Of a stretch of DNA of 64,000 bases, positions 1-64,000 are shown one piece after another. This DNA is from Nitrospina sp. (GTDB taxonomy: Bacteria > Nitrospinota > Nitrospinia > Nitrospinales > Nitrospinaceae). Numbering within the stretch: the stretch's first letter is position 1; each line of letters starts with the position of its first letter. Location of the stretch: NCBI GenBank assembly GCA_020430445.1, contig JAGQJZ010000002.1, positions 5,425 to 69,424 on the forward strand, read 5' to 3'. Both the position numbers and the translations under genes were made by a program. The notes under the pieces were generated by a model, which worked only from the letters and a program-made list of their open reading frames with translations, did not search any database and was not told where the DNA came from.

Positions 1-137
1 TCCAGCGCCGGGTCGGGCAGGCGGGAGGGGTCCACCCCGTCGTGGTCTTCTCCCTCGTGGGCCAGGACGGCCAGCGGCAACACAACAGAAAGCAGCGTCC
101 ACAACAGGATTCCACGGAAGGAAAACTTCACCAACAT
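1..137 (-). CDS. hypothetical secreted protein, N-terminal fragment (gene runs off the left edge)
   Basis: ATG at 135-137 preceded by a GGGAGAGAG SD-like run. Translation MLVKFSFRGILLWTLLSVVLPLAVLAHEGEDHDG looks like a signal peptide. Only 45 codons are visible. Confidence 0.35.
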   Translation of the reverse strand, partial: MLVKFSFRGILLWTLLSVVLPLAVLAHEGEDHDGVDPSRLPDPAL

Positions 138-169
138 TCGATTCTCTCTCCCGGAGGGGCCGCCGGGGT

Positions 170-715
170 TCACTGTGATTTCAGGAGGTTTTCAAAATAT
201 TGCAGGGTGTCCGGCGCAGTCCAGTTTTCAGCTCCGCTCAGAACGCCGATGATATTACCCTCGGGATCGATCAGGTAGGTGGTGGGGAGGGACATCACAC
301 GGAACGAGTTGCTCACATCCAGACCGGGATCGAGGAGAACGGGAAAGGTCAACCCCTGCGCTTCGACGTAGGGTTTCACCACGCGCTCGCCGAACATGTC
401 GTTCGACACGCCGACGACTTCAAGCTTGCGCCCCTGGTACCGCCGGTACAGGGATTCCAGGGAAGGCATTTCCACCTTGCAGGGTCCGCACCAGGTGGCC
501 CAGAAATTGAGCAGAACGTAGCGGCCCCGGAAATCCTTCAAACGCACATCGCCCCCGTCGAGGGAGGGCAGGGAAAAGGCCGGCGCGGGGCGCGGGGCGG
601 TTTCGGCCCGGACGGAGACGGGCGACAGCGTCCACAGCAGGAAGCTTGTCAGCAGGACCGGGAACACAACAGTCCGGAAAACAGGCGCTGGAATGCGGAA
701 AATACGAGTGTTCAT
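170..715 (-). CDS. TlpA/ResA-like periplasmic thiol:disulfide oxidoreductase (redoxin)
   Basis: 181-aa ORF with an N-terminal signal/anchor segment, the thioredoxin-fold motif WATWCGPC, and LLNFWATWC...VVGVS context typical of the TlpA family. Confidence 0.9.
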   Translation of the reverse strand: MNTRIFRIPAPVFRTVVFPVLLTSFLLWTLSPVSVRAETAPRPAPAFSLPSLDGGDVRLKDFRGRYVLLNFWATWCGPCKVEMPSLESLYRRYQGRKLEVVGVSNDMFGERVVKPYVEAQGLTFPVLLDPGLDVSNSFRVMSLPTTYLIDPEGNIIGVLSGAENWTAPDTLQYFENLLKSQ

Positions 716-747
716 TACAGGTCAACCTCAAACGGGAACGAATGCCT

Positions 748-984
748 TCACCCATCAACGGCTTCTATACAGCGTACCATGGGGATGGCCTTTTTCAAGG
801 CCCTTTCGATGCCCATTTTGAGGGTCATGGCCGAACTGGAACAGGAACTGCAGGCCCCCACCATTCGCAGTTTCACCACCCCGTCATCAATGCCGATCAA
901 CTCGACGTTGCCGCCGTCGGCCATCAGGGTGGGGCGGAGTGTTTCAAGGACGGACTCCACTTCGTCCCGCATTTCCTCATCCAT
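748..984 (-). CDS. NifU-like (Nfu C-terminal domain) Fe-S cluster protein
   Basis: 78 aa starting MDEEMRDEVESVLETLRP...DGGNVELIGIDDGVVKLRMVGACSSCSSS. CxxC Nfu motif present. GGAGG sits 8 nt before the ATG at 982-984. The longer 234-aa ORF upstream looks like run-on. Confidence 0.85.
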   Translation of the reverse strand: MDEEMRDEVESVLETLRPTLMADGGNVELIGIDDGVVKLRMVGACSSCSSSAMTLKMGIERALKKAIPMVRCIEAVDG

Positions 985-1004
985 AGGGGAACCTCCAATC
1001 CGGC

Positions 1005-1774
<770 letters not shown>

Positions 1775-1802
1775 GGGAATTCCTGGGAGGGAGCCGATGC
1801 CG

Positions 1803-2102
1803 TCAGACGTGGGAACGCACCACGAGGTTGTCTTCCACCTTGATCTGGCAGGCCAGGCGCAGGTCGGGGTTTTTCTTGAGCGCCCGGCGGAGGTTGTTTT
1901 CCTCGACCTCGTTGCGCTCGCTCACCTTGCCCGACACGATCTCCACGCGGCAACTGCTGCACAGGCCGCGGCCCCGGCAGTTGAGCAGTTTGAAGATATG
2001 CGGGTAGATGCTGACCCGGTTGGCGATGGCCACCTCGCGCAGGTTCGCGCCGGGCTCGACCTTGACCTTCTTTTTAAAATTTTCAAAAAATATTTCTAGC
2101 AT
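1803..2102 (-). CDS. 2Fe-2S ferredoxin-like protein
   Basis: 99 aa from MLEIFFENF. Cys pattern C-x5-C-x2-C-x33-C (NCRGRGLCSSC...LACQ) is plant-type ferredoxin-like. Start chosen at the ATG at 2100-2102; the upstream part of the 163-aa ORF overlaps the next gene. Confidence 0.7.
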   Translation of the reverse strand: MLEIFFENFKKKVKVEPGANLREVAIANRVSIYPHIFKLLNCRGRGLCSSCRVEIVSGKVSERNEVEENNLRRALKKNPDLRLACQIKVEDNLVVRSHV

Positions 2103-2443
2103 GCTTCCACCTGGACGAACCGACCCAGTGTGCCCTTGCCCAGGTAACCGTGGAAGGCGCTTCCCACGCTGGTACACCGCGTCGTCATGTGAACGTATTG
2201 CCGCTCCCCGTTGTCCGCCTTGAGAACGCCGACCATGGAATAGGGCGGAATCACGCCGCCGCAATTGGCGCAGGCGACCGAATAACGCCGGCACAGGCCC
2301 AGCAGGCAGTCCGCGCAGAACACCGGGTGGAACAGGAAAATCTCTTCCCCTTCATATTCCACACAGGTGGGCCGCTGGCGCACCGCAACGCCGCATTCCT
2401 CACAATGATCTGCTCCCGGACTGGCCGAAGTCGCGTCTTGCAT
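2096..2443 (-). CDS. Cys-rich (zinc-ribbon-like) hypothetical protein
   Basis: 115 aa with CEEC, CADC and CANC pairs. Its stop overlaps the downstream ferredoxin-like start by 7 nt (translational coupling). I do not recognise a family. Confidence 0.55.
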   Translation of the reverse strand: MQDATSASPGADHCEECGVAVRQRPTCVEYEGEEIFLFHPVFCADCLLGLCRRYSVACANCGGVIPPYSMVGVLKADNGERQYVHMTTRCTSVGSAFHGYLGKGTLGRFVQVEAC

Positions 2444-2508
2444 GAAACAACGGAACGGAGTTGATTAATGAATCCGGATTAAAACCGCAATTTTAACCCA
2501 AGGGGGGT

Positions 2509-3552
2509 TCAATTGATACAGACATTTCGCATGTCTTCAAAGTTGTCGAGCACGGCGCCGGCACCCTTGACGATGCTCAGCAGGGGCTGGTCCGGCACGA
2601 AAGTGCGCAGGCCGGTGCGCTCCTCGATCAGGCGGTCGAGGCCGCGGATCAGCGCTCCGCCGCCGGTCAAATACAGTCCGTTCGAATGGATGTCCGAAGA
2701 CAGCTCCGGCGGGGTTTTTTCCAAAGCCCGCAGGACCACCGAGGCGATGCTGGCGATCGGCTCCCGTATGGCTTCGCGGATTTCCCCGTCGCTGACCACA
2801 ATGGAGTGAGGGACCCCGGTCTTGATATTCATGCCCCTGACCTCGATGTTCAGGGGCTCTTCCAGCGGATAGGCGGAGCCTACGGCGACCTTCACCCGCT
2901 CGGCTTCAAAAATACCGATGTTCATATGGTGTTCCAGGCGCATAAAACGGACGATCGCCTCGTCCATTTCGTCCCCAGCGATGCGGATCGATTCGCCGTA
3001 GGCAATCGCCGAAAGCGAGGTGATGGCCACGTCGGTGGTGCCGCCCCCGATGTCGATCACCAGGTTGCCTTCCGCCTTGTGCACCGGAATGCCCACGCCG
3101 ATAGCCGCGGCCATGGGTTCTTCCACCAGGTACACCTCGCGCACGCGCGCCATCTTGGCGGCATCGATGACGGCTTTCTTTTCCACCTGGGTGATGCAGG
3201 TCGGCACGCCCACCACCATGCGCGTGCGCACAAACCAGTATTGATTCATCACCTTGTCGATGAAGGTGGTGATCATGCGGTTGGTCATGTTGAAATCGGC
3301 GATCACGCCGTCTTTCATCGGACGGATCGTTTCCAGCCCGGCATGGGTGCGACCGTGCATTTTCTTGGCCTCCAGCCCCACCGCCTCGATGTGGCCGTGG
3401 CCATGCCCGTTGTTGCTGACCGCCACAACCGACGGTTCGTCGAGGACGATCCCCTTGTTCTTGATGTACACCAGGGTGTTGGCCGTGCCGAGATCCATGG
3501 CGACGTCGGAGTTGAGAAACCCCGTCATGCCCCCCCAGATTTTTTTGAACAT
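2509..3552 (-). CDS. mreB: rod-shape-determining actin homologue MreB
   Basis: 347 aa. MreB hallmarks: DLGTANTLVY, VAVPxxxT-like segment, IDIGGGTTDVA, LTGGGALIRGLD. Confidence 0.95.
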   Translation of the reverse strand: MFKKIWGGMTGFLNSDVAMDLGTANTLVYIKNKGIVLDEPSVVAVSNNGHGHGHIEAVGLEAKKMHGRTHAGLETIRPMKDGVIADFNMTNRMITTFIDKVMNQYWFVRTRMVVGVPTCITQVEKKAVIDAAKMARVREVYLVEEPMAAAIGVGIPVHKAEGNLVIDIGGGTTDVAITSLSAIAYGESIRIAGDEMDEAIVRFMRLEHHMNIGIFEAERVKVAVGSAYPLEEPLNIEVRGMNIKTGVPHSIVVSDGEIREAIREPIASIASVVLRALEKTPPELSSDIHSNGLYLTGGGALIRGLDRLIEERTGLRTFVPDQPLLSIVKGAGAVLDNFEDMRNVCIN

Positions 3553-3559
3553 GATGACC

Positions 3560-4963
3560 TCAGTTGTCCGAGGCGCGGGCCATGGAAATCCCGATCAGCG
3601 CGCTCAGGCTGTCGCCGTCGTCCGGATAAAACGCAAGCCCCAGGCTGACCTGGGCCTCCAGCGGCTCGTTGTCTATCGTAAAGGCTTCCTGCGCGAAAAT
3701 CTGGCGGAGACGGGTGCGCAGTCCACGGGCCTCCCCGGCGTCGATATCCATCAGCACCATCACGACGGAAGATTCGGAATATTTGAAAATGTATTTGGGA
3801 CTGGACACGGCCTGCGCCAGGATGGAAATGACCTGCTTCAAAAACAAGTCGCCTGTCTCCACACCGTAACGGCTGTAAATGGTGTGCAGGTTTTTCATCA
3901 GGGCGGTGAGCACGTGCACGGAACCGCCTTCGCGGAAAATTTCATTTTCCACCGCATGGATGTAGGTCGAAAGAAAGCGGTGGTTGGGAATGCCCGTCAC
4001 CTGGCACAGGTTCTTGTCGTATTCCCACTGGGTCTGGATCTCCGCGCATTTCAGGGCATTGGCGGAGAACGCGGCGATGAGCGTCCAGGTGTCCTGGTCG
4101 TTGGCGGAAAGACCGAAGGGCTCGTGCGTCCCGGCGACGATCATGCCGTGCATGTGGTCCCGGATCATGATGGGGATGGCCAAAAGCGATCCCATGAGTT
4201 CGGTGCGCTCCTTCTCGGAAAACACGACGACCTTGCGGTCGCTGGTATTGCGCATGAGAAACGGCTTTCGGTTTTTCGCGCAGGAACCGGCAAACCCCTT
4301 GCCCATTTCCACCGTCAGGGCGCGCAACTCCTGCTTCCAGCCGCGAAACCGCTGGATGCGCCCCTGCTCGCCTTCAAACCAGATCACGGCAACGGCGTCG
4401 ACCGCGGACACGGTTTCGGGAACCTGCACCAGCCTGTCGGACAGGGCGGAGCGGTCTTCCACGTCGGACAGGGTGCGGCACCATTCCACCACTTGGTGGA
4501 AATTCGCCAGGCCGGTGTTGTCGCCGGTTCCACCGAGGGTCCTCTCGCGGCTCAGGTGCCAGGCCATCTGCTCGGCAATGCTGCGGATGATTTTCTGTTG
4601 CTTGGTTGAAAAGCCGAACTGTTCCTTGGTGTCGATGACGAGGACGCCTTCGAGCCCCTGGGCCACTACGGGAACGGCCAGCACGCCCTTGATTTCCTCA
4701 TGCGCGGTGTATTGCGGCAACTCGGGGATGGTACCGTTGGCGAATTCCTCATGCCAGGCGCGTTTGTCCCGCGCCACCTGGCCGATCGGGCCCTGCCCGA
4801 TGGGCACCACGGATTCGGCATTGATGTTGGAACTCATGGACCAGTGCTCGCGCAGGGCGAGGGTGCGCTGGTCGGACTGGGCGACGTACAACGCGGTGGT
4901 GAACGCGTCGCTCACGTTGCTGGTCAGCTCTATCAACCGGGAAAGAACGTTTCTGGAAGTCAT
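3560..4963 (-). CDS. GAF-domain protein with degenerate GGDEF-like C-terminal domain
   Basis: 467 aa. Two GAF-like regions, then a GGDEF-fold tail (HRFL...VISILAQ...FKYSESSVVMVLMD...ISLGLA) in which the GG(D/E)EF motif reads YSESS. Its stop lies 7 nt upstream of the mreB start. Confidence 0.8.
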   Translation of the reverse strand: MTSRNVLSRLIELTSNVSDAFTTALYVAQSDQRTLALREHWSMSSNINAESVVPIGQGPIGQVARDKRAWHEEFANGTIPELPQYTAHEEIKGVLAVPVVAQGLEGVLVIDTKEQFGFSTKQQKIIRSIAEQMAWHLSRERTLGGTGDNTGLANFHQVVEWCRTLSDVEDRSALSDRLVQVPETVSAVDAVAVIWFEGEQGRIQRFRGWKQELRALTVEMGKGFAGSCAKNRKPFLMRNTSDRKVVVFSEKERTELMGSLLAIPIMIRDHMHGMIVAGTHEPFGLSANDQDTWTLIAAFSANALKCAEIQTQWEYDKNLCQVTGIPNHRFLSTYIHAVENEIFREGGSVHVLTALMKNLHTIYSRYGVETGDLFLKQVISILAQAVSSPKYIFKYSESSVVMVLMDIDAGEARGLRTRLRQIFAQEAFTIDNEPLEAQVSLGLAFYPDDGDSLSALIGISMARASDN

Positions 4964-5236
4964 CGAAGGACGAATCCGCCGGGGATCCTGGTGCGCCGAA
5001 GTTGCAGGATGCCCGGATGGGCAAATTTTTGCTGGAAAGGCTACAGAAAAGAAGCGGGCGGTCCGAGCCCTGGAGCGGACTCCTGACGGGAGCGAACCCA
5101 GGGAAATTTTCCGGAAAAGCGGGAAGATTTCCCCGCTGCTGGCATCATAGTATCGTTCCGGGTGGGCAGTGTCAATTAATTAAAATTCAATGTTTTCTCC
5201 CGATTTAGCCGTATTTCCGCAAGGAATGAAATCGGC

Positions 5237-5288
5237 TTGACAAGTCTCCTCCGCCCGCTTTATACTCCTGTGCTTTTACTGGTATAGT
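5237..5288 (+). promoter_or_regulatory. tandem sigma70-like promoters upstream of tRNA-Val
   Basis: TTGACA (5237-5242), 18-nt spacer, TATACT (5261-5266). This is followed by an extended -10, TGgTATAGT (5280-5288). Confidence 0.45.
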
Positions 5289-5362
5289 GAAACGTTGCCG
5301 CCGGGCCAGGGTCACACGGGCTCCGGCATTGCCCTCCGGGGCAGGCAACACCAGGACATGCC

Positions 5363-5435
5363 GGGCTGATAGCTCAGCTGGGAGAGCACCGGCCTTACAA
5401 GCCGGGGGTCACAGGTTCGATCCCTGTTCAGCCCA
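5363..5435 (+). tRNA. tRNA-Val (anticodon TAC)
   Basis: Hand-folded cloverleaf: acceptor GGGCTGA/TCAGCCC, D arm GCTC/GAGC, anticodon stem CCGGC/GCCGG with loop CTTACAA, T arm ACAGG-TTCGATC-CCTGT, discriminator A. CCA is not encoded. Confidence 0.9.
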
Positions 5436-5562
5436 CCCCTTCGCTGGGGAGGCAGCTGCTTAACACCGTAGGTTGCTTCAGGAATTCCTGCAGCAGAATC
5501 AATACGGTGATTGCCAGTTTGCCAACCGCAAAGTCCGCCGGACGATTTGTACTTTAAATGTT

Positions 5563-5591
5563 TTGCTATTTTAAAAGCTGTGCCCTATTAT
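5563..5591 (+). promoter_or_regulatory. sigma70-like promoter upstream of tRNA-Asp
   Basis: TTGCTA (5563-5568), 17-nt spacer, TATTAT (5586-5591), about 28 nt before the tRNA 5' end. Confidence 0.45.
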
Positions 5592-5618
5592 TTATGAATA
5601 AAGCGCAGCACCTTAAAC

Positions 5619-5692
5619 GGGGTCGTAGTTCAGTTGGTTAGAACGCTGGCCTGTCACGCCAGAGGTCGCGAGTTCGAGTCTCGTCGGCCCCG
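5619..5692 (+). tRNA. tRNA-Asp (anticodon GTC)
   Basis: Hand-folded cloverleaf: acceptor GGGGTCG/CGGCCCC (one G-T pair), D arm GTTC/GAAC, anticodon stem CTGGC/GCCAG with loop CTGTCAC, T arm GCGAG-TTCGAGT-CTCGT, discriminator G. Followed by a T-run. Confidence 0.9.
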
Positions 5693-5790
5693 CCTTTTTT
5701 ACCCTGTCCGCCCAGGTCAATGGCGGCTTTTCCCCCAATAGCGCTGCAACCGTGGAATCAGCGGATGCCCGCCTTTGGCTTGAGGTTCCC

Positions 5791-6273
5791 ATGATTGCAA
5801 AAGGCAGTGTAGTCAGTTTGAATTACACCCTTAAAAATGATAGCGGCGAAGTGATCGACGAAAGCTCCGGCGGAGAACCTTTCGCCTACATTCACGGTTC
5901 CGGACAGATTGTCCCGGGACTGGAAAGCGCGCTCGACGGCGCGAAACTGGGCGACAAAAAAGATGTCGTGGTTTCTCCGGAAGAGGGTTATGGCGAAATC
6001 AACGACGAGTTGAAATTCAAGGTCGAGCGCTCGAATTTCCCCAGCGACAAGGAGCTGGAACCCGGGTTACAGTTCATGGCGGAAATGAAGGACGGACGCC
6101 AGGTGCCCTTCATCATCGAAAAAGTCGAAGGCGAGGAAGTGCACATCAACGGCAACCACCCGCTTGCGGGGCAAACCCTCCACTTCTCGGTCGAGGTGAC
6201 CGAAGTCCGCGATGCGACGAAAGAAGAACTCGAACACGGCCATGTGCACGGCACCGGCGGGCACCACCACTGA
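5791..6273 (+). CDS. slyD: FKBP-type peptidyl-prolyl isomerase SlyD
   Basis: 160 aa from MIAKGSVVSLNYTLKNDSGEVIDES...IHGSGQIVPGLE...HPLAGQTLHF, with the His-rich tail HGHVHGTGGHHH. GAGG lies 5 nt before the ATG at 5791. The track ORF starts at an upstream GTG. Confidence 0.9.
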   Translation: MIAKGSVVSLNYTLKNDSGEVIDESSGGEPFAYIHGSGQIVPGLESALDGAKLGDKKDVVVSPEEGYGEINDELKFKVERSNFPSDKELEPGLQFMAEMKDGRQVPFIIEKVEGEEVHINGNHPLAGQTLHFSVEVTEVRDATKEELEHGHVHGTGGHHH

Positions 6274-6293
6274 CCCGCTCAATCCCTGTAAAG

Positions 6294-6329
6294 AAAAAAA
6301 GCCGCCCCGTTCACGGGGCGGCTTTTTTT
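6294..6329. terminator. bidirectional rho-independent terminator between convergent slyD and the response-regulator gene
   Basis: AAAAAAA-GCCGCCCCG-ttca-CGGGGCGGC-TTTTTTT. Perfect 9-bp GC stem flanked by an A-run and a T-run. Confidence 0.75.
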
Positions 6330-6391
6330 ATTCCGGCGTTCCATCCTTCACGGTTGTTTTGACCGGATTCCACAACCGGGCGGTCCGTGAT

Positions 6392-7945
6392 TTAACAGAC
6401 GCCCTGTTGCGAGCGCAGCATGGCCTGATTGATTTTTTCTTCCAGTTGGTAACCGGTGAACGGTTTCAACAGGTACTGGCTGGCGCCGCACTGGATGATA
6501 TTCAGAATGACGTCCCGCCTGTCCTCTTCGGACACAACGATTATGGGCAAACTGACAAATTCCGGGTTTGCCCGAACGTTCTGGATCAATTCAAGGCCGG
6601 TCATGTAAGGCATGTACAGGTCCGTGATGACCAGATCAAAATTTCTTCCCTCCAGCTTTTTCAACGCCTGGGTTCCGCTTGCGGCCTCGACGATGTTTTC
6701 ATTGGCGAACCCCAGTTGCCGGGCGATCATCCTGTAAGCGGAGCGCATGGTTTGAATATCGTCCACAATGAGCAATTTGTCATTTTCGTGGGATTTCAGA
6801 AGCAGGGGGACCGTCTTTTTGAGCTTGGGAATGATCCTATCGTCGAAGACGTAATCCGATTCGCTTTGAGAGTCGATTTCCGGGTCGTTACAATCTTCAT
6901 GGTTGATTTGGGATATTTTTGGAAATTCCTTTTCAAATGCGCCAACCAGTTGGGGATCGAACATGGCCCCTGAACTTTCCTTGATTTTTGCCAGCGCTTC
7001 TTCGGCCGACAACCTGGGACGGTACGGACGTGGAGACGTCATGGCGTCGAACGCATCGCAGATGCAAACGATCCTGGCTTCCAGTTGAATGCTTTCTCCC
7101 CTGAGTCCTTCGGGATACCCTGTTCCGTCCCAGTTTTCGTGGTGTTCGAGAGCGATGGACTGCGCCATACGCATCAAGGGAGTGTCGAGGCCGGACAGCA
7201 ATTCCGCGCCAAGCACCGGATGGGTTCTGACAGCTTTCCACTCCACCGGCGTCAAGGGACCCGGCTTGTCAAAGATCGGCCGCGGCACCCCGATCTTTCC
7301 TATGTCATAGGTTGAACTCGCCAGCTTGATCTGGTTACAGCGTTCCGCACTGAGGCCAATATTCTTTGCGATCAAATAAGCAAAATGGCTGACGCGCAGA
7401 AAATTATCCCGGTTCTCCTTGAAGTGCACGCGGTTAGCCCGGCACAACCCCTGTAAAACATCGAGTTCGACATCGTGCGATTTCCGGGAGAGTTTCCGCG
7501 CCATGTATTGTTTCTTTTCCTTTTCATTGTTTGCACTTTCAACGGTCTTGCATGTAAATTTCAGGATATTCTTTACTCGAAGAATGACTTCAGAGTAGTC
7601 AAATGGTTTGCTGAGGAAATCGATTGCCCCTTCGTTCAGGGCCCGCAGGCGTATATGGGATTCGCTTTCCGCCGTGAGGACCATGATCGGAATCTGCCGG
7701 TCCTGTGGGTATTCCAGAATTTCCTTCATGATCTGAAACCCGTCCGGTTCAGGCATTCTCAGGTCGAGAAGGAGCAGATCGGGTTTGAACTGATCAAAAG
7801 CTTTGGTGAATTTTTTTGAATTGCGCTCGGCATGGACATTGACGAAACCGGCGTTTGCGAGCGTTTTTTTTAGCAGGAGGATGTTAGGGGCCTCATCATC
7901 CACAATCAAAATACGACTCGACAGGATTTTGGCTTCATTAACCAT
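6392..7945 (-). CDS. REC / HD-GYP-like (HD dyad reads YD) / REC protein
   Basis: N-terminal receiver (ILIVDDE...LLLLDLRMP...SKPFD). Central HD-GYP fold with HHENWDGTGYP, but TYDIGKIGVP where HD is expected. C-terminal second receiver (LLIVDD...VITDLYMP...LKPF). ATG at 7943-7945 with AGGAG 10 nt upstream; the track start at 7969 is a TTG. Confidence 0.85.
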   Translation of the reverse strand: MVNEAKILSSRILIVDDEAPNILLLKKTLANAGFVNVHAERNSKKFTKAFDQFKPDLLLLDLRMPEPDGFQIMKEILEYPQDRQIPIMVLTAESESHIRLRALNEGAIDFLSKPFDYSEVILRVKNILKFTCKTVESANNEKEKKQYMARKLSRKSHDVELDVLQGLCRANRVHFKENRDNFLRVSHFAYLIAKNIGLSAERCNQIKLASSTYDIGKIGVPRPIFDKPGPLTPVEWKAVRTHPVLGAELLSGLDTPLMRMAQSIALEHHENWDGTGYPEGLRGESIQLEARIVCICDAFDAMTSPRPYRPRLSAEEALAKIKESSGAMFDPQLVGAFEKEFPKISQINHEDCNDPEIDSQSESDYVFDDRIIPKLKKTVPLLLKSHENDKLLIVDDIQTMRSAYRMIARQLGFANENIVEAASGTQALKKLEGRNFDLVITDLYMPYMTGLELIQNVRANPEFVSLPIIVVSEEDRRDVILNIIQCGASQYLLKPFTGYQLEEKINQAMLRSQQGVC

Positions 7946-7999
7946 GGATCCGTAACTCCTGGAACCCAATGGGCATTGTCTGTTAAAGATTATCGGTTG

Positions 8000-9088
8000 T
8001 TAATTGAACACATTCACAACGGCGGATTGCTGGTGGTCCGGAAACCCTTCCATGATTTTTTCGATCTGGGAAAGGTTTTGTTTGAACAAGTCCACCAGTT
8101 GAGGGTCGAAAAGGATGCCGGATTTGTTTTCAATTTCCTCCACGGCCTCGTTGACCGGCCAGGCCTTTTTATAAGGACGCTCGCTGCACAACGCGTCGAA
8201 AACGTCCGCCAGCATGACGATCCGCCCTTCAATCGGAATTTCCTCTCCCTTCAATCCATTCGGGTAGCCCTTGCCGCAAAACTGTTCATGATGGGCTAAA
8301 GCGATTTGTTCCGCCATCTTCATGAGAGGCGAGGTTCCCGAGGCGAGGATTTCCGCCCCGATCTGGCTGTGGGTTTTCATGATTTTCCATTCCTCCGCAT
8401 CCAGCTTTCCGGGCTTGAGCAGAATGCGGTCCGGGATTCCTATTTTCCCCACATCGTGCATGGGACTCGCCTGCTGGATGAGCTTGCAGGTTTCATCCGG
8501 CAGGCAGGCGGCCCGGGCCAGAACTTCGCTGTACAGGCTCATGCGCATAACGTGCATGCCCGTTTCATTGTCCCGGTATTCCGCCGCCTTGCCCAGGCGA
8601 TTGATTGCCTCCAGCCGGGAGATTTCCAGGTCCCGGGTGCGCTCCGCCACTTTTTCGTCCAGAATTTCGTTTTGCCGCAGGGCCCGGTTGTAGAGCAACC
8701 GCATCGTCAGCATGTTTTTGATACGGGTGAGGACCTCGAGAAAGTTGAGCGGCTTCGAGAGAAAATCCATGGCCCCGGCTTTGAGCGCCCGCAGGCGGAT
8801 CTGATCGTCGGTCTGGGCCGTCAACACCAGAATGGGAGGGGCGTCGACTTCCGCGGACACCTGCTCCATGACGGCGAACCCATCGAGATGCGGCATGTTC
8901 AGGTCAAGCAGTATGATGTCCGGCCGGATCTCCTGGTACAGGGAAAGGGCGTTACGGGAGTCCTCCACGGAATAGACGGAAACATAACCATCCGACTGCA
9001 ACAGTTTCTCCAGCAGGAGGACATTGGCGTGTTCATCGTCCACGACCATGACCTTGGCTTTTTGTCGTTCTTCCTGGTCAATCAGCAT
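8000..9088 (-). CDS. response regulator with HD-GYP c-di-GMP phosphodiesterase domain (RpfG-like)
   Basis: 362 aa. Receiver (VMVVDDE...IILLDLNMP...SKPLN) followed by MHDVGKIGIP and HHEQFCGKGYP. Confidence 0.9.
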   Translation of the reverse strand: MLIDQEERQKAKVMVVDDEHANVLLLEKLLQSDGYVSVYSVEDSRNALSLYQEIRPDIILLDLNMPHLDGFAVMEQVSAEVDAPPILVLTAQTDDQIRLRALKAGAMDFLSKPLNFLEVLTRIKNMLTMRLLYNRALRQNEILDEKVAERTRDLEISRLEAINRLGKAAEYRDNETGMHVMRMSLYSEVLARAACLPDETCKLIQQASPMHDVGKIGIPDRILLKPGKLDAEEWKIMKTHSQIGAEILASGTSPLMKMAEQIALAHHEQFCGKGYPNGLKGEEIPIEGRIVMLADVFDALCSERPYKKAWPVNEAVEEIENKSGILFDPQLVDLFKQNLSQIEKIMEGFPDHQQSAVVNVFN

Positions 9089-9118
9089 AGCACCTCCATG
9101 AAATTCCCAAATTCCATT

Positions 9119-11821
9119 TTATTCATCAAACTCCATATGAACGACCGCCATGAGTTTCTCCAGTTGGAGGGGTTTCCTCAGATAATGCTTGAAACCGGCG
9201 ATCATGGCCCGGTCCACGTCTTTTTCATTCGCATTGGCACTGATGGCAACCACCGGTATGGATTTGGTCTCGCGAAAGAGACGCAATTCCCGCAGCGCCG
9301 CAACGCCGTCCATTCCAGGAAGATTGATGTCCATTAAAATCAGATTGGGGTTGTGGGCTCTGGCCAGTTCGATGCCCAGGTTGGCTTCGTGCGCGATCAT
9401 CAGGCGGTATCCGTTTTCAGGCGTGAACACTTTCTTCATCAACCGTTGATTGGCCGGGTTGTCTTCCACACAGAGCACGGTAAAACGGGGTTTGCCATCC
9501 TCCACAAGCCCGTCGCCGGTATCCAGGACCCCGCTCACCTCGATTTCCGACGGCTGCACGGTCTGCATTTCTATGGTGAAACAACTGCCCTTTCCCGGCT
9601 CACTTTGCACGTAGATCTTCCCTTCCATCATTTCAATCATGCGGCGGGAAAGCGCCAGACCGATTCCCGTTCCCTCAATGCCCCGCTGGTCGGCTTCCAA
9701 CCGGTCGAAAGGCTTGAACAAACGCTTCTGAAGGTCAGGTGAAATACCCACCCCGGTATCCTTGATCGAGACGGTACCGGTCGCCCCCCCCCGCGCGCCA
9801 CAGGTGATCCAGACCTTGCCGTTCTCCCGGTTGTATTTGATCGCATTGGCAATAATATTCACCAGCGTCTGTTTCAACCGGACCCGGTCCGCGAAAAAGT
9901 AAATGGGTTCTTCATCAAATGAGGATTCATTGATGATCTCCACGGAGTTTTGCAACGCAACGGGAATCATGAATTCGCTGATCTCCTGGGCCAGGTCGCG
10001 GATATTGACCGCCTCCATGGAGAGAGTGATCTCCCCGGCTTCGATATCCGCAAGGTCCAGGATTTCATTGATCAGGAACAGCAGTCTTTCCCCGGCTTTG
10101 ATGATCTCTTCAATGTTTTCCCGATGGTCGTCGGAAAGGGGGGCTCTCGGATCGTTGTTCATCAATTGGGCGAATCCGAGGATAGCGTTCATCGGGGTGC
10201 GCAATTCATGGCTCATCCGGGACATGAATTCGGATTTCACCTGGCTGGCCTCTTCCGCGGCCTCCTTGGCGGCCAGAAGTTCCTTTTCGTATTTTTTCTG
10301 CTCGCTGATATCGCGGAGAATCGCGCAATAGTTTTGGGTCGTGTCCACTTTGATTTCGCTGACACTCAGTTCCAGAGGAATCAAACCGCCGTCCTTGTGC
10401 CGTCCCGTCACTTCGCTCCGGACGCCGAGGACGTTGGAAATACCGTTGCCGAGAAATCGCTGAATATCGGCGTGACCTGCGGAATAGTGGGGCTCCGGCA
10501 TCAGCCTGTTCACATTGTCTCCGACCACCTCTTTTGCCGCATAACCGAAAACCCGCTCGGCGGCGGGGTTGAAATTCTGGATAGCGCCACTACTGTCTAT
10601 TGCGATGATGGGGTCCGAGGATTGTTTGACGACAGCCTGGTAATAGTGGTCCGAAAGATCGAGTGCGGATTCGACTTTTCTCTTTTTCAGAATCAGGTAA
10701 AAGGAGACAAGCAAAAACAGCAGCAGCCCGACCACCAGACCTGTGAAAATATCCCGCAGCACCAGAAAGGGGCCGTACGCCTCGCTGTAATCCACCTCCT
10801 TGGTGACGCCGAAACCCAGACGAGGCAACCAGGCCCAGGCTCCGACCACGGGCACTCCACGATAATCGTTATAACCTTCCACATTGAGCGACCGTTCGCC
10901 GCGAATTGCGGAGTTCGCCATCAACGTCAAGGGCCATTGGTCCGGAGGGGTGGAAGGCCGGTACCCTCCGGTCAAATTCCCTCCCGGATCACGGACGCCG
11001 ACTCTCAATATGGAAGAACTCCGCATGTCGTCGGGGATCATTCCAATCGTTCGCAGGTGACCATGAAACCGGGTGTCGGAAATCATGACGCCATCCTGGT
11101 CGAACGCATAGGCCTCTCCCGTCTGGTGCGTCCGGGCTCCTTTGAATATTTTGGAAAATTCCACTTCCGGCCGCAGACGCAATCCCAGGACACCCCGGTT
11201 TGTTCCGTTTTCATCCTTTATGGGGAAAGCGTGGAACATGGTCGGGCGCCGCTCCACCATCACCCCCGTAGCATCCGGCAATGGGATTTCCGCCCAAAAG
11301 GGCAACGAGAGAACCACTTCTCCGGTCATGGCGCGGCGAAAGAAATCCGACGCCTTCATCAATTCCCGTCCGCCTATGGCCCCGTCCAGAAGCGCGCCGA
11401 CCTGGTACCCGGTTTCGTCAAACACAACAAAACCGACATAATCGACCTGCTTGCACAGAGCGCCCAGATGACTGCGCAGCCAAGCCAACTCTTCCAGGGC
11501 TATCAATTCTTCACGCGTTTTCCTGCCCCGGGACGATTTTTCGATCAACGCCAACAGTTTTTCCTGGGTCCGGCTGTCCCGCACCATTAAACGTCCTATA
11601 TTTTCCAGTTGGTCTTCCCAGACTCGAACGAGTTCCAGGGTACTGTCCAGGGAAATGGTTAAATTGTCGGAAATGGAACTTTTCAATCGACTTTTCACCA
11701 CCTGAAGCATCATCAGACTCCCACCGAGCACAAGGAGGAGCAGGAGAAGAAACAGGCCACCGATCCTGAACGAGCTCACACCGGCAAACAAACCCTCTGG
11801 GCTTCTGTGGTTTTGGGCCAT
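9119..11821 (-). CDS. hybrid sensor histidine kinase (double-Cache-like periplasmic domain, PAS, HisKA, HATPase, REC)
   Basis: Two TM segments flank a roughly 310-aa periplasmic region (GEAYAFDQDGVMISD, YNDYRGVPVVGAW). PAS follows, then H-box SHELRTPMNAILGF, G-boxes DTGVGI/GTGIGL, and a C-terminal receiver (LMDINLPGMDG). ATG at 11819-11821; the track start is an adjacent TTG. Confidence 0.9.
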   Translation of the reverse strand: MAQNHRSPEGLFAGVSSFRIGGLFLLLLLLVLGGSLMMLQVVKSRLKSSISDNLTISLDSTLELVRVWEDQLENIGRLMVRDSRTQEKLLALIEKSSRGRKTREELIALEELAWLRSHLGALCKQVDYVGFVVFDETGYQVGALLDGAIGGRELMKASDFFRRAMTGEVVLSLPFWAEIPLPDATGVMVERRPTMFHAFPIKDENGTNRGVLGLRLRPEVEFSKIFKGARTHQTGEAYAFDQDGVMISDTRFHGHLRTIGMIPDDMRSSSILRVGVRDPGGNLTGGYRPSTPPDQWPLTLMANSAIRGERSLNVEGYNDYRGVPVVGAWAWLPRLGFGVTKEVDYSEAYGPFLVLRDIFTGLVVGLLLFLLVSFYLILKKRKVESALDLSDHYYQAVVKQSSDPIIAIDSSGAIQNFNPAAERVFGYAAKEVVGDNVNRLMPEPHYSAGHADIQRFLGNGISNVLGVRSEVTGRHKDGGLIPLELSVSEIKVDTTQNYCAILRDISEQKKYEKELLAAKEAAEEASQVKSEFMSRMSHELRTPMNAILGFAQLMNNDPRAPLSDDHRENIEEIIKAGERLLFLINEILDLADIEAGEITLSMEAVNIRDLAQEISEFMIPVALQNSVEIINESSFDEEPIYFFADRVRLKQTLVNIIANAIKYNRENGKVWITCGARGGATGTVSIKDTGVGISPDLQKRLFKPFDRLEADQRGIEGTGIGLALSRRMIEMMEGKIYVQSEPGKGSCFTIEMQTVQPSEIEVSGVLDTGDGLVEDGKPRFTVLCVEDNPANQRLMKKVFTPENGYRLMIAHEANLGIELARAHNPNLILMDINLPGMDGVAALRELRLFRETKSIPVVAISANANEKDVDRAMIAGFKHYLRKPLQLEKLMAVVHMEFDE

Positions 11822-12059
11822 CAACTTGCGGCTCCTTCCTTATAAGACCTTTGAAAAAGTCAGAAATAAAACAAAAGCGAGACGCTTTCCTCCGTCAGGC
11901 TCGGGGCAGGCCCTGCCTTGCCGCCCTCTGAATGACAACAAAACGCTGCAGGGCCATTTCGAAGCAAACGCAAGCTATCTCGTCTCAAAGGATTTTCCAG
12001 GTTATGCAAGGTCTCTTTCCGCTGACCTCAGTCCGGCGAACCCCACTGTCCTACGAAGG

Positions 12060-14075
12060 TCAACGGGGCGCCAGATCTTTGAGAAGACGGGTCAATTCAT
12101 TAAAGTCAATCGGTTTTGTGATGTAGCCGTCAAACCCGGAATCGAGCGCTTTCTCGCGATCCGATTTCATCGCGTTGGCGCTCAGGCCGATGACCGGGAT
12201 AGTGCACAGGTTCCCATCCTGCTTCAACAGCTTGCAGGCCTCGTAGCCGTTCATCCCGGGAAGGTTGATATCCATGAGGATGATGTCCGGCAAAACTTCA
12301 GCCGCCCGCTTCAGTCCCGACTCGGCGGAAGCGGAGGTTTCCAGCCGGACCTGGGGAGCCGATTCAAAAAACTTCTGCAGCAGTTTGAGGTTGGCCGGGT
12401 TGTCTTCCACATAAAGAAGGGTGAGCGTTTCTTCCAGTTGCGGCAGTTTTTCATTATTGGGCTTCTGCGATTCCGCGGCCAGTTCTTCCGCCTCCATGAT
12501 CTCCTCCGCATTCGGGCACATCGGCAGAGAAATTTCAAAACAACTGCCCTTTCCCAAAGTGCTGGTGACGGTAATCGAACCGTTCATGGCGGCAATCAGT
12601 TTCTTGGTGATGGAGAGCCCGATCCCCGTCCCCTCGATTTCCGAACCCTCGGCCCCTCCACGGTCGAAAGGCTCGAAAATATTTTCCAGATTCTCCGGAC
12701 TGATCCCGATGCCGGTATCGGAAATTGAAAACAGGATGCGGTCATTCGAAGTGGAGTCCGGTTCGCACTTTAGCTGCACCATGCCCTTGGGCTTGTTGTA
12801 CTTGATGCCGTTGGACATCAGGTTCAACAAGACCTGTTTGGCCCGCACGTTGTCCCCCAGGATGTAGGCCTCCTGTAAACAGTTATTGACAATTTCGATC
12901 CGGATATCGAGTTCCTGCGCTGTGTTCTGGATCAGGTCCCCCACCTCGCGAACCAGGTTCTTCACGCAAAGGGGCTCAATGGACAATGTGGTTTTTCCGG
13001 AATCGATTTTGGCCAGGTCCAGGATGTCGTTGATCAGGGACAGCAGGTGCTCGCCGGCCTTCTGAATCTGGAAGAGGCTTTCTTCCTGCGATTCCGACAG
13101 GGAGTCCTGCGAACACCGCATGATGAGGGTTGAAAATCCAATGATCGCATTCAACGGAGTCCTCAATTCATGGCTCATGCTTGCAAGAAAATCCGATTTC
13201 GCCTGATTGGCGCGCAATGCCTCTTCCTTCGCCCGGATCAGTTTGGTCTCGTACACCTGGCGCTGCGTGATATCGCGGACACTGGAGGTGAACAACGGCT
13301 TCCCGTCGATGGTGATCTTGCTGATTCCAATCTCGGCGGGGAAAAAGCGGCCGTCCTTGCGCCGGCACAGGACCCGTTGGCCGGACACCAGGTTGCGCTT
13401 GATGGAATCGGAAGATTCACTCTGCACCACTTCCTGGTAAATATTTCCGGAATCTTCATCCAGCAGTTTTGCAATGGGTTTTTCGACCACCTCGGCGAAC
13501 GTGTATTGAAACATTTTCTCGGCCGCCAGGTTGAAGGAATGGATCGCACCCTGGGAATCCGTCGTGACCACCCCGTCCTGGATATTGTTCAAAATTGAAT
13601 GGATGCGGATTTCGCTTTCGCTGAGTTTGGCTTTCGCCACCTGTAGCTTGCGGATCAACCGCTCCTGCATCGCCTGATGCTCGTAGAGCTTCAGGAAAAT
13701 ATTCACCTTGCTGATCAGAATATCCGGATCCAGCGGCTTGAACAGGTAATCCACCGCCCCATTCTGGTACCCCTGAAACACGTACTTCTGGTCCTTGTTG
13801 ATGGCGGTGACGAAAATGATCGGAGTGTTGGCGGATTGTTCATACTCGCGGATGTAGGTGGCGGTCTCAAAACCGTCCATCCCCTCCATCTGGACATCCA
13901 GCAGGATGAGGGCAAACCGGTGTCTCAGAATAAGCGACAGGGCTTCATTTCCCGAATTGGCGGAAATCAGATGCGCGTTCACGCGCCGCAATATTTTCTC
14001 AAGCGCGAAAAGGTTTTCCTGCCGGTCATCCACCATCAGGATGTAGGGTTTAAGACTTTCCTGAGCCATTTCCAT
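12060..14075 (-). CDS. hybrid histidine kinase REC-PAS-HisKA-HATPase-REC
   Basis: N-terminal receiver (ILMVDD...ILLDVQMEGMDG...FKPLD), PAS, H-box SHELRTPLNAIIGF, DTGIGI/GTGIGL, C-terminal receiver (ILMDINLPGMNG). ATG at 14073-14075 has GGAG 7 nt upstream and overlaps the cheB 3' end by 26 nt. The track start at 14138 is a TTG. Confidence 0.88.
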   Translation of the reverse strand: MEMAQESLKPYILMVDDRQENLFALEKILRRVNAHLISANSGNEALSLILRHRFALILLDVQMEGMDGFETATYIREYEQSANTPIIFVTAINKDQKYVFQGYQNGAVDYLFKPLDPDILISKVNIFLKLYEHQAMQERLIRKLQVAKAKLSESEIRIHSILNNIQDGVVTTDSQGAIHSFNLAAEKMFQYTFAEVVEKPIAKLLDEDSGNIYQEVVQSESSDSIKRNLVSGQRVLCRRKDGRFFPAEIGISKITIDGKPLFTSSVRDITQRQVYETKLIRAKEEALRANQAKSDFLASMSHELRTPLNAIIGFSTLIMRCSQDSLSESQEESLFQIQKAGEHLLSLINDILDLAKIDSGKTTLSIEPLCVKNLVREVGDLIQNTAQELDIRIEIVNNCLQEAYILGDNVRAKQVLLNLMSNGIKYNKPKGMVQLKCEPDSTSNDRILFSISDTGIGISPENLENIFEPFDRGGAEGSEIEGTGIGLSITKKLIAAMNGSITVTSTLGKGSCFEISLPMCPNAEEIMEAEELAAESQKPNNEKLPQLEETLTLLYVEDNPANLKLLQKFFESAPQVRLETSASAESGLKRAAEVLPDIILMDINLPGMNGYEACKLLKQDGNLCTIPVIGLSANAMKSDREKALDSGFDGYITKPIDFNELTRLLKDLAPR

Positions 14076-14661
14076 GACAAGACTCCGAATACGTTGAAAC
14101 TTGCAGGAGCAAGGGAGCCAGAGACTCCGGTTGAACAATATGATTCGCCTGCACGGCCTGCAGGGCCGCGGCAGGCATGAACGAGGCCTCGGCGGTGGAC
14201 GGATCCTGCACGATGGTGAGGCCGCCCGCCTCCCCGATTCTTTTCATCCCCAGGGCGCCGTCCGAATTGGCGCCCGTCAACAACACGCCCACCAGAGCTC
14301 TCCCCAGAGCGGCGGAAGCACTTTCAAAAAAAACGTCAATGGACGGCCGGCTGTAATTCACCGGCGGATCGACCATCAAACCGAACGAAGCATCCCGCTC
14401 CAGAAGGAGGTGGTAGTTTCCCGGCGCCAGGTAAACATGGCCGGCAGCAGGAACGCATTTTTCTTCCGCTTCCTCCACCGTGAGCGCTGAGTTCGTATTC
14501 AACATTTCGGCGATCATTCCGTACGATTGTTTCCAAACATGCATCACAACGACCAAGGGTATCGGGAAACCCGCCGGCAGATCCTTCAGCAGGGCCCGGA
14601 CAATTCGGAAACTCCCTGCGGAGCCTCCGATGGCGATGAGTTCATAGAATGGCTTGTCCAT
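14050..14661 (-). CDS. cheB: CheB-type protein-glutamate methylesterase, catalytic domain only (no receiver)
   Basis: 203 aa. IAIGGSAGS (Ser), VVVMHVW (His) and LTGANSDG (Asp) match the CheB catalytic-domain layout. No REC domain precedes it. Confidence 0.85.
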   Translation of the reverse strand: MDKPFYELIAIGGSAGSFRIVRALLKDLPAGFPIPLVVVMHVWKQSYGMIAEMLNTNSALTVEEAEEKCVPAAGHVYLAPGNYHLLLERDASFGLMVDPPVNYSRPSIDVFFESASAALGRALVGVLLTGANSDGALGMKRIGEAGGLTIVQDPSTAEASFMPAAALQAVQANHIVQPESLAPLLLQVSTYSESCHGNGSGKS

Positions 14662-15490
14662 TGGTGTTCGAAATTTTCCGGAATATTTTTTCTTTCTTGA
14701 ACAACAGATCGAATTCGTCCGCCACGTCCGAAAACTTGACCGTCTCCTTCGTGCCGAGACATAAAAACCCCAGCGGACTCAGGCTGTCGCGAAAAAGGTG
14801 AAACACCCGGTTCTGGAGCATCTTGTCGAAATAGATGAGAACATTGCGGCAAATGATGACGTTCATCTCCCCAAACACCCCGTCCGAAGCCAGGTTATGG
14901 GTCGAGAACACAATGTTCTTTTTCAGTTGATCGCTGAGTTTGAAGAATCCGTACTTTTCCTTACAGTAGTCGCCCAGCCTGGATTTTGCCCCGGTAGCTT
15001 GATAATTGGCTTCGAAATGCTTGAAATCTTCCATCGAATAAATCCCTTTCTGCGCAATATCCAGCGAGAGGGCGTTGAAATCGGTTGCGTAGATGACACT
15101 GCGATCAAGAAACGACTCTTCCTGCAGGATGATGGCAAGGGAATACACTTCCTCCCCGGTGGAACAGCCAGCATGCCATATCTTGACGAACGGGTAAGTC
15201 TTCATCACCGGGATCACTTTTTCCCGGAACGTCAGGAAAAACTCCGGGTCGCGAAACATTTCCGTGACCCCCACCGACATGTTCAGCAGGAAACTGTTGA
15301 ACGCTTCCTTGTTGTTCAACAGTTCGGGGATCAGGTCGGAAAAACGCTCCACATTCAATTTTTCCCGGCAAATCCCGATCCTCCTTTTGACCGAAGCCCG
15401 GCTGTAATTCCGGAAATCGACCCCGTAGCGCCGGAAAATCCCCTCCAGAAGCAGTTCTATTTCCAGTTCCTCGACATCACCCGGGCTCAT
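14642..15490 (-). CDS. cheR: CheR-type protein-glutamate O-methyltransferase
   Basis: 282 aa. CheR N-helical region, then the SAM motif IWHAGCSTGEEVYSLAI. ATGA overlap with the upstream kinase stop and 20-nt overlap with cheB. Confidence 0.9.
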   Translation of the reverse strand: MSPGDVEELEIELLLEGIFRRYGVDFRNYSRASVKRRIGICREKLNVERFSDLIPELLNNKEAFNSFLLNMSVGVTEMFRDPEFFLTFREKVIPVMKTYPFVKIWHAGCSTGEEVYSLAIILQEESFLDRSVIYATDFNALSLDIAQKGIYSMEDFKHFEANYQATGAKSRLGDYCKEKYGFFKLSDQLKKNIVFSTHNLASDGVFGEMNVIICRNVLIYFDKMLQNRVFHLFRDSLSPLGFLCLGTKETVKFSDVADEFDLLFKKEKIFRKISNTNGQAIL

Positions 15491-18400
15491 TTCTCCTCCA
15501 GCAACAGAACCCGCATCAGGGTCAGCAACATGTCCACTTCAACCGGTTTCGGCAGATAATCGTTGGCGCCTTTCTCGAGGCATTTGGCGCGGTCCTCCGG
15601 CATGGCCTTGGCCGTCAGGGCGATGATCGGCAGTTCCTGGAACCGGCCCTGTTCCCGTATTTTCTCGATCGCTTCAAACCCGTCCATCACCGGCATCATG
15701 ATGTCCATCAGAACCAGGTCGATATCCGGTTGCTCCTCCAGTTTTTCCAGGGCCATCTGTCCGTTGTCGGCAATCACAACCTTCAATCCGTTTTTCTTTA
15801 GAATCTTGGAAAGAGCGAAGGTATTGCGCAGGTCGTCGTCGACGATCAGAATGTTCCGGTCCCGCAACGGGTTCTGCTCGTTGGTCTGGCGGTTGCGAAT
15901 TTCCTTTTGCTCGCCCGTCATCTTGGTCTCAACGCTGTGCAGAAACAGCGTGACCTCATCCAGCAACCGCTCCGGGGAGTTGGCTCCCTTCAGGACAATG
16001 CTCCGCGAATACTTCTGCAACTCCTGGTTTTCTCCCTGGCTGAGTTCCTTGCCGGTGTAAATGATGATGGGAGGCAGCACCAGGCCTTCCACCTTTTCCA
16101 GTTCCTGCAACAATTCAAAGCCGGTTATGTCCGGCAGGCGAAGGTCGAGAATGACGCAGTCGAAGCGCGAGTTTTTCAACGCCTGCATGGCCTGTTCACC
16201 GGTCGACACGGACCGCGTTTCCACGCATTCCGAATCGATCAACCGCTCGATGGCCCGCTGGTTCCCCGGATCGTCTTCGATGATGAGGACCTGCTTGACC
16301 TTGGCGTTAACGAGAGCCTCGATTTCAGACAGGGTTTCCTTCAAGGCTTCCTCGGTCGTCGGTTTCAACAAGAACCCCATCGCCCCCTTCTCAAGCAGGT
16401 CCACTTTTTCATCCCTTCCGGAGATCACATGGACCGGGATGTGGCGGGTCGACGGGTTGTATTTCAACTGTTCCAGCACATTGGCCCCGTCCAGGTCGGG
16501 AAGGCCCAGGTCCAGCAAAATCGCATCGGGTTTATAGGCCAGGGCCAATTGCAGCCCCCCTTTTCCCGTCCCGGCGGCCAGGGCCTTGAAACGGCGCTTG
16601 CGCGTGATCTTCGTCAAAACCCCGGCGAAGGTCTTGTCGTCCTCGATGACCAGAATCGTCCGGTCGCCGGGTTTGATTTCATTCCGGTCGTCGGGAATGA
16701 ATTCTTCAAGGAAATTGTTGTCCAGCTTGCCTTCAAAGGATTCCGCCATATCTCCCACGGCAGCGGTCTGCGCCTCCACATCCGGCCCGGATACGGCGGT
16801 GACTGCCTGCGGCTCTTCGGAGGTTTCCTGGTAGACCGAAGGGATGCAAAGCGCAAAATGGCTTCCCTTGCCCTTTTCACTTTCGAAATTCAAATCCCCC
16901 CCGATCAACACCGCCAGTTGCCTAGAAATGGTCAGGCCCAGTCCCGTGCCGCCGTATTTTCTGCTGGTGGACCCGTCCTCCTGCTTGAACGCTTCGAAAA
17001 TTCCACTCTGGTTTTCCCGGGAAATGCCCACACCGGTGTCTTCCACGGAAAAGACGATGTTTCCCGGGGCTCTGAGATCGGGTTTTTGAATGATCGACAG
17101 CGAAGCCGGATCGGACACGCGCAGCGTCACCGAACCCTTCTCGGTGAACTTGAATGCATTCGACAGAAGGTTTTTCAGGATCTGCTTGACCCGCTGGCAA
17201 TCCGTTTTGAGCGACCGGGGATGGCCGCCGTTGAGGTCGATGTTGAACTGGACTCCCTTTTCACGCGCCACCGGTTCAAACAGACCCCGGATCTCTCTCA
17301 GCAGGTCCTCGACATTCTCCTCATAAACACTGACCTGCATCTTCCCGGCCTCGATCTTGGAAAGGTCGAGGATATCGTTGATCAATTCCAGCAGGTCCCG
17401 GCCGCCCTGGTGGATCACCTTCAGCGACTCCACCTGATCCCGGTTGAGGTTTTCATTGTCGTTGTCCAGAAGGTCCTTCGACAGGATGAGCAGGCTGTTG
17501 AGCGGGGTCCTCAATTCATGCGACATGTTGGCCAGAAATTCGGACTTGTACTTGCTGGCGGTTTCCAGATCCCGGGCCTTGTCCTCAAGCATCCGGTTGA
17601 ACACTTCAATCTGCTTGCCTTTTTCCTGAACCTCACGGTTTTTCTCTTCCAGAAAAGAGGTTTTCTCTTCCAGTTCCTCGTTTTGCGCCTGCAATTCCTC
17701 GCTCTGGTTTTTCAATTCTTCTTCATTTTGTTTCAGAATCTCGGCCTTCTCCTCCAGTTCCTCGTTCGTCACCCGCAACTCTTCCGACTGGACCTGGATC
17801 TGCTGATTCAGCTCCTGCGCTTCCTTCAACAGGGTTTCCGTCTTGATACGCCCCTCAATGCTTTCGACCACCACGCCCAGAGTGGTCGAAATTTCTTCCA
17901 TCAGGTTCCGGCACTGTGCGGAAAACGGTTCGAATGATCCGATTTCGATCACCCCTTTGACCTGGTTTTCAAATATCATCGGAGTCACCAGGATATTCCG
18001 CGGGCTGGCCTCGCCCAGTCCAGACCGGACCTGCACATAGTCTTCCGGCACACTGGTGATCTCGATCGATTTCTGTTCCAGCGCGCATTGGCCCACCAGC
18101 CCTTCCCCGACATTGTAGGTGTCGGACAAATGCTTCCTCCGGGTATGGGCGTAGGATCCCAGCAAAGACAAAGACTGGTTGCCGTTGTTTGACGCCCCGT
18201 AAAAAAGGCCCAACTGGCCGCCCAGTTTCGGCGTCACATCCTGGATCAGGGTGCGGGCAAACGCTTCCAGGCTGTTCAACCCCTGCAGTTTTCCCGTGAT
18301 TGCGGACAGGTTGGATTTGACCCAGTTGGATTCCGAGATTTTGCGGGTTTCTTCCTTCAGGCCCTCTGTCAGCGATTTGAGATTGGACTGCATTTTGCGC

Positions 18401-19536
18401 ATGGCGTCGGCCAGTTGCTCGATCTCCTTCATCCCTTTCAATTCGACCCGGAAATCAAAATCGCCTTCCGAAACGGCGTTGGCCGTTTCAATGGTTTTGG
18501 AGATGGCCTGCTGAATCGAACGGGTGATGGCGATGGCGACGACAAACCCCAGAATCATGCCAAACGCGAGCAACCCCCATTCCAGCCTGACCAGACTTTT
18601 GACCTGTTGAATAACCCCCAGAAAACTGGACTCGGTCGCTTTTTCATTCTTTTCGGAAAGCTTTCGGGCAAGCTGTGTCAGGCTGTCGGACAACGGCGCG
18701 GCCCTGGTTTTCAGCCAGTGATTGGCCAGGTTCCAGACTTCCCCCCGGCGGATTTGAAACATCTTTTCGACCAGAGGAAAAAACTCCGCCCGCGTCTTTT
18801 CGATTTCCGCAAACGCCTCCTGTTGCTCCGGAGTCATGAGGCGCGTTTTCGTTTTCAGGGTTTCATAAGCCGATGAATTCTTGGCCCAGAAAAGGTCGAA
18901 GTTGTTGCGGAATGTTTCCTCTCCGTTCATCAGGTACGCCCGCAAACTGGCCAGGCTCATGCCCAGTCCCCCGCGGAAATTAGCCAGCTGGACCAGCAAC
19001 TCTTTCCGCTCCGCCGTGGCTTTCAGGCTCGTTTCAATGTCGATCATCTGAGAAATCCTGTCATTCAGTTTTCCCGTACGGGGGATCGCTTCCTTGAACA
19101 GGATTTTCTTGGCGGGCTCGTTCTCCAGAGTGTGCGCCATGTTTTCGATCTCATCCTGGACCTTTCTCAATTCAACCAACTGGCTCCGAATGTTGTCCAG
19201 GGCGGCCCCCATCGACGGGTCCAGCCAGTTGCGGGACAAGGCCCCCAGGTTTTTCATGCTGGATGCAATATCAACATTCCAGATTTTTTCCCGGAGGGGT
19301 TTCAGATTTTCCTCGCCCAGCAACAGGTAGCCCCGGAGAATGGCCAGGGACGCGTTCACGCCGTTCAACAACCGGCCCGATTCCACCACCGAAGGAAAAC
19401 GGACTTCCACGTTTTTCTTGTTGGTTTCCTGGATCGAATTGACCTCGAAGATGGCCATCAGAACCGTCAACAGCAAGGTCAAAACCAGGAGGGCATACCC
19501 CAGGCCGATGCGTTTTGGAATGGAATTGAGCAACAT
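15487..19536 (-). CDS. large hybrid histidine kinase (duplicated helical sensor, HAMP, GAF, EEL-heptad coiled coil, HisKA, HATPase, three REC domains)
   Basis: TM1 (IGLGYALLVLTLLLTVLMAIF), periplasmic helical region, TM2, HAMP, GAF (GEGLVGQCALEQK), coiled coil, H-box SHELRTPLNSLL (His codon 17518-17520), DTGVGI/GTGLGL, then three receiver domains. ATG at 19534-19536; the track start at 19620 is a TTG with no usable RBS spacing. Confidence 0.9.
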   Translation of the reverse strand: MLLNSIPKRIGLGYALLVLTLLLTVLMAIFEVNSIQETNKKNVEVRFPSVVESGRLLNGVNASLAILRGYLLLGEENLKPLREKIWNVDIASSMKNLGALSRNWLDPSMGAALDNIRSQLVELRKVQDEIENMAHTLENEPAKKILFKEAIPRTGKLNDRISQMIDIETSLKATAERKELLVQLANFRGGLGMSLASLRAYLMNGEETFRNNFDLFWAKNSSAYETLKTKTRLMTPEQQEAFAEIEKTRAEFFPLVEKMFQIRRGEVWNLANHWLKTRAAPLSDSLTQLARKLSEKNEKATESSFLGVIQQVKSLVRLEWGLLAFGMILGFVVAIAITRSIQQAISKTIETANAVSEGDFDFRVELKGMKEIEQLADAMRKMQSNLKSLTEGLKEETRKISESNWVKSNLSAITGKLQGLNSLEAFARTLIQDVTPKLGGQLGLFYGASNNGNQSLSLLGSYAHTRRKHLSDTYNVGEGLVGQCALEQKSIEITSVPEDYVQVRSGLGEASPRNILVTPMIFENQVKGVIEIGSFEPFSAQCRNLMEEISTTLGVVVESIEGRIKTETLLKEAQELNQQIQVQSEELRVTNEELEEKAEILKQNEEELKNQSEELQAQNEELEEKTSFLEEKNREVQEKGKQIEVFNRMLEDKARDLETASKYKSEFLANMSHELRTPLNSLLILSKDLLDNDNENLNRDQVESLKVIHQGGRDLLELINDILDLSKIEAGKMQVSVYEENVEDLLREIRGLFEPVAREKGVQFNIDLNGGHPRSLKTDCQRVKQILKNLLSNAFKFTEKGSVTLRVSDPASLSIIQKPDLRAPGNIVFSVEDTGVGISRENQSGIFEAFKQEDGSTSRKYGGTGLGLTISRQLAVLIGGDLNFESEKGKGSHFALCIPSVYQETSEEPQAVTAVSGPDVEAQTAAVGDMAESFEGKLDNNFLEEFIPDDRNEIKPGDRTILVIEDDKTFAGVLTKITRKRRFKALAAGTGKGGLQLALAYKPDAILLDLGLPDLDGANVLEQLKYNPSTRHIPVHVISGRDEKVDLLEKGAMGFLLKPTTEEALKETLSEIEALVNAKVKQVLIIEDDPGNQRAIERLIDSECVETRSVSTGEQAMQALKNSRFDCVILDLRLPDITGFELLQELEKVEGLVLPPIIIYTGKELSQGENQELQKYSRSIVLKGANSPERLLDEVTLFLHSVETKMTGEQKEIRNRQTNEQNPLRDRNILIVDDDLRNTFALSKILKKNGLKVVIADNGQMALEKLEEQPDIDLVLMDIMMPVMDGFEAIEKIREQGRFQELPIIALTAKAMPEDRAKCLEKGANDYLPKPVEVDMLLTLMRVLLLEEK

Positions 19537-19846
19537 GGTCCCGCCCCTTTTACTTTTATTGAAAAGCCGAATATATGGCCAAAAAAATTCCTCCAAGCTC
19601 TTGAAGTTAAGGGAAGCCAACGCCTTAAAAATGTCAATCTAATTTTAAAAACAACCGGCGATTGCATCACCGCATGGCAGGAAAACCCGGTTCAACGGAA
19701 AGCCACACACCGTATGCCCCCTATTTACAAACAAAAAGCCGGAACGGCTGTCTCAGATGGCGGGATAAAAAGTGCAGGGACACATGAATGCCGACCCTAC
19801 CAGCAAGCATGTATTGAAACCATTCTCCAGTGGCCGCGCACGGCAC

Positions 19847-19876
19847 AAAAAAAGCCGTCCCGAAAACGGGACGGCT
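19847..19876 (-). terminator. rho-independent terminator after the CHASE2 cyclase gene
   Basis: Minus strand reads AGCCGTCCCG-uuuu-CGGGACGGCU followed by UUUUUUU. 10-bp stem, 64 nt after the cyclase stop. Confidence 0.7.
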
Positions 19877-19939
19877 TTGATATGGATTGCCGGTCACCAC
19901 TCGCCGGAAACCGGGCGGACGCCCGGCCGGCGCATGCCG

Positions 19940-22210
19940 CTACTTGGTGGACATCATGAACACGCCGTCCCAGTCGTCGGGAATGAGGCTGCCCTGGTCG
20001 CTGGCGCGGCGCTTTCTCTTTTCGATATTCTGGAAATCCTGGCACCGCTTGATAAACGTCTTCGACGGACCGTCTTCCTGTTTGATCTCGATGCACCGTT
20101 CAAACAGGGCGATCGCCTCCTCCCATTTTTTTTGCCGGTACAGTTCAAGCCCCTCGGCGAATTTCAAATGCGCCTCCCTCAATACCGGGGAGAGTTCCCC
20201 CGTTTCACAGATCACCTCATAGACCGCCACCGGCTGGTCCTTCCCCACCACCCGGATACGGTCCAGTTCCCGGCATTCCAGGGAGTCCTGAACAAACTTG
20301 TAGGTGAACTCGCTGATCAGGATATCGGAGCCGTACACCTTGTTCGCGCCTTCCAGCCGGGAAGCCAGGTTGACGCTGTCTCCCATGACGGTGTAGTCCA
20401 TCCGGTTGGCGCTTCCCATGTTGCCCACCACCATGGGTCCCGTGTTCAACCCGACCCGCATGTACAATTCCGAACGGCCCTCGCGCCTCCAGACCTCGCG
20501 CATTTCAGCCAGGCGCTGCTGCATGGCCAGCGCCGACCGGCAGGCGCGGATGGCGTGGTCTTCATATTGAATAGGCGCGCCGAAAAACGCGACGATGGAA
20601 TCGCCCTGAAATTTGTCGACCGTTCCCTCATTGTCCAGGATGATGTTGGTCATTTCGGTCAAGTATTCGTTGAGCAGTTCCACCAGTTGTTTCGGCGTCA
20701 GGTTTTCCGCGATCGAGGAAAACCCCACCACGTCGGCGAAAAACGCCGTGAGGATCCGGCGGTCGCCCCCCAGTTTGAGAAGCTTGGGATTTTCCACCAC
20801 CTGCCGGACCACCTCCGGCGCCAGGTACTGGCTGAAAGCCCCCTGGATGAAGCGCTTCTTGCGCTCTTCAAAAGCGAAGCGGTAAATCGTCACTCCCGTG
20901 TAAACGAAAAGCTGGGAAAACACCGGGTACACCGTGTGCACCACCAGGCCCTTTTCATTCAACAGGTAATAATCGAAAGCCAGAAAAGCCACGATGCCCA
21001 TCAACGCCAGCGCGCCGGAAGCCACGGCGCGAAAATACAGGGAGATGATTCCGAGAAAAATTCCGGACAGCAGGATAATGGAAATGTCCAGCACTTCGAT
21101 CCAGGCCGGGCGCTTGATGAAGTCCTGCTGCAGGACGTTTTCGATGACCGTGGCATGCGCTTCCACACCGGGATAGAGCGGACCGAACGGAGTGGTTTTC
21201 GTGTCGTAGGTGGCCGCCGCCGTCGCCCCCAGCAAAACGATTTTGCCTTTCAGGTCCTCTTCCGTCACGCGCCCGGCGAGAACGTCGGTGGCGGGAATGT
21301 GGGGGAAGGTGTAGGCCGGGCCATAGTAATTGATGAAATATTCCCCCCTCGTGGTGGCGGGAATTTCCACCTTGTTGAACATGATCTTGCTCACGCCGTA
21401 GGAGGCCAGTGTCACCATCAGGGGAGATTTCACGGCCTCCTGCAGCACCTGCAGGCTGAGAGGGGGAAACAGGTGATCGTGCCCGTAGCCCATGACCAGG
21501 GGAATGCGCCGCACCACGCCGTCGCGTTCCGGCACGTAGTACACGAACCCGGCATTGTTCGCCGCTTCCATGAACTCCGGCAGGCTGAGCCCCACCCGGT
21601 CGATCTCATGCAGACGGATCGGATCGCCCGGCTTGTCGTTGCGGTGCACCAGGCCATACTGCGAAAAGTCCAGCAGTTCGAGGTGCTGCGGGTCGACAGG
21701 CTGCGCGTTGGCCACGCCGCGGCTGCCGGCCGGAAAAACCGTGTACCCTAAAACAACCCGGTCGGATTGAGCCAGGGAGCGGGCAAACAACCGGTCGGAG
21801 TCGCCCACCTGACGCAGCCAGCCCGCCGTTTTGCGGCTGTCCCAGCCGAGGATTTCCTGCTCGTCCAAAGCCGAGTCGAGGGTCTCGAAGGGAACGTAGT
21901 TGTCCCGCTCCGGAAAAAAAATATCGATACCAATGACCGCCGCGCCGGCTTCTGAAAGCCGGTCGATCAGGTGCGCCAGCCGTGAACGCGGCCAGGGCCA
22001 GCGCCCTTCCTGCTGGAGGCTTTTTTCGTCGATAGCGACGATGACGACGTTTTCGCTCACCGGACGGACGCCCCGCGCGGTCAACTTGACGTCGTACGCC
22101 TTGAGATCGAGGAGTTGGAAAAAGGGGAGGTCGAACGAGTAGAGGGAAATCGAAACCAGGGTGAGCAGAAACGCGATAGTGAAATTGTTGACCAGGAAAC
22201 GTTTCACCAC
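19940..22210 (-). CDS. CHASE2 sensor / class III adenylate cyclase with C-terminal TPR-like tail
   Basis: 756 aa. CHASE2 hallmark VVIVAIDEKSLQQEGRWPWPRSRLAHLI...GIDIFF, then TM segments. Cyclase core FFADVVGFS, DKFQGDSIVAFFG and GDSVNLASRLEG carries Lys/Thr substrate residues (adenylate type). GTG start. Confidence 0.9.
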   Translation of the reverse strand: MVKRFLVNNFTIAFLLTLVSISLYSFDLPFFQLLDLKAYDVKLTARGVRPVSENVVIVAIDEKSLQQEGRWPWPRSRLAHLIDRLSEAGAAVIGIDIFFPERDNYVPFETLDSALDEQEILGWDSRKTAGWLRQVGDSDRLFARSLAQSDRVVLGYTVFPAGSRGVANAQPVDPQHLELLDFSQYGLVHRNDKPGDPIRLHEIDRVGLSLPEFMEAANNAGFVYYVPERDGVVRRIPLVMGYGHDHLFPPLSLQVLQEAVKSPLMVTLASYGVSKIMFNKVEIPATTRGEYFINYYGPAYTFPHIPATDVLAGRVTEEDLKGKIVLLGATAAATYDTKTTPFGPLYPGVEAHATVIENVLQQDFIKRPAWIEVLDISIILLSGIFLGIISLYFRAVASGALALMGIVAFLAFDYYLLNEKGLVVHTVYPVFSQLFVYTGVTIYRFAFEERKKRFIQGAFSQYLAPEVVRQVVENPKLLKLGGDRRILTAFFADVVGFSSIAENLTPKQLVELLNEYLTEMTNIILDNEGTVDKFQGDSIVAFFGAPIQYEDHAIRACRSALAMQQRLAEMREVWRREGRSELYMRVGLNTGPMVVGNMGSANRMDYTVMGDSVNLASRLEGANKVYGSDILISEFTYKFVQDSLECRELDRIRVVGKDQPVAVYEVICETGELSPVLREAHLKFAEGLELYRQKKWEEAIALFERCIEIKQEDGPSKTFIKRCQDFQNIEKRKRRASDQGSLIPDDWDGVFMMSTK

Positions 22211-22230
22211 TCACACCCAGCAGGGAGCTT

Positions 22231-22262
22231 AAAAAAACGCCGACGGCTTGCGGGAGGCGGCG
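22231..22262 (-). terminator. weak hairpin plus U7 run between TpsA and the cyclase gene (possible attenuator)
   Basis: Minus strand reads CGCCG-N15-CGGCG followed by UUUUUUU, ending about 20 nt before the cyclase GTG. The stem is only 5 bp. Confidence 0.3.
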
Positions 22263-22395
22263 GCAGTGTCCGCCCACCCGGGTTTTCCCATCAGCCATCC
22301 CGGGCCGGAGATTCCGTTCCCTGCCGACAATGGCAAAGCGGATGAGGGGCTCAGCCGCCCGCCATGGAGGTCAACCACCCGAACTCAACCCCGTG

Positions 22396-25359
22396 TTAGC
22401 AGTTGGTTTTGGAATCCGCGATAAACAGGCTGATGAACGTGCTCTGCGTGCCCTCTTTCACAAGCTCCGTGAACTGGCTTCCGCCCTCCGGTGCCGTCAC
22501 ATTCGGAACATTCAGCGCAACCACACAGGTGGACGACCCGTCACAAGTCGGCGGATTTTGCGCCGGGGGTTCCGCCGGAGCGTTCAAGTCCTGCAGGGTC
22601 CCGTTGAGAATGATTTCCGGCGCCAGGATAATACTCGTTCCACCGTAAGCGAGGGTGGACCCGGCCGTCAATTCAAACCTGCCGATCCCGTCAAGCGTGA
22701 AGGGAAACGCCTGCCCGCCAATGAGGAACTGCTGTTCGACGCTTGCCAGGAAATTCCCCAGAGTGACGATGTTTCCGTCCACCAGGACCAGGTCGCCCGC
22801 ATTCAGAGTCAGGTTGTTGAAATTGGAATTCCCGACGAAAGTGACCTGGCCGGTGTAATTTCCCGGCGCGGTCGCCTGAATGCTGACTTCGGAAATGTGG
22901 GACGCCTCCATGCTGTCGACGGTGACCTCGGAGGTGTCGAGCACTGAATCACCGATCAGCAGTTCGTCGGCGGTGATGTTGGCGATTTCGTCATTGTCCA
23001 GCGTCAGTCCGCCGGTGGCTTCACCGAGACCGATCGTGCCATAGGATGTCGTGGTGTTGACATGCACCGCGCTGGCCACCACGCTGCCGTCCAAGTGGAC
23101 ATCATTCGCGCTCAGGAACACATCATTCAAGGCGGTGATGCTTTTGCCCCCGGCCAGTTGGAACGCGCCCAACGGCGAAAAAGAGTAAAAACTGTCCGCG
23201 GCGTTGATGTTTGCGTTGACCCAGACATTGCCTGCCGGCGAGAGGTTGATATTGTTCCCGCTGATCTCGGCATCGACCACCACGTCGCCGAGAGGCAGCG
23301 CGTTCACCGTCGAGCTGAATTCCGAGGAGTCGCCGGTAAAATGCACATCGCCGGCGGAACGGAAATCCGTGGACGCCTGGTTGGCCGTGTGAGCCGCCGT
23401 GAGACCGGACACGAACACGTCGTCATTCGATCCGTTGCCGACCACGAAGGACAGGCCTCCAGGCGCGTGGATGTTTTGCAACTCGGTGCCGCTCAGGGTC
23501 AGGCCGCAAGCGCCGCCGCAGATATTGGAAACATCTCCCGTACCCACGGCTCCGTCCACGCCAATGGTGCCGTTGTCCCGCGGCGTGACATAGACCCTGT
23601 AACTGGAATACAGCTCGCCCTGGATGTTCACGTCATCGGCGGCGATCCCCAGGTCCCCGTCTCCCACGTCCACCGTCACGCCGGAAGCGACGTTCACCTT
23701 GCCCCGGCCATTGGTGTCGGAATCCGCCGTCATGCTCAGATTGAGCCGGTCACCATCCCCCTGCGATCCATCGAAAATATTGGCGTTGATGTTAATGTCG
23801 TTGTGAGCGAACAGGTTCAACGTGGCTTCTTCCGATCCATCGAAATTCAGATCGGAGCTCACGGTAATATTGCCCGGCTGGGCAAATGCGTCCAGGGGTG
23901 GAGTGGCGGAAGGGCTCGCGTCGAGATCTTCTTCACCCGTCGTGATCGTCACCGTGCCGCCTTCCGCCAGGGCGGCGGTGATCAGGTCCGCTCCCAGCGT
24001 GGCGCTCGTACCGTCTGACGTGAAATCGGGTCCACCGACAATATTGCTGGAACCACCGCCGGCGACGATTTCAATGTTGTAAGGATCGATCAGCCAGGTT
24101 CCGCTTTGACCGTTTGACGCGGTGACGTCCGGCGTCCGGCCGATATCAAAATAATGTTTGCCCGAGGTTTCGATGAACCCGCCGTTGCCTCCCAGCGGGC
24201 CTCCGCGCGCGCTCAGGAGCCCATAGACGCGCGCCGCCCTCTGGGCGAAGGCGATCACGCGTCCGCCGTCGCCGGATTCCGTCGCGTCCGCCCGAACGGT
24301 GGTGTTCGGGCCGATGTAAGTGGCCTGCGCGTTCTGGACTGCCGGGTTTCCTCCCTGCCGGTCGCCGCCGATCAGCACATCGCCGCCACCGGCGGCGCCC
24401 GATGCGTTGACAACCGCCTCTTCGATGACGCCCACGTTTTCACCGAGAATATGAACCGTGCCCCCGGTCTCTCCGGAGTCGTTGCCGCTCACGTCGATGA
24501 TCCCCGAGTTCAGGACCGTACCGGTGGGGCCGCCGTGCAGAATCACCACGCCGTTTTTCTTTTCAACCGAACGCGCCTGGATGACGCCCTCGTTATTGAC
24601 CACGTTCTGGACCACCTGGCTCGCATCCCACGCAGTCAACATGACCTGCCCCCCGTCCGCATTGATGAGTCCCGCATTGCGGGTGCGGTGGGTCAAAACA
24701 TTGCCGTTGGTGTCCCGGACTTCCCCGGAAACCGGCTGGGTGATGGCGAAACGGATGAGGTTGTCGCCGGTGAAATCCAGCGTGCCGGCTTCACCGGAAG
24801 CGAGCGCCACCGAACCGAGGTTGGCCACGATCACGCCGCGGTTTTCGACCGCCGGAGCGAACAGACCGACATACCGCCCGGTGATGCGGCCTTCGTTGAT
24901 GACGGAGGCCAGGGACCGCGTCGGGTCCTGGAAAAAACGGTAGTTGCCATCCAGAAAATCCTGATCGGAAATGGACAGCGTCGTCGCCACCAGGGCGTTG
25001 GCGTTCACTTGCGCCCCCGGGCCGAACAGGACGCCCGCCGGGTTGCTCAGGAACACCTGGCCGTTGGCCGAAAGCCGTCCCATGATCAGGCTGGGGTCCA
25101 CCCCGATGACACGGTTGAGCGCCGTGGCCTGGGCGTTGGGCTGCTGAAACGTGACCGACTCCGCCGCGCCGATGGAAAACGACTGCCAGTTGGTGATCAG
25201 TTGCTGTGTATTCTGCTGAATGGTCATGCTGCCGCCGGACGACTGGATCGACCCGCTGCCGGCGGCAATCTGACCGCCATTGGGCAAAGCCCAGACCCAC
25301 AGGGGCGACACGGTGAACCACAACGTCCACAGCACCATCAACACACTTTTAGTTTTCAT
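22396..25359 (-). CDS. two-partner-secretion exoprotein (TpsA) with filamentous-haemagglutinin N-terminal TPS domain
   Basis: 987 aa. Signal peptide, then the TPS domain (ITNWQSFSIGAAESVTF, ALNRVIG, ANGQVFLSNPAGVLFG). The rest is Gly/Asn/Asp/Val/Thr-rich (beta-helix type composition). Confidence 0.9.
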   Translation of the reverse strand: MKTKSVLMVLWTLWFTVSPLWVWALPNGGQIAAGSGSIQSSGGSMTIQQNTQQLITNWQSFSIGAAESVTFQQPNAQATALNRVIGVDPSLIMGRLSANGQVFLSNPAGVLFGPGAQVNANALVATTLSISDQDFLDGNYRFFQDPTRSLASVINEGRITGRYVGLFAPAVENRGVIVANLGSVALASGEAGTLDFTGDNLIRFAITQPVSGEVRDTNGNVLTHRTRNAGLINADGGQVMLTAWDASQVVQNVVNNEGVIQARSVEKKNGVVILHGGPTGTVLNSGIIDVSGNDSGETGGTVHILGENVGVIEEAVVNASGAAGGGDVLIGGDRQGGNPAVQNAQATYIGPNTTVRADATESGDGGRVIAFAQRAARVYGLLSARGGPLGGNGGFIETSGKHYFDIGRTPDVTASNGQSGTWLIDPYNIEIVAGGGSSNIVGGPDFTSDGTSATLGADLITAALAEGGTVTITTGEEDLDASPSATPPLDAFAQPGNITVSSDLNFDGSEEATLNLFAHNDININANIFDGSQGDGDRLNLSMTADSDTNGRGKVNVASGVTVDVGDGDLGIAADDVNIQGELYSSYRVYVTPRDNGTIGVDGAVGTGDVSNICGGACGLTLSGTELQNIHAPGGLSFVVGNGSNDDVFVSGLTAAHTANQASTDFRSAGDVHFTGDSSEFSSTVNALPLGDVVVDAEISGNNINLSPAGNVWVNANINAADSFYSFSPLGAFQLAGGKSITALNDVFLSANDVHLDGSVVASAVHVNTTTSYGTIGLGEATGGLTLDNDEIANITADELLIGDSVLDTSEVTVDSMEASHISEVSIQATAPGNYTGQVTFVGNSNFNNLTLNAGDLVLVDGNIVTLGNFLASVEQQFLIGGQAFPFTLDGIGRFELTAGSTLAYGGTSIILAPEIILNGTLQDLNAPAEPPAQNPPTCDGSSTCVVALNVPNVTAPEGGSQFTELVKEGTQSTFISLFIADSKTNC

Positions 25360-25409
25360 GGCCTCTTCTCTGTATTCCCCTCAATAGTTCCCCGTCACTG
25401 CTCCGGACG

Positions 25410-26279
25410 CTAGTTAACCTGGCAGGATTCCGCGTCCGAGTCATCAAAAAATTCGTAGGATTCGGTAAAATCCTCCGCTTCGTAATCTCCCTGTTGCAAT
25501 TCGACCACCACGTTGCCGGTTGTGGCTTCTCCGGACAACGGCGACTGCGGCAGACCGTTGACGATCCGCTCGATCAGCGCGCGTTCCCCCGGCGCCAGCG
25601 GCGCGGGCGTGGTGGGCGGCTTGCCCTCCTCGATAACACTTTTCATCATGGCGCCGACATTGACATTCCCCGGCACCTCCGGATTGCTGTTCGACGCGTC
25701 CACCGATCCGGCCTGGTTGGCCACCAGGGTGCGGAAATGCGTGGCGCTGAAAAATCCCTTGGTGCCGCGGGCGGAAAGCACCGCCGTCGGCGTTTTCATT
25801 TCAAACCGGGACTCCGGATGGGTCGACTGCTTGTTGACGATGTACATGGACAACCCATGCGCGATGTTGACCACGCTCTGCCGCAGCTTGCTGTCCGGTT
25901 CGAACAGGAACTGTTCCATGGTGACCTCGGTTTTCGGTCCCAGGGCGAACAGGCTTTTGTCCTTGAACAAAATCTTCAGCCGGCTTTTCTTGGAAGTCCT
26001 GAAACGGTCGTTCACGCGCACCGTCTGCTTGGGCTGCGCCTTCTGCCAGGGGCCGAACGAGACGGTTTTCACCTGTCCCTCTTTCCCCGCCGCAGGGCCG
26101 GGCTCGACGGCCTGGTATTCCACCGTTCCACGAATGGAAATGATGCGGCCCAGTTCCGCGTCTTCCGCCACCGCCACCGTGCTGGACAACAGCAAACCCA
26201 GGCAGGCGAGAACAAATGCCGCCCCGGTTTTTTGATGCTCCTGATTCCTGTCTTGATTCTGATCCTTCATCGCATTCAC
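25410..26279 (-). CDS. FecR-domain periplasmic protein
   Basis: Signal peptide, then a FecR-like core (WQKAQPKQTVRVNDRFRTSKKSRLKILFKDKSLFALGPKTEVTM). The start may be the GTG at 26279 or the ATG at 26270. Confidence 0.8.
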   Translation of the reverse strand: MNAMKDQNQDRNQEHQKTGAAFVLACLGLLLSSTVAVAEDAELGRIISIRGTVEYQAVEPGPAAGKEGQVKTVSFGPWQKAQPKQTVRVNDRFRTSKKSRLKILFKDKSLFALGPKTEVTMEQFLFEPDSKLRQSVVNIAHGLSMYIVNKQSTHPESRFEMKTPTAVLSARGTKGFFSATHFRTLVANQAGSVDASNSNPEVPGNVNVGAMMKSVIEEGKPPTTPAPLAPGERALIERIVNGLPQSPLSGEATTGNVVVELQQGDYEAEDFTESYEFFDDSDAESCQVN

Positions 26280-26284
26280 CCTGG

Positions 26285-28030
26285 CTAGAAAAACAGCCGG
26301 CCGGCCACGTGCACCATGCCGAGGCTGCCATCGGAGGGTTTTCTATCGCCCAAAACCGGAATGGCGTAGGTCAGGGAAAAGTCCGCGCCCGGCAGGTGCC
26401 CTTTGCCTTTTGGAACGGACAACCGGACGCCCCCTCCCACGCTGGTGAGCGAAACGTTGCGCTCAGCCGGCTGGGGCTCTTCTATAAAGATACGGCCATG
26501 ATCGATAAAACCAAAGAGAGAAAATAAATCCGGGAACGTGTACCGCGGATTCGTGGTGACCGGGAAATCGATCGGGAGCGGCAGGACGTATTCGAGCGTC
26601 GTCTGGTAACCGTGGTCTCCCGAGGCGTCCGCCAGCGGATAGCCGCGCACGGTGCCGATCCCGCCCAGCACAAACTGGTCCGGCGACAAAACGCGCTTGT
26701 CGGTGACCTGACCGTTGAATTTCATGATGAAATAACTGCCGCCGAAATAAGCCGACTGATAGCGTGTGAGGCTGAACGTGGCCACCACTGCGTCGCCCTG
26801 CCCCTGCAGGCGGGAGTTCAGCGGGTCTCCCTGGTCGGTCTCGGTATAACCGAACTGGAGGCGGCCCTGCAGAAAGGTCTGCCCCATGAGAGGATCCCGG
26901 ATATTGCCTCCGGCGAACAGGTGCGCGTTGAACAGGACATCGTCGGTGCTGGTCTGGTTTTGCAGAAAGTTTTTGAAGAAGCGGAAGTCCAGTCCGGCCC
27001 CGGCATAGAAATGGGCCATGCGGCTGCGAAAGAGCGTGTGCAGCATATCGGCGGTGGCCATGTGCGAATTGCCGCCGGCGTTCAACGCCGTCAGGGCTCC
27101 GCCCAACTGGTGGTCGGAATAAATATAGGACAGGCCCAGGGTGGTGCCGCTTTCATTCAGCGGGACGGTGTAATTGGGATTGACAAAGTTCTGCCCCAGG
27201 CCCGAGCGCAACGCGCGCAGGCGGAAGGTGTCGCCGAAGCGCAGCAGGTTCCCGGTGATGCCGGTGGCGCCCACCCGGTTCCGGCCGGTGAACTCCGAAC
27301 CAAAATTGTCCGCATCGATTGAGAATTCCCAGGGACGCGTTTTTTTGACTTCCAGCACGAGGTCGGACGTCCCGTCTTTTTTACCCGGCCGTAGCACCGA
27401 TGAAATTTCATACCCGATCAGGTCGTTCAGTTCCAGGATCGGACCTTCGAGGTCCCGCTCCATCAGGTTGGGCCGGCCCACAAGCGGCGCGAAACGCCGT
27501 TTGATTTTGTCGGCGTGTTCCTCAGGCAGATTGCCCGTGACCTGGACCTCGCCCAGCCGCCCCTCCACCACCTGGAACAGCACCACGCCATCGCGGATGG
27601 TCTGCGCCGGCACCAGCGTGCGCGCCAGAATATACCCCTTGCGGAAATAAAGGGCGGTGATCTCCTGCGCCATCAGGTCGAGAAGCCCGAGGGTCAGTTC
27701 CTCGCCGCCGCCGAGCGCGACGATGTCCGCCAGTTCCTCATACTTGACGAGAGTGTTGCCCTGCACCAGGACCGACTTGACAAAAAACGCAGGCCCCGCG
27801 CCGGGGTCCGTGAGCGTGCGGCTGTCCTGGATTTCAATTTGAGGGAGAACGGCCGGGGGACGGACACGCTCCGGCCGGGCCTTCTCCAGCGACTTCTGGA
27901 TCACGCCGGAATCTCCCGCCGGGGGCAGAGGGACCTGGGCTCCAGCATTGGAATGGAAAGCGAGTGCCGTCATAAGCGTCAGAAAAAAGCGTCTTCCTCT
28001 GTTTGTTGCAATTGAAAGAAAGGCAAACAT
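26285..28030 (-). CDS. ShlB/FhaC/HecB-family TpsB outer-membrane transporter (POTRA + beta-barrel)
   Basis: 581 aa. Signal peptide, POTRA-like FFVKSVLVQGNTLV...GEVQVTGN, long beta-barrel region, terminal Phe. Confidence 0.9.
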   Translation of the reverse strand: MFAFLSIATNRGRRFFLTLMTALAFHSNAGAQVPLPPAGDSGVIQKSLEKARPERVRPPAVLPQIEIQDSRTLTDPGAGPAFFVKSVLVQGNTLVKYEELADIVALGGGEELTLGLLDLMAQEITALYFRKGYILARTLVPAQTIRDGVVLFQVVEGRLGEVQVTGNLPEEHADKIKRRFAPLVGRPNLMERDLEGPILELNDLIGYEISSVLRPGKKDGTSDLVLEVKKTRPWEFSIDADNFGSEFTGRNRVGATGITGNLLRFGDTFRLRALRSGLGQNFVNPNYTVPLNESGTTLGLSYIYSDHQLGGALTALNAGGNSHMATADMLHTLFRSRMAHFYAGAGLDFRFFKNFLQNQTSTDDVLFNAHLFAGGNIRDPLMGQTFLQGRLQFGYTETDQGDPLNSRLQGQGDAVVATFSLTRYQSAYFGGSYFIMKFNGQVTDKRVLSPDQFVLGGIGTVRGYPLADASGDHGYQTTLEYVLPLPIDFPVTTNPRYTFPDLFSLFGFIDHGRIFIEEPQPAERNVSLTSVGGGVRLSVPKGKGHLPGADFSLTYAIPVLGDRKPSDGSLGMVHVAGRLFF

Positions 28031-28694
28031 TCAAACCCTGAGATTGCTGTTCCCATTTCCCAAACAGCGCGGCCTCCCTGCTTAAAGTCAGAAAGTCGGG
28101 GAAAAAAATCCAATCCGGAAATCTGGTTTGGTGAACCCGCGAAAAAAATCGAACTTCCTCCCCTGCTTTTCGGCCCATTCGAATCACTTGATTATAACCT
28201 AAAAATTCCGGCTGGCACCCCAAAACCTCCCGTAAATTAAGGGGAAAAGGGACAAGCGGCCGGCGGACACAGAAACCGGAACCTGCCGATTTCCCGAACC
28301 GAATACGCACCGGTTTCGAGAGCGCCGCAAAACCGGCGCAAAACATCACCTAACTTATTGTTTTAAAACGAAAAAATTAGAATTGGGGCGTGTCGTTGAA
28401 CCTCAATCCCTCCGGACTTTTTAAGGAGGCTTTATTCAATGATTTTCGCGGCAGGTTGTCGCGGCCGGGCCGGTCCCGCGAAACTACGGCGTATTCACCG
28501 GCGCAAAATTCCTGTTTTTCCCCCTCAAACCGGCGGCAGGGGGCCCGGGCATGAAAACAACACACAACATCGCACCTTAAAAACACCGGGCAACATATTT
28601 TCCGATTACCAAAATATTTTATTTTTGTTTTCGCCCGAAAATTTGTGCGGATGTTTTTCCGCAGAATCATAACGGTTTTTCACGTTGCCCTCCG

Positions 28695-30347
28695 CTAGGG
28701 GTCTTCGCCGAAACCTTTCCCAAGGGTGGCCTCAATGCCCTGTTCCAACCAGCGGGTTAGGTTCGGGTGTGGCGCCAGGCCTTCCCGGTTCATTTCGTAG
28801 ACGAGGCCGTTGAAAAACTCGTCGTACCGCCCGCTTCCATACAACCGGTTGGAAATGATCAGCGTGCGGCCAGACGCGCTGCCCTCCTCAATCAAGGTGC
28901 GGATATTTTTCAGCGCGCCCTCTTTCTTGTCCGGCCAGTCTTCTCGTACGGTCAGGCCCCGCACTTCCCTGAACGGCACCTGGGCGTGTTGCTGGATATA
29001 ATCGGCGTGTTTCTGCATGATCGCCTTCCACTCGGCGTCTTTCTTGTCGTCACGCGCGCCGTGGGCGACGAGCAGCACCCGTTCCCGCCTGGGATCCCGG
29101 CTGATGGACATCACCCGCTCCCGCAGTATTTCGCAGATGAGAGCATCCTCCTCATACCCGCCGAAAGAAGCGAACACCGCACCGGAGCGGACCTGCGGCG
29201 GCGGGGTGGCTCCGGGTCTTTGCCGGGGAGGCTGTGTGCTGAAGCCGAGCAGATAATCGATCTTATCCTTGAACTGGTTCTCCAGCGAGTACATGCGCAC
29301 GACAACGATCTTCCGGATGCCCTCGCGTTCCAGTTTGGCAACAGCATCCTGCAGGATCAGCGCATCGGCCATCCCGTAGGCGATTTCAACGCGGTATCTG
29401 GACTTGAGCGGTTCGATGACTTTTTCGATCGCATCGTTATAAGGTTTCTGCGCCCCGTGCGGCATGACCACCACGCCCACCTGAGACGGCGCGGGGGCGG
29501 TAAACCGGTTGGCGGTTTTCCGGAGCCAGTGCAGCACGTTCGGGTGCGGCACAATTTCTTCCGGAACGACAGTCAAGTCGTATTCTCCGAACTTTCGAGT
29601 CAACCAATAAGATACCGACATCTGGTGGGAGTATTTGGCGGCCATAACGAACGGAATCAAAAGGGTATGGCCTTTTTTCGCGGTCATCTCAAAAATCTTC
29701 CGGTCGGCTTCGCGTTCTTTTCTTTCACGCAGTTCCGCGTTGGCCCCGTTGCCGTAATACAACACCAACTCCGCCTCGCGAAAAGGCAAACGATCGGTGG
29801 CGTATTGCAGGACCGGCTGCAATTCTGCACGCATGGCCTGTTCGGAGGTTTCGTCGACGGGCCCCATGCCCAGCAGGATCAGACGTTCGTTTTCGGGATC
29901 TCCGCTCAACTGCCGGGCGCGGTCGAGAAAGACCTGCGCGGTCAGATGACTGGCCGCCATGGGTTCGGCCCAGCGCACGGAGAGTCTGCCGCCGGCTTTT
30001 TCCGCCACCCATTGCCGCGCCAGAACCAGGGCCGGGTCGACACCGGACAGAAACAGGGGAATGGCGACCACCCGCTCGGCCCCGTTGTTCTGCAACCGCG
30101 CCAATGCGGCGTCAATATAGGGAGCGTAATCGCGGTCGGGGCCGCCGTGACCCTGCCCCACGTAGACCAGGGCTGCCGGATATTCCTTCTCAAATTCCGT
30201 GAACAGCACCTCCAGTTCGCTATTACCAAGAAATCCCCGGTCCGGGGCCAGAACCAGAAAACCGGTTTCCGGATAGGACGCGGCAAGCAGGTTACCGGGG
30301 CAGAACATAAAAAAGAGGGACAAAGCCCACAGGGCTAATTTTTTCAT
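28695..30347 (-). CDS. secreted protein built from four CbiX/SirB-like (class II chelatase fold) modules
   Basis: Signal peptide MKKLALWALSLFFMFCPGNLLAAS. Modules 3 and 4 keep CbiX-like VVVMPHGAQ...IVVVRMYS and VLLVAHGAR...LIISNRLYGSG. Modules 1 and 2 lack the His. AGGAGG RBS before the ATG at 30345-30347. Confidence 0.7.
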   Translation of the reverse strand: MKKLALWALSLFFMFCPGNLLAASYPETGFLVLAPDRGFLGNSELEVLFTEFEKEYPAALVYVGQGHGGPDRDYAPYIDAALARLQNNGAERVVAIPLFLSGVDPALVLARQWVAEKAGGRLSVRWAEPMAASHLTAQVFLDRARQLSGDPENERLILLGMGPVDETSEQAMRAELQPVLQYATDRLPFREAELVLYYGNGANAELRERKEREADRKIFEMTAKKGHTLLIPFVMAAKYSHQMSVSYWLTRKFGEYDLTVVPEEIVPHPNVLHWLRKTANRFTAPAPSQVGVVVMPHGAQKPYNDAIEKVIEPLKSRYRVEIAYGMADALILQDAVAKLEREGIRKIVVVRMYSLENQFKDKIDYLLGFSTQPPRQRPGATPPPQVRSGAVFASFGGYEEDALICEILRERVMSISRDPRRERVLLVAHGARDDKKDAEWKAIMQKHADYIQQHAQVPFREVRGLTVREDWPDKKEGALKNIRTLIEEGSASGRTLIISNRLYGSGRYDEFFNGLVYEMNREGLAPHPNLTRWLEQGIEATLGKGFGEDP

Positions 30348-30484
30348 GGCAATCCTCCTGAAAACCCGCAAGAACCGGGTTTTCCCCAATTCGTCGCGCG
30401 GAACAGCCACCCACTACGGCCCCTCCTGGGGCAGCACTTGAGAAACCCGGCTGAGACCGGCCATTCCCAGTCTCAAAATAGAAT

Positions 30485-30513
30485 TTGATTTTCATTATCA
30501 ATAAAGATATGAT
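30485..30513 (+). promoter_or_regulatory. candidate sigma70 promoter for the NERD gene
   Basis: TTGATT (30485-30490), 17-nt spacer, TATGAT (30508-30513). It lies about 215 nt upstream of the ATG. Confidence 0.3.
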
Positions 30514-30728
30514 TGTCTCTCTCTTTTCATCTCTTGTCAATGAGAGCTTTGCTTAGCCCTGAAAAACCTTACAAGGCGGGACACTGCGGACCTTACGGCC
30601 GGCAATGGCTACTCAATGGGCCGACAGACAGAGCCTGGCCTCAGCCGGCCGTCGGCATTAAAGATCACCGGCAGAACAACCGTTCTCCGCATAGAGCCAG
30701 GGCGGCGTCATTAAATTTCTGAGTAGAA

Positions 30729-31556
30729 ATGAACAGAAAGCCTTTTTGGAAATTCAGCAACAGGCCCTCCACCAGGCCGCCGCTGAACGAACCCCCTCTT
30801 CCCAATCCCGGTGAGTCCACGGAAAAATACATCCAGACATTTCTGGACGACAGGATTTTCTCCTATCTTCTTTTTTGTCTGCTGACTGTTTTTCTCGCTT
30901 TGTGGGAATGGTGGGCCTGGTATCAGAACCTGCCAAGACAACCTGAACTTTATTTTCTGATGGCGGCGGTCATCGTCCCATTTGCCCTATTCAGGATTCT
31001 CCAGAACCGGAAAAAACTGAAAGCCCTGCAACTGGGCCTGGAAGGGGAAATTGCTGTCGGGCAGTTTCTGGAAACCCTGCGTGAAAGTGGTGCCCGCGTG
31101 TTTCACGACATTCCCGGACCCGGGTTCAATCTGGACCACGTGCTGGTATCCCCAAAAGGGGTTTTTGTGATTGAAACCAAAACCTGGTCCAAGCCGGTCC
31201 GTGGTGCCACGATCATCACCTTCAACGGAGAAGGTGTTTCCAAAAACGGCGGACCTTATGATCCGGCCCCGGTGGTTCAGGTTACCGCCGCAGCCAACTG
31301 GTTGCGGGAAATGCTGCTCGAATTCACCGAACAGGATTATCCCATTCAGCCGATTGTGGTTTTTCCCGGATGGTATATTCAACCCACGGCGGAATCCAAA
31401 TCCCATCCTGTGTGGGTTTTAAATCACAAGGCCGTCCCCGGCTTTATCGTCAACAGCCGGAACCAGTTGAGCACGGAGGAAGTGCACATGATCTCGGTTT
31501 ATCTGTCCCGTTATGTGCGGACTCTTTCCCCACAAACAAAAGGCGGCGCGTTATAA
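30729..31556 (+). CDS. membrane-anchored NERD (nuclease-related) domain protein
   Basis: 275 aa. Two N-terminal TM helices, then the NERD core GLEGEIAVGQFLETL...VFHDIP...LDHVLVSPKGVFVIETK. Confidence 0.8.
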   Translation: MNRKPFWKFSNRPSTRPPLNEPPLPNPGESTEKYIQTFLDDRIFSYLLFCLLTVFLALWEWWAWYQNLPRQPELYFLMAAVIVPFALFRILQNRKKLKALQLGLEGEIAVGQFLETLRESGARVFHDIPGPGFNLDHVLVSPKGVFVIETKTWSKPVRGATIITFNGEGVSKNGGPYDPAPVVQVTAAANWLREMLLEFTEQDYPIQPIVVFPGWYIQPTAESKSHPVWVLNHKAVPGFIVNSRNQLSTEEVHMISVYLSRYVRTLSPQTKGGAL

Positions 31557-31641
31557 TTTTCTTCAGGCCCCCTACGGAGGATTTTGTTTTGTTGACCAGT
31601 CTGAAAAGGCCCGAGGAATTTCTAAAGGATCTGACGGGGAA

Positions 31642-32934
31642 CTAAAACAGATAGTCCACGCCGAGGAGGCCACCGTGGCGGTAGGTTTCCAGCTTGTTCA
31701 GCGGCGTATCCCCCGCGAATCCACCCGGAAGGTAGAAAGTCGCCGTCCCGTCATTCACCTGCATGTGCCAATAACGGTAACCCACTTTAACGGATAGGCG
31801 GGGATGAAAACGGTAGTGCACCGTGCCTTCGAGGGTGTAACCGAGACCGAGTCCAGAATCCTGAACCGAAGGGTTTTGTGCCAGGTCCGCCCGCAGATGG
31901 TGGGTGTCTTCATTATCCACAAAGGCCAGCGGCAGAAAACCGCCGTCCAGGTTCAGTTCCAGGCCGTTCAAGACCTGCAGTGTGGACGTGAGGCCGATCC
32001 GCATGCCGTGCCACCGAAGCGAGTTGGTGATAGTGGATTGTCCGGCAAAGCCGCTGGTTCCCGGGGGATCGCACAAAAGGGCGCTGGTACACTCCAGTTG
32101 TGTGACGCCTTCGGCATTGTATTGCTCCGCCCAGTAATGAAATCCCATATAGGCGCCGAGTTTCAGACGCGGTGACCGGTAAAAATGCCCGCCCACATCG
32201 AACTGGGCATAGAGCATGTCCACCATATTCACATCACTGAGCGTGCGCGAATACCGGTGCTCCCCGGATTGGCTGGTCGCGTAAAAGGCCGCCCCCGCGG
32301 CGCTGACGAAGTCATCGTCGATCAATTCACCGAAACCTCCACCGTAACCGGCCAGCCCCCGCGCGAACCACCTGCGCCAGTTCACTTTTCCCAGGAACTC
32401 TCCCGAATACCCGCGCAGGTCCCGGTAGAACAGCTCCGACGTCGGGTCCCCGTGCAGATAGTAACCCGACGTGTGGTTGAAATCCGTCTGGCCGGTCCCG
32501 ATCCACGTTCCAATCGAGTACGTCCATTCGGGCGCATCGTATTTTCGGGGCGGCGCACCGGCCGGAGAGGTTGCAGTCCCGGAATTTGCCGCAACCGCAA
32601 CCGGTAGACGAGGGCTTCCTTCCCTCCCGCCACCGGAATTTTGAACGCGCGCCTTTTCGGTGACGGGAGCGGCCGGAATGGAACTCTTCCCCCCGGAATC
32701 CTTTCGATCCGGGATGACCATTTCATAGGTCCGGGACTCGTAGGTTTTGACGCCGTCCCGGGCTTCACCCTCCTCCGCCGGAACCACCACATCGAACGAG
32801 CGGGTGACGCCGCCCGTTCCCGGTTCCCCCGCGTCGGCCGTAGCGGAAAACAGGAGCAACAGCCCGAGAAAAAAACACCCCCATCCCCGGCCGTTCCCGG
32901 CAAGGCCCCTTTGTCCGGTAGATGACTGATTCAT
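31642..32934 (-). CDS. predicted outer-membrane beta-barrel protein with Pro/Gly-rich N-terminal region
   Basis: Start chosen at MNQSSTGQRGL..., followed by the signal-like FFLGLLLLFSATADA. The C-terminal half has alternating aromatic/hydrophilic strands and ends ...GLLGVDYLF. A longer ORF start would overlap the upstream gene. Confidence 0.6.
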   Translation of the reverse strand: MNQSSTGQRGLAGNGRGWGCFFLGLLLLFSATADAGEPGTGGVTRSFDVVVPAEEGEARDGVKTYESRTYEMVIPDRKDSGGKSSIPAAPVTEKARVQNSGGGREGSPRLPVAVAANSGTATSPAGAPPRKYDAPEWTYSIGTWIGTGQTDFNHTSGYYLHGDPTSELFYRDLRGYSGEFLGKVNWRRWFARGLAGYGGGFGELIDDDFVSAAGAAFYATSQSGEHRYSRTLSDVNMVDMLYAQFDVGGHFYRSPRLKLGAYMGFHYWAEQYNAEGVTQLECTSALLCDPPGTSGFAGQSTITNSLRWHGMRIGLTSTLQVLNGLELNLDGGFLPLAFVDNEDTHHLRADLAQNPSVQDSGLGLGYTLEGTVHYRFHPRLSVKVGYRYWHMQVNDGTATFYLPGGFAGDTPLNKLETYRHGGLLGVDYLF

Positions 32935-32968
32935 AAATTGCTCGCTCGCAGGACAATGTCCCTTCGAA

Positions 32969-34036
32969 TCACTTTCCGCCAAACAAACGCCGCAATCCGG
33001 CCCCGAAACCTCTTTTTTTATTCGCAGGAGCCCCGTTGCCCGGATGGAATGCTTCACAAAATGTTCTTTCGTCGTTGAGACCATAAGCAGGAAACACTTT
33101 TTTAGCCGCCTCAATCATCGGCGGCGGTCCGGCCATATAAATATCAAAATCCGACAGGTCGGCATGGTCCTCGACCACCGCCTTGTGCACGAGTCCTGTC
33201 CTGCCCGCCCACGTCGACTGGGCTTCGGAAACAACGGGCACAAACCGGAAATGACGGCGGTCCCGTTGCCACTGTTCAATCAGTTTTGAATGATAAAAGC
33301 CGTCCGCGCCGCGTGTCCCCCAATACAGCCACGTGGGGGCCTCCATCATTTTCCCCAGCCTTTTTTCCAGCATCGGGCGAATGGGAGCGAACCCGGTACC
33401 GCCGGCCACGAAAATCGCCGGGCGGATGGACTCTTCATCGAGGCGGAAACCTCCCAACGGACCTTCGATACGAATTTCATCGCCCACATTGAGGGAACCC
33501 AGAACCGTGTCGGAAAAATAGCCGCCGGGAAAATGACGCACATGAAACTCCAGCAACCCGCTCTCCGAAGACGGGGCCGCCATGGAAAACGCCCGTTTCT
33601 CCCCTCCATCCAAAATGAAATGGACATACTGCCCCGGATGAAACGGCAAAGACTCCCCTTTTGGGAGACGCAGATGCAGGCACCAGACATCGGCGGCCAC
33701 CGGTTCTTTTTTTCCGATGCGGGCGGAAAGGGTGCGGCATTCGTAATGCCTCTCCAGCCGGTGACGCAATCCAAGGTCCAGGTCGCTTTTCGGCGTGGCC
33801 TTGCAGATCAGGGCCCACCCCTGTTCAATCTCGGACTGCGACAGCACCCCCGGCGTGTAGCCGTACAAATACTCCCACGTTCCCCGGATGACCCGGACGG
33901 CGCAGGTACCGCATTCGCCGCTGCCGCAACCATAGGGGAGGTTGATTCCCTGCTTCCGCGCGGCCTCCAGAACGGACTCTTCCGGCCCGACCTTGAAGCA
34001 GATGTCTTCCTGTTCGATTTTGACCTGGTGATCCAT
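32969..34036 (-). CDS. 2Fe-2S ferredoxin / FAD / NAD(P)H oxidoreductase (FNR-like reductase component)
   Basis: 355 aa. CGSGECGTCAV...C ferredoxin module, RAFSMA flavin motif, AGGTGFAP nucleotide motif. Confidence 0.88.
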   Translation of the reverse strand: MDHQVKIEQEDICFKVGPEESVLEAARKQGINLPYGCGSGECGTCAVRVIRGTWEYLYGYTPGVLSQSEIEQGWALICKATPKSDLDLGLRHRLERHYECRTLSARIGKKEPVAADVWCLHLRLPKGESLPFHPGQYVHFILDGGEKRAFSMAAPSSESGLLEFHVRHFPGGYFSDTVLGSLNVGDEIRIEGPLGGFRLDEESIRPAIFVAGGTGFAPIRPMLEKRLGKMMEAPTWLYWGTRGADGFYHSKLIEQWQRDRRHFRFVPVVSEAQSTWAGRTGLVHKAVVEDHADLSDFDIYMAGPPPMIEAAKKVFPAYGLNDERTFCEAFHPGNGAPANKKRGFGAGLRRLFGGK

Positions 34037-34100
34037 TTAACGGTTAATGACAAGATTGTGAAAGAAACGCGCCTTGCCCTTTCGGGCAGGGAGCGCCGGA

Positions 34101-34622
34101 TTACGTTCCCTCCTTTTGTTCCGGTTGTTCCGGGTCGTACTGGGACAAGGCGCGGTCGCGCTTGCGGGCGATCCGGCTGGTGCCCCGATAAACCTTTCCG
34201 TAAAGGTTCCAGTCGGCAATGTCGTCTTCGCTGATCGTGCCGTCCGGTCCCAGAGAATACAGATCGTAACTTCTCCCGCTGATTTCCCCGGGATAATCGT
34301 ATTGATACACATTGCCCCAGGGATCCTTCGGCACCGCTTCCAGATACCCTTCCTTGACCAGCACCCCCAACCCGCCTTCTTCCGAAGTGGGAGGCGGTTT
34401 CTGCAGGTCGTAGGCATAGGCTCCCAGGGCGCTTTTGAGCAGCATGACGCCTTCCCGCGCTTTGCGCAGGTCCACCTGTTTCCGGGTCTCCACCGCCATC
34501 ACGAACCGGGCGGTCAAAACCCCCAGCACCAGAAGGAAAACCAGGCTGACCATCACTTCCACAAAGGTGAACCCCGAGTGCCCGACACGCAACACGCTCC
34601 GGGCCCTAGTTGTAATGTTCAT
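34101..34622 (-). CDS. gspG: type II secretion major pseudopilin GspG
   Basis: Prepilin leader ...GHSG/FTFVEVMVSL with Glu at +5. GspG core PKDPWGNVYQYDYPG...YDLYSLGPDG...DDIADW. Its start overlaps the cytochrome c stop by 17 nt. Confidence 0.88.
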   Translation of the reverse strand: MNITTRARSVLRVGHSGFTFVEVMVSLVFLLVLGVLTARFVMAVETRKQVDLRKAREGVMLLKSALGAYAYDLQKPPPTSEEGGLGVLVKEGYLEAVPKDPWGNVYQYDYPGEISGRSYDLYSLGPDGTISEDDIADWNLYGKVYRGTSRIARKRDRALSQYDPEQPEQKEGT

Positions 34623-36234
34623 TTCCCTCTCCTCCTTCCAGCCTTGCGGTCTTGGTGGACACCTCCACGTCCATTTGAGTCTCCGTCATTAAAATTCGCG
34701 GGATGATATATTTTTCAATATCGAACGTTAACGGCGGATACTGGTACTCCTTGGTGTTTTTCAGCAAGTCCTGCAACCCCATGCGGTACCAGAGCTTCGC
34801 CTCCACCTTAAGCGGCCCCTTGAAACCGGCGGGAAGCCCAATCTGGTAAGGCACGTGATCGCTTTCCTTCGGCCGGATCGGATGCCGGGGATAGCTTGAT
34901 CCTTTCGCATCGAACAAGACGTGCCGGGTATTGGGGCTTCCGTCATCGTTGACCAGTTTCTTGATATAGACGACGGCATCCGGGTCGATCTCGCCTTTTT
35001 CCTCATCGAACCAGCCGCTGTGGTAAACCACTTTTCCCGCCGTGTCCTTCGCGACCACCTCGATCCACATGTGCCGTTGATCCAGCACGCCGGTGGGCAG
35101 GTAATGACCGGCACCGGAATTGGTGACCACCACATCCAGTTCCGCCTTTCCGCCAATCGAAGTTTTGGGCTTGATTTCAATATCGCCCGCGGATTTCAAC
35201 AGTTTGATGATGAGTTCCTGCTGTTGCTTCAGGCTGTCCAGCCATTCGTTGCTGGTGATGAACACATTACGGCCCGGCACCCAGCCGCCACGCAGCTCGA
35301 CCACTTTTCTTCCGAGTTGCTCCGCCGCGGTCAGCACGTAATTGACGCCGACAAACCGGTGCGAAACCACCCGCCTGGGCCGCTCTCCGCGTTTGAGAGC
35401 TTCAACATACTCTCCCGGATCCGGGTTCATGTGGCAATCCTGGCATTGAATGCCTTCCTCCGCGTAATCGCTCAGCCTCCATTCATCGAACGTTTCCTGC
35501 AGGTGCATCGGAAAATCGCCGTTCACCCGCGTGGGGCGGATTTCCGTGTGGCAACTGCCGCACAGCTCCGACTGCCCCATGAGGGGGTTGTGCGACTTCG
35601 CCTGCATCGCCTTGGCGTGCTCTTCCGGCGCCGCCATGATGAGGGACGGATCGAGGTACCGGTGCATCTCATTGAACTTGACCGTCAGCGCCCCGTTTCC
35701 AATCAACGGACTCGAAGCCACCGCCGTGTGACACACGATGCAGGTGGTCCCTTCTTCCAGCGCCTCGTTGGGACCGACCACCGGCAGCGGCGTTCCCTCT
35801 CCGGCGAGGATGCCCAGGGGTTCATGACAACCGTCGCACCAGCGCACCTTTTCAGTCGCCAGTTCCCCGCCGTGCTCGCTGCCCAGTTCGTTCTTGGTGA
35901 TGGTGTTTTCATACAGGACATCCGGACCGGTGACGGCGTGGATGGAGGACGCCCATTCATTGTATTCCTTCCGGTGACACTCCGCACAGAAGGTCGCGGA
36001 AGGAACGCCGCGCCAGTCGATCAGCTTGTCGGCCTCGGTTTTCCACTCCGAAGGATAAAAAGGACTGTTGTTCGTCCAGGGCATGGAATAATTCGTCAGG
36101 TCAACGGCCACATCGACCCCTGTATTTTTTTTCCAGGGAACAAACGCGGTCATTCCCGCGAACACGCCGGCGGAAATAGCCGAAACCACCAGAATCCGGA
36201 ACACGGGCCGGGTAATCGTCAGATTCAGTTTCAT
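34606..36234 (-). CDS. pentaheme c-type cytochrome with a heme-free C-terminal domain
   Basis: Five CxxCH motifs (CAECH, CDGCH, CIVCH, CGSCH, CQDCH). N-terminal signal-anchor from MKLNLTITRPVF. ATG at 36232-36234 forms an ATGA overlap with the upstream gene. Confidence 0.85.
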   Translation of the reverse strand: MKLNLTITRPVFRILVVSAISAGVFAGMTAFVPWKKNTGVDVAVDLTNYSMPWTNNSPFYPSEWKTEADKLIDWRGVPSATFCAECHRKEYNEWASSIHAVTGPDVLYENTITKNELGSEHGGELATEKVRWCDGCHEPLGILAGEGTPLPVVGPNEALEEGTTCIVCHTAVASSPLIGNGALTVKFNEMHRYLDPSLIMAAPEEHAKAMQAKSHNPLMGQSELCGSCHTEIRPTRVNGDFPMHLQETFDEWRLSDYAEEGIQCQDCHMNPDPGEYVEALKRGERPRRVVSHRFVGVNYVLTAAEQLGRKVVELRGGWVPGRNVFITSNEWLDSLKQQQELIIKLLKSAGDIEIKPKTSIGGKAELDVVVTNSGAGHYLPTGVLDQRHMWIEVVAKDTAGKVVYHSGWFDEEKGEIDPDAVVYIKKLVNDDGSPNTRHVLFDAKGSSYPRHPIRPKESDHVPYQIGLPAGFKGPLKVEAKLWYRMGLQDLLKNTKEYQYPPLTFDIEKYIIPRILMTETQMDVEVSTKTARLEGGEGNEHYN

Positions 36235-36788
36235 GATCTCTGCCCCCCTTTCCGCACCAGCCAGAGCATGTGGACAAAAATCACCGGCACCAGAATCACG
36301 CTGGCCCAGAAATGAATCCCGAGCAGCGTCTGACTGGTGTAGTACCCCTGCATCCACACCTTCCCGGTATAAAACATCAGGCCGGGCACGGCGATAACGA
36401 TTCCGGTAACGAAGATCGCCAGAAACGCCCAGGTCAGGAAATACCCCAACTGGCGCTGCCGGAAGCGCTGGTTTTCCTCATCCGTCTCCCGTCTCAGTTT
36501 CCAGGGCGTGAGCAGCCACCACCATTTTTGTTCCTGATCCTTCATATGAAGGAAAAAAAACACCACGAACAGAAACAGGGTCATGATCCCGCCCGCCAGA
36601 TGGAGGACCAGAACGGTCTGGGAAGCGTTCCAGTTAATATCGCGCGGAACAAAGTAATACCAGAAACCGCTCACCAGGGTGACTGCAAAGGCAATGGAAA
36701 ACCCGTACAGCATGGACATGCGGTTCTGGTAGCCCTCGGTTTTCTTTTCAACCGGGTCCTCCGCGATCGTCAGCTTGAAAAAGCTCAT
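36231..36788 (-). CDS. four-TM membrane protein, cytochrome b-like candidate redox partner
   Basis: 185 aa. Four hydrophobic helices carrying conserved-looking His residues (LVLHLAGG, FFFLHM, LGIHFWAS, IFVHMLW). GGAG RBS. ATGA overlap with the cytochrome c gene. Family assignment is inferred only. Confidence 0.6.
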   Translation of the reverse strand: MSFFKLTIAEDPVEKKTEGYQNRMSMLYGFSIAFAVTLVSGFWYYFVPRDINWNASQTVLVLHLAGGIMTLFLFVVFFFLHMKDQEQKWWWLLTPWKLRRETDEENQRFRQRQLGYFLTWAFLAIFVTGIVIAVPGLMFYTGKVWMQGYYTSQTLLGIHFWASVILVPVIFVHMLWLVRKGGQRS

Positions 36789-36917
36789 TTATAGTGCTCC
36801 TTATCAGATGTTGACTTGCAGAAAAAGGGCGGGGGCTTCTTCACCTCGCTCTGTTTTCCGTGCTTTTAAGACACATCAAAACTTCCCGGATGGTTGCGCG
36901 TGAAAATATCAAGGCAG

Positions 36918-36946
36918 AAAAAAGGCGGGGACACACTCACCGCGCC
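36918..36946 (-). terminator. candidate terminator after the FTR1 permease gene
   Basis: Minus strand reads GGCGCGG-N9-CCCCGCC (one mismatch) followed by UUUUUU, 65 nt after the FTR1 stop. Confidence 0.4.
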
Positions 36947-37010
36947 ACGATCTTCATGCGTTTCCAACACGTCAAGCCTTTCCGAAAAGGAGGAATAACC
37001 ACTTTGATGA

Positions 37011-38249
37011 TCACTCGACTTCACTCTTCAAAAGTTCCTTCTTTAAAACCAGGGATGATTTGTTTTCCATCTTCATCCAGCACCAGGCGCCCCCCAGGAT
37101 GACCAGGATCAAAAATTGCCCCAGCAGCGTCTCCAGGGTCGGGAAAATTCCCAGCCAGTTCACCTGGGGCCAGCCCGGAAGCGGCGTGGAAGGAACCACC
37201 CCGCTGACCTGCAACTCCAGCAATCCCTGACCGGTGAAGATCAAAGCCATCACAAACAGCAGGAACGCCGTACAGGTAAAAAACAAACCGATGGGCAAAC
37301 GGATCGACGCCACACGAACCAGATAATAAGCTCCGGCCAGGGCGACACACGCCATTCCCATCCCTACCCAGACGGCATTCAGGTTGCCGGACGCTCCGCT
37401 GACCAGCGCCTGGTAAAACAGAATCGTCTCCGCTCCTTCCCGGTAAACCGCCAGAAAGGCGACAGCGCCCAGGGCAAACAAACTGCCCCGGCTGATGGCT
37501 CTATTCATCTGATCCCGTATAAAAACCTGCCACCGGTCCGAACCGCTTTTCGTGTACAACCAGTAGCCGACGTAAAGTAAAACCGCCGCCGCGAGCAGCA
37601 GGGTGAACCCTTCCAGAGATTCGCGGCTGGCGCCGCTCACCGCGATCACGCTGTTCAGAATCCAGGCGGTGGCGATGCTGGCGACGAGCGCCAGCCCCAC
37701 TCCCTGCCAGATCACGGCCACCTTTTCCCCATTGCCCGACCGGCGCAGATAAGCGACCAGAGCCGCGACCACCAGAATCGCCTCCACCCCTTCCCGCGCC
37801 AGAATCAAAAACGACTGCACCGCCAGGCCCCAGAACCCCTGCGGTTCCCCGCCGGTGGAATAACGCTCCACCGCCGACCTCAGGTCCTTTTTCAACTTGC
37901 CCCAGTTATCACGAAGAGTCGCGGGGTCTCCGCCTTCCATGCTGAGGTTGATCATCTGGCTGAAACCAAACTCGATCTGTTGTTTCAGTCCCGAATCCTG
38001 CAAACCGAGATTGAACTCCATCCCGCTGCTTTCAAACACGTCGAAATAAAGGCGGGAGAATCCATTGCCCGTGATCACCGCAGTCTGCGGCGAATACTGC
38101 TTCAACAATTCGTCGCCGCCCTTGACGATCTGCGCCACCACGGCGCCGTAATTTTTTCCGTCCTGCGCGTCTTCAGCAAACACCGGCGGGGCGAAAAACA
38201 AAATGAGGAGGCAAATCCATCCGTAAAATTTCAATCCACCTGTTTTCAT
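37011..38249 (-). CDS. FTR1/EfeU-family iron permease with N-terminal periplasmic extension
   Basis: 412 aa. Signal peptide, about 150-aa soluble region, then a polytopic domain with two REXXE motifs (REGVEA, REGAET). Confidence 0.85.
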   Translation of the reverse strand: MKTGGLKFYGWICLLILFFAPPVFAEDAQDGKNYGAVVAQIVKGGDELLKQYSPQTAVITGNGFSRLYFDVFESSGMEFNLGLQDSGLKQQIEFGFSQMINLSMEGGDPATLRDNWGKLKKDLRSAVERYSTGGEPQGFWGLAVQSFLILAREGVEAILVVAALVAYLRRSGNGEKVAVIWQGVGLALVASIATAWILNSVIAVSGASRESLEGFTLLLAAAVLLYVGYWLYTKSGSDRWQVFIRDQMNRAISRGSLFALGAVAFLAVYREGAETILFYQALVSGASGNLNAVWVGMGMACVALAGAYYLVRVASIRLPIGLFFTCTAFLLFVMALIFTGQGLLELQVSGVVPSTPLPGWPQVNWLGIFPTLETLLGQFLILVILGGAWCWMKMENKSSLVLKKELLKSEVE

Positions 38250-38267
38250 AAGCGCCTCTATTTCCTG

Positions 38268-40361
38268 TCAGATCATGGATGTAAACCGTTTCACCTGCCG
38301 TTCGAGCAGCAGGACCGATTCCCGGGATCGCTCCCGGCCGTACCGGATTTCGATATAACGTTCGGTGATGTCGCTGACACCTGCGGCGAACTCGGGCCGC
38401 TCCATCTCTATTCGCCGGCAAAAATCGCGCGGACATTCATAAGGCTTTTTCTCCAGACCCGTTTTCGCCAACCGCTCGCAGAATCCGCCGTAGGCCCGCA
38501 GCACGGGGTCCATGGCCCTGCGCGTCCGCCACCACCACAAGGCGAGGTACAGTCCGGCCAGAACCATCAATCCGGCAAGCGTGGTCAAAAGCAGGCCGAC
38601 CCAGTCGGTTTTCTTCACGCCCACGCCTTTGAGCAGCTCCACCTGGCGGTCCGGGTCGTACTGAATCACCCATTTCTGCACGCCGCCAAAGAGCCCGGCC
38701 CAGGAAGGAGCCTGCCATCCGCTGTCCTTTTCCTGACCTGAGCGGCCCTTGGAAGACGAAGCGGCGGGCTCATCGGCGGTTTCATCCCGGCTCACCTGAA
38801 CCGCCGGGGTGGCCTCCGGCTGTTCTTCCTTCTGTTGTTCCTCCTTCGGCTTCTCCGGCGGCAGCACCACGTCCTTCGGCTCCACCCGCTGCCAGCCTTT
38901 GCTGTCCAGCCAGACTTCCAGCCAGGCGTGGGCATCCGCCTGCTTGACGATGACGAAATTGGTCAGGGCGATGATGGTGCCGCCGCGATAGCCGCTGACC
39001 AGGCGGGCCGGTATCCCCGCGGCCCGCATCAACATGGCGAAGCTCCCGGCAAGCGCCTGCGCGCCTCCGGCCTTGTCCTCGAAGAAAAACCGGTCGAGCG
39101 AATCCGGGCCGGGATTGAGGCTGCGCATCGGATTGAACTGGTAATGGTTCGCCGCCAGGTGGCGCAGGGCCTGCTGCAGCACTTCTTCCGGCTCCTTGAA
39201 TTTTTTCCGCAGTTCCCGCCCCATTTGCAGCAGGCGCGGATTGGTGCCCTGGGGCCAGGCGAGGCCCCGCTGTTTCTGTTCCTCCGTCAGTTGCTCGCCG
39301 ATCCCGTAATCCATGTAGGAGAGCATTTCCAGCTTGGGTTCACGGTCATCGATCTTTCGGATGCTGAGCAGTTGGTATTCATCCGAGATAAACGACTCGG
39401 GCGCCGGCGCGGCGGGCACATCCAGTCCGTAGAGCCAGCGTCCGCCATTGGGCATCACGCGCAACGTGTAACGCACCGGGTGCTTCGACCAGCGAAATTC
39501 CCGGTCGAGTTGTTCCTTGCTGCGGATGGCGCGCTGGAGCAGACGCCCCCGGTTGTCCCAATCGTCCGGAAGAGACCAGTTCTCTCCATCAAAATCCCAG
39601 AACACCGGTCCGCGCCAGTACAATCGGCTCTTGAAGGGGACGGTGCCCTGGAACTCCGCCACCAGCACATTGCCGTTGTCCTGACTGACCCGGTGGATAC
39701 CGCCCGGTTTGAGGACGGTGGCTTTCCCAAAATCATTCGGCCCGCGTTCGAGCATGGCCTTCACCGGCAGCCCAAAGGCCAGGCCGATATCCCACAGCGG
39801 TCCCGGGATGCGCGGAAAGGTGAGGAACAGAAGCACCATGACCGGCAGGGCCAGCACGTAGAGCAACCCGGCCCGGCGCAGGACCCGGGGGACCGACACC
39901 GGCGAATGTCCGGCGTTGATCACCAAAAGACTCGCCGTCAGCGCCAGCACCACGACAAACATGTGCAGCAGACTCAAGAGCGTTTCAAAATACAGCGCGC
40001 CCACTGCGGCCAGAATGACCGCCGCGAAGATCAACAGCAGGTAGTCCCGGCGCGTGTGGGACTCCCCCCACTTGAGAAACACAACGCCGATGAAGAAACT
40101 CAGGACCGCCTGGCCGCTGAACCAGCTGTCGAAACTGAAAACGATTCCCGCCGCGGTGGCGAGAAGCAAAAGGGCGTTGGCAATACGGCCCGCCGTTTTT
40201 TTCCGCCACGCGCCGGCGTAATGCAGCCCGCACCCCGCCAGCACAATGAGCGGCACCCAACCCGGCAGTTGCAGGAGACAGGGCAACCCCGCCAGCAGGA
40301 GCGTGGTCAGGACGATCCGGTCGCACGCGGCCGAGACATCGGCTTTCTTCGCTTCAGTCAT
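38268..40361 (-). CDS. TgpA-like transglutaminase-domain membrane protein (catalytic Cys position is Ala)
   Basis: N-terminal multi-TM DUF3488-like region. Transglutaminase core reads GGAQALAGSFAMLMRAAGIPARLVSGY...DAHAWLEVW. C-terminal TM. ATG at 40359-40361 overlaps the DUF58 stop by 8 nt. Confidence 0.85.
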   Translation of the reverse strand: MTEAKKADVSAACDRIVLTTLLLAGLPCLLQLPGWVPLIVLAGCGLHYAGAWRKKTAGRIANALLLLATAAGIVFSFDSWFSGQAVLSFFIGVVFLKWGESHTRRDYLLLIFAAVILAAVGALYFETLLSLLHMFVVVLALTASLLVINAGHSPVSVPRVLRRAGLLYVLALPVMVLLFLTFPRIPGPLWDIGLAFGLPVKAMLERGPNDFGKATVLKPGGIHRVSQDNGNVLVAEFQGTVPFKSRLYWRGPVFWDFDGENWSLPDDWDNRGRLLQRAIRSKEQLDREFRWSKHPVRYTLRVMPNGGRWLYGLDVPAAPAPESFISDEYQLLSIRKIDDREPKLEMLSYMDYGIGEQLTEEQKQRGLAWPQGTNPRLLQMGRELRKKFKEPEEVLQQALRHLAANHYQFNPMRSLNPGPDSLDRFFFEDKAGGAQALAGSFAMLMRAAGIPARLVSGYRGGTIIALTNFVIVKQADAHAWLEVWLDSKGWQRVEPKDVVLPPEKPKEEQQKEEQPEATPAVQVSRDETADEPAASSSKGRSGQEKDSGWQAPSWAGLFGGVQKWVIQYDPDRQVELLKGVGVKKTDWVGLLLTTLAGLMVLAGLYLALWWWRTRRAMDPVLRAYGGFCERLAKTGLEKKPYECPRDFCRRIEMERPEFAAGVSDITERYIEIRYGRERSRESVLLLERQVKRFTSMI

Positions 40362-41313
40362 GGCCAACCCTTGATGCGCCTTGATTCCCGTAAAGCGCCA
40401 GGGCCTTCAGGCAGGCTTGCCTGTGACTGTCGTCATTGCCGGGTTGGATGCGAGCGCCGGGCAGGTCCAACCCGTAATCCCGGCCCTGCCGGTGCGCGTC
40501 CAGAATCCAGCGGCACAGTTGTGAAATTTTGTCTTCAAGCGCAGACGCGCGCACGTCCTCCAGGCGCAAAAACAATGCCGGGGAACCTTCCGCCCCTTCG
40601 AATTCCTTGGTGTAGAGTTCACCCGTCCGCGCCCAGGCCTGCCAGGAAATACGCGACAATGGATCGCCCGGGGCATAGCGCCGCATTTCGGAAAAATTGT
40701 CGGACTCCCGCCCCAGGTGCGCCATCTCTCCTTCCAGGGACCGGGGCAACGGCTCTTCTCCTCCGGGTTTGGGAAACACCAGACACTCCGGCAGATCCTC
40801 CAGATCAAACCGTGCGCAAAACAATCCCACGGGAAACGTGCTTTTCAAATTCACGGAGACCGTCCCCAGCAGCCCGCGTACCGGCGCGGCACGCCGGACC
40901 TCCATCCGCTCCAGACTGTCGAATTCCGCTTCCCGCACCTCCGTGCTGCCCGGCGCTTCCAGCGACACGCCGAACCGTTCCCGGCCTGGAAAATTTTCGA
41001 CGCCGCTGATGTAACGGACATCCTGCCCGGCGAACACCGGCTCACATTTCCACGGTTTGAATTTCAAACCGGTCAAGTTCCACCGGGTCTGCCACCAGCC
41101 CACCAGGGCGATTCCGGACAATAAAAATGTCATGGCGAAAATCAGATTGTTGCTGAAATTCACCGACATCAAAAAACCGCAGAGCATCATCAGGAAGAAC
41201 CCGGCTCCGGCGCGCGCGACCTGCGTCTTCAGACGGCCCGTTTTTTGAGCCGCGGGATTTCCCAGAAGGCGGCCGGGTTGATTTTTTTCATCCACACCGT
41301 TCATCATGGTCAC
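40354..41313 (-). CDS. DUF58-family protein (MoxR partner)
   Basis: 319 aa. Two N-terminal TM helices, then a DUF58-like core (FSEMRRYAPGDPLSRISWQAWARTGELYTKEFE). GTGA overlap with the MoxR stop. Confidence 0.8.
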   Translation of the reverse strand: MTMMNGVDEKNQPGRLLGNPAAQKTGRLKTQVARAGAGFFLMMLCGFLMSVNFSNNLIFAMTFLLSGIALVGWWQTRWNLTGLKFKPWKCEPVFAGQDVRYISGVENFPGRERFGVSLEAPGSTEVREAEFDSLERMEVRRAAPVRGLLGTVSVNLKSTFPVGLFCARFDLEDLPECLVFPKPGGEEPLPRSLEGEMAHLGRESDNFSEMRRYAPGDPLSRISWQAWARTGELYTKEFEGAEGSPALFLRLEDVRASALEDKISQLCRWILDAHRQGRDYGLDLPGARIQPGNDDSHRQACLKALALYGNQGASRVGHD

Positions 41314-42263
41314 TCAACGGACACCGATTCGATAATGCGCTCCCCGATCTGTTGCGGGGTCATGCGTCCGCCCACCGGCATCAAGCGGTGCCCCGCAACC
41401 GAAGGCAGGACTTCCTGAATGTCTCCCGGGAGCAGCTTGTCTTCCCCATTGACCAGGGCCCAGGCCCGGGACGCCCGCAGCAGGGCGAGCCCCGCCCGCG
41501 TGGACAACCCGTTCTGAAACACCCCCGACTGCCGCGTGAAATAAAGAATGCGGTACAGATAATCCAGCACCGTGTCGGAGGCGTGCACTTCATCCACCTT
41601 CTTTTGCATCTCCAGAAGTTCAGACTGGTCCAGAACCGCCTCCAGACCTTCCAGCATTTCCCGGCGGTCCTGCCCGCGGAACAGTTCGATTTCAGAGTCG
41701 CGGTTGGGGTAGCCCATTTCGATCCGCATCAGGAACCGGTCCAGTTGGGATTCCGGCAAGGGAAAGGTGCCCTGCTGCTCGGTCGGGTTCTGGGTGGCGA
41801 TGACGAAGAAAGGCTCGGGCAGAAGACGGGTGTTGCCTTCCACGCTCACCTGCCGCTCTTCCATCCCCTCCAGCAGAGCGCTCTGTGTTTTCGGAGTGGC
41901 ACGGTTGATTTCGTCCGCCAGCAACAGGTTGGTGAAAATCGGCCCTTCATTAAAATGGAATTGGGAACTGTTTCGGTCGTAAACGGAAATCCCGAGAATA
42001 TCGCCCGGCAACAGGTCGCTTGTGAACTGGACCCGCTTGTATTCCAGACCGAGCGCCTTGCCCAGCGAATGCGCCAGAACGGTTTTACCCAGTCCCGGCA
42101 CGTCCTCAATCAAAAGATGGCCCTTGGCCAACAGACAGGTCATCGCCAGACGCAATTGCCTGGACTTGCCCAGAATGACCGAATCGAGCTGGTCAAACAG
42201 GGGCGGCAAACTTTGCGGAACTTTTTTCGTGCCGGGATTGATCGCCCTTATTTTTTCCTGCAT
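41310..42263 (-). CDS. MoxR-family AAA+ ATPase
   Basis: 317 aa. Walker A GLGKT, LLADEINRATPKTQSALLEGMEE, and VIATQNP sensor region. Confidence 0.92.
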   Translation of the reverse strand: MQEKIRAINPGTKKVPQSLPPLFDQLDSVILGKSRQLRLAMTCLLAKGHLLIEDVPGLGKTVLAHSLGKALGLEYKRVQFTSDLLPGDILGISVYDRNSSQFHFNEGPIFTNLLLADEINRATPKTQSALLEGMEERQVSVEGNTRLLPEPFFVIATQNPTEQQGTFPLPESQLDRFLMRIEMGYPNRDSEIELFRGQDRREMLEGLEAVLDQSELLEMQKKVDEVHASDTVLDYLYRILYFTRQSGVFQNGLSTRAGLALLRASRAWALVNGEDKLLPGDIQEVLPSVAGHRLMPVGGRMTPQQIGERIIESVSVE

Positions 42264-42288
42264 CCTTCACCTACCAAAGTGAAAAGCC

Positions 42289-42318
42289 GGGTCCCCGCCC
42301 GCGCAGGGGCGGGGACCC
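42289..42318 (-). terminator. GC-rich hairpin after the outer-membrane channel gene
   Basis: GGGTCCCCGCCC-N6-GGGCGGGGACCC, a 12-bp perfect stem. On the minus strand it is followed by GGCUUUUCACUUU. Confidence 0.5.
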
Positions 42319-42331
42319 TGTTAATAAAATT

Positions 42332-43186
42332 TCAGAACCTCCTTGTGACCCCAAAAAACGTTCCAAAATCTTCCGCCGCATCGTTCATGCCGGTGCGAAA
42401 CCCCACGTCGAACTGGGTTTCCGGATCCCAGAGATAAGTCAGGCCATAACTGGCCAAAGCCCGGTAATCCGTTTCCGCGCCGCCCACGCCGACGTATTCC
42501 AGATAGAACGACAGGTCTCCGATGAGGTCCCGGCCAAACACGATACTGTGGAGCACTTCAACATCATGGTCGTTTTCGGTATCGTCGTAGACCACATCGA
42601 CTTCCGCCTGCGCCCCCATCCCCCAACCGTTACCCAGGTCGAGCATGAAAGGCATGATGACGCCGCCCTCGACTTCATCGTTGCTGAGCGCGCCGCCGAC
42701 GGGAATTTTTATATAGGGGATCACGCCAAGCGCATGATCGCCGCCGTCATTGCCCCACAGGTTGTATTTGAGACGGATCTGGACATCGCCGAAACCGTCG
42801 GCAAAAGAGTCCGGACCCGCGCTGTCGCGGACGTCTTCCGTGGTGTAAGCGGAGAACACAAACTGGAGATCCGTCCGGGTGTCCAGTCCCACCTTGAGAT
42901 TGGTCTGCAAGGCCTGGAGACCTTCCGTTTCGACGCCCCCTTCGTCATCAATGCTGTAATCGAGCCAACTGAGTTCCACCTGCCACCGGCCGGCGGGTAC
43001 GGAAATCGGGCTCTCCGTGATGTCCGGACGGTCGGAAGACATCTCGCGCATCTCGGCGTCCGGTGTTGGATTTAGTATGGAATAGCTTTCGGCAGACACG
43101 CCGGAGGGAAAAAAAGTGAGGCTTGCTATCGAAACAACGGAGAAAAATCGAAACGCTTTGGGAAACCGCTTCTGAACAGATTTCAT
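42332..43186 (-). CDS. outer-membrane beta-barrel of the MetA-pathway (Phenol_MetA_deg-like) transporter family
   Basis: 284 aa. Signal peptide, SDRPDITESPISVPAGRWQVE motif typical of that family, terminal Phe. Confidence 0.7.
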   Translation of the reverse strand: MKSVQKRFPKAFRFFSVVSIASLTFFPSGVSAESYSILNPTPDAEMREMSSDRPDITESPISVPAGRWQVELSWLDYSIDDEGGVETEGLQALQTNLKVGLDTRTDLQFVFSAYTTEDVRDSAGPDSFADGFGDVQIRLKYNLWGNDGGDHALGVIPYIKIPVGGALSNDEVEGGVIMPFMLDLGNGWGMGAQAEVDVVYDDTENDHDVEVLHSIVFGRDLIGDLSFYLEYVGVGGAETDYRALASYGLTYLWDPETQFDVGFRTGMNDAAEDFGTFFGVTRRF

Positions 43187-43407
43187 AATTGTTACCTAAG
43201 GCGAAGGTCAATATTTAAGAGTTCGAAATCAATCCCAATCCGGCTCTGCCGCCGGCATTGCAATCACGAATTGATTTTTGATGAAACCCTTAACCGATCC
43301 ACATCCTGAACCTGACAGGCATGCTCTTGAACCTGTTGGGAAACCTCCCGAGACCCAACGAAAAACGGTTAATAAAAAGTTTTGACCTTCACCCAGAACG
43401 ACGGACC

Positions 43408-43605
43408 TTAATTGGAAACAGATCCGCCGGAAGGTGGAAATTTCACGACTCCCTCTTCTTCTTTGGTACTGGAAAAGACTTGCAGAAAACCGCATCGAGG
43501 ACACTTGATCTCGATGAGACGCACCTGTCCCTCCATTAAAAGGCGCCCACATCGGCGGCATCGAATTTGTTTTGTGGATTCCGGTTCCAAAGAAAAAGCC
43601 CCCAC
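43408..43605 (-). CDS. Com-like zinc-finger protein (phage Mu Com family)
   Basis: 65 aa. IRCRRCGRLLMEGQVRLIEIKCPRCGFL parallels Mu Com IRCKNCNKLL...IEIRCPRCKR. Confidence 0.6.
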   Translation of the reverse strand: MGAFSLEPESTKQIRCRRCGRLLMEGQVRLIEIKCPRCGFLQVFSSTKEEEGVVKFPPSGGSVSN

Positions 43606-43935
43606 CTTCGACTGTTTGAGTTTAGGTCAGGGCTTCAGGAGCCTCAGGATTATTAGCCTAAACGAGCCTCTAAACCGCCCGAAATCAGCTAATTATTTGA
43701 AAATGAGATTCAAAATTAGTATAATTCTTTTTGTTTGTCAATATCAAAATTCACACAAATCATTATAAAAATTTGAGATTAAATCTGACCGAATCAAGCA
43801 CCCAAAATAATTTTGAGACTCAACTTGAATCGGCAGGCAAGCACTTGATAATATGCTTCTTTTGATTTTCCTGGCCGCTCTTTCCTGTCCGGTCCTGCCG
43901 GAAACACGCTGCGCACTTCCACAAACACGCCGAAA

Positions 43936-44166
43936 TTATTTGACCTGGATCCCGCCCCGCATGCCCCTGTTTGCATAACCCTGGATCGGGCATTGCAGGT
44001 CCTTGATGTCACCTGCCTTGACCGGAACGAACCCGCATTGCGCGCTGCTTTCCAGATACACTCCGATTTTGCGGATGGCTTCTCTGATCGCCACAACCGC
44101 CGAGCCGTGCTTCCGGTTGACCCGTATTTCCCGGGCGAGACAAAGAGGAATGTCCAACGAAAACAT
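43936..44166 (-). CDS. small hypothetical protein (76 aa)
   Basis: ORF from MFSLDIPLCLAREIRVNRKHGSAVVAIREAIRKIG. Third-position GC bias resembles the neighbouring genes. No clear RBS and no family recognised. Confidence 0.3.
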   Translation of the reverse strand: MFSLDIPLCLAREIRVNRKHGSAVVAIREAIRKIGVYLESSAQCGFVPVKAGDIKDLQCPIQGYANRGMRGGIQVK

Positions 44167-44194
44167 TGGCCCAGGCTGTTGCAACAGGGGACCG

Positions 44195-44779
44195 CTAGCC
44201 GGGTCCCAGATCGTATTTGATTCCCAGCAAATGGCTCGGGTATTGTTTGCGCCGCGGAATTTCCACAGGCGGGTTTCCCCGGTTTATTTCTTTTGAAGCG
44301 CCTGCAGGACCGGTCCCGGTTTTTTCCCCGTTGGGCTTTTGAGCGTCCGCCCTAGGCTCAGGGCTCGTGGGTGATACGCTTGGAGCCATCCGTGCCGGGA
44401 CAGCGTCTCGCGCTCCGCCTCCCCGTTTCCCGGGCTCAAGCGCGGGGCGATGCCCTCTGTTTCCATGGGATGCCGAGGCCACTGCGGCAGCCGGCGGCCG
44501 GACCGGATTCACGGAGCGAACAAACATTTCCAGCCGATCGCCCCTGTGACGCACATCCCGGATAAAAATACGCATCCCGCCGTCCAAAGGGACAGAAACC
44601 GGTCCGGGTGGGGTGTAGCGGACTTCCGCGTGGCCTTTCGGTTCCACAACGGACAATTCATTTTTCACATCCCCTTTGGGCACCGTCTCGCAACCGGCCA
44701 ACACCAGCAGGAGAAAAGAGCAGGAGGTGACCCAACCGGTTCTCCGCTTCCAATAACGTTTTTGTTTGCATGGAATCAT
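44195..44779 (-). CDS. lipoprotein with Pro/Ala/Gly-rich tail (possible secretin pilotin)
   Basis: Lipobox LLVLAGC. ATGA overlap with the secretin stop. The pilotin role is inferred from position only. Confidence 0.7.
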   Translation of the reverse strand: MIPCKQKRYWKRRTGWVTSCSFLLLVLAGCETVPKGDVKNELSVVEPKGHAEVRYTPPGPVSVPLDGGMRIFIRDVRHRGDRLEMFVRSVNPVRPPAAAVASASHGNRGHRPALEPGKRGGGARDAVPARMAPSVSPTSPEPRADAQKPNGEKTGTGPAGASKEINRGNPPVEIPRRKQYPSHLLGIKYDLGPG

Positions 44780-47139
44780 GATCCGTTCTCCTGTCGGGCG
44801 ATTTCAAAAGAGTCGGAAATAATCAGGTAAGACAAGGCGGAATCTCCGGACTGCCCTCTGGGCGCCAGAACCTTGCTCCCCAAGGTGACCGCGCTCCACT
44901 CCCCCGTGAACTGGCTTTGATCCAGAACCCATTGCTCGTTCCCCTGATTTTGCAGGCGAACCGCCAGGACACGGTAACCGAACCCCTTCCAGACCTTGAC
45001 GATTTCAGTTGAAACGGACTCCGCTTCAAACATGCCCGGCGTCACTCCAAGGGCAAAATTCTCCACCGGCTGGATACCCTCCGGTGGTTTGAGGCCCGGG
45101 TTTTCCATCGCCTGCACAGCAAACCGCGTCAGGCTGATAAAGTCCTGTGTCGTGTCCCGCTTGGCGACGGGTTCCTCCTCGTCCAGATCTCTCAGGAATT
45201 GCATGGCGGGCCAGCGGGGCCGCTCCTGATCCGGGCGGTCCGGAATGGTCTGCCGCGACTTGAGGTATTGGTCCAGCGCATTGGGTTTCTGTACCAGGTC
45301 GTCCACCCGGTCTTCGGTATTTCCCTGCGCCTCTTCCGGAGTTTTGAACACATGCGGCGTGATCAGGAGCACGAGTTCCGAGCGGCGGAAGTCACGAATG
45401 TCGCGGCGGAACAGTTGCCCCAGAACCGGAATGGACGACAGAACCGGAACGCGCTCTTCGGAATCCGACGAGGTGGTTCGGATCATTCCACCCACGGCAA
45501 CAGTCAGTCCGTCACTGGCGATCACCGTGGCCTGGATGTTGGCGGTGTCCACCGTATCGACCGCGACCTCGCTGAGAACTCCGGAGGAGCCGGACACCGG
45601 CACGCGGCCGCTGTTGGGAGAAACAGAGGACGAGTCCTGTTGAATGCGCAGGGTTACGGTGCGGTCTGAATTGACACTGGGAATAATCAACAGCGTGTTG
45701 CCGATATCCCGGGTTTCCGTTTCCGGCGTGACGGTCACCACGCCACCGCCGCCCTGGGTCGCCAGAACATCGCTGTTGACTCCTGTCACCAACACCCGTT
45801 CCTCGCCGATAAACAAGCGCGCCGGGGTGTTGTTGGAGGCGAGGAGCATGGGCGTAGCCAGGATGTTGACCTTGTCTTCGGTTTCCAGCAGTTGCAAACG
45901 CGACAGGATCTGGTTGCTCATCACCTGGAAGACCCCGGTATTCCCCGGAGCCAGCAGGAAATTGCCAAGCCCCAGGCTGACGTCCGGGCCATTTCCCGGA
46001 GTTGCCGGCGACAGGGGATTTCGCGGCTGGATCGTCGGCGGACCCACCGACGTCGTCTCGCTCGAGTAACTGAGATCCAGAACGGAGCGGAAGCTGTCGC
46101 CGATGGTGACATCGAGAATTTTCATTTCCAGCAAAACTTGAGGAACCGGCTTGTCCAGATCCTGGATCAACTGGCGGATGTGCTCCATCGCTTCTTTGTC
46201 GGTGGTGCGCACCAGCAATTGGTTGTGCAGGTGGTTGGTGCTCAGATAAATGATCGCCTTGTCGCGTTGAACAAGTCCCGAGACATCTTCTTCGGAAATC
46301 CGCCCGCCACCTCCCCGCAACCGGTCAAGTGCCGCCAGGCGTTCCGGCGACAAATTGGCGCTTTCGTCCAGATCGAGATTGCCTTCGGAAAAACCACTGC
46401 CGCCAAATCCACCCCCAACGCCCCCGGAGCGGAAACTGCCCCGCCCGCGAGAAGACCCGCTGCCCGTTGCCCGGCGGTTGATGCCCCTTCCACCAGAAAG
46501 ACGGCCTCCCCCGAAACCGCCGCCGCCAAACTGACTCCCGCCAAACCCGCCGCCGCCAAGCTGTCCGCCGCCAAACCCACCACCAGCCCCACCACCCAAG
46601 CCTCCGCCGGCTCCACCGAACCCTCCTCTCAGTTGAAAGGGATCGATGTCGATGGTCTGTGAATACTGGATCCGGTTCAGGTAGATATCCTGAATAATGC
46701 GGGCCGCGGCGGTCACGTTCTGGAACCTCAGGGTAAACACCTCGATGATGTCCTCGCGGAAAACGATGATGTCTTTGCGGTATTCATCCGTCGTCATGAC
46801 AATATAGGTGTCGGTCTTTTCGTTGAACCGGTACCAGAGCCCCGTTGTACGGCAGATGCTGTCGATGGCTTTCTTGACCGTGGTGTCCTTGAGATACACC
46901 GACACAATTTTTTTCCCCGCCTCGGAAGTGACGACAATATTGACGTCGGTCGTTTCGGAGATAATCCGGAAAGCGTCCTGAACCGTGGCCTCCTTGAATT
47001 CAAGATCCGAGATCGACAGGTCGTCATTTACGATTTCAGCCAGACTGGTGGAGACCGGTGATACCACCAGGATCAGCGAAAGGAGCAGTGACAAAAGCCG
47101 GGAACAGAATTTGCGCTGGCGTGACAATTTGTGTCTCAT
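44776..47139 (-). CDS. secretin (GspD/PilQ superfamily) with Gly-rich insert and C-terminal extension
   Basis: 787 aa. Signal peptide, N-domains, secretin core ending ...ELVLLITPHV, then 190 more residues. Confidence 0.9.
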   Translation of the reverse strand: MRHKLSRQRKFCSRLLSLLLSLILVVSPVSTSLAEIVNDDLSISDLEFKEATVQDAFRIISETTDVNIVVTSEAGKKIVSVYLKDTTVKKAIDSICRTTGLWYRFNEKTDTYIVMTTDEYRKDIIVFREDIIEVFTLRFQNVTAAARIIQDIYLNRIQYSQTIDIDPFQLRGGFGGAGGGLGGGAGGGFGGGQLGGGGFGGSQFGGGGFGGGRLSGGRGINRRATGSGSSRGRGSFRSGGVGGGFGGSGFSEGNLDLDESANLSPERLAALDRLRGGGGRISEEDVSGLVQRDKAIIYLSTNHLHNQLLVRTTDKEAMEHIRQLIQDLDKPVPQVLLEMKILDVTIGDSFRSVLDLSYSSETTSVGPPTIQPRNPLSPATPGNGPDVSLGLGNFLLAPGNTGVFQVMSNQILSRLQLLETEDKVNILATPMLLASNNTPARLFIGEERVLVTGVNSDVLATQGGGGVVTVTPETETRDIGNTLLIIPSVNSDRTVTLRIQQDSSSVSPNSGRVPVSGSSGVLSEVAVDTVDTANIQATVIASDGLTVAVGGMIRTTSSDSEERVPVLSSIPVLGQLFRRDIRDFRRSELVLLITPHVFKTPEEAQGNTEDRVDDLVQKPNALDQYLKSRQTIPDRPDQERPRWPAMQFLRDLDEEEPVAKRDTTQDFISLTRFAVQAMENPGLKPPEGIQPVENFALGVTPGMFEAESVSTEIVKVWKGFGYRVLAVRLQNQGNEQWVLDQSQFTGEWSAVTLGSKVLAPRGQSGDSALSYLIISDSFEIARQENGS
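46385..46630 (-). repeat. in-frame Gly-rich low-complexity repeat inside the secretin gene
   Basis: Encodes GGFGGAGGGLGGGAGGGFGGGQLGGGGFGGSQFGGGGFGGGRLSGGRG...GGVGGGFGGSGF. The DNA shows reiterated ccgccgccaaa(c/g)ctg...ccgccaaaccc units. Confidence 0.8.
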
Positions 47140-47146
47140 TATGAAT

Positions 47147-47842
47147 TCACCTCACGATCATCACCTGCCCCAGGGACCCCACTTCCACCACCAGGTTCAG
47201 GCGATTGATTTTTTTTATTCGGACCACTGCATCCTGCCCCAGTTCATTCAACCCAACGGTATCTTCTTCCCTCACAACATGGGTTCCGCCACCCTTGATC
47301 TCCAGCAACGCCGCGATTTTCTCTCCCTCACGGCGGATGATGCCCCTCAGTTTCATGGAGGGGAAATCCGGTCCCGCCCGGCCCGGCTTGAAAGCAAGCG
47401 ACTCCCGGCCCTGCCCGGCGGCCCGCATATCCAATAGCCGCGTGGTGACCGCAAAAGGATCGCGCTGCCCGTTGTAATACCCCACCTGCCGCGGGTCCAC
47501 GCCCGTTGGCGCGTTGGAAGGGGCCTGCAGGACGCGCCCTCCATTCACGTTGTTTTGAACGTTATTGATTTGAGGAGACGCCGGAGCGGGATTGGCCGGG
47601 TTTTCCTTTTGCGAAGGCACCGGCGCAGGTCCCTTTTCAGAAATGGGGAGACGCTCATTCACCGAATCAAAATATTCCCCAATGGTTTCCATATTTTTCA
47701 TGATGGACTCCTTCGGGGTCATGCGGTCTTTCAGCGTCTTTTTATCGGCGGCGCCTCCCTTTTGAGCCTGCGCGTTGCCTGCCAGAGCCCACAACAACAC
47801 CAGGCATACGGCAACCCATGCCTTTCGGTCCATTGAAATCAT
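47147..47842 (-). CDS. PilP/GspC-HR-like periplasmic assembly protein
   Basis: Signal peptide, Pro/Asn-rich linker, and the C-terminal pattern KLRGIIRREGEKIAALLEIKGGGTHVVREEDTV...VVRIKKINRLNLVVEV. ATG at 47840-47842 with an AGGGGGG RBS. Confidence 0.65.
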   Translation of the reverse strand: MISMDRKAWVAVCLVLLWALAGNAQAQKGGAADKKTLKDRMTPKESIMKNMETIGEYFDSVNERLPISEKGPAPVPSQKENPANPAPASPQINNVQNNVNGGRVLQAPSNAPTGVDPRQVGYYNGQRDPFAVTTRLLDMRAAGQGRESLAFKPGRAGPDFPSMKLRGIIRREGEKIAALLEIKGGGTHVVREEDTVGLNELGQDAVVRIKKINRLNLVVEVGSLGQVMIVR

Positions 47843-47875
47843 TTTCGAGTCCCCCCTCACCAAAAAATGTTTTGC

Positions 47876-49114
47876 CTATCCGGCGCCCGAGACCGCAAGC
47901 AGGGCCGAGAAAAAAGCGTAGTACACCAGCCCGACCGGAACCGCGATGAGCAGCACCGCGATCGGCACCATCCATTCCGTCAATGTGGAAATACGGGCGG
48001 TCAACTCCTTGCGGTAAAACTCACCGGACTCCTCCATCACCTGCTCGAGCTGGCCACTGCGTTCTCCCACTGCCGCCATGTGTTGCATCAGCAAAGGCAA
48101 AACCGATTCGTTGAACGCATTTGCGAGACTGCGCCCGCTTAAAATCTGGTTGGCGGACGATTCAAAAACATCCACCAATGCCTGGTTGTTCATGACGCTT
48201 GCAGTCATTCTGAGAGAGTCCAGCAGGGTCACGCCGCTGCGCAACAACATCGCCATCGTCCAGCCCGCCTGGGCCATTCCAGCTATGAGCGCCGTTTTTC
48301 CGATCACCGGGATGCGGAGGATGACGTTGTCGATGGCGCGTTTACCGCTTGCCGTGGTGTAAGCCACCAGCAGCCCAAAAACCACAGCCGCAAAAGTTCC
48401 AAACAGGGTCGGCCCATTGACGATAAACCAGTCCGAGACATCCAGAAGAAACTGCGTCGTCGGTGGAAGCGCCTCGCCCCGGCCCGCAAGAAAGTCTGCG
48501 AACTTGGGGATAACCGTTGTGACCAGGAAATAGAGAACCCCGCCCCCGATGAGAATCAGAAAAGCCGGATAAATCATCGAGACCATGAACTGGCGTTGCA
48601 CCTCGCGGCGCCGCGCCAGGTCGAGAGACAACCGTTCCAATATGGGCGACAGGTCGCCACCATGTTCACCGCTGGCCACCAGCTGGGCCTCCAGTTTTGA
48701 AAAGGTCTGCTTTTCATCCGCCACGGCGGTGGAAAAATTAGAACCCCTGCGGATCGCGTCCGCCATCCTGTTCAGGGCTCTCTCCAGCCGCAACCGGTCC
48801 GTCAGTTGAGTGCAGGCATCCAGGGCCTGCACCACGGTGTAGCCCGAGCGCAACATCAGGGCCATCTGCCGGAAAAAAAGGCTGCGATCATAAGGGCTCG
48901 GCGGCAGGTAGCGGGTCAGCATCAAATACCGCAGAAACTCCCGCGGGGATTTCGTCCCGCTTCCCCGGGCCTTTGCCGCGCCTTCCCGTATATCCACCAC
49001 AAAAAGCGATTTGGCCCGCAGTTGTTTCGCCGCTTCACGCGCATCGGTGGCGCTGATCGTCCCGTGCGTTTCCTTGCCGCCCTTGTCCAGGGCTGTGTAG
49101 GCAAACTGCGTCAT
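47876..49114 (-). CDS. GspF/PilC-family inner-membrane platform protein
   Basis: 412 aa. MTQFAYTALDKGGKETHG start and a duplicated T2SSF-type architecture. Confidence 0.92.
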   Translation of the reverse strand: MTQFAYTALDKGGKETHGTISATDAREAAKQLRAKSLFVVDIREGAAKARGSGTKSPREFLRYLMLTRYLPPSPYDRSLFFRQMALMLRSGYTVVQALDACTQLTDRLRLERALNRMADAIRRGSNFSTAVADEKQTFSKLEAQLVASGEHGGDLSPILERLSLDLARRREVQRQFMVSMIYPAFLILIGGGVLYFLVTTVIPKFADFLAGRGEALPPTTQFLLDVSDWFIVNGPTLFGTFAAVVFGLLVAYTTASGKRAIDNVILRIPVIGKTALIAGMAQAGWTMAMLLRSGVTLLDSLRMTASVMNNQALVDVFESSANQILSGRSLANAFNESVLPLLMQHMAAVGERSGQLEQVMEESGEFYRKELTARISTLTEWMVPIAVLLIAVPVGLVYYAFFSALLAVSGAG

Positions 49115-50745
49115 ACCGCATCCACGAGAAAACCGAGATGGGCCACCTCATTCAGACTGGTCAATCCCAGCAACACCTTTTCGCGGCTATCCTTGGCCAG
49201 AGTGTGATGCCCGCGCGCCGCTTCCCTTATCTGGGTTTCCGTCGCCCCGTCGGCGATCATCTGCCGCATTTTATTGTCCACCCAAAAAGTTTCGAACAAT
49301 CCCACCCGGCCGAGAAAACCGGTGCCGAGGCAATTCGGACAGCCCGCCGGTGTCCACAGTTGCAAACCGTCTTCCAGTTCGCCGCCAAGAATCCGCCGTT
49401 CCTCCTCCGTCGCCACATGAGATTGCCTGCATTGCGAACAGAGCCGCCGCACCAGGCGCTGAGCCAGAACGCCGATCAGGGTGGAACCGATCAGAAACCG
49501 TTCGGCGCCGATATCGACCAGGCGCGACACCGCGCTGATGGCATCGTTAGTGTGCAGGGTCGAAAGCACCACGTGACCGGTCATGGACGCCTTCAACGCC
49601 GTTTGCGCCGTTTCCAGATCGCGGATTTCCCCGACCAGAATGACGTCCGGATCGTGCCGCAAAAAAGAACGCAGGGCCTGCGCGAAATCGAGTTTTCCGG
49701 TGACCTGCACCTGGGACACCCCTTCGATGATCTGCTCCACCGGGTCTTCCACCGTGAGAATATTGATTTCACTGGAATCGAGTTCGCGCAGCGCCGCATA
49801 AAGCGTTGTCGACTTGCCGCTCCCCGTCGGCCCGGTCACCAGGATCATGCCGTGCGGCCGGTGGATGGCATCGCGGAGTTGATTCAATGTGAACTCCGGC
49901 ATCCCCAGTCCTTCCAGACTCAAGCGGCCGGTTTCCTGCCCGAGCAACCTCAGGGTCGCCCTCTCCCCCCAACGGGTGGGAACCGTGGCGACGCGGACAT
50001 CGATTTCACCCATGTCCCAGTCCCGCACGCGGTACGACATCCCTCCGTCCTGGGCGATGCGCTGCTCGGCGATATCCAGCACCGCGAGCACCTTCAATCG
50101 GGTCATCAACGCCTCGCCGTCGGCATGGGAGAGCGGTTTGGGATAATCCTGCAGATGCCCGTCGACCCGGAGCCGGACACGGAAATCCACCTTGTTGGGT
50201 TCGAAATGAATGTCCGAAGCCCGCCTCAAATACGCCTCCTTCATGATGGCGTCGAACAGGGCGATGGAATCTCCGCCGGTGGTCAGGTCCGGCGTTTCCA
50301 GCAAGGGATTGCTCCCCTTCATCTGCCGGAAGATGGCGGCTTCAATCGCTTCGGGATCGGCCAGGGCAGGCTGAAAGTGCTCCCCGCTGGCGCGCTGGAT
50401 GCTGTCGATCCCGATCTGGTCGTCCGGGTCCGCCATGGCCAGAACCCGGGTTCCGTTGGCGCCCTTGACCGGAAAGATCAACCGCCTTTGCATCAGATTG
50501 GCGGGCAGCTTGCCGATGATGTCCGCATCTCCCCGCAATTCGCGGTTGTGCAAGAAAGGGATCCCCCGCAGATCGGCAAGCGCCTGGTACAGCGCGGTGA
50601 CGGGGAATCGTCCCTCGCGCGCGACCGCTTCCAGTAAACTGATCCTTTCCCGGCGGGCCTGCAACTTGAGACGGCTGATGGTGGTGCTGTCCACCAGACC
50701 GGATTGCAGCCCTGCATTGATCAGCGTGTTTTCATTGACCGCCAT
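49111..50745 (-). CDS. GspE/PilB-family assembly ATPase
   Basis: 544 aa. Walker A GPTGSGKSTT, Asp box, His box, and the tetracysteine motif CSQC...CPNC. Confidence 0.92.
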   Translation of the reverse strand: MAVNENTLINAGLQSGLVDSTTISRLKLQARRERISLLEAVAREGRFPVTALYQALADLRGIPFLHNRELRGDADIIGKLPANLMQRRLIFPVKGANGTRVLAMADPDDQIGIDSIQRASGEHFQPALADPEAIEAAIFRQMKGSNPLLETPDLTTGGDSIALFDAIMKEAYLRRASDIHFEPNKVDFRVRLRVDGHLQDYPKPLSHADGEALMTRLKVLAVLDIAEQRIAQDGGMSYRVRDWDMGEIDVRVATVPTRWGERATLRLLGQETGRLSLEGLGMPEFTLNQLRDAIHRPHGMILVTGPTGSGKSTTLYAALRELDSSEINILTVEDPVEQIIEGVSQVQVTGKLDFAQALRSFLRHDPDVILVGEIRDLETAQTALKASMTGHVVLSTLHTNDAISAVSRLVDIGAERFLIGSTLIGVLAQRLVRRLCSQCRQSHVATEEERRILGGELEDGLQLWTPAGCPNCLGTGFLGRVGLFETFWVDNKMRQMIADGATETQIREAARGHHTLAKDSREKVLLGLTSLNEVAHLGFLVDAV

Positions 50746-50749
50746 TGAA

Positions 50750-51847
50750 TCAGGCCCCTCTCAAAACGGAAATCTGCAGCAACTTGTCAAAAGCGACCGG
50801 GTCGTTACAGAACTGGCGCGCGACCTCACGGCTGATCTGCCGCCGCGCCACCAGTTGAGCCAGGGACTGATCCCGCGTCTGCATGCCCTCACCCGCTCCA
50901 CTTTCCATCGACGAATAAATCTGCCGCGTTTTCGCCCCGTCGATCAGATTGGCTACGGCCAGGGTGACCATCAGGATTTCGACCGCCGGTACGCGGCCGC
51001 CGCCATTCGACGTCGGCAGCAGGTGCTGCGAAACCACCGCGCGCAGGCTCATCGCAATCCGGTGACGCGCCACCGACTGTTCGTCTCCCGGGAAACTGCC
51101 GACAAAGCGTTCCACCGTCCCCACCGCATCGGCGGTGTGCAGGGTCGAAAACACCAGGTGTCCCGTCTCCGCCGCCGTCATCGCGGCGCGCATGGTCTCG
51201 AGATCGCGCATCTCCCCGACCATGATCACGTCCGGGTCTTCCCGCAGGGCGGAGCGGATGGCCGAGGGAAAATCGGGAACGTCGGTGTACAGTTCACGGT
51301 GATGGATCAGACTCTTTTTGCCCACGTGGATGAACTCGACCGGATCCTCAATCGTCAGGATATGGCAATTCCGGTTGGTATTGATTTCGTGCAGGAGCGC
51401 CGCCAGCGTGGTGCTCTTGCCACTGCCCGTCGCCCCCGTGACCAGAACCAGACCGGATTTCAGATGCGCCAGTTTTCGCAACTGCGGAGGCAGGGACAAC
51501 TGCTCCACATCACACATGTCCTGATCGATATGGCGGATGGCCATCGCCACCTGCCCCAATTGGCGGTAGCAATTGACCCGGAAGCGGTCTCCTTCCGGCG
51601 AGCTGTATCCCAGATCGATCGACTGCTGACTTTCGAATTCAGCCTGCTGGCCCGGCGTCATCAGGGAATGCACGATCATCTCCAGGGTTTCTCCTGAAAC
51701 GGCTTCCGCTTCCAGGGTTTTGAGTTCACCGTGCAGACGGTAAACCGGAGGACGGCTGATACTGAGATGAAGATCGGAAGCCCCCTCCTTGACGCAAAAA
51801 AGAAGCAGTTTGTCGAAGGCGGCCTTGTCTGTGATTTCCGGGTTCAT
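50750..51847 (-). CDS. pilT: PilT-family retraction ATPase
   Basis: 365 aa. GASDLHL, GATGSGKSTT, and a PilT-like AVANLIDGAK segment. No N-terminal GspE-type domain. Confidence 0.9.
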   Translation of the reverse strand: MNPEITDKAAFDKLLLFCVKEGASDLHLSISRPPVYRLHGELKTLEAEAVSGETLEMIVHSLMTPGQQAEFESQQSIDLGYSSPEGDRFRVNCYRQLGQVAMAIRHIDQDMCDVEQLSLPPQLRKLAHLKSGLVLVTGATGSGKSTTLAALLHEINTNRNCHILTIEDPVEFIHVGKKSLIHHRELYTDVPDFPSAIRSALREDPDVIMVGEMRDLETMRAAMTAAETGHLVFSTLHTADAVGTVERFVGSFPGDEQSVARHRIAMSLRAVVSQHLLPTSNGGGRVPAVEILMVTLAVANLIDGAKTRQIYSSMESGAGEGMQTRDQSLAQLVARRQISREVARQFCNDPVAFDKLLQISVLRGA

Positions 51848-52518
51848 AGCGTTAACACCATATTGACTTTGATTTGACCGGAAGGGAGCGGCGGCAGCTC
51901 CTTGCCCGTGGGCGCGGCTCCCCCTCCCAGAACGGCAACATCCAGATTGACCACGGTGACGTGGTAGGTCAGGCGTTTCAACTCATCCAGAAAACGCACC
52001 AGGCTCCAGTAGGTCGTCTCCGCGTTCAACTCATACAAGGGACGCCCGTAAGCATTGCGCATTCCCAAACTCGGTCGGCCCGGCCTGTTCACGGCACCCG
52101 CGCCCGGGGTGTCCTTCGAGTCCACCACCGCGGCCTGCACCACCTGCAAGCCGGACCGCCGGGCCAGCGTCGAGATTTCAAGCCGCAACCGCTGTTGCAC
52201 CGTTGCCGAATCCGTGGGCGCGAACCCCTGCATGTTCTCGTTCAAACGGGCACGGACCACCTCCAGGTCTTTTTTAAGATCCCCAAGTTTTTTTTCAAGC
52301 CCCAGCACATTGGCGTCCGTCTCCTTGGTGATCTGGGTTCTTTTCTGGATGCGGTCCAGCCGCCGCTTGATCATGTTCTCGGAATGCAACAGGGCCTTGG
52401 ACGTCCGGGGATACACCGCAAAGGTGTACGCGGCGATGACCACCGCCAGTCCGATGATCATCAGACGGTTGCGATCTTTGGGGTTGAGCATGATCCAGCG
52501 TTTTTTCAGTCGATTCAT
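51844..52518 (-). CDS. PilO/GspM-like bitopic assembly protein
   Basis: 224 aa from MNRLKKRWIML. One TM, a coiled coil and a periplasmic domain. ATGA overlaps on both sides. The family call rests on position and topology. Confidence 0.6.
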   Translation of the reverse strand: MNRLKKRWIMLNPKDRNRLMIIGLAVVIAAYTFAVYPRTSKALLHSENMIKRRLDRIQKRTQITKETDANVLGLEKKLGDLKKDLEVVRARLNENMQGFAPTDSATVQQRLRLEISTLARRSGLQVVQAAVVDSKDTPGAGAVNRPGRPSLGMRNAYGRPLYELNAETTYWSLVRFLDELKRLTYHVTVVNLDVAVLGGGAAPTGKELPPLPSGQIKVNMVLTL

Positions 52519-54236
52519 CCCAGCGCCACCTCGTTTGAAATCAACGGCACCAGCCACATGCTGAAACCGTACCCGTCCAGGCCCAGCCGCCCCCGGTTGG
52601 CGGAAACCTCGACCCCGGTGACGCGAAATCCCCATTGCTCCAACGCCTTGTTCAGGCGGCTCAGAAAAATTTCCGCGCCGGTATCGGTCAGCGCCCAGCC
52701 CGTTACCCGTACACCCGCGGTGGTTCTGGACTCAGCAATACTGTTGAGGATGATCTCATCACTGACCGACCCCGCCAGCGCCTTGAGCATTCCGGGCACC
52801 GACTCCTGCCGCTCCATGAGAACCTTCTCGAAGATCCGGTTCTTCTCTATCAACTCATCGAGTTCGCGCCGGGTTTCGACGATGCTCTCTTCCAGAACCT
52901 TGCCCCTCGAAGCATCACCTTCCACCTTCTTTTTGATACTCATCTTCTCCTCGAACTGCTCCTCAAGCCTGGCTTCCTTTTTCTTGTTCTTCCAGATCTC
53001 GTAGCGGATGGAGGCGTCGAAGCCCGCCACTCCCAGCAGCACCAGTCCCGCCGCCGCGTAAGGGTACAGTTCCCTGCGCTTCCAAAGAGGCTGCTTCGGC
53101 GGCTGGGCGTTCAACCGCGCCGTGGCGTTGACCGGCGCACGGCCGAGGTAATGCGCGGCGGCCCCGGCAAGCGCCGCCAGCCCCTGCGGGTCCGGCTTGC
53201 CTTCAAGGGTGACGGTTTCCACCTTGCGCCCGGTGTGCCCGGCCAGTTCATCCGCCAGCCCGTGACTGCCGGAACCCGGAGCGAACAGATACACCGTGCG
53301 CAGGTCCGGCCGCAATTGCTCCTGGCACAAGGCGAACAAGTCCAGTGAATCCGGCAGGCCGTTGCTCACCGGAGCCATGCGGACGGCGGACAACTGACCG
53401 GCACGGCCGCGAAAGGCCGCCATCTGCTCCTGCCGGACTTCGATCAATAACTGCTCCCCCTTGGCGCTCCCCGTCAGGGCGAAGGCATTGCCCAGTTGCG
53501 GATAAATCCATTCCAGCGTGAGCCCGTTCTGACGGAACGCTTTCTCCCAGGCACCGGACATGGACTTGCCGATCCCGACGGTGTACCAGGCGTAAACATC
53601 CTCCCCGCCGGGCGCCATGGCGTCTTCTTCTGAAACCTGCGGCGCCCAGCCGCAGACCAGATCGTCGTTGACCAGAATCAACTGTTCCTGAATCGCCAGG
53701 CATTCGTCCACCTGTTCGCGGCTGATCAAATTCAACTGAATCGCCACCTCGCCGAAGGGAGCCGACTTGCGTTTCCCGGTCTGGTCCTGGCCCATGCTCT
53801 GTTCCTTCGTCACCAGCTCCCTCTGCTCGGCGGTGAGGTAACCACGCCCCATCAACAGGGAGCCAAGGGACCAGATATCGTTCTGCTGGCCGAACAACGG
53901 CTCCAGTTCCCAGCGGATCAACTCCTGCATCTGCTCGTCCGTGCGCGGGTTCGCCGGGCTGACCGGTAACTCCAGCAGCGTGCCCACCGCGGAAGGCGTC
54001 ACCAGAAGCGCCTTTTTCGGAGGCTTGCGTCCCTGCTCCTCCAACTGCTCGACCAGTTCCCCGACCGCCACGCGAAAATCGACCGCGCGCGATTCCACCA
54101 CCGGACCGATGTCCACCCCGCCGCCGCCCGATTTGATGACCGCGCCGCGGATGCGGCAACCATCCGTTTCGCAAGCGAACACCGAGCCGGGCGCGCCGAC
54201 CTTGATGTTGTCGAGTTTTTTAAAGAAACCGAGCAT
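52515..54236 (-). CDS. PilM-PilN fusion (GspL-like) assembly protein
   Basis: 573 aa. N-terminal actin-like PilM-type region, one TM (LYPYAAAGLVLLGVAGF), then a coiled coil and PilN-like periplasmic domain. Confidence 0.75.
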   Translation of the reverse strand: MLGFFKKLDNIKVGAPGSVFACETDGCRIRGAVIKSGGGGVDIGPVVESRAVDFRVAVGELVEQLEEQGRKPPKKALLVTPSAVGTLLELPVSPANPRTDEQMQELIRWELEPLFGQQNDIWSLGSLLMGRGYLTAEQRELVTKEQSMGQDQTGKRKSAPFGEVAIQLNLISREQVDECLAIQEQLILVNDDLVCGWAPQVSEEDAMAPGGEDVYAWYTVGIGKSMSGAWEKAFRQNGLTLEWIYPQLGNAFALTGSAKGEQLLIEVRQEQMAAFRGRAGQLSAVRMAPVSNGLPDSLDLFALCQEQLRPDLRTVYLFAPGSGSHGLADELAGHTGRKVETVTLEGKPDPQGLAALAGAAAHYLGRAPVNATARLNAQPPKQPLWKRRELYPYAAAGLVLLGVAGFDASIRYEIWKNKKKEARLEEQFEEKMSIKKKVEGDASRGKVLEESIVETRRELDELIEKNRIFEKVLMERQESVPGMLKALAGSVSDEIILNSIAESRTTAGVRVTGWALTDTGAEIFLSRLNKALEQWGFRVTGVEVSANRGRLGLDGYGFSMWLVPLISNEVALG

Positions 54237-54241
54237 GCACG

Positions 54242-55258
54242 TTACCTTATAGTGAGTTCTGGGTTGGGCCGTGCAACCCCAGCGTAAAAATTGACATGGG
54301 CAGTGGCCAATTGAGTTCCTGTAACAGTCGAATCCGCATCAAAAGTGTGCGTTTCAGAAATTCCGTTGTGCCGCGTGGTGTTATCCGCATCTTGCACTAA
54401 CAACAGGAGGTGCTCCCCTTGCGGAATACGCATGGAGGTTTGTACCGCGTCCGGAGCTGGAAATGTCATAGTGTTATTGCCAACAACCAAGTCGTCTCCT
54501 ACAACACAATCGCTGGTAAGACGCCTCCAGTTAAAATTGTCGGCCGGACTATTGTCATTATTCACATAAACCAGCAGGGAAACTCGAAAACACCCTCCAC
54601 TGGCTGAGACAGTAGAGCCGCGTGTGTTTTGTACCATCACATTCCAACCTTCGAGATCAACCGTCCAGTCTGCTTCCTCAATAGTGTCAGTAATATCCGG
54701 CTCGTATAAATTGACCCCTCCCGCGACATTATCCTTTCCCAGTGTTGTGCTGGGGAAAACAGTCGCAGTAACAGTACCGGTAAAACCGTTTCCCCAGCCG
54801 TCATTAAAATTATTACTGCCGGGTGGAAGCGTGAGATAACCGCCACGGTATCCCTTGAATAATTGATTGGACCCACCCGTTACATCGCTGTTATTAGTGG
54901 CATCATTTAAGCCTGTTCCATTGACTGGATCTTGGTCAAAGGCAGGAATTCGAAGACTAAAGGTGTCGTAATCTGTGTGTTGAGTCGTCAGGTCTGCGCG
55001 AACTTCAGGGAGACGGCCATTATCCACCACATACCCGGAGAGCAGGCGCTGGCCGTTGTAGACGGGCTGGGTTTCGCCGACGATGGCCTTGCGGATCAGC
55101 GTCAGCCGGTTGCGCGTGTCTTCAAAGCGCACCTGGTCGGTGTTGTTTTCCACCGCCGACAGGGTCATGAACGCGGTGACGGAAAGCAGCGTCACCACCA
55201 GCAGCAACTCGAGCAGGGTGAAACCGGACTGATCGGAACGCTTGTGCCGAGGCGTCAT
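54242..55258 (-). CDS. large prepilin-type pseudopilin (338 aa)
   Basis: Leader MTPRHKRSDQSG/FTLLELLLVV with Glu at +5. Confidence 0.8.
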   Translation of the reverse strand: MTPRHKRSDQSGFTLLELLLVVTLLSVTAFMTLSAVENNTDQVRFEDTRNRLTLIRKAIVGETQPVYNGQRLLSGYVVDNGRLPEVRADLTTQHTDYDTFSLRIPAFDQDPVNGTGLNDATNNSDVTGGSNQLFKGYRGGYLTLPPGSNNFNDGWGNGFTGTVTATVFPSTTLGKDNVAGGVNLYEPDITDTIEEADWTVDLEGWNVMVQNTRGSTVSASGGCFRVSLLVYVNNDNSPADNFNWRRLTSDCVVGDDLVVGNNTMTFPAPDAVQTSMRIPQGEHLLLLVQDADNTTRHNGISETHTFDADSTVTGTQLATAHVNFYAGVARPNPELTIR

Positions 55259-55749
55259 GTTCCCGGCTCCTTCTCAAACCCCACCACCAGAAAAGCGGGC
55301 CCCTTGGAATAGTTGTAAACGTGGAAGGCATTGAACCGCACCTTCTGCCCCACCTTCAGCCTGTCTTTTATTTTCAGGGCGGCCATGTCCTCGACGTAAA
55401 CGGGAATGATCGCGCCGCCCCGGGTCTTCACAAACATGCGGTGCGACACTTCCGGCAGCGGGTCCAGCCCGCCACCGACTCTCAGGGCGGTGTAGATGTA
55501 TTCCAGCTTGCGCGCTTCCGGCAGGCGCATGATTTCGATATCGAGCTTCACCGGCCGGGCCGGGCGCAAAATCAACCGCTGGCCGTCGTCGCGTCTGGTA
55601 TTGGCGATGACCTGGTCCAGATTGATCGACTGGAATTTAGTGCGCTCCGGTGCGGACGGAGCCTTCTGTTCTTCGGCGAACGGCGCAACCGGAGCCGCGA
55701 GCAGGAAAAACAGACTGAAAAAAATGGCGTGCACGGTTTGTCTTCTCAT
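55255..55749 (-). CDS. secreted hypothetical protein (164 aa)
   Basis: Signal peptide FFSLFFLLAAPVAPFA. Start and stop overlap both neighbouring pseudopilin genes. Confidence 0.6.
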   Translation of the reverse strand: MRRQTVHAIFFSLFFLLAAPVAPFAEEQKAPSAPERTKFQSINLDQVIANTRRDDGQRLILRPARPVKLDIEIMRLPEARKLEYIYTALRVGGGLDPLPEVSHRMFVKTRGGAIIPVYVEDMAALKIKDRLKVGQKVRFNAFHVYNYSKGPAFLVVGFEKEPGT

Positions 55750-56570
55750 CAGTTCACACTCACCACGATGTCGTCGTTATCACCCTGTTCGTAATCCCCG
55801 TTGGGGCCGAGCGCCACGATGCAGGGCACGCTGCAATTGGTGACATTGCCCTCGGCGGCATCGGCAATGAAATACAAAAACGGCCGGCCATGGGTCAGAA
55901 ACGCGGGCCCACCGCTATAAGGCCGCCAGTCGAGAACGCAAGCGGTGTTTCCCGGGTTTTCCACGCAATCACCACCACCGCCGACCTGGGGCCGAAGCTC
56001 GCTCGGGTCGGCCACACCCCACACGGAAAAGTGGACGGCGGTATCGATATCCACCGGGTTTCCAGTACCGTCTTCAATCAGCGCGTCCCCCACGTCCACC
56101 AGGTTTTCGCGTTTCAGGTACGGCCCGCGCCAGCCGCGTCCGCTTTCGGCATCCCACGGCAGGACACAGTTGGAACAATCGGCGGCAGGATCGTTGCCAT
56201 CGTTCGTCGGCTGGCGGTAAAGCTGTTCCAGGTTGGCGGGAGACTCAAAAAGCAACAGATCAGCCGCCGGCTCCGGGTCCGTGGGATTCAAATCCACTTG
56301 CCCTCCGTTTTCTTCATGATCGAACGGTCCTTCCTTCGGATAGTAGCCGGTGTCCTGGCGGAACTGGCGGATGGCCTTGGCCACTTCCTGCAGTTCGGCG
56401 CGGGTCAATGTCGCCCGCGCGTCTTCGTCGACACCGGTGAACGTGCTGACCCCGATGGAGACCACCGCGATGAGGACGGCGATGACGACCATCAACTCAA
56501 TCAGGGAAAAACCGGATTCCGCCTGTGCCGGGATCGGATCCCGGCCCCAAAACCCTTCTCGGTTGTTCAT
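55749..56570 (-). CDS. prepilin-type pseudopilin (273 aa)
   Basis: Leader MNNREGFWGRDPIPAQAESG/FSLIELMVVI. An alternative in-frame TTG at 56583-56585 has AGGAGGGG 10 nt upstream. Confidence 0.8.
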   Translation of the reverse strand: MNNREGFWGRDPIPAQAESGFSLIELMVVIAVLIAVVSIGVSTFTGVDEDARATLTRAELQEVAKAIRQFRQDTGYYPKEGPFDHEENGGQVDLNPTDPEPAADLLLFESPANLEQLYRQPTNDGNDPAADCSNCVLPWDAESGRGWRGPYLKRENLVDVGDALIEDGTGNPVDIDTAVHFSVWGVADPSELRPQVGGGGDCVENPGNTACVLDWRPYSGGPAFLTHGRPFLYFIADAAEGNVTNCSVPCIVALGPNGDYEQGDNDDIVVSVN

Positions 56571-56707
56571 CGTTTCTGGCCCCAAACGAAAAAATCCCCT
56601 CCTGGAAGACCGGACGGGATGCAGTACAGTTTTATTGCAGAAGAAAGTCAAATCCGGGGACTACTCCGGTTTTCACATTCCTGGGACACCTGGTTACCCG
56701 GCCTTAC

Positions 56708-56729
56708 CCGACGTTCTTCCGACGTTCTT
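56708..56729 (-). repeat. perfect 11-bp tandem duplication in the 5' UTR of the pseudopilin operon
   Basis: ccgacgttctt ccgacgttctt on the plus strand. The transcript would read AAGAACGUCGG twice. Confidence 0.85.
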
Positions 56730-56840
56730 TTGAATGTCTGGAAGTTGACCCCCGTCCCGTTCGCGCCCTTCCGGGGCAACGCGGAACCGGTTATCAAATT
56801 CCCGTTCTAAAAATCCAACAATCTGATTGATTTTTTGGAA

Positions 56841-56869
56841 ATTATAGAACGACCGCCTCAAGGTGTCAA
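56841..56869 (-). promoter_or_regulatory. consensus sigma70 promoter facing the pseudopilin/assembly operon
   Basis: Minus strand reads TTGACA (56869-56864), 17-nt spacer, TATAAT (56846-56841). Both hexamers match consensus perfectly. Confidence 0.55.
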
Positions 56870-57038
56870 TCTAGTTTATTGTAAATAAATGGCTTATTTA
56901 TTTTTTGATTTTCATTCTCCGAAAGTCTGACGTTTTACAATCGATTGACAATCATAATCATTTGTATTCATTGGCCCCGGCTTCCTTCCTCTCCGGTCCG
57001 CCGGGAACTCACGTTTTCCCCGTTTTAAAACAGGCGAA

Positions 57039-57066
57039 CTGCCGCACCCGGGGGAGGGTGCGGCAG
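57039..57066 (-). terminator. stem-loop directly after the major pilin gene (terminator or attenuator)
   Basis: CTGCCGCACCC-N6-GGGTGCGGCAG, an 11-bp stem 30 nt after the pilin stop. A U-run (GUUUUAAAA) begins 8 nt after the stem. Confidence 0.55.
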
Positions 57067-57095
57067 CTCTGGAGGGTCAAACAAACACCGGATGT

Positions 57096-58079
57096 TTAGA
57101 TGGTGTTACGCGTGCCATCCCATTCACCCAGTTCTTCTTCCTTGGTGTCGCCTGCACCGTCAACAATAGCCACGAGCAGAACCTGGTCAACCGCAGTCGC
57201 CCCACCTGCACCATCGGTGGTACCAATACGAAACAAAGCAGTGAAGCGGTTGTACTCGTTTGACTGAACATGACGATACACCGGAACCGAAGTCATGCCA
57301 CCGAGCTGCGTCTTGTCGAACAGGGTGGAACTCGGTCCGAGACCGACCGCCATCATCACCGGCAAACCGTTATCAGCAGTAGAAATATCCAAAGCAGCGC
57401 CAGACAGGGCAATATCATTAGTTACTTGCTGACCAGTAATACGCTCGGTTCCCCCACCCCATGCCAGAACGGTAGTCGCATTTCCAATAGGATGGTCACC
57501 ACCGCAACCGTTGGCGGCGGGGCTCAGGAAAATGTTACCGGCGACGACGGCATTACCGCGGTCTGCAACCAGGGCAGCAAGGTTATCGCAATCTCCAGAA
57601 CCATCCGGATCATGCCCCGCATTACCGGTGGTAGGATAAGTGACACGAAGAGTGGTGATACCAATATCGCTCAAACGCTCAACTACGGTATCGCCCGCTG
57701 CAGCTTCACCAGCAGATGTAATAGTAGACAGAGTCAGAGTACCCAGAGCATCATGCACTGCGGTGCTCACCTGCACTGCTCCCGTATCCCCCACAGTACT
57801 ACCTGCACCACCATCCATAATAGAATCGAAGCGGTCCGGATACCGGTTCTTGTTGAGCACGCGGAATTCGCGGATGCCCTTGTCGAGTTCGTCCATCATG
57901 GCGACGTGAGCCGCGGCGGACGCACGGGCGTCGGTGTCCTGCAGCGCCACAACGGCGGTGCCGGCGATGGCGGCCAGGATGGCGACCACGACGAGCAATT
58001 CGAGCAGGGTGAAACCGGACTGGTTGCCCGCCAGGCGTTTTGCGCGATTGCGCAGTTTTGCAATCAATGCGTTGTACAT
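57096..58079 (-). CDS. large type IV pilin-like major subunit (327 aa)
   Basis: 22-residue leader MYNALIAKLRNRAKRLAGNQSG/FTLLELLVVVAILAAIAG with Glu at +5. GAGGAG RBS. Followed by its own hairpin. Confidence 0.85.
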   Translation of the reverse strand: MYNALIAKLRNRAKRLAGNQSGFTLLELLVVVAILAAIAGTAVVALQDTDARASAAAHVAMMDELDKGIREFRVLNKNRYPDRFDSIMDGGAGSTVGDTGAVQVSTAVHDALGTLTLSTITSAGEAAAGDTVVERLSDIGITTLRVTYPTTGNAGHDPDGSGDCDNLAALVADRGNAVVAGNIFLSPAANGCGGDHPIGNATTVLAWGGGTERITGQQVTNDIALSGAALDISTADNGLPVMMAVGLGPSSTLFDKTQLGGMTSVPVYRHVQSNEYNRFTALFRIGTTDGAGGATAVDQVLLVAIVDGAGDTKEEELGEWDGTRNTI

Positions 58080-58183
58080 TTGAATCTCCTCAAAGTTGGT
58101 TTGGTTTGGCTTCCGACCTCACCCCTGAGGCTCGTCACCCGCGAAATTATTTTTATGGACTGTCCCTTGGGGAATTGTCTGCA

Positions 58184-58310
58184 CGGCCCCACGCCGTCAT
58201 TCACTCGTGCTTCTTCCGGATAAATTCGCAACCGGCCCTACCCCTGGGACACGGTCCGTCCGGTTCTGAATTGAGTTCCCACTCGGGTTCTATAGCGCGG
58301 CCCCACGCCG
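58184..58310. repeat. 13-bp direct repeat pair upstream of the pilin gene
   Basis: cggccccacgccg occurs at 58184-58196 and 58298-58310. The second copy lies in the last codons of the upstream ORF. Confidence 0.8.
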
Positions 58311-58748
58311 CCGCTCATTTGAATTCTCTCCAGGCTTTCCACCTTCGGTGTCTTCCGACACGCGCCGGTCACCGTGAATCCGGCGGTCCACCGTGATACG
58401 TCTTTCCAGCCGGAAGTCGCGTTTTGCCGAAAGGGTGCGCCGGTCCCGCCCCCCTCTCCGCACCCCTTCACGCCGGCAGGTTCCGACATAGTTTTTGTTG
58501 GATCCATGCCAGGCTTTCCTCGGAACCACCTGGTGCCGGTAGCGGTTTTTTGCCACGGCCTGACTCTCATAATCCACCACCCACCGGTGCTGCTTGCCGC
58601 AATGGAGGATGACTTCCTTTTGACCGCGCCGCTGAATCTTGATCTCGACCCGGATTTCGCCATAACCATCGTGGGCGAAAACATCGTCGTACAATTCGAC
58701 CAGTTTGTTCAGGACCGTCAGGTTGGTTGCATTACCTCCCACAGACAC
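58290..58748 (-). CDS. hypothetical protein with Arg-rich DRR-repeat tail (152 aa)
   Basis: GTG start. N-terminal part LNKLVELYDDVFAHDGYGEIRVEIKIQRRGQKEVILHCGKQHRWVVD. Tail RRGGRDRRTLSAKRDFRLERRITVDRRIHGDRR. Confidence 0.6.
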   Translation of the reverse strand: MSVGGNATNLTVLNKLVELYDDVFAHDGYGEIRVEIKIQRRGQKEVILHCGKQHRWVVDYESQAVAKNRYRHQVVPRKAWHGSNKNYVGTCRREGVRRGGRDRRTLSAKRDFRLERRITVDRRIHGDRRVSEDTEGGKPGENSNERRRGAAL

Positions 58749-59450
58749 CTCTTGAAACAGAAAAATTGGATTGAGACCCAGGTTTAAAAAAATATTGAGA
58801 ACTGTTTTTTGAGAATATTAATGATAACGATTTTCAAATTCAAGCTTTTTTTTATTCCTCTCCCTCTTTTTTTCCACAAAATGGTTACGGGATGAGGAGG
58901 CGCATAGAATTAACTTCATATTTTTCAATTATTTACAAGAATCTCCTCTCGCAGAAAAAAAATTTAGCCTGTGGATAACTTTTCCGCCCAATTCCTCCCC
59001 CAGAATATCTTTCAAAAAAATACAAAAGTGAGTTTCAAAATCGATTACTTGCCGGGACGCTTCCTTATTTTTGCGTGGCCTCTCGGCCACGTGGGAAACC
59101 CTTCGAGGCGGGTGACGTGCATGCTTTTGCGCTGTCATATTGCATCCGATCCGGCGCAGGAAATACGCGGCAGCGGGACGACCTGCCCTACCCTGTTACG
59201 TCACACTGAACGGCCACTGCCGGCTGCAAGGCTCGGGGTCTTTCGGCGCGGGTAGCGGCGGCTCCTCTGATGACACGCTGGATTTTTCAGGGGATGCCTG
59301 CTGGGTTGTCACTTTGGAGCCGGTCGAAGGGAGGCAACCGGTTTTACGCTGCCGTATTTCGATACGGCAATGCAACGGAAGAAAGGCCGTCAATATTCCG
59401 CTTCGAAGGTTTTCCGGGGTTTGCGAAAATCGTGTTGAGAGGTGGCGATA

Positions 59451-60929
59451 TCAACTGATGGGGGAATGCCCGGCATCCGGAGGAGGCGTTTCGGCTGGCC
59501 CGCCGGGTTCACCGGAAGCCGGGGAATCGATCCGGGTTCCCAGCGCGCGGAACAGGGTGGCGATTTGCGTGGCGTAGTTGGTCCGTTCCGCCGCCAGTTG
59601 CTGCTTGCCATTGGCCAGCACCCTTTGCGCATCCACCACGTTGAGGAAACTGATCAACCCCTGCCTGTAGAGCGTCTCCGCCTGATAGGAACTGACACCG
59701 CTGGCCTCGACGGCCTTCCCCAATGACTGCTGCCGGGCCAGGGAAGCCTGAATGGCCGCCAGCGTGCTCTCCACTTCCTCGCTGGCATCGCGAAGGAGTT
59801 GTTTGTAATTCGCCAGGGCTTCCTCCGCCTGGGCCCGGGCGATATCCAGGTTCGCCTGCCGCGCTCCGCCGGCGGTGACGATCTGGTTGATCAACGTTCC
59901 CAGCGACGCCAGCAGGATATCCATCGTCGGGACGCCCACCACCCCCGCCGCGCCGATGCCGATCTGCCCGATCAGGTCAAAGGTGGGATAAAAATCCGCT
60001 TCCGCCACGCCGATCCGCGCCACCGCCGCCTTCAACGTCTCCTCGCTCTGGCGGATGTCCGGACGCATGGAGAGCACTTCCATGGGAACGAACTCGGGAA
60101 TTTTGCCTTGATAGACGGGGATGTCCCGATGCGTTTTCAGCAGTTCTTCATAGACGCCGGGGTATTGCCCGGTCAGGGAGGCGAGGCGGTTGCGCGAATT
60201 GAGCAGCGCCTGCTCAAGGGACGGAATACCGGCGCGCAGGTTTTCCACCGTGGTTTCCGCCCGGCGCATGTCCAGTTCGGGAGACAGTCCCGCTTCATAG
60301 CGGCTGCGCACGATGGACAGGGTTTTGTCCTGCAACCCCACGGACTCCCGCAGCAAATCGAGCTGGCGCTGGTTGCCGCGCAGTTGGAGGTATTCCCGGG
60401 TGATCTGGGAACTGATGCTGAGGACGATGCCGCGCAGGTCCGCCTGGGACGCCTCGAAACCGGCGCGGGCGGCTTGCACGCCGCGCTCGAACCGCCCCGC
60501 CACGTCCAGCGGCAGGCGCAGGGACAGGGCGCTGAAAACGCTGCCGGTGGTGGTGCTTCTCGCCCGGTCCAGCGAAAACTCCTCTTCCAGCGCGTTGTCC
60601 AGACCGGCGTTGACTTTCAGGTTGTCCCCGGCATCGGCGAGTACAATGCGGGCGTGCGCCTCCTTCACCCGGGCTTCGGCGGCGGCCACCCGAAAATTGT
60701 TTTCCAGTCCCTTGCGCACCAGTTGATCGAGGGTATCATCGGTAAAGCCCCTCCACCAGTCGGTGGCGATGGTGGTGCTCTCTTTCCCCGCATTCAATTG
60801 GGTAAGCACCTTTTGCGAGACAAAGGCTCCGGGCGCTTCCATTTCCGGTTTTTCATAGTCGGGGCCCACCACGCAGGCGGAACTGAATAAAAGCGGCGTC
60901 AACAGCAACGCAAACCCGCGCCGCCTCAC
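59451..60929 (-). CDS. NodT-family RND efflux outer-membrane lipoprotein
   Basis: 492 aa. Lipobox LFSSAC followed by VVGPDYEKP, then a duplicated OEP-type helical/barrel repeat. Confidence 0.9.
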   Translation of the reverse strand: MRRRGFALLLTPLLFSSACVVGPDYEKPEMEAPGAFVSQKVLTQLNAGKESTTIATDWWRGFTDDTLDQLVRKGLENNFRVAAAEARVKEAHARIVLADAGDNLKVNAGLDNALEEEFSLDRARSTTTGSVFSALSLRLPLDVAGRFERGVQAARAGFEASQADLRGIVLSISSQITREYLQLRGNQRQLDLLRESVGLQDKTLSIVRSRYEAGLSPELDMRRAETTVENLRAGIPSLEQALLNSRNRLASLTGQYPGVYEELLKTHRDIPVYQGKIPEFVPMEVLSMRPDIRQSEETLKAAVARIGVAEADFYPTFDLIGQIGIGAAGVVGVPTMDILLASLGTLINQIVTAGGARQANLDIARAQAEEALANYKQLLRDASEEVESTLAAIQASLARQQSLGKAVEASGVSSYQAETLYRQGLISFLNVVDAQRVLANGKQQLAAERTNYATQIATLFRALGTRIDSPASGEPGGPAETPPPDAGHSPIS

Positions 60930-63900
60930 GAGGCGTCCTCCACCATGAGACCGCCCTTTTCCGCCCGTTCCAACTGGGCCTGCAATTCCTCGCCCGCATG
61001 GGCGCGGGGCTTGATGAAGGGCGCGATCCAGTAATAACCCACCGGCGCCAGATACAGGGTGAACAGCGTCGACAGGCCCAGACCGCCGAAGACCACCCAG
61101 CCGATGGCCTCGCGGGCTTCCGCTCCCGGACCGGTACTGAGAATGAGCGGCAGGCTGCCCACCACGGTGGACAGGACGGTCATGGTAACGGGACGCAACC
61201 GCACGCGCACGCCTTCCATGATCGCATCGTGAACGCTCATGCCCTCGTCACGCATCTGATCCATGAACTCCACCAGCAGGATGGCGTTTTTGGTCATGAG
61301 CCCGACCAGCATCACCAGCCCGATCTGGCTGTACAGGTTGATCGTCTGGCCGGTTTTGAGCAGGGTGAAAATCGCCGCCGCCAGACCGAACGGCACGGTG
61401 AAGATGACGATGAGGGCGCTGCCGAGACTTTCGAACTGGGCGGCCAGCACCAGCAGCACCACGGCCAGGGCGATGACGAAGGTCACCGCCACGTCGTAGG
61501 ACGTTTCTTCAAGCGTTGCAGCCTCGCCGAGAAACAGGATGCTGACGTCCCGGGGCAAGGCATCGTCGGCGACGCGGCGGACCTGGTTGAGCACCTTGCC
61601 GAGGGCGGTGCCCGGCGGAACGCCGAGGTCCAGTTCGATGGCGCGGCGCTGGGCGTGGCGGTCGAGTTCCGCGGCGACTCCGGATTCCCTCACCTCGATC
61701 ATGGCGCTCAGCGGCACCAGTTCGTTGTCTTCATTGGTGACGAAAATATTCAGCAGGTCGCCGGGATCGTTGATCGCCCCCTGCGTGGACCCCAGCATGA
61801 TGGGCACGGCCTGGTCCTCGATGCTGAGGTCGATCAGTTCGTATTTGTCGACCATCACGCGCAAGGTCTGGGAAATGCGGTCCATGGGAACGCGCAGGTC
61901 ACGGGCCTTTTCGCGGTCGATGTTGAACGAAAGCTCCGGCTGCGAGGTGTCGAACTGGATACGAACGTCCTCGATCTCCGGTATCCTTTGCTGTATGGCA
62001 TCGGACATGATATCCGCCGCCGCACTGAGGGTTTTGTAATCGTTGCCGACGAGAGCGATTTCCAGGCCGGAACTGGCCCCGCGCACGTTGAGGCTGTTGC
62101 CCTGCCGGAGCCGCACCTGCGCGCCGGGCATGTCCTTAAGAGCGTCGCTCACTTCCTTCGCGAGGGCCATCTGGCTGATGTCACGTTCTTCCCACGGCAC
62201 CAGCGTGGCTTTGGTGTAGGTCCGGTTTTTATCCCAGCGCCCGACGATGGTGTAGATGTCGGTGACCAGTCCGCGCTCCTGATAGGACCGAAGCACCGCT
62301 TCCGCCTTGCGCGACTGCCGGTCGGAATACGCCAGCGACGCGCCGTCGGGTCCGGTTAAAATGAGTTCTATGGAACCGCGGTCCTCCTGCGGCAGGAGTT
62401 CCTGGTTCAGCGCCTGAAACCCCAGGACCCCGGCGCCGACGATCGCCAATGAGATGGGCACGGCCAGCCACGACCAGGCCAGCAGCAGGTCCAGGCTTTT
62501 GTAGTAGAAAACGGCGAGGCCATGCCCCACGGCGTTGAGCCCCTTGCGCAACAGGGCGGAGAGCCCGTTTCTGTTTTTGGAATCGGGAATGCGGGAAGCC
62601 AGCATCGGGCACAGGGTGACGGCGACGAACGAACTGATGGTCACCGCGATGGCGAGCACGAGACCGAATTCCCGAAACAGGCGTCCGGTTTCTCCCGGCA
62701 AAAACGCGATCGGAAAAAATACCGCGACGAGGGTGACGGTGGTGGCGATCACGGCGAAAAACACCTGGCGCGTTCCAAGCACCGCCGCGGCCATGTTTTC
62801 ATGCCCCCGCGAACGCAGGCGCTGGATATTTTCCAGGACCACGATAGCGTCGTCCACGATCAGGCCGGTCGCCAGAACGAGCGCCAGCAGGGTCAGGAGA
62901 TTGATCGAAAACCCCAGCAACCAGATGGACGCCAGCGTGCCCACCAGGGAAATGGGCATGGTGACCGCGGGAACCAGCACGGCCCGCCACTGGCCGAGAA
63001 ACAGGGCGATGACGACCAGAACGATCAGGATCGCCAGGACCAGGGTCAACAGCACTTCCTTGAGCGCGCCGCGTATGTAAATGGAGTCGTCCGAAATAAT
63101 GGACAAGGTGAAATCTCGGAAACGCTCGTTGATCCGCTCGACGCGCCTGGTGACCTCATCCGAAATCGCGATGGTGTTCGCCCCCGCCTGGCGGACAACC
63201 CCGAGGCCGATGACCATGCGCCCGTTGAGCAGGGAATAGTCTTCCGCTTCCATCGGAGAGTAAAACACCGTCCCCACGTCGCCGACCCGGATGGAGTCGC
63301 GGATGTGCAGCCGCTCCACTTTTTCCGGCTCGACCACCGAAGCGTAGGCGCGGACGATGAGTTCCTGGTCGCTCGACTCGTAACTGCCGGCGGGCACATC
63401 GAACCGGGCCTGGCGCAGCACCTCCACCACTTCCGAAGCGGACAGGCGGAAACCCGCCATGCGGGCGGGATCGAGCAGCACGCGCAAGACGCGGGGCTGG
63501 TCGCCGTTGAGTTGCACATCGGCCACGCCGGCGATCGACAGCAGTTCGGGCGACACGTCCTTCTCGATCCGTTTGGCCAGCGCCTGTTTGGACAACGAAT
63601 CGCTGTAGGCGGCGATCTGGACAATGGCGTTGGCGTCGTCATCCGCCTTCAGCACGACCAGTTGATCGATATCCTCCGGCAGTTCCCGCTCAATGCGGCT
63701 GACCGCTTCGCGCACATCGCTGGCGGCGTTGTTCAGGTCCACTTCCGGCTGGAACTCCACATGCAGACGCATGTTGTTTTCTTCGCTGGAAGACTCGATA
63801 TTCTTCACCCCGGAAACGCGGGCGACGGCGCCTTCGAGAATGCTGGTGACCTCGGTGTCCATCGTCTCCGGCGAAGCGCCTTCGTAAATAGCGCGCACGC

Positions 63901-64000
63901 TGACGATCGGGCGGTCCACATCGGGCAGTTCGCGGACGTCGATCCCCATCAGGCTGCCGAGGCCGGCCAGCATGATCAAAAGGTTCATGACCGAGATGAG
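60926..64000 (-). CDS. RND (AcrB/MexB-type) inner-membrane efflux transporter, 5' end beyond the window
   Basis: More than 1020 aa of AcrB-like sequence, open to the right edge (upstream residues LISV precede the first in-window Met). Its stop overlaps the NodT start by 4 nt. Confidence 0.92.
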   Translation of the reverse strand, partial: LISVMNLLIMLAGLGSLMGIDVRELPDVDRPIVSVRAIYEGASPETMDTEVTSILEGAVARVSGVKNIESSSEENNMRLHVEFQPEVDLNNAASDVREAVSRIERELPEDIDQLVVLKADDDANAIVQIAAYSDSLSKQALAKRIEKDVSPELLSIAGVADVQLNGDQPRVLRVLLDPARMAGFRLSASEVVEVLRQARFDVPAGSYESSDQELIVRAYASVVEPEKVERLHIRDSIRVGDVGTVFYSPMEAEDYSLLNGRMVIGLGVVRQAGANTIAISDEVTRRVERINERFRDFTLSIISDDSIYIRGALKEVLLTLVLAILIVLVVIALFLGQWRAVLVPAVTMPISLVGTLASIWLLGFSINLLTLLALVLATGLIVDDAIVVLENIQRLRSRGHENMAAAVLGTRQVFFAVIATTVTLVAVFFPIAFLPGETGRLFREFGLVLAIAVTISSFVAVTLCPMLASRIPDSKNRNGLSALLRKGLNAVGHGLAVFYYKSLDLLLAWSWLAVPISLAIVGAGVLGFQALNQELLPQEDRGSIELILTGPDGASLAYSDRQSRKAEAVLRSYQERGLVTDIYTIVGRWDKNRTYTKATLVPWEERDISQMALAKEVSDALKDMPGAQVRLRQGNSLNVRGASSGLEIALVGNDYKTLSAAADIMSDAIQQRIPEIEDVRIQFDTSQPELSFNIDREKARDLRVPMDRISQTLRVMVDKYELIDLSIEDQAVPIMLGSTQGAINDPGDLLNIFVTNEDNELVPLSAMIEVRESGVAAELDRHAQRRAIELDLGVPPGTALGKVLNQVRRVADDALPRDVSILFLGEAATLEETSYDVAVTFVIALAVVLLVLAAQFESLGSALIVIFTVPFGLAAAIFTLLKTGQTINLYSQIGLVMLVGLMTKNAILLVEFMDQMRDEGMSVHDAIMEGVRVRLRPVTMTVLSTVVGSLPLILSTGPGAEAREAIGWVVFGGLGLSTLFTLYLAPVGYYWIAPFIKPRAHAGEELQAQLERAEKGGLMVEDAS

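What the first reader, a model, noticed from the sequence alone, without database searches (positions are those of the whole stretch)
14050..17790. cheR and receiver-less cheB with no MCP, CheA or CheW: candidate methylation of a histidine kinase coiled coil
- cheR (14642-15490) and a catalytic-domain-only cheB (14050-14661) are wedged between two hybrid kinases by ATGA, 20-nt and 26-nt overlaps.
- No methyl-accepting chemotaxis domain, CheA or CheW is visible anywhere in the 64 kb.
- The upstream kinase carries a coiled coil between its GAF domain and H-box (about 17615-17790): QSEELRVTNEELEEKAEILKQNEEELKNQSEELQAQNEELEEKTSFLEEK.
- From memory, very similar EELQxxNEEL runs occur in the CheB-CheR fusion kinase family, and I am not aware that their methylation substrate is defined.
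- The Glu-Glu/Gln pairs in heptad register resemble MCP methylation and deamidation sites.
- Inference: the kinase itself is the CheR/CheB substrate, giving adaptation by methylation without a chemoreceptor array.
Basis: partly seen in the sequence, partly recalled or inferred. Interest (0 to 1): 0.65.

Follow-up and report, generated by a model that had tools for sequence, protein, structure and literature searches.

The report
Kinase coiled coil as CheR/CheB target
A methyltransferase/esterase pair normally used to tune chemotaxis receptors sits in a widely conserved operon with a sensor kinase whose rigid acidic coiled coil is the likely, but untested, methylation target, suggesting methylation-based adaptation without chemoreceptors.

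Summary
On the minus strand lie a 4HB_MCP/CHASE3-like–HAMP–GAF–coil–HisKA–HATPase–3×REC kinase (HK1), cheR, a receiver-less cheB and a REC–PAS–kinase (HK2). They are joined by 4-, 20- and 26-nt overlaps. No MCP, CheA or CheW is found in the 64 kb.

It is not a one-off. In 62 of 67 CheR-anchored genomic loci from more than 10 phyla, a GAF–coil–kinase lies on the same strand upstream of CheR. These include Pseudomonas putida, where the published cfcABCDE cluster has the same layout.

The coil is a strict heptad coiled coil in phase with the phospho-His:
- 257 of 258 motifs are in phase.
- Lengths differ only by multiples of 7.
- Exposed Glu-Glu pairs and Asn/Gln at the core positions are nearly invariant.

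Two findings link the motif to CheR/CheB. In an independent kinase-anchored sample, EE-rich coils track with an adjacent CheR (median 3 versus 0 EE heptads), with exceptions. The same NEEL heptads also occur in cis in CheB–CheR fusion proteins.

It remains inference: I found no paper that shows it, and three key papers were not held. I rate it a new variant of a known kind, directly testable in P. putida.

The parts
15487..19536 (-). HK1: hybrid sensor kinase (4HB_MCP_1 + CHASE3-like sensor, HAMP, GAF, coil, HisKA, HATPase, 3 REC). The longest ORF runs to TTG 19620; the probable ATG is at 19536. Residue numbers in this report count from 19620.
18637..19521 (-). HK1 periplasmic sensor: 4HB_MCP_1 (28.4 bits, cutoff 27) followed by a CHASE3-like region (23.8 bits, below the cutoff of 28), flanked by two hydrophobic segments.
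   Evidence: sequence
18376..18528 (-). HAMP domain of HK1 (residues 365-415)
17863..18273 (-). GAF domain of HK1 (residues 450-586)
17551..17829 (-). Heptad coiled coil linking GAF to the H-box (residues 598-690). Leu falls every 7 residues from 608 to 685, in phase with His701.
17641..17808 (-). EE-heptad core of the coil (residues 605-660). Candidate methyl-accepting Glu pairs: E613/E614 (nt 17779-17784), E620/E621 (17758-17763), E634/E635 (17716-17721), E641/E642 (17695-17700), E648/E649 (17674-17679).
   Evidence: the methyl-acceptor role is inferred
17344..17547 (-). HisKA/DHp domain; the phospho-acceptor His701 codon is at 17518-17520
16840..17202 (-). HATPase_c catalytic domain of HK1
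15505..16668 (-). Three receiver domains of HK1. All three carry the acidic pocket Asp, Thr/Ser and Lys residues when read by eye.
   Evidence: sequence
14642..15490 (-). cheR: CheR_N plus the SAM-dependent methyltransferase domain. Its start overlaps the HK1 stop (ATGA).
14050..14661 (-). cheB: methylesterase catalytic domain only (203 aa), no receiver, Ser/His/Asp triad conserved. Overlaps cheR by 20 nt.
12060..14075 (-). HK2: REC-PAS-HisKA-HATPase-REC kinase. Its ATG at 14075 overlaps cheB by 26 nt. It is the conserved fourth gene of the module.
9119..11824 (-). HK3: dCache-PAS-HisKA-HATPase-REC hybrid kinase. This is context and is not conserved in the other loci.
6392..9088 (-). Two REC-HD-GYP genes (8000-9088 and 6392-7969): candidate phosphorelay outputs acting as c-di-GMP phosphodiesterases.
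   Evidence: the output role is inferred
19851..19878 (-). Strong terminator-like hairpin (12 pairs, 8 G-C, T-run) after the upstream CHASE2-cyclase gene. It marks HK1 as the first gene of its transcription unit.

Best explanation
The four genes HK1-cheR-cheB-HK2 form one conserved signalling module. In this module the methyl-accepting element is not a chemoreceptor but the coiled coil that joins HK1's GAF domain to its phospho-accepting helix.

**Shown**
- The gene order, the domain content and the intact catalytic residues of CheR and CheB.
- The conservation of the module.
- The strict heptad geometry of the coil and its conserved, solvent-exposed Glu-Glu pairs.

**Inferred**
- CheR methylates one Glu of the heptad-spaced E-E pairs (b/c positions, next to the Leu at d and the Asn/Gln at a).
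- The receiver-less CheB removes the methyl groups, and may deamidate Gln where a Gln is encoded.
- Neutralising these charges changes the stability or register of an intrinsically marginal coiled coil (polar Asn/Gln core, 27% Glu).
- That change resets the autokinase/phosphatase balance of HK1.
- Because CheB has no receiver, any feedback would come from the conformation-dependent accessibility of the sites, not from phosphorylation of CheB.
- HK1 would then signal to the N-terminal receiver of HK2, and on to response regulators. In this window these are REC-HD-GYP c-di-GMP phosphodiesterases; in P. putida the regulator is CfcR.
For: 1. **Synteny.** A CheR-anchored scan of 185,579 species genomes returned 80 loci from Proteobacteria, Bacteroidota, Cyanobacteria, Paenibacillus, Gemmatimonadota, Deinococcus, Acidobacteriota, Planctomycetota and others.
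   - In 62 of 67 loci with at least 4.5 kb upstream, a GAF-HisKA kinase lies on the same strand upstream of CheR.
   - CheB is receiver-less in the module.
   - MCPsignal occurs in 2 of 80 loci and CheW in none.
2. **Coil conservation across 65 orthologues**: L615, L622, L650 and L657 are invariant; N619 64/65; N647 63/63; E614 62/65; E642 62/63; E621 52/65; position 649 is E36/Q22.
3. **Geometry**.
   - 257 of 258 [NQ][EQ][EQ]L motifs are in the same heptad phase relative to the phospho-His.
   - The distance from a conserved Gln anchor to the His takes only the values 64, 71, 78, 85, 92, 99, 106 and 120.
4. **Kinase-anchored test.** This metagenome sample was chosen without reference to CheR.
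   - 15 kinases with an adjacent CheR have a median of 3 EE-Leu heptads. 24 without have a median of 0 (Mann-Whitney p = 4e-5).
   - After crude de-replication, p = 0.03 (n = 14 versus 10).
   - For three or more EE heptads the counts are 11/15 versus 3/24 (Fisher p = 3e-4).
   - None of 19 control kinases with the same H-box but no coil has a CheR.
5. **Same motif in cis.** CheB-CheR fusion proteins in L124 and L140 carry 5-6 in-phase NEEL heptads. Short fragments with the motif are named 'CheB/CheR fusion protein' by JGI.
6. **No rival site in HK2.** HK2 linkers have no conserved acidic motif.
7. **Coil specificity.** The coil matched only 154 of 1.84 billion representative proteins. 115 of the best 150 are GAF-HisKA kinases, most of the rest are fragments carrying GAF, HisKA or the coil, and none is an MCP.
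8. **Enzymes look active**.
9. **Published context.** In P. putida the cluster is cfcABCDE. cfcB/cfcC encode CheR/CheB, and a role in chemotaxis is reported as ruled out (PMC4951495).
Against: - No biochemical evidence exists here or in any paper I could read.
- The sites do not match the MCP consensus of small residues flanking the E/Q pair.
- The window CheR is no closer to the fusion-protein CheR (31% identity, about 123 bits) than to B. subtilis chemotaxis CheR (116 bits). No dedicated 'coil-specific' CheR clade was demonstrated.
- There are exceptions in both directions.
  - L102 (6 EE heptads), L084 and L139 have no CheR within the sequence available.
  - L022 and L034 keep CheR-CheB-HK2 without HK1, and the Nostoc loci L046 and L064 have an orphan CheR.
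- About half of the HK1-like kinases in the metagenome sample have no adjacent CheR.
- The EE/CheR correlation is confounded by relatedness: many CheR-less sequences are one clade.
- Loci with and without CheB do not differ in Gln content of the pairs.
- Several CheR-positive loci lack CheB.
Confidence: 0.55

Rival explanations
1. CheR and CheB of this cluster act on ordinary chemoreceptors encoded elsewhere in the genome. Their position next to the kinases reflects co-regulation only.
For: - Both enzymes have all the canonical catalytic features.
- The best structural match is a genuine chemotaxis CheR (B. subtilis, 5FTW).
- 64 kb cannot exclude MCPs elsewhere.
- L029 and L056 do have MCP genes nearby.
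Against: - The gene order is conserved with overlapping reading frames across more than 10 phyla, with MCP in 2 of 80 and CheW in 0 of 80 loci.
- CheB is uniformly receiver-less, unlike pathway CheBs.
- NCBIfam scores are far below the CheR and CheB cutoffs (91 versus 435 and 159 versus 342).
- A chemotaxis role for P. putida CheR/CheB of this cluster is reported as ruled out (PMC4951495 citing Garcia-Fontana 2013).
Confidence: 0.1
2. CheR/CheB modify a different part of the module (HK2, a receiver domain, HAMP, or another protein in the complex). The coil motif is conserved only as a mechanical signalling helix.
For: - HK2 is as conserved a neighbour as HK1. L022 and L034 keep CheR-CheB-HK2 without HK1.
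- L038 fuses CheB to HK2.
- A related coil persists in CheR-less kinases.
- The heptad phase-locking to the His is what a purely mechanical linker would also show.
Against: - HK2 linkers and H-boxes are heterogeneous and carry no conserved Glu-rich motif.
- Exposed b/c Glu pairs are as conserved as the core Leu, which packing alone does not require.
- EE pairs are depleted where CheR is absent.
- The same motif travels with CheB-CheR in fusion proteins that have a different domain context.
Confidence: 0.2
3. The acidic, polar-core coil is itself a sensor of ionic strength or charge. CheR/CheB are an accessory or vestigial pair with little effect on it.
For: - The coil is 27% Glu with Asn/Gln at the core 'a' positions, so it is electrostatically frustrated.
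- The P. putida orthologue is reported to respond to salts. I saw only the title of Tagua et al. 2022, in the reference list of PMC12125118.
- The two-kinase module exists without CheR/CheB.
Against: - This does not explain why intact CheR/CheB with conserved active sites are retained in translationally coupled position across phyla.
- It is compatible with methylation tuning the same electrostatics, so it is more a complement than a rival.
Confidence: 0.1

Closest known systems
Chemoreceptor (MCP) adaptation by CheR/CheB
   Same: - The same two enzyme families, with intact active sites.
- Candidate sites are Glu-Glu or Glu-Gln pairs spaced 7 residues apart along one face of a long helix in a signalling coiled coil.
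- The receptor N-terminus (4HB_MCP_1/CHASE3-like sensor plus HAMP) is of the MCP type.
   Different: - No MCP signalling domain, CheA or CheW is present.
- The helix leads straight into a DHp/His kinase.
- The sites lack the small-residue flanks of the MCP consensus.
- There is no C-terminal pentapeptide (0 of 66).
- CheB has no receiver domain, so there is no phospho-feedback.
cfcABCDE of Pseudomonas putida KT2440 (CfcA = PP_3761, CfcB/CfcC = CheR/CheB), BmsA of P. alkylphenolica, and genes 3082-3079 of P. brassicacearum
   Same: - The same gene order: hybrid CHASE3/GAF kinase, CheR, CheB, hybrid kinase (PMC4951495; PMC8175716).
- A P. putida locus (L048) was recovered in the same CheR family with the same coil motif.
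   Different: - The sensor here is a double four-helix-bundle type.
- The window adds a dCache kinase and two REC-HD-GYP genes, rather than the unlinked GGDEF/EAL regulator CfcR.
- The papers I could read describe genetics of the kinase only and give no role for CheR/CheB. Lee 2016, Tagua 2022 and Garcia-Fontana 2013 were not held.
CheB/CheR fusion proteins (KEGG K13924 type: CheB-CheR-coil-PAS-...)
   Same: They carry the same in-phase NEEL heptad coil, in 5-6 copies (L124, L140, fragments P0121-P0146).
   Different: - The enzymes and the coil are on one polypeptide.
- The coil leads into a PAS domain rather than a DHp.
- CheR identity to the window protein is only 31%.
Alternative-function chemosensory systems (Wsp, Frz)
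   Same: CheR/CheB are used to tune a non-motility output such as c-di-GMP.
   Different: Those systems keep an MCP, CheW and a CheA-type kinase. This module has none in the locus.
Signalling-helix / coiled-coil linkers of histidine kinases
   Same: A continuous heptad helix joins the sensor domain to the DHp. Length varies only in whole heptads.
   Different: The surface motif is highly conserved and acidic, the core has Asn/Gln, and the coil is genetically coupled to modification enzymes.

Membership tests
Canonical chemosensory pathway (MCP-CheW-CheA-CheR-CheB) | An MCP signalling domain gene in the cluster | tested here: not met
   There is no MCPsignal in 45 of 46 window ORFs and no phmmer hit with the Tsr signalling domain. 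It occurs in 2 of 80 related loci.
Canonical chemosensory pathway (MCP-CheW-CheA-CheR-CheB) | CheA (Hpt, dimerisation and CheW-like domains) and CheW present | tested here: not met
   No such Pfam domains are found in the window (same calls). CheW occurs in 0 of 80 loci.
Canonical chemosensory pathway (MCP-CheW-CheA-CheR-CheB) | CheB with an N-terminal receiver domain | tested here: not met
   The protein is 203 aa with CheB_methylest only. Module CheBs in the related loci are also receiver-less.
Canonical chemosensory pathway (MCP-CheW-CheA-CheR-CheB) | CheR and CheB reach the NCBIfam curated cutoffs | tested here: not met
   CheR scores 90.8 bits against a cutoff of 435. CheB scores 159 bits against a cutoff of 342.
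CheR / CheB enzyme families | Pfam domains above the gathering score and catalytic residues conserved | tested here: met
   CheR_N scores 38.5 and CheR 136.9 bits; CheB_methylest scores 173.9 bits. The Ser/His/Asp triad aligns to 1CHD, and the SAM motif, FRD and IYFD align to 5FTW and 1BC5.
cfcABCD / BmsA-type cluster of Pseudomonas | Gene order: CHASE3/GAF hybrid kinase, CheR, CheB, REC-kinase | tested here: met
   The window order is shown. The published description is in PMC4951495 and PMC8175716. P. putida locus L048 has the same order and coil.
cfcABCD / BmsA-type cluster of Pseudomonas | Output through a REC-GGDEF-EAL regulator (CfcR) | tested here: not met
   The window has REC-HD-GYP genes downstream and a receiver-less GAF-GGDEF gene. 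CfcR is unlinked in P. putida, so its absence from 64 kb is weak evidence.
Methyl-accepting helices of MCPs | Consensus [ASTG][ASTG]-x-x-[EQ][EQ]-x-x-[ASTG][ASTG] (recalled from Alexander and Zhulin 2007) | tested here: not met
   The coil heptads read Q-E-E-L-R-x-x and N-E-E-L-E-E-Q/K, with no small-residue flanks.
Methyl-accepting helices of MCPs | E/Q pairs at 7-residue spacing on one face of a coiled-coil helix | tested here: met
   The pairs lie at residues 613/614, 620/621, 634/635, 641/642 and 648/649. 257 of 258 motifs are in phase across 118 kinases.
Methyl-accepting helices of MCPs | Actual CheR-dependent methylation and CheB-dependent demethylation | not testable with these tools
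   This needs biochemistry or mass spectrometry.
CheB/CheR fusion proteins (K13924 type) | CheB and CheR domains on one polypeptide with a downstream NEEL coil | tested here: not met
   In the window they are separate genes. The shared coil motif is confirmed in L124 and L140.
Histidine-kinase signalling coiled coil | [quoted passage not shown] | tested here: met
   Hydrophobic residues occupy H-16-7k in 116-118 of 118 sequences for k = 0-7. All anchor distances are congruent to 1 mod 7.

The most novel reading that the evidence does not exclude
Hybrid histidine kinases of this family are a second, phylogenetically widespread class of methyl-accepting proteins. A dedicated CheR and a receiver-less CheB reversibly methylate heptad-spaced Glu pairs in the GAF-to-DHp coiled coil. 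This would give two-component phosphorelays, many of them controlling c-di-GMP, a chemotaxis-like memory and gain control with no chemoreceptor, CheA or CheW. The same chemistry would operate in cis in CheB-CheR fusion proteins.
Probability: 0.4. Interest if true: 0.8.

Novelty: new variant of a known kind. Interest (0 to 1): 0.62.

Why it matters
**Why it would matter if true**
- Reversible glutamate methylation is the textbook memory device of bacterial chemotaxis and is thought of as a property of chemoreceptor arrays.
- If the substrate here is a histidine kinase's own signalling helix, the same device has been attached to ordinary two-component systems in thousands of genomes across many phyla. 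That would give them adaptation or adjustable gain.
- It would give a function to the orphan CheR3/CheB3 (CfcB/CfcC) of Pseudomonas putida and to the large, uncharacterised CheB/CheR-fusion family.
- It would offer a simple soluble system (a CheR, a CheB and a coiled coil) for studying how charge neutralisation on a helix controls kinase output.

**Why it is testable now**
- Candidate residues are named.
- A genetically tractable orthologue with a known c-di-GMP/biofilm read-out exists.

Tried and rejected
**Literature**
None found a paper showing CheR-dependent methylation of a histidine kinase.
- Two searches were wasted on word-start or substring matches ('teacher', 'Chebr...').
- Garcia-Fontana 2013, Tagua 2022 and Wuichet & Zhulin 2010 were not held. 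I did not try to fetch Lee 2016.
- I could not establish from the literature whether any genome with this module lacks MCPs; the Bacteroidetes search was uninformative.

**Searches that gave limited information**
- A synthetic NEELQS probe returned only short fragments, apparently because candidates were limited by length. It was useful only for the source names, and it led to the fragmented fusion gene in L081.
- The coil-only phmmer search against 1.84 billion representatives recovered almost only HK1-type kinases. It showed specificity but could not test neighbourhoods. I therefore ran a kinase-anchored metagenome scan.

**Tests with no signal or rejected ideas**
- The Gln content of the E/Q pairs does not depend on whether CheB is present (p = 0.95).
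- The window CheR is not especially close to the fusion-protein CheRs (31% identity).
- HK1 orthologues carry no C-terminal CheR-docking pentapeptide (0 of 66).
- HK2 shows no conserved acidic linker motif, so it was rejected as the target.
- Pfam has no family for the coil, only generic coiled-coil noise.
- NCBIfam gives no named equivalog for any of the four proteins.

**Not run**
- Structure prediction was not run. A monomeric model of a dimeric coil would not discriminate between the hypotheses, and chimeric CheR-coil inputs are not accepted.

Full report
**1. What is in the window**

- **HK1** (ORF 15487-19620, probable ATG at 19536).
  - The sensor region matches 4HB_MCP_1 (28.4 bits) and, more weakly, CHASE3 (23.8 bits, below the cutoff).
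  - It continues with HAMP, GAF, HisKA, HATPase_c and three receiver domains.
- **cheR** (14642-15490) has CheR_N and the CheR methyltransferase domain.
- **cheB** (14050-14661, 203 aa) has only the methylesterase domain.
- **HK2** (12060-14075) is REC-PAS-HisKA-HATPase-REC.
- **Overlaps.** The junctions are ATGA, 20 nt and 26 nt, which suggests translational coupling.
- **Operon start.** A strong terminator-like hairpin at 19878-19851 follows the upstream CHASE2-cyclase gene, so HK1 opens its own transcription unit.
- **Active sites.**
  - The CheB Ser/His/Asp triad aligns with Salmonella CheB (1CHD).
  - CheR keeps the SAM-binding and catalytic motifs, and its best structural match is B. subtilis CheR (5FTW).
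- **No chemotaxis core genes.** No MCPsignal, CheW or CheA-type domain was found.
  - Pfam scans covered 45 of the 46 main ORFs.
  - A six-frame phmmer search found nothing either.

**2. The coil**

- The quoted sequence is exact. It spans HK1 ORF residues 611-660, nt 17641-17790.
- The whole stretch from residue 598 to 690 is a heptad repeat.
  - Leu (or Ile/Val) sits at every seventh position from 608 to 685.
  - Asn, Gln or small residues sit four residues after each Leu (the other core position).
  - Glu-Glu sits in the two residues before each Leu.
- Five EEL triplets lie in one phase. In 200,000 composition-preserving shuffles, five or more EEL occurred 32 times, and never all in one phase.
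- Pfam has no family for this segment.

**3. The module is not peculiar to this genome**

- The closest named CheR is from Candidatus Nitrohelix vancouverensis (69% identity). The same subfamily reaches 53-60% identity in very distant phyla.
- A scan of one genome per species with a CheR alignment returned 80 loci.
- Local domain mapping shows a recurrent order: [sensor-GAF-coil-HisKA-HATPase-2 or 3 REC], CheR, receiver-less CheB, [REC-HisKA-HATPase].
  - In 62 of 67 loci with enough upstream sequence, a GAF-HisKA kinase lies on the same strand upstream of CheR.
  - MCP genes appear in 2 of the 80 loci and CheW in none.
- One of the loci is Pseudomonas putida (L048). The literature describes its layout as the cfcABCDE cluster.
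  - CfcA is a CHASE3/GAF hybrid kinase needed to activate the diguanylate cyclase CfcR.
  - The same context is noted for BmsA of P. alkylphenolica and gene 3082 of P. brassicacearum (PMC8175716).
- So the gene cluster is known genetically in Pseudomonas. None of the papers I could read gives CheR/CheB a function in it.

**4. Conservation and geometry of the coil**

- In 65 orthologues the consensus is ...LLxE(T/S)Qxx(S/A)EELQxQQEEL(R/K)xxNEELEEQxxxL(K/R)xS(E/Q)xxLxxQQ(E/A)EL(E/Q)QTNE(E/Q)LEE(K/Q)....
- The exposed positions are as conserved as the core.

| Position | Conservation |
|---|---|
| E614 | 62/65 |
| E642 | 62/63 |
| E621 | 52/65 |
| N619 | 64/65 |
| N647 | 63/63 |
| 649 | Glu 36 / Gln 22 |

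- Across 118 kinases from two independent samples, 257 of 258 [NQ][EQ][EQ]L motifs share one heptad phase relative to the phospho-His.
- The distance from a conserved Gln anchor to the His takes only the values 64, 71, 78, 85, 92, 99, 106 and 120.
- The coil is therefore a rigid signalling helix. Its angular relation to the catalytic His is maintained, and its solvent-exposed acidic pairs are under selection.
- Heptad-spaced E/Q pairs on one helical face are also how MCP methylation sites are arranged (established knowledge). However, the small-residue flanks of the MCP consensus are absent here.

**5.

*Specificity of the coil.* phmmer of the 65-residue coil against 1.84 billion representative proteins gave only 154 hits.
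- 115 of the best 150 are GAF-HisKA kinases.
- Most of the rest are fragments carrying GAF, HisKA or the coil.
- None is an MCP.

*Kinase-anchored sample.* A scan of metagenome contigs, blind to CheR, gave 60 HK1-like kinases and 19 controls with the same H-box but no coil.
- None of the controls has a CheR.
- Among HK1-like kinases with informative flanks, 15 have an adjacent stand-alone CheR and 24 do not.
- In the 24, HK1 is usually followed directly by HK2, so the two-kinase core exists without the methylation genes.

| Measure | CheR adjacent | No CheR | Test |
|---|---|---|---|
| Median EE-Leu heptads | 3 | 0 | Mann-Whitney p = 4e-5 |
| Three or more EE heptads | 11 of 15 | 3 of 24 | Fisher p = 3e-4 |
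| After crude de-replication | n = 14 | n = 10 | p = 0.03 |

- In the CheR-less group the motif has decayed to, for example, QQKELQQTNEQLAQK.
- The association is real but not absolute.
  - L102, L084 and L139 are EE-rich without a visible CheR.
  - Some CheR-less relatives keep one or two EE pairs.
  - Relatedness inflates the statistics.

**6. The motif in cis**

Two full-length CheB-CheR fusion proteins, found by chance beside HK1-like kinases (L124, 882 aa; L140, 1781 aa), carry NEELxxxNEEL... in 5-6 consecutive in-phase heptads about 200 residues after the CheR domain.
- Short ORFs with the motif are named 'CheB/CheR fusion protein' by JGI. One sits inside a fragmented REC-CheB-CheR-...-HisKA-HATPase-REC gene.
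- So the motif accompanies CheB/CheR in two unrelated architectures.

**7. Mechanism**

- The best-supported reading is that the HK1 coil is the methyl-accepting element.
  - CheR would neutralise, and the receiver-less CheB would restore, the charges of the exposed Glu pairs.
  - This would shift the stability or register of a marginal, polar-core coiled coil, and with it the kinase output of HK1.
- HK1 would then signal to the receiver of HK2 and on to response regulators. Here these are two REC-HD-GYP proteins.
- The genes, domains, conservation, geometry and co-variation are shown. The modification and its effect are inferred.
- Because CheB has no receiver, any adaptation would have to rely on conformation-dependent site accessibility.

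**8. Rivals**

| Rival | Confidence | Main point against or about it |
|---|---|---|
| MCPs encoded elsewhere are the substrate | about 0.1 | Disfavoured by the synteny and the P. putida report |
| Another part of the module is the substrate | about 0.2 | HK2 linkers show no conserved motif |
| The coil is a purely electrostatic sensor and the enzymes are accessory | about 0.1 | Largely compatible with the main model |

**9. Negative and inconclusive results**

- Gln content of the pairs does not depend on CheB presence.
- The window CheR is not closer to the fusion CheRs than to chemotaxis CheRs.
- There is no C-terminal docking pentapeptide.
- There is no NCBIfam equivalog.

**10. Verdict**

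- The cluster type is already known in Pseudomonas. The proposed substrate, and the breadth and regularity of the motif, appear not to be described in the literature I could search. Three relevant papers (Garcia-Fontana 2013, Lee 2016, Tagua 2022) were not read, so prior publication cannot be excluded.
- I rate it a new variant of a known kind, of clear interest to the signal-transduction field and directly testable.

Noticed in passing
window 19940-28030 (- strand): Upstream cluster: a ShlB/FhaC-type TpsB transporter (26285-28030), a FecR-domain protein (25410-26279), a TPS-domain exoprotein (22396-25359) and a CHASE2-adenylate/guanylate cyclase with TPR (19940-22210). It looks like a two-partner secretion system joined to a CHASE2 cyclase, and a terminator-like hairpin separates it from HK1.
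   Followed up: partly
window 3560-4963, 6392-9088 (- strand): Two REC-HD-GYP genes and a GAF-GGDEF gene lie just downstream of the kinases. This suggests the module feeds c-di-GMP turnover, as its P. putida counterpart does through CfcR.
   Followed up: partly
window 44776-58079 (- strand): A pilus/type II secretion-like cluster: a secretin, T2SSF, a T2SSE ATPase with an MshEN domain (49111-50745) and two genes with N-terminal methylation motifs. MshEN domains are known c-di-GMP receptors (from memory), so this could be a downstream target of the same second messenger.
   Followed up: no
window 32969-38249: A multihaem cytochrome c (34606-36357), a cytochrome b561-like protein (36231-36788), an FTR1 iron permease (37011-38249) and a ferredoxin-NAD(P) reductase-like protein (32969-34036). 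This may be an iron uptake or redox cluster.
   Followed up: no
L099, L101, L104, L113, L117, L122, L131, L136 (metagenome loci): This is a sister group of HK1-like kinases (GAF-coil-HK-3 REC) followed directly by the REC-kinase, with no CheR/CheB. Their coil is one repeat shorter and has mostly lost the Glu-Glu pairs.
   Followed up: yes
L102:7637-12391: This kinase has six EE heptads next to its H-box (after a PAS domain) but no CheR or CheB in about 12 kb of flanks. It is the clearest exception to the CheR/EE association.
   Followed up: partly
L124:3720-6365 (-) and L140:2394-7736 (+): Full-length CheB-CheR fusion proteins with 5-6 in-phase NEEL heptads lie next to HK1-like kinases whose own coil is degenerate. 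The methyl-accepting coil may have moved to the fusion protein in these loci.
   Followed up: partly
L038 (Sericytochromatia MAG), 814-aa ORF downstream of CheR: The CheB catalytic domain is fused to the N-terminus of HK2 (CheB-REC-HisKA-HATPase), which is the reverse order of canonical REC-CheB. This hints at a physical CheB-HK2 association.
   Followed up: no
L008, L015, L019, L020, L070, L088 (Paenibacillus/Bacillus type); L127, L128, L138, L141: These loci have HK1-CheR-HK2 but no CheB gene. That would mean methylation without a dedicated esterase in the locus.
   Followed up: partly
L041, L044, L058, L067, L072, L075, L079, L080 (Bacteroidota): This variant gene order places the REC-kinase upstream of HK1 and adds a single-domain receiver gene between HK1 and CheR. 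The first motif copy reads HSELENLNxELE.
   Followed up: no
L022, L034, L046, L064: CheR of the same subfamily occurs here without an HK1-type kinase. Beggiatoa and a planctomycete keep CheB and HK2 only, and two Nostoc loci have an orphan CheR.
   Followed up: partly

Follow-up and report, generated by a model that had tools for sequence, protein, structure and literature searches.

Four adjacent genes in the window, the 64,000-nucleotide stretch of Nitrospina DNA analysed here, encode a TpsB transporter, a FecR-domain protein, a TpsA exoprotein and a CHASE2 adenylate cyclase. They probably form a self-contained, co-transcribed operon of Nitrospinota, and this four-gene arrangement is kept across marine nitrite-oxidising members of the phylum. 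We propose, with a probability of about 0.5, that the operon encodes an envelope-spanning sensory relay that converts an event at the cell surface into cAMP, as a split version of the NsrA–CyaK system of S. meliloti. We infer both the physical coupling between the proteins of the module and the direction of the signal. Because the FecR–CHASE2 pairing and the requirement for NsrA have already been published, we regard the system as a new variant of an NsrA-type relay, the novelty being the TpsB/TpsA pair as the outer-membrane part of this published type. A preliminary description of this DNA had held that the co-occurrence of these domains was not explained experimentally; NsrA–CyaK overturns this for the FecR–CHASE2 half, and for the other half our literature search found no papers linking TPS genes to CHASE2.

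Layout of the unit and its four products

That the four genes form a single minus-strand unit, as the preliminary description had it, is confirmed by the window's ORF list, which places every ORF exactly where it had been put, and by strong Pfam support; all features given below lie on the minus strand. From tpsB through the FecR gene and tpsA to the cyclase gene, the intergenic gaps are 5, 50 and 185 nt. A promoter-like site (28191–28218; GTGCCA-16 nt-TATAAT, scan score 10/12) stands about 160 nt ahead of the tpsB start codon, and its −10 box, (G)GTATAAT, is kept at the same position 5′ of tpsB in locus L001 and in Ca. Nitronauta litoralis (L093). The strong terminator described earlier at the end of the unit is the first-ranked site of the terminator scan (19841–19878; AAAGCCGTCCCG-TTTT-CGGGACGGCTTT then T7), whose 12-bp stem includes 8 G–C pairs and is capped by a 4-nt loop; together with the T7 run behind it, the hairpin covers 19878–19851. 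The 185 nt that separate tpsA from the cyclase gene (22211–22395) had been described as carrying a weak hairpin and a U7 run that could set the TpsA:cyclase ratio. The T7 run is present (22231–22237), but the hairpin did not hold up: the whole spacer, taken as 196 nt, folds no better than shuffled sequences (z = −0.8) and has neither a terminator-scan call nor an Rfam match. The spacer is shorter in relatives (67–102 nt).

The tpsB gene (26285–28030) encodes a canonical Omp85/TpsB transporter of 581 amino acids, in which a signal peptide and two POTRA domains precede an outer-membrane ShlB-type barrel of the Omp85 family (Pfam ShlB, 1e-24; POTRA_2, 1.7e-15). Its sequence has the L6 VRGY motif and FIDHG, its closest solved structure is CdiB (6wim, E = 1.4e-17), and its relatives across Nitrospinota are at least 42% identical. 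The FecR-domain protein gene (25410–26279; 289 amino acids; Pfam PF04773, 1.8e-10), for which the ATG at 26270 is the likely true start, encodes a signal peptide, a β-solenoid core and an acidic disordered tail. The AF2 model of the core (residues 39–240, pLDDT ~90) has as its best Foldseek match the C-terminal cell-surface signalling domain of PupR (6ovk, E = 5.7e-7), and a cytoplasmic anti-sigma domain is absent from both sequence and model. The product is a secreted, soluble periplasmic protein with the fold of the periplasmic signalling domain of anti-sigma factors of cell-surface signalling. An R-G-T sequence is invariant in the FecR family alignment (A1).

TpsA (22396–25359; 987 amino acids; Pfam TPS PF05860, 3.3e-34) is a β-helical exoprotein of the EtpA/HMW1/HxuA class, with EtpA (8cpk, 1.4e-63), HMW1 (2odl, 3e-35) and HxuA (4i84, 8e-29) as solved relatives. 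It comprises a signal peptide, the TPS secretion domain (24517–25263; residues 33–281, matched by PF05860), a β-helix whose length varies and a C-terminal tail that is conserved; lengths in the family run from 531 to >3000 amino acids, and the TPS domain is the best conserved region of the TpsA alignment (A2).

The last gene (19940–22210) encodes a class IIIb adenylate cyclase of 756 amino acids (Pfam CHASE2, 3.7e-65; Guanylate_cyc, 1.8e-24). Its periplasmic CHASE2 domain (nt 21059–22150) follows the first transmembrane helix and precedes three more (helices 9–26, 371–392, 395–420 and 427–438; AF2 model, pLDDT 82.5); the cytoplasmic cyclase domain (nt 20231–20749) leads into a TPR-like C-terminal end with weak Pfam TPR matches. 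P. aeruginosa CyaB is the closest solved structure to the cyclase domain (3r5g, E = 1.6e-43). Aligned with it, the protein has its metal Asp residues in FFADVVGF and KFQGD, the Lys/Thr pair for the substrate in DKFQGD and DYTVMG, and the Asn/Arg pair in VNLASRLE; this four-transmembrane receptor has the complete catalytic set of an adenylate cyclase, and the earlier statement that all these residues are retained stands. The CHASE2 part has no fold match in the PDB; the remark that CHASE2 has no known ligand agrees with recent papers, which still say so (PMC10581220; PMC5192318).

Conservation and variation of the locus

The order TpsB–FecR–TpsA–CHASE2 cyclase is repeated in Nitrospinota genomes and in about 50 related metagenome loci with differing flanks, among which FecR identity falls to about 37%. 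Examples include L001, a second, paralogous copy in the same MAG (L004), L002 and the Ca. Nitronauta litoralis locus. Chance adjacency of the four genes is ruled out, as the synteny is kept in many loci with unrelated flanks. The insertion of the FecR gene between tpsB and tpsA, remarked on in the preliminary description, proves to be a lasting feature: 35 of the 39 loci that could be tested have a TPS-domain gene directly 3′ of it, and 35 of 48 have a TpsB gene directly 5′. The CHASE2/cyclase gene is present in 12 of the 15 loci with large flanks, and four loci (L029, L033, L045 and L048) have a permuted gene order with the gene set retained. Conservation of the neighbourhood, which had been raised at the scale of phyla, holds within Nitrospinota; outside the phylum we did not find the four-gene unit, and FecR and CHASE2 genes occur there without an adjoining TPS pair. 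Such FecR–CHASE2 adjacency is seen in Paraburkholderia (pBN1), at cyaD1 of S. meliloti and on an Ensifer plasmid, and neighbourhoods of this kind have been published for Campylobacterota (PMC9239204) and Burkholderia (PMC5192318).

Loci that depart from the full set help to locate the core of the system. Because L003 and L051 have no TpsA gene and retain TpsB, FecR (with its cysteine intact) and the cyclase, TpsA need not be encoded in cis, and the cysteine of FecR may have a partner other than TpsA. In L091, a TpsB 43% identical to that of the window adjoins a gene for a CHASE2–SpoIIE phosphatase, so that the outer-membrane barrel tracks the CHASE2 sensor despite a changed output, which we count in favour of the relay; its short 6.3-kb contig carries no FecR or TpsA gene, which we count against it. 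On the basis of these loci, CHASE2 is paired at the core of the system with TpsB/FecR rather than with the TpsA filament itself. The FecR genes of L069 and L073 adjoin other outer-membrane barrels, a further point for the relay.

A candidate disulfide-tethered relay and its alternatives

At its C terminus the FecR protein has a conserved motif, YEFFDDSDAESCQVN (25413–25457; alignment A1), which holds the sole cysteine of the mature protein. Exactly one cysteine occurs in 43 of 45 distinct family members, always within the last seven residues, compared with a single C-terminal cysteine in just 11 of 106 more distant FecR-domain proteins; the feature is largely restricted to the TPS-linked FecR clade. 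The extreme C-terminal tail of TpsA, GTQSTFISLFIADSKTNC (22399–22452), is invariant in alignment A2 and has a cysteine at its end. Among complete family TpsA ORFs, 21 of 24 have a cysteine in the final two residues, the three exceptions being upstream halves of split ORFs. Of 27 family TpsB proteins, 25 have no cysteine in the mature chain, and cysteine is essentially absent from the family's periplasmic CHASE2 domains. Besides the C-terminal cysteines of TpsA and FecR, no periplasmic cysteine of the module is conserved; this pattern, newly observed here by sequence comparison, suggests a TpsA–FecR disulfide tether in the periplasm. In nine TpsAs the terminal cysteine is the only one, and an HMW1-style intramolecular loop is therefore impossible for those nine; the even number of cysteines in 4 of the 21 counts against a tethered relay.

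In the proposed relay, TpsB would thread TpsA to the surface and the conserved C-terminal tail would remain in the periplasm, as has been described for anchored TpsAs of the HMW1 and HxuA type. There, the terminal cysteine would be disulfide-linked to the single cysteine of FecR, which would act as a periplasmic stopper and as an adaptor contacting the CHASE2 domain and/or the POTRA domains of TpsB. Binding, pulling or cleavage at the exposed TpsA or at TpsB would alter the state of this adaptor, possibly by position, release or proteolysis, and the altered adaptor would switch the cyclase and change cAMP. The domain identities of the four proteins (Pfam, solved relatives and Foldseek) count for this relay; against it, we saw neither a gene for a cAMP receptor nor a CRP-type site within the window, and did not find the four-gene unit beyond Nitrospinota. 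The route from surface through FecR and CHASE2 to cAMP had been proposed earlier with the TpsA filament as its source. The conserved unit and the NsrA precedent favour the route, but the TpsA-less loci and L091 remove the filament from its core.

It is less probable that the TPS adhesin is an output, co-expressed with or regulated by cAMP, and that the FecR–CHASE2 cyclase senses an unrelated periplasmic or extracellular cue with no physical relay through TpsB/TpsA, the operon then linking a regulator with its target. The FecR-domain gene smc02177, beside cyaD1 in S. meliloti, is a Clr/cAMP target dispensable for signal perception (PMC5498481), so a FecR neighbour can be output rather than input; the FecR-type VreAIR system of P. 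aeruginosa governs expression of an adjoining TPS system (PMC2729926), and FecR–CHASE2 pairs are widespread without TPS genes. Yet across an otherwise rearranged clade the FecR gene has stayed between tpsB and tpsA, separated from them by 5–50 nt, the single C-terminal cysteines of TpsA and FecR are specific to TPS-linked members, and no CRP-like site was found in the promoter region. Nor could cAMP control of an adhesin explain a TpsB beside a CHASE2 sensor that is not a cyclase (L091).

We find it rather unlikely that FecR serves solely as a periplasmic TPS chaperone or stopper that grips the C terminus of TpsA, and that the cyclase reports secretion load or failure instead of an external signal. 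The cue to the cyclase would then be free versus engaged FecR. The cysteine pair and the acidic disordered FecR tail would suit tethering, TpsAs of the HMW1/HxuA type depend on an anchor in the periplasm (PMC5422565), an outer-membrane partner shields a FecR-type protein from proteolysis in cell-surface signalling (PMC11637429), and the invariant R-G-T may be a counterpart of the G-T self-cleavage pair of FoxR. However, intact FecR and TpsB persist where TpsA is missing (L003 and L051), an external protein signal is perceived through the FecR-domain protein NsrA in the one studied system (PMC7529298), and a passenger that varies in sequence and in length (531 to >3000 amino acids) better suits an environment-facing part than housekeeping cargo. 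Far more improbable is a contact-dependent inhibition or toxin-type TPS system beside an unrelated signalling pair, a reading to which the CdiB match of TpsB lends some support but which the anatomy of the unit already contradicts: TpsA has no VENN motif or variable toxin tip and ends in a conserved 18-residue tail, no immunity-sized ORF lies 3′ of tpsA, the TPS domain is nearest to adhesin- and haemophore-type TpsAs, and the FecR and CHASE2 genes are conserved neighbours of the TPS pair.

Comparison with known systems

With FecA–FecR–FecI, PupB–PupR and FoxA–FoxR, the proposed relay shares the FecR-domain fold and the logic of an outer-membrane protein that acts through a periplasmic FecR domain on inner-membrane signalling; its invariant R-G-T resembles the self-cleavage site of FoxR (PMC11637429). 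Unlike those proteins, the FecR of the window has a cleavable signal peptide and no anti-sigma domain or membrane anchor, its partner is TpsB rather than a TonB-dependent transducer, there is no ECF sigma gene near the unit, and the output is cAMP rather than release of a sigma factor.

Among TPS systems, the TPS domain is nearest to those of EtpA, HMW1 and HxuA (EtpA/EtpB, HMW1/HMW1B and HxuA/HxuB). In etpBAC, tpsB is ahead of tpsA, as in this unit. The HMW1, HxuA and EtpA systems have no FecR gene between the two, and this unit has no HMW1C/EtpC glycosyltransferase gene and closes with the cyclase. The cysteine-bearing C-terminal tail of HMW1 and HxuA is expected to be periplasmic and to retain the exoprotein (PMC5422565). 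That anchor is an intramolecular disulfide loop, whereas many TpsAs of the window's family have just the terminal cysteine, which therefore implies an intermolecular partner.

The ‘BiofilmReg’ operon of Burkholderia (RR, LysM–FecR, CHASE2 histidine kinase and DUF4136; PMC5192318) and the CHASE2-cyclase cluster of Campylobacterota similarly place a gene for a periplasmic or outer-membrane FecR-domain protein beside a CHASE2 receptor, and the authors interpreted such FecR (COG4254)–CHASE2 pairs as one pathway (PMC5192318; PMC9239204). These clusters lack an adjoining TPS pair, and LysM or outer-membrane barrel/TPR parts are found on their FecR partners. Histidine kinases are among their outputs, and a phosphodiesterase is among their accessory genes.

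The closest precedent is NsrA–CyaK. NsrA is an outer-membrane component that is genetically needed for cAMP signalling when the cue is an extracellular protein, and the CHASE2 cyclases CyaK and CyaD1/D2 require it to perceive their signal (PMC7529298; PMC13001267). It consists of a FecR domain, TPR and a C-terminal barrel, its gene lies directly 5′ of cyaK, and the FecR protein of the window aligns to its N terminus (BLASTP E = 3e-6). Both systems thus combine a periplasmic FecR domain and an outer-membrane β-barrel with a CHASE2/class III adenylate cyclase gene immediately 3′. NsrA unites its three parts in one 1200-amino-acid protein, whereas the FecR of the window is a separate soluble protein of 289 amino acids, and a TPR element, weakly supported, is at the cytoplasmic end of the cyclase. 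The NsrA barrel has no detectable similarity to the Omp85/TpsB barrel and NsrA lacks the C-terminal cysteine features; the system of the window adds a secreted TpsA, a variable surface antenna.

Layout and control elements of the unit

The module lies on the minus strand as one unit of four genes: tpsB (26285-28030; 581 amino acids; Pfam ShlB 1e-24, POTRA_2 1.7e-15 and POTRA 3.3e-5), a gene for a FecR-domain protein (25410-26279; 289 amino acids; PF04773 1.8e-10), tpsA (22396-25359; 987 amino acids; PF05860 TPS domain 3.3e-34) and a CHASE2 cyclase gene (19940-22210; 756 amino acids; CHASE2 3.7e-65, Guanylate_cyc 1.8e-24 and a weak C-terminal TPR match). The intergenic gaps are 5, 50 and 185 nt. 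A preliminary description had placed four minus-strand genes here; the ORFs match its coordinates exactly, and Pfam matches ShlB/POTRA, FecR, TPS, CHASE2 and Guanylate_cyc are unambiguous. Its further claim that the FecR gene is inserted between tpsB and tpsA, which share a strand and a unit, holds for the window and for most relatives, and the strong terminator said to close the unit was recovered at 19878-19851 (minus; 12-bp stem with 8 G-C pairs, then T7). A promoter-like site (GTGCCA-16-TATAAT, 28218-28191, minus) stands ahead of the unit, and its -10 box is kept 5' of tpsB in two relatives.

A weak hairpin before a T7 run (22231-22237) in the spacer between tpsA and the cyclase gene had been proposed to set the TpsA:cyclase ratio. 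We rejected this attenuator: the fold z-score of the spacer against shuffles is -0.8, the terminator scan made no call, and Rfam matched no family in the spacer or module region. No riboswitch or small RNA was found in the 660-nt region 5' of tpsB. Autoregulation by cAMP-CRP found no support: there is no TGTGA-N6-TCACA-like site 5' of tpsB, although a CRP site of Nitrospinota may differ from this pattern; such matches across the window are fewer than chance expects, and a phmmer search with Escherichia coli CRP found no CRP-like ORF in the window. The intergenic region 5' of tpsB (28031-28694; 664 nt) is unusually long and A+T-rich, and includes a 97-amino-acid ORF (28377-28670) that has no Pfam match and is probably not a gene.

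The stretch directly 3' of the terminator (6392-19620, minus) is densely packed with signalling genes. They encode two response-regulator/HD-domain proteins, a dCache-PAS hybrid kinase, a PAS kinase and a HAMP-GAF hybrid kinase with two and three receiver domains, respectively, CheB and CheR; no gene for CheA or for an MCP was seen. Upstream neighbours (30729-38249) encode a NERD-domain protein, an outer-membrane beta-barrel protein, a ferredoxin-reductase-type protein, a multihaem cytochrome c and an FTR1 iron permease. A CbiX-like gene is also among the neighbours of the module.

Predicted properties of the four proteins

Among solved structures, TpsB is closest to CdiB (6wim, E=1.4e-17; residues 39-475 aligned), and the protein contains the L6 motif GTVRGYPL (VRGY) and FIDHG. 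By these features it is a canonical Omp85-type two-partner secretion (TPS) transporter with two POTRA domains. TpsA begins with a hydrophobic N terminus, MKTKSVLMVLWTLWFTVSPLWVWA, of the kind expected for a Sec signal peptide, followed by the TPS domain (residues 33-281, PF05860). Its solved relatives are EtpA (8cpk, 1.4e-63), HMW1 (3e-35) and HxuA (8e-29), and full-length EtpA (8vba) aligns to residues 13-871, consistent with a beta-helical passenger. We therefore place TpsA in the EtpA/HMW1/HxuA class of adhesins and haemophores. Passenger length is highly variable across the family, from 531 to >3000 amino acids. At three different loci of the Saanich Inlet type (L036/L052, 11406-19908; L053, 11600-14997; L057, 11341-20273), the long tpsA is broken into a pair of overlapping or out-of-frame ORFs, with the conserved cysteine tail confined to the downstream half; a frameshift, a repeat assembly error or a real two-gene arrangement could be the cause.

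The FecR-domain protein consists of a signal peptide, a beta-core and a disordered acidic tail (AlphaFold2 pLDDT of about 90 for the core and <40 for the tail), and is modelled as secreted and soluble. Because a PDB sequence search with the FecR profile returned no match, a fold search was needed; Foldseek matched the core to the cell-surface signalling domain of PupR (CCSSD, 6ovk, E=5.7e-7) and to a Parabacteroides anti-sigma factor (4m0h, E=1.3e-6). In fold, the core thus corresponds to the part of the anti-sigma factor PupR that signals in the periplasm. The protein has neither a cytoplasmic anti-sigma domain nor a transmembrane anchor, as only ~40 residues precede the beta-core, in the form of a signal-peptide-like helix ending in AVA/AQA. 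Pfam finds no domain besides FecR, and neither ECF sigma nor TonB-dependent transducer genes occur near the module in the window or in related loci; we therefore speak of a FecR-domain protein, not of a FecR anti-sigma factor. A lipoprotein reading of the LAC in the signal peptide was rejected, as that cysteine is missing from homologues.

An R-G-T triplet (R168-G169-T170, M4-numbered) is invariant in the FecR core, in family members as well as in distant FecR proteins, and resembles the Gly-Thr pair where FoxR cuts itself. During signalling by FoxA-FoxR, the anti-sigma factor is shielded from proteolysis by its partner in the outer membrane (PMC11637429). Given this protection and the resemblance, regulated cleavage of the FecR adaptor is a plausible switching step. 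In a library of representatives at 50% identity, the proteins closest to the window FecR form a tight clade of 44 clusters (E<=1e-30), separated by a clear step from a distant FecR-domain population of 1392 clusters (E<=1e-10).

The cyclase domain aligns with Pseudomonas aeruginosa CyaB (3r5g, E=1.6e-43). As had been proposed from the sequence, both metal-binding Asp residues, the substrate Lys/Thr pair and the transition-state Asn/Arg pair are all in place when compared residue by residue (window/CyaB blocks: FFADV/FFSDI, DKFQGD/DKFVGD and MDYTVMGDSVNLASRLE/MDYTIIGREVNLASRLE), and the enzyme is predicted to be a catalytically competent class III (IIIb) adenylate cyclase. The receptor model, a confident one (pLDDT 82.5), has one transmembrane helix, a periplasmic domain and three further transmembrane helices. 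CHASE2 is a common bacterial extracytoplasmic sensor domain that has no solved structure and no known direct ligand. A fold search of the PDB with the CHASE2 domain gave no significant match (best E=0.58), so no ligand class can be inferred from its fold.

Recurrence and variants of the module

For each of the four proteins, the nearest relatives belong to Nitrospinota (Nitrospinaceae MAGs, Nitrospina sp. and Ca. Nitronauta litoralis). The order TpsB-FecR-TpsA-CHASE2 cyclase occurs in a Nitrospinaceae MAG (L001), which also has a paralogous second copy with other flanks (L004). It is found again on a 4.2-Mb contig (L002) and in Ca. Nitronauta litoralis, whose genome is complete (L093). A metagenome scan with the FecR alignment yielded 80 loci, which we annotated using HMMs built from the window proteins, restricting adjacency counts to the FecR clade at >=37% identity. 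TpsB is directly 5' of FecR in 35 of the 48 loci that have upstream sequence, a TPS-domain gene is directly 3' in 35/39 with downstream sequence, and the CHASE2 cyclase is present in 12 of the 15 loci with large flanks. The module flanks vary by locus (Suf operon, PAP2, DEAD helicase, FUR and DabA among them), and four loci (L029, L033, L045 and L048) keep the gene set in permuted order. The recurrence of the set, with differing flanks and permuted order, shows that the module is self-contained and under selection, rather than a chance neighbourhood.

Some loci depart from the full set. Comparison of the orthologous loci L002 and L003 shows that tpsA is cleanly absent from the latter; TpsB, FecR and the cyclase are retained without TpsA in both L003 and L051. 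At another locus (L091, 454-6177), a TpsB of the same family, 43% identical to that of the window, is encoded beside a sigma-54 activator (enhancer-binding protein), a CHASE2-SpoIIE (PP2C) phosphatase and an anti-sigma-type kinase. The barrel therefore follows the CHASE2 sensor and not the cAMP output, and the locus may be a variant of this envelope sensor with an output by partner switching.

The four-gene unit was found within Nitrospinota and in no other phylum. A contig scan of genomes with a single FecR query returned only one close Nitrospinaceae locus, and in homologue searches with TpsB and CHASE2, the relatives listed, all at >=42% identity, carry Nitrospinota names, bar one short contig. 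That contig (L092; GCA_018703495.1, JABJPD010000126; 6.4 kb), labelled 'Gammaproteobacteria bacterium', encodes a TpsA whose tail matches that of the Nitrospinota-type locus L036 exactly, followed by a 742-amino-acid CHASE2 cyclase, and its label is probably a binning error and not a cross-phylum case. Searches of plasmids (tblastn with FecR, CHASE2 and TpsB) found FecR with CHASE2 in Alpha- and Betaproteobacteria, never with an adjacent TPS pair.

One of the plasmid loci (L090, Ensifer sp. PDNC004, NZ_CP070354, 744140-764221) has a FecR-TPR gene pair, a divergent CHASE2 cyclase gene and then an MBL-fold hydrolase gene, near an NHLP/Nif11 bacteriocin export system and a cyclic-nucleotide-binding protein; a TpsB/TpsA (MBG-domain) pair lies 11-15 kb away, a linkage that we treat as unproven. 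At two further loci (L069, 8784-12125; L073, 8619-12306), a distant FecR gene directly follows a TPR plus porin-like barrel gene (DUF2860/BBP2_2) and precedes a gene for a PD40 or fn3 protein, with no CHASE2 detected. These loci echo a wider pattern in which FecR domains go together with barrels of the outer membrane.

Conserved cysteines, signalling models and known systems

Cysteine is the last or second-last residue in 21 of the 24 family TpsA ORFs, and the 3 that lack it are the upstream halves of split ORFs. It usually follows a G[TS]xSTF[IL]xxF motif; the window TpsA has CDGSSTC ~45 residues before its end in addition to the terminal cysteine. The family has 45 distinct FecR proteins, of which 43 have exactly one cysteine in the mature chain, always among the final seven residues and after an acidic-aromatic motif, whereas a single C-terminal cysteine occurs in 11 of 106 distant FecR-domain proteins, two of which are family fragments. 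TpsB is cysteine-free in 25/27 members and the periplasmic CHASE2 domain in 11/12, so that, of the periplasmic cysteines in the module, only the two at the C termini are conserved. TpsA proteins of the HMW1/HxuA type have a disulfide-loop anchor, and their C terminus is expected to be periplasmic and disulfide-locked (PMC5422565). In nine TpsA proteins of the window family, by contrast, the terminal cysteine is the sole one, so an intramolecular loop is not a family trait. The simplest reading would be an intermolecular disulfide between TpsA and the FecR protein. A separate small-FecR subfamily (L066, L067, L070-L072, L076 and L079) has a conserved YCPSDLY...C tail with two cysteines; in the loci examined (L067, L071 and L079), its genes are flanked by genes for Old-Yellow-Enzyme-type oxidoreductases, with a thioredoxin-reductase-type gene as a further neighbour in L067.

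We propose, with a probability of about 0.5, a relay in which a surface event is passed through the FecR adaptor to the cyclase; its contacts and direction are inferred. TpsB would export TpsA, the C-terminal tail of which would remain in the periplasm, where the FecR protein would hold it. The core of the FecR protein may touch the CHASE2 domain, the POTRA domains of TpsB or both, and a surface event would alter the state of the adaptor and thereby switch the cyclase. The surface-to-cAMP reading of the preliminary description is partly supported, by the precedent of a FecR-CHASE2 relay (NsrA-CyaK), the synteny and the catalytic residues; the attenuator and four-gene synteny beyond Nitrospinota find no support. 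A more specific version, which we consider less likely than not, is a type Vb system turned receptor: TpsA would not leave the cell but span the outer membrane within TpsB, its C-terminal cysteine linked by a disulfide to that of the FecR-domain protein, so that force on the surface filament, its binding of a ligand or its cleavage would be passed mechanically to CHASE2. If true, the FecR-domain protein would be the first defined direct ligand of CHASE2, and this the first TpsA/TpsB pair to serve as sensory input to a second-messenger enzyme.

Other readings assign the TPS pair a different part. It may be an output, co-expressed with a FecR-CHASE2 sensor to which it is otherwise unrelated, which has a parallel in Sinorhizobium meliloti, where smc02177 is a cAMP target that is dispensable for perception (PMC5498481); we consider this unlikely in the module. 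The idea that the cyclase gauges the status of secretion, by whether FecR is free or engaged, seems to us somewhat less probable again. A contact-dependent inhibition (CdiB/CdiA/CdiI) system is highly improbable because the anatomy contradicts it: the window TpsA has no VENN motif, its C-terminal tail is conserved and not variable, and no ORF that could be an immunity gene lies within the 185-nt spacer after tpsA.

The co-occurrence of these domains had been described as experimentally unexplained. This is no longer so for the FecR-CHASE2 half, as a FecR-to-CHASE2 relay is already known from NsrA-CyaK; our literature search found no paper that ties a TPS pair to CHASE2 or describes the module in Nitrospinota. 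What is new is the TpsB/TpsA pair as the outer-membrane part of the relay, together with the pair of lone C-terminal cysteines. Such a relay would add signal input to the adhesin and toxin roles of TPS systems, and it points to surface sensing through cAMP in the main nitrite oxidizers of the sea.

FecR-CHASE2 neighbourhoods recur elsewhere. A FecR-domain gene neighbours cyaD1 in S. meliloti (PMC5498481), the Campylobacterota neighbourhood also holds genes for a TPR protein and for a phosphodiesterase (PMC9239204), and Burkholderia has a LysM-FecR protein with a CHASE2 histidine kinase (PMC5192318); we found further pairs in Paraburkholderia (FecR-OmpA-CHASE2) and Ensifer. In S. meliloti, NsrA is required for CyaK and CyaD1/D2 to perceive a protein signal, the ribosomal protein uL2 (PMC7529298; PMC13001267). 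That work established the need for an outer-membrane FecR-domain protein upstream of CHASE2 cyclases and left the route of communication unexplained. The nsrA gene of strain B399 (L007, 5399-7684) is ~1.1 kb shorter than those of other strains (L009, 3058-6660) and encodes a 761-amino-acid ORF instead of 1200 amino acids, with most of the barrel region lost.

As in the module, a CHASE2 receptor with class III cyclase output is encoded beside a FecR-domain protein in NsrA-CyaK, nsrA being directly 5' of cyaK, and the N terminus of NsrA aligns with the window FecR protein (E=3e-6). TpsB has no similarity to NsrA (best E=0.58). In the Nitrospinota module, the barrel, FecR adaptor, surface antenna and receptor are small proteins that can each be expressed on their own, and its two lone cysteines are a sharp biochemical handle; with these parts, the question of what CHASE2 binds becomes testable in a heterologous host. 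NsrA itself is one protein of 1200 amino acids, with a FecR domain at its N terminus (2.3e-15), a TPR region and a barrel at its C terminus, whereas the FecR protein of the window, at 289 amino acids, stands alone.

Follow-up and report, generated by a model that had tools for sequence, protein, structure and literature searches.

The window, a 64-kb stretch of genome, encodes a complete and intact type IV filament machine. To judge from its genes, the machine most likely assembles a surface pilus that it can also retract. The reading favored here, with a probability of roughly 0.6, is that this retractile pilus belongs to a distinct conserved lineage within the PilMNOP-containing group (T4aP, mannose-sensitive haemagglutinin (MSH) pilus and T2SS) and falls in no named class. 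The preliminary description of the locus had been unable to assign it to T4aP, T4bP, Tad, MSH, T2SS or Com, and this held in every test run. Literature searches on type IV filament (T4F) classes and PilM/MshEN found neither a description of such a lineage nor experimental data on any family member.

All twelve co-directional genes described previously are present and intact at positions 44195-58079 of the reverse strand (Table 1). Neighboring genes mostly overlap by 1-4 nt or are separated by 4-12 nt, and the twelve are translationally coupled. Domain matches bear out the roles proposed for the assembly ATPase (T2SSE plus MshEN/GSPII domains, with the zinc motif CSQC...CPNC), the GspF/PilC platform (T2SSF) and the secretin; PilT passes its family model, and the predicted lipoprotein carries the lipobox LLVLAGC. 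As had been claimed, the cluster contains no prepilin peptidase, minor-pilin set or GspG/H/I/J/K set; no GspH/K/L/M/C homolog or further pilin was found inside it either. The only gspG of the window, a true GspG-type gene, lies outside the cluster and adjoins a multihaem cytochrome gene; the window has no other prepilin gene beyond those of the cluster.

Table 1. Positions of the filament cluster and associated features in the window.
Feature	Position	Strand	Description
GspG-type prepilin gene	34101-34622		outside the cluster
MoxR (AAA_3), DUF58, TgpA-like transglutaminase operon	38268..42263	-	Pfam matches
Lipoprotein	44195..44779	-	194 aa; lipobox; translationally coupled to secretin gene
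Secretin	44776..47139	-	787 aa; Secretin domain
PilP/GspC-HR-like protein	47147..47863	-	238 aa; tentative assignment
Inner-membrane platform protein (GspF/PilC family)	47876..49114	-	412 aa; two T2SSF matches
Assembly ATPase	49111..50745	-	544 aa; PilB-type GSPII N-domain, tetracysteine motif
PilT retraction ATPase	50750..51847	-	365 aa; TIGR01420, 416 bits (cut-off 319)
PilO/GspM-like bitopic protein	51844..52518	-	224 aa; ATG overlaps upstream stop codon; tentative assignment
Scaffold protein	52515..54236	-	573 aa; PilM/GspL-like actin fold, one TM helix, PilN-like ferredoxin-fold domain
MshEN/GSPII-like four-helix insert	53679..53876	-	residues ~121-186, inside scaffold actin-like domain
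Third prepilin	54242..55258	-	338 aa; 12-aa leader; E5 present; N_methyl match
164-aa protein	55255..55749	-	signal peptide, predicted OB-fold
Second prepilin	55749..56570	-	273 aa from ATG; N_methyl match
Predicted sigma-70 consensus promoter	56841..56869	-	TTGACA-17-TATAAT; AT-rich gap upstream of assembly operon
GC-rich hairpin and T-tract	57036..57069	-	14 bp stem; 27 nt past pilin stop codon
Large prepilin	57096..58079	-	327 aa; 22-aa leader (...NQSG↓FTLLELLVV); N_methyl and TIGR02532 matches
Small cytoplasmic protein	58290..58748	-	152 aa; 13th conserved gene, just upstream of pilin

The same gene order is found in 66 genomes from at least six phyla (Nitrospinota, Gamma- and Betaproteobacteria, Verrucomicrobiota, Planctomycetota and Acidobacteriota): small protein, pilin, second pilin, (164-aa protein), third pilin, fusion, O-like protein, (PilT), ATPase, platform, P-like protein and secretin, the genes in brackets being variable. 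Two more related loci were identified, one from a Firmicute; the Brockia and Pseudaquabacterium loci keep this order up to the platform gene. A derived clade with 100% bootstrap support lacks both PilT and the 164-aa protein, and the co-occurrence of the two essentially represents one loss event. In this PilT-less sister clade, a gene with Wzy_C and Wzy_C_2 domains, a pair of the PglL/TfpO type used for pilin O-glycosylation, adjoins the pilin gene, which counts in favor of a pilus.

The 327-aa pilin and the two pseudopilins on either side of the 164-aa protein were recovered as proposed, with three class III signal peptides of the form G↓F(T/S)L(L/I)E. The 327-aa prepilin, 305 aa when mature, is presumed to be the major subunit. 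Its N-terminal 85 residues are nearest those of T4a pilins (PilE, E 1e-4), and it is 48-69% identical across phyla within the PilT-containing subtype. Its gene is its own transcription unit, separate from the assembly operon: the hairpin that follows it resembles a terminator or attenuator, and the predicted promoter of the assembly operon matches 12 of 12 consensus positions and is the sole such site in the region. Both signals were listed in support of a pilus. The second prepilin, kept in 58 loci, has the 273 aa previously given when read from its ATG, but its open reading frame reaches 56651 from a TTG (300 aa). The GspG model TIGR01710 aligns to residues 46-107 of this longer frame with a sub-threshold score (36.6 bits; cut-off 88.85), and by this match the N-terminal helix is GspG-like. 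The third prepilin is kept in 61 loci. That there are only three pilins, none of the GspK/PilX type without E5, counts against a pilus.

The earlier coordinates exclude a thirteenth gene (Table 1), which precedes the pilin gene in about 42 of the 66 related loci, in both subtypes and at 48-76% identity, and occupies the same position in the Brockia and Pseudaquabacterium loci. Its product has no match in Pfam or NCBIfam, and each of its 105 homologs is named hypothetical. A core of about 50 aa is conserved (HDG[FY]GEIRVE.KIL[KR]R.QKEVI.HCGKQYR[FY]VVD), while an Arg-rich tail is confined to the closest relatives (for example, Nitrospinaceae locus L001). The likely role of this small cytoplasmic protein is regulation or pilin handling specific to the family.

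The most unusual part of the machine is its scaffold, a fused PilM-PilN with a c-di-GMP-receptor-like insert. The protein has no match in Pfam; its AlphaFold model (pLDDT 82) consists of an actin-like domain, a TM helix running into a long helix, and a ferredoxin-like domain, and in Foldseek searches the actin-like domain matches PilM (E 2e-10) better than cytoplasmic GspL (E 2e-6). The same full-length architecture is common to 302 representative clusters (50% identity; E<1e-30), so the fusion is real and a frameshift between two genes is refuted. The insert matches NCBIfam NF053729 below cut-off (E 1e-4), and the top PDB matches of its family profile are PilF (7.7e-9) and the MshE N-domain 5HTL (8e-5). 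Its second half-site, PFGEVAIQLNLISREQVDECLAIQ, is of the MshEN type, and at least 10 of the 11 positions of the relaxed motif are present in 112 of 155 family members versus 2.7% of shuffled sequences. Binding of c-di-GMP by the insert is nevertheless uncertain, because the conserved Arg is missing from the first half-site and the spacer runs to 13-20 residues instead of 5. Family ATPases have no tandem MshEN motif, the motif of their own N-domain being degenerate; reciprocally, the Brockia ATPase retains the tandem motif and the Brockia scaffold lacks the insert. This pattern points to the MshEN/GSPII-type module of the scaffold, and not to the ATPase, as the place where c-di-GMP or a partner protein may gate assembly. 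No MshEN-type module within an actin-like PilM domain was found described in the literature searches.

In the proposed pilus, the large prepilin would be made from its own transcription unit and processed by a prepilin peptidase encoded elsewhere, two further pilins would prime the filament, and PilT would power retraction. The docking sites of the PilB-type ATPase would be the platform protein and, in the single-chain scaffold, the actin-like domain; in the periplasm this scaffold would pair with the PilO/GspM-like protein. The latter had been proposed at 263 aa, the length of its longest frame, but the start at 52518 (224 aa) is probable; the conserved gene position and weak matches of its orthologs (T2SSM in 11 of 28, PilO in 10 of 28) are consistent with the proposed identity. 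The PilP-like protein, similarly hinted at by Pfam PilP matches in 13 of 30 orthologs (best E 4e-5; T2SSC in one), would join the inner-membrane complex to the secretin. The secretin comprises an STN/N0-like N-terminus, a Gly-rich linker, the N3 and secretin domains, and a C-terminal DUF3438/TraK_C-like domain. The lipoprotein has no sequence homolog in any related locus; at least 20 of them nonetheless have a lipoprotein gene, sometimes Sel1/TPR-like, 3' of that for the secretin, which makes the reported lack of a pilotin doubtful. The 194-aa lipoprotein is a positional candidate pilotin that would probably help secretin targeting.

The 164-aa protein is found in the PilT-type subtype only (22 homologs) and had no match in family profile searches. 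Its AlphaFold model (pLDDT 77) gives weak Foldseek matches (E ~5e-3) to SSB, the LysRS anticodon-binding domain and CcmE OB-folds. Since the top structural matches are nucleic-acid-binding (SSB, LysRS anticodon-binding domain, IF1) and PilT is present, the machine could be imagined as a competence-type pilus in which DNA is drawn in via the secretin as PilT retracts the filament and is then bound in the periplasm by the OB-fold protein. This is highly improbable: OB-folds bind many kinds of ligand, as in CcmE, the matches are weak, the PilT-less clade is entirely without the protein, and ComEA, ComEC and DprA were not noticed in the window or the flanks of related loci, although no specific search was made. 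As part of the preferred pilus, the predicted periplasmic OB-fold protein is a candidate accessory or maturation factor. The same candidate role can be given to the associated MoxR-DUF58-transglutaminase operon, which adjoins the cluster, in full or by its start, in 12 related loci from five phyla, all of the PilT/164-aa type. There is a precedent in archaea, where MoxR/vWA and transglutaminase genes are linked to T4P loci (PMC4858521).

Class-specific models do not place the machine. Only PilT passes its NCBIfam equivalog cut-off; those of GspE, PilB, TfpB, GspF, PilC, GspD, PilQ and MshL are all missed. By identity, the ATPase core is about equally distant from GspE (45-49%) and PilB/PilF (42-44%). 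In a neighbor-joining tree with few references and without MshE, 57 family ATPases separated with 98% bootstrap support from EpsE, two GspE, PilB, PilF, HofB and R64 PilQ, and joined the T2SS or PilB references in 0% of bootstraps. The balance leans towards a pilus on account of the better match of the scaffold to PilM than to GspL, the PilB/PilF-type N-domain of the ATPase and the T4a-like pilin N-terminus; the canonical PilT was also listed in support.

A divergent T2SS, in which the three pilins form a short periplasmic pseudopilus that drives exoproteins out by way of the secretin, is an unlikely alternative reading of the same genes. The fusion would then take the part of GspL, with the O-like and P-like proteins in those of GspM and GspC, and PilT would aid pseudopilus disassembly. 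The cargo could be the 164-aa protein, a secreted product whose place among the pilin genes would suit a T2SS substrate, or substrates encoded elsewhere. Top HMM and PDB scores do lean slightly this way for the ATPase core (GspE 485 bits versus PilB 461), platform (GspF 277 versus PilC 228; cut-offs 424 and 700) and secretin (GspD 166 versus PilQ 128). T2SS-like too are the compact single operon, the tetracysteine ATPase, the GspL-like cytoplasmic-TM-periplasmic single chain with one M-like partner, and the GspG-like segment of the second pilin. Unlike a T2SS (GspC-O), the cluster has no GspG/H/I/J/K set, PDZ-bearing GspC, GspN or GspO, and tblastn with E. coli GspC, H, K, L and M found no similarity in the window or any of the 68 related loci. 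The ATPase N-domain is PilB/PilF-type GSPII and not the GspL-binding N1E type of GspE, a dedicated PilT is present, and the pilin is large, T4a-like and separately transcribed. The machine does mix T2SS-like with T4P-like traits, as had been described, but the fused PilM-PilN is not specifically T2SS-like.

MSH itself has a fused PilM-PilN (MshI). Like the cluster, it occupies a single locus and combines a GSPII/MshEN-type domain of the ATPase with O-like and P-like partners and a secretin. The cluster might thus be a fast-evolving member of MSH or of one of the polyphyletic T4aP clades whose accessory proteins have diverged past HMM detection, and reference-based tools would then place it in that class, but this is doubtful. 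The V. cholerae order mshIJKLMNEGF-BACDOPQ differs from that found here, MSH loci to our knowledge lack PilT, the cluster has three pilins instead of about seven, its c-di-GMP-type motif is in the scaffold and not the ATPase, and its secretin reaches only 103 bits with the MshL model (cut-off 250). The small upstream protein, the scaffold MshEN insert and the DUF3438-like secretin tail do not feature in accounts of MSH and T4aP. MshM, mandatory in the TXSScan MSH model (PMC6668835), and MshN were not noticed in the window or related loci, without a dedicated search. The prepilin peptidase is absent from the window and all 68 loci, as it is from MSH according to Denise et al., who also found T4aP polyphyletic and left 884 'generic' systems unassigned (PMC6668835).

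The cluster resembles T4aP (PilA, PilBCD, PilMNOPQ and PilT/U; for example, P. aeruginosa and M. xanthus) in its PilM-, PilN-, PilO- and PilP-like parts and secretin, its canonical PilT (306 bits to P. aeruginosa PilT), its PilB-type GSPII ATPase N-domain, and a separately transcribed major pilin with a T4a-like N-terminus. It differs in that PilM and PilN are joined in a single chain bearing an MshEN-like insert, all genes share one locus, and only three pilins are present, without a FimU-PilVWXE set or PilY1. Its pilin is very large with a 22-aa leader, its secretin has no AMIN-domain match and a DUF3438/TraK_C-like tail, its proteins fall below the PilB, PilC and PilQ cut-offs, and it has the extra conserved small cytoplasmic protein. 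Compared with the MshEN/GSPII receptors (V. cholerae MshE and T. thermophilus PilF GSPII-B), the insert sits in the actin-like PilM domain and not at an ATPase N-terminus, and its first half-site and spacer deviate as described above; like them, it is a predicted four-helix unit, most members fit the published relaxed motif in their second 24-residue half-site, and its family profile retrieves these very receptors as best PDB matches.

The reading favoured for the cluster, with a probability of about 0.6, is a retractile surface pilus of a distinct type IV filament (T4F) lineage. Its twelve genes are co-directional and mostly overlapping, as the preliminary description stated: all twelve ORFs are intact, and adjacent ones either share 1-4 nt or have 4-12 nt between them, except that the first gene is followed by 444 nt of AT-rich intergenic sequence. 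The products include the core set of the T4F superfamily, namely class III prepilins together with T2SSE (403 bits), T2SSF (163 bits) and Secretin (123 bits) domains. The pilin and two pseudopilins proposed earlier are recovered by Pfam and NCBIfam as three prepilins (327, 273/300 and 338 aa), all bearing the signature G↓F(T/S)L(L/I)E; the N_methyl domain occurs in three cluster proteins (Pfam). Also borne out are a 544-aa GspE/PilB-type ATPase (T2SSE plus an MshEN/GSPII N-domain, zinc motif CSQC...CPNC), PilT (416 bits on TIGR01420, cut-off 319), a T2SSF platform, a secretin and a 194-aa lipoprotein with a lipobox. The 164-, 573-, 263- and 238-aa products match no Pfam or NCBIfam family on their own. 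The PilO/GspM-like and PilP-like assignments stand in weaker form: 11 of 28 orthologues of the former touch T2SSM and 10 of 28 PilO, and 13 of 30 orthologues of the latter touch PilP.

The cluster was described as lacking a prepilin peptidase and a pilotin. With E. coli GspO as query, tblastn gives no match in the window or in any of 68 related loci, and the peptidase is presumably encoded elsewhere in the genome, as reported for MSH (PMC6668835). The absence of a pilotin is doubtful because at least 20 related loci have a gene for a lipoprotein directly after the secretin gene (a Sel1-repeat protein occurs in some). The sequence of the terminal lipoprotein itself is not conserved in related loci; it was rejected as a conserved component at the sequence level and kept as a positional analogue. 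The Gly-rich linker of the secretin varies in length among orthologues, and half of the family secretins have a C-terminal DUF3438/TraK_C-like domain.

The 573-aa scaffold gives nothing usable against Pfam, NCBIfam or PDB by sequence, and its identity came only from structure prediction. In an AlphaFold2 model made from an alignment of 15 homologues (pLDDT 82), an actin-like domain (residues 18-365) is followed by a transmembrane helix that runs on into one long helix (388-490) and by a ferredoxin-like domain (495-564). By Foldseek, the actin-like domain matches PilM (5EOU, E 2e-10), FtsA and the GspL cytoplasmic domain (4PHT_X and 5TKW, E about 2e-6). On this evidence, the PilM-PilN fusion of GspL architecture suggested from the sequence is real. 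The concern that two genes had been joined by a sequencing frameshift is dismissed: a profile run against 1.84 billion representative proteins returned 302 fusion-protein clusters at E<1e-30, nearly all of 550-620 aa and aligned end to end, and the AlphaFold model is one continuous chain. The fusion is common to every family member.

The actin-like domain of the fusion contains an insert (residues about 121-186) that AlphaFold2 models as four confident helices. The NCBIfam MshE-related c-di-GMP motif model NF053729 touches it below cut-off (22 bits against 38, E 1e-4). When scored with the 11 positions of the published relaxed MshEN motif (PMC5013675), the second half-site (here PFGEVAIQLNLISREQVDECLAIQ), at one fixed site, fits at least 10 positions in 112 of 155 family members, against only 2.7% of shuffled sequences; the window fusion fits 10 of 11. 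The half-site before it is degenerate, and 13-20 residues separate the two, versus 5 in MshEN. A profile of the insert searched against PDB retrieves Thermus PilF (7.7e-9), the V. cholerae MshE N-domain (8e-5), the GSPII-B c-di-GMP domain of PilF and Geobacter PilB, and the top eleven matches are all of the MshEN/GSPII type. Family ATPases have no tandem MshEN motif, whereas the ATPase of Brockia lithotrophica retains the canonical one (11/11 and 9/11 positions, 5-residue spacer) and its scaffold has no insert. Because of this reciprocal pattern, in which Brockia is the single contrasting genome, a move of the receptor module from the ATPase into the scaffold is suggested.

A genome scan with the fusion-protein alignment identified 66 related loci in Nitrospinota, Chromatiales, Methylococcales, Methylophaga, Oceanospirillales, Colwellia, Moritella, Methylophilaceae, Verrucomicrobiota, Planctomycetota and Acidobacteriota, the closest being that of Ca. 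Nitronauta litoralis (Nitrospinota, 72% identity). Complete genomes with the system include those of Methylotuvimicrobium sp. KM1 (NZ_CP173170), Neptunomonas japonica DSM 18939 and Methylophaga thiooxydans DMS010. By tblastn, the recurring order is pilin, pilin 2, (164-aa protein), pilin 3, fusion, O-like, (PilT), ATPase, platform, P-like, secretin. The locus belongs to a conserved family and is no one-off mosaic. No family member was found in the plasmid collection, whose best matches are ordinary GspE proteins (39-49% identity). Five Oceanospirillales loci (L012, L013, L014, L017 and L028) share a rearranged variant, with P-like and secretin genes upstream, two minor pilins moved downstream and, after the platform gene, a further T2SSE ATPase of 429 aa that lacks an N-domain (e.g. 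L012 16428-17717) and in a neighbour-joining tree groups loosely with HofB of E. coli (46% bootstrap). In the Thiohalocapsa locus L004, two pilin-like genes and an ATPase fragment (817-2810, minus) make up a second, incomplete set that lies upstream of the main cluster in the opposite orientation; this set may be a duplication remnant.

PilT and the 164-aa protein occur together in 19 loci and are both absent from 28, with PilT alone in four and the 164-aa protein alone in one. Functional coupling was considered on this co-occurrence (Fisher p = 2e-9) and downgraded: the PilT-less loci form one derived clade of 32 (100% bootstrap), so the association is not independent evidence, and the absence of PilT reflects essentially one loss event. 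In B. lithotrophica, a presumably monoderm Firmicute, the locus (10001-20252) comprises genes for the small protein, a pilin, a ~600-aa scaffold, a ~200-aa O-like protein, PilT, an MshEN-ATPase and a platform, and ends there; in Pseudaquabacterium the small protein likewise precedes pilin, ~600-aa, ~200-aa, PilT, MshEN-ATPase and platform genes. It is gene order that links Brockia to the family, because the tree places its ATPase outside the family's bipartition, its inclusion receiving 15% bootstrap.

The two subtypes have different neighbours. In the PilT-less clade (e.g. L018 1783-5289 and L025 4086-6060), many of whose loci come from methylotrophs, an O-antigen-ligase/PglL-like gene with Wzy_C and Wzy_C_2 domains adjoins the pilin gene in 17 loci; PglL/TfpO-type pilin O-oligosaccharyltransferases have this pair of domains. 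A two-component pair, consisting of a LuxR-type response regulator and a HisKA_3 kinase with a periplasmic LapD_MoxY_N sensor domain, is found in 16-18 loci of the same clade. In 12 related loci, which span five phyla and are all of the type with PilT and the 164-aa protein, the MoxR-DUF58-TgpA transglutaminase operon lies next to the cluster. Archaeal T4P loci show similar links to a MoxR/vWA pair and a transglutaminase-family peptidase (Makarova et al., PMC4858521), the only precedent returned by a literature search for MoxR, DUF58 or transglutaminases with pili. The beta-barrel gene between the lipoprotein gene and this operon has a counterpart in the corresponding position of locus L001 from the Nitrospinaceae (20436-21449, 51% identity). 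The 164-aa protein is predicted by AlphaFold to adopt an OB-fold (pLDDT 77), with weak Foldseek matches to SSB, LysRS and CcmE that give no functional assignment.

The N-terminal ~50-aa core of the small upstream protein, HDG[FY]GEIRVE.KIL[KR]R.QKEVI.HCGKQYR[FY]VVD, precedes the pilin in about 42 loci, in both subtypes and with 48-76% identity; no other protein of the system is as well conserved. Every one of its 105 database homologues is annotated as hypothetical and without a Pfam domain. The Arg-rich tail is confined to the closest relatives, such as Nitrospinaceae L001, and may indicate nucleic-acid binding; the other homologues listed have no such tail and are mostly 60-110 aa long. A GC-rich 14-bp hairpin with a T-tract lies 27 nt past the pilin stop codon, and the second pilin gene has a perfect TTGACA-17-TATAAT promoter in front of it; together, these predicted elements fit a major pilin gene expressed at a high level, with the assembly genes after it in an operon of their own. 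Inspection for a sigma-54 promoter upstream of the pilin found no convincing GG-N10-GC element.

Features of the cluster and its surroundings (window positions)
Feature	Positions	Strand	Remarks
Two-partner secretion module	22396-28030	-	987-aa TpsA-like protein with TPS domain, FecR-domain protein, ShlB/FhaC-type transporter
GspG region	31642-38249	-	Cytochrome b561, FTR1 iron permease, ferredoxin-NAD(P) reductase-like and beta-barrel OMP genes
Orphan gspG	34101-34622	-	True GspG-type pseudopilin; T2SSG 53.7 bits; 38% identity to E. coli GspG; overlaps end of cytochrome gene
Multihaem cytochrome gene	34606-36357		
MoxR-DUF58-TgpA transglutaminase operon	38268-42263		Downstream of cluster
Beta-barrel gene and 110-aa ORF	42332-43561	-	Phenol_MetA_deg-type outer-membrane protein; between lipoprotein gene and MoxR operon
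T4F cluster	44195-58079	-	Twelve genes
Secretin linker	46330-46630		Residues ~170-270; long, low-complexity (GGFGG)n between N0-like and N3/secretin domains
PilM-PilN fusion	52515-54236		573 aa
164-aa protein	55255-55749		Secreted; between pilins 2 and 3
Small upstream protein	58290-58748	-	152 aa; just upstream of pilin; 13th component
Its Arg-rich tail	58290-58560		Repeated (D/E)RR
RND efflux pump	59451-63988	-	Directly upstream of cluster; AcrB-family transporter (1020 aa, off window end) and OEP outer-membrane factor

The placement of the orphan pseudopilin gene within an iron/electron-transfer cluster is unusual.

Among the curated NCBIfam cut-offs, that of PilT is the sole one passed. 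Scores fall short for GspE (TIGR02533, 485 bits against 630), GspF (TIGR02120, 277 against 424), GspD (TIGR02517, 166 against 351), PilB (TIGR02538, 461 against 676), the PilC models (228 and 182 against 700), PilQ (TIGR02515, 128 against 284), MshL (TIGR02519, 103 against 250) and, likewise, TfpB. That the locus is a divergent T2SS is unlikely. In comparisons with solved structures, the ATPase scores 366 bits for GspE and 345 for PilB, and the secretin 74 for PulD and 58 for PilQ. The ATPase N-domain is of the PilB/PilF GSPII type (E 3e-9) rather than the GspE N1E type (XpsE, E 0.07), the one that binds GspL. Nor is there a GspG/H/I/J/K set, as had been noted: the cluster has three pilins only, the GspG model matches just the N-terminal helix below cut-off, and tblastn with E. 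coli GspC/H/K/L/M finds no match in the window or 68 related loci. In a bootstrapped neighbour-joining tree of 383 core columns, 57 family ATPases stand apart from all seven references (EpsE, two GspE, Geobacter PilB, Thermus PilF, HofB and R64 PilQ; few, with no MshE) at 98%, and their joining the T2SS or PilB/PilF references receives 0%. The window ATPase shares 45-49% core identity with GspE/EpsE and 42-44% with PilB/PilF; between EpsE and PilB the figure is 48%. On these limited tests, with few references and no MshE, the family would be a lineage as deep as the split between T2SS and T4aP, and the earlier view that the cluster fits no described class is upheld. A role in DNA uptake is highly improbable. 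The family was not found described in the literature searched on T4F classes and on PilM with MshEN, an absence in that corpus and not proof.

T4F are among the most widespread prokaryotic nanomachines, their classes were built on few model systems, and hundreds of systems are called generic (884 were left unassigned by Denise et al., PMC6668835). It is tentatively proposed that the locus could be the type locus of an unnamed T4F class equal in rank to T2SS, MSH and T4aP, spread horizontally over at least seven phyla, with a second-messenger receptor module moved from the motor ATPase to the PilM-PilN scaffold and with dedicated factors of its own (the small cytoplasmic protein, the OB-fold protein as a periplasmic partner and, in parallel with archaeal T4P loci, a maturation module of MoxR/vWA and transglutaminase genes). 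As a compact single-locus machine with a minimal three-pilin set, the family makes testable how a filament is primed without a GspK/PilX-type subunit, whether a single-chain PilM-PilN scaffold can carry a c-di-GMP switch normally on the ATPase, and what the PilT-containing version does beyond its PilT-less sister clade. Its carriers include cultivable marine and methylotrophic bacteria (Neptunomonas, Methylophaga, Methylotenera and Thiocystis), and the small upstream protein and the fusion, both uncharacterised families without a Pfam model, could serve as markers for finding the system.

Comparison with known systems also bears on whether the locus is merely a divergent MSH or T4aP member, which is improbable. 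MSH has MshM, mandatory in the model of Denise et al. (PMC6668835), and MshN; among the twelve cluster products, no resemblance to ExeA-like ATPases or to TPR proteins was seen. The scaffold has a GspL/PilM-like fold, though tblastn with E. coli GspL gives no match. T4aP has separate PilM, PilN, PilO and PilP together with FimU/PilVWXE and PilY1, whereas here PilM and PilN are fused, no PilY1-sized gene occurs among the cluster ORFs and, as described earlier, the cluster has no minor-pilin set (FimU/PilVWX), its pilins being the three alone. The N-terminus of the large pilin is nearest to T4a pilins, and the PilT retraction ATPase is common to T4aP and the window cluster.
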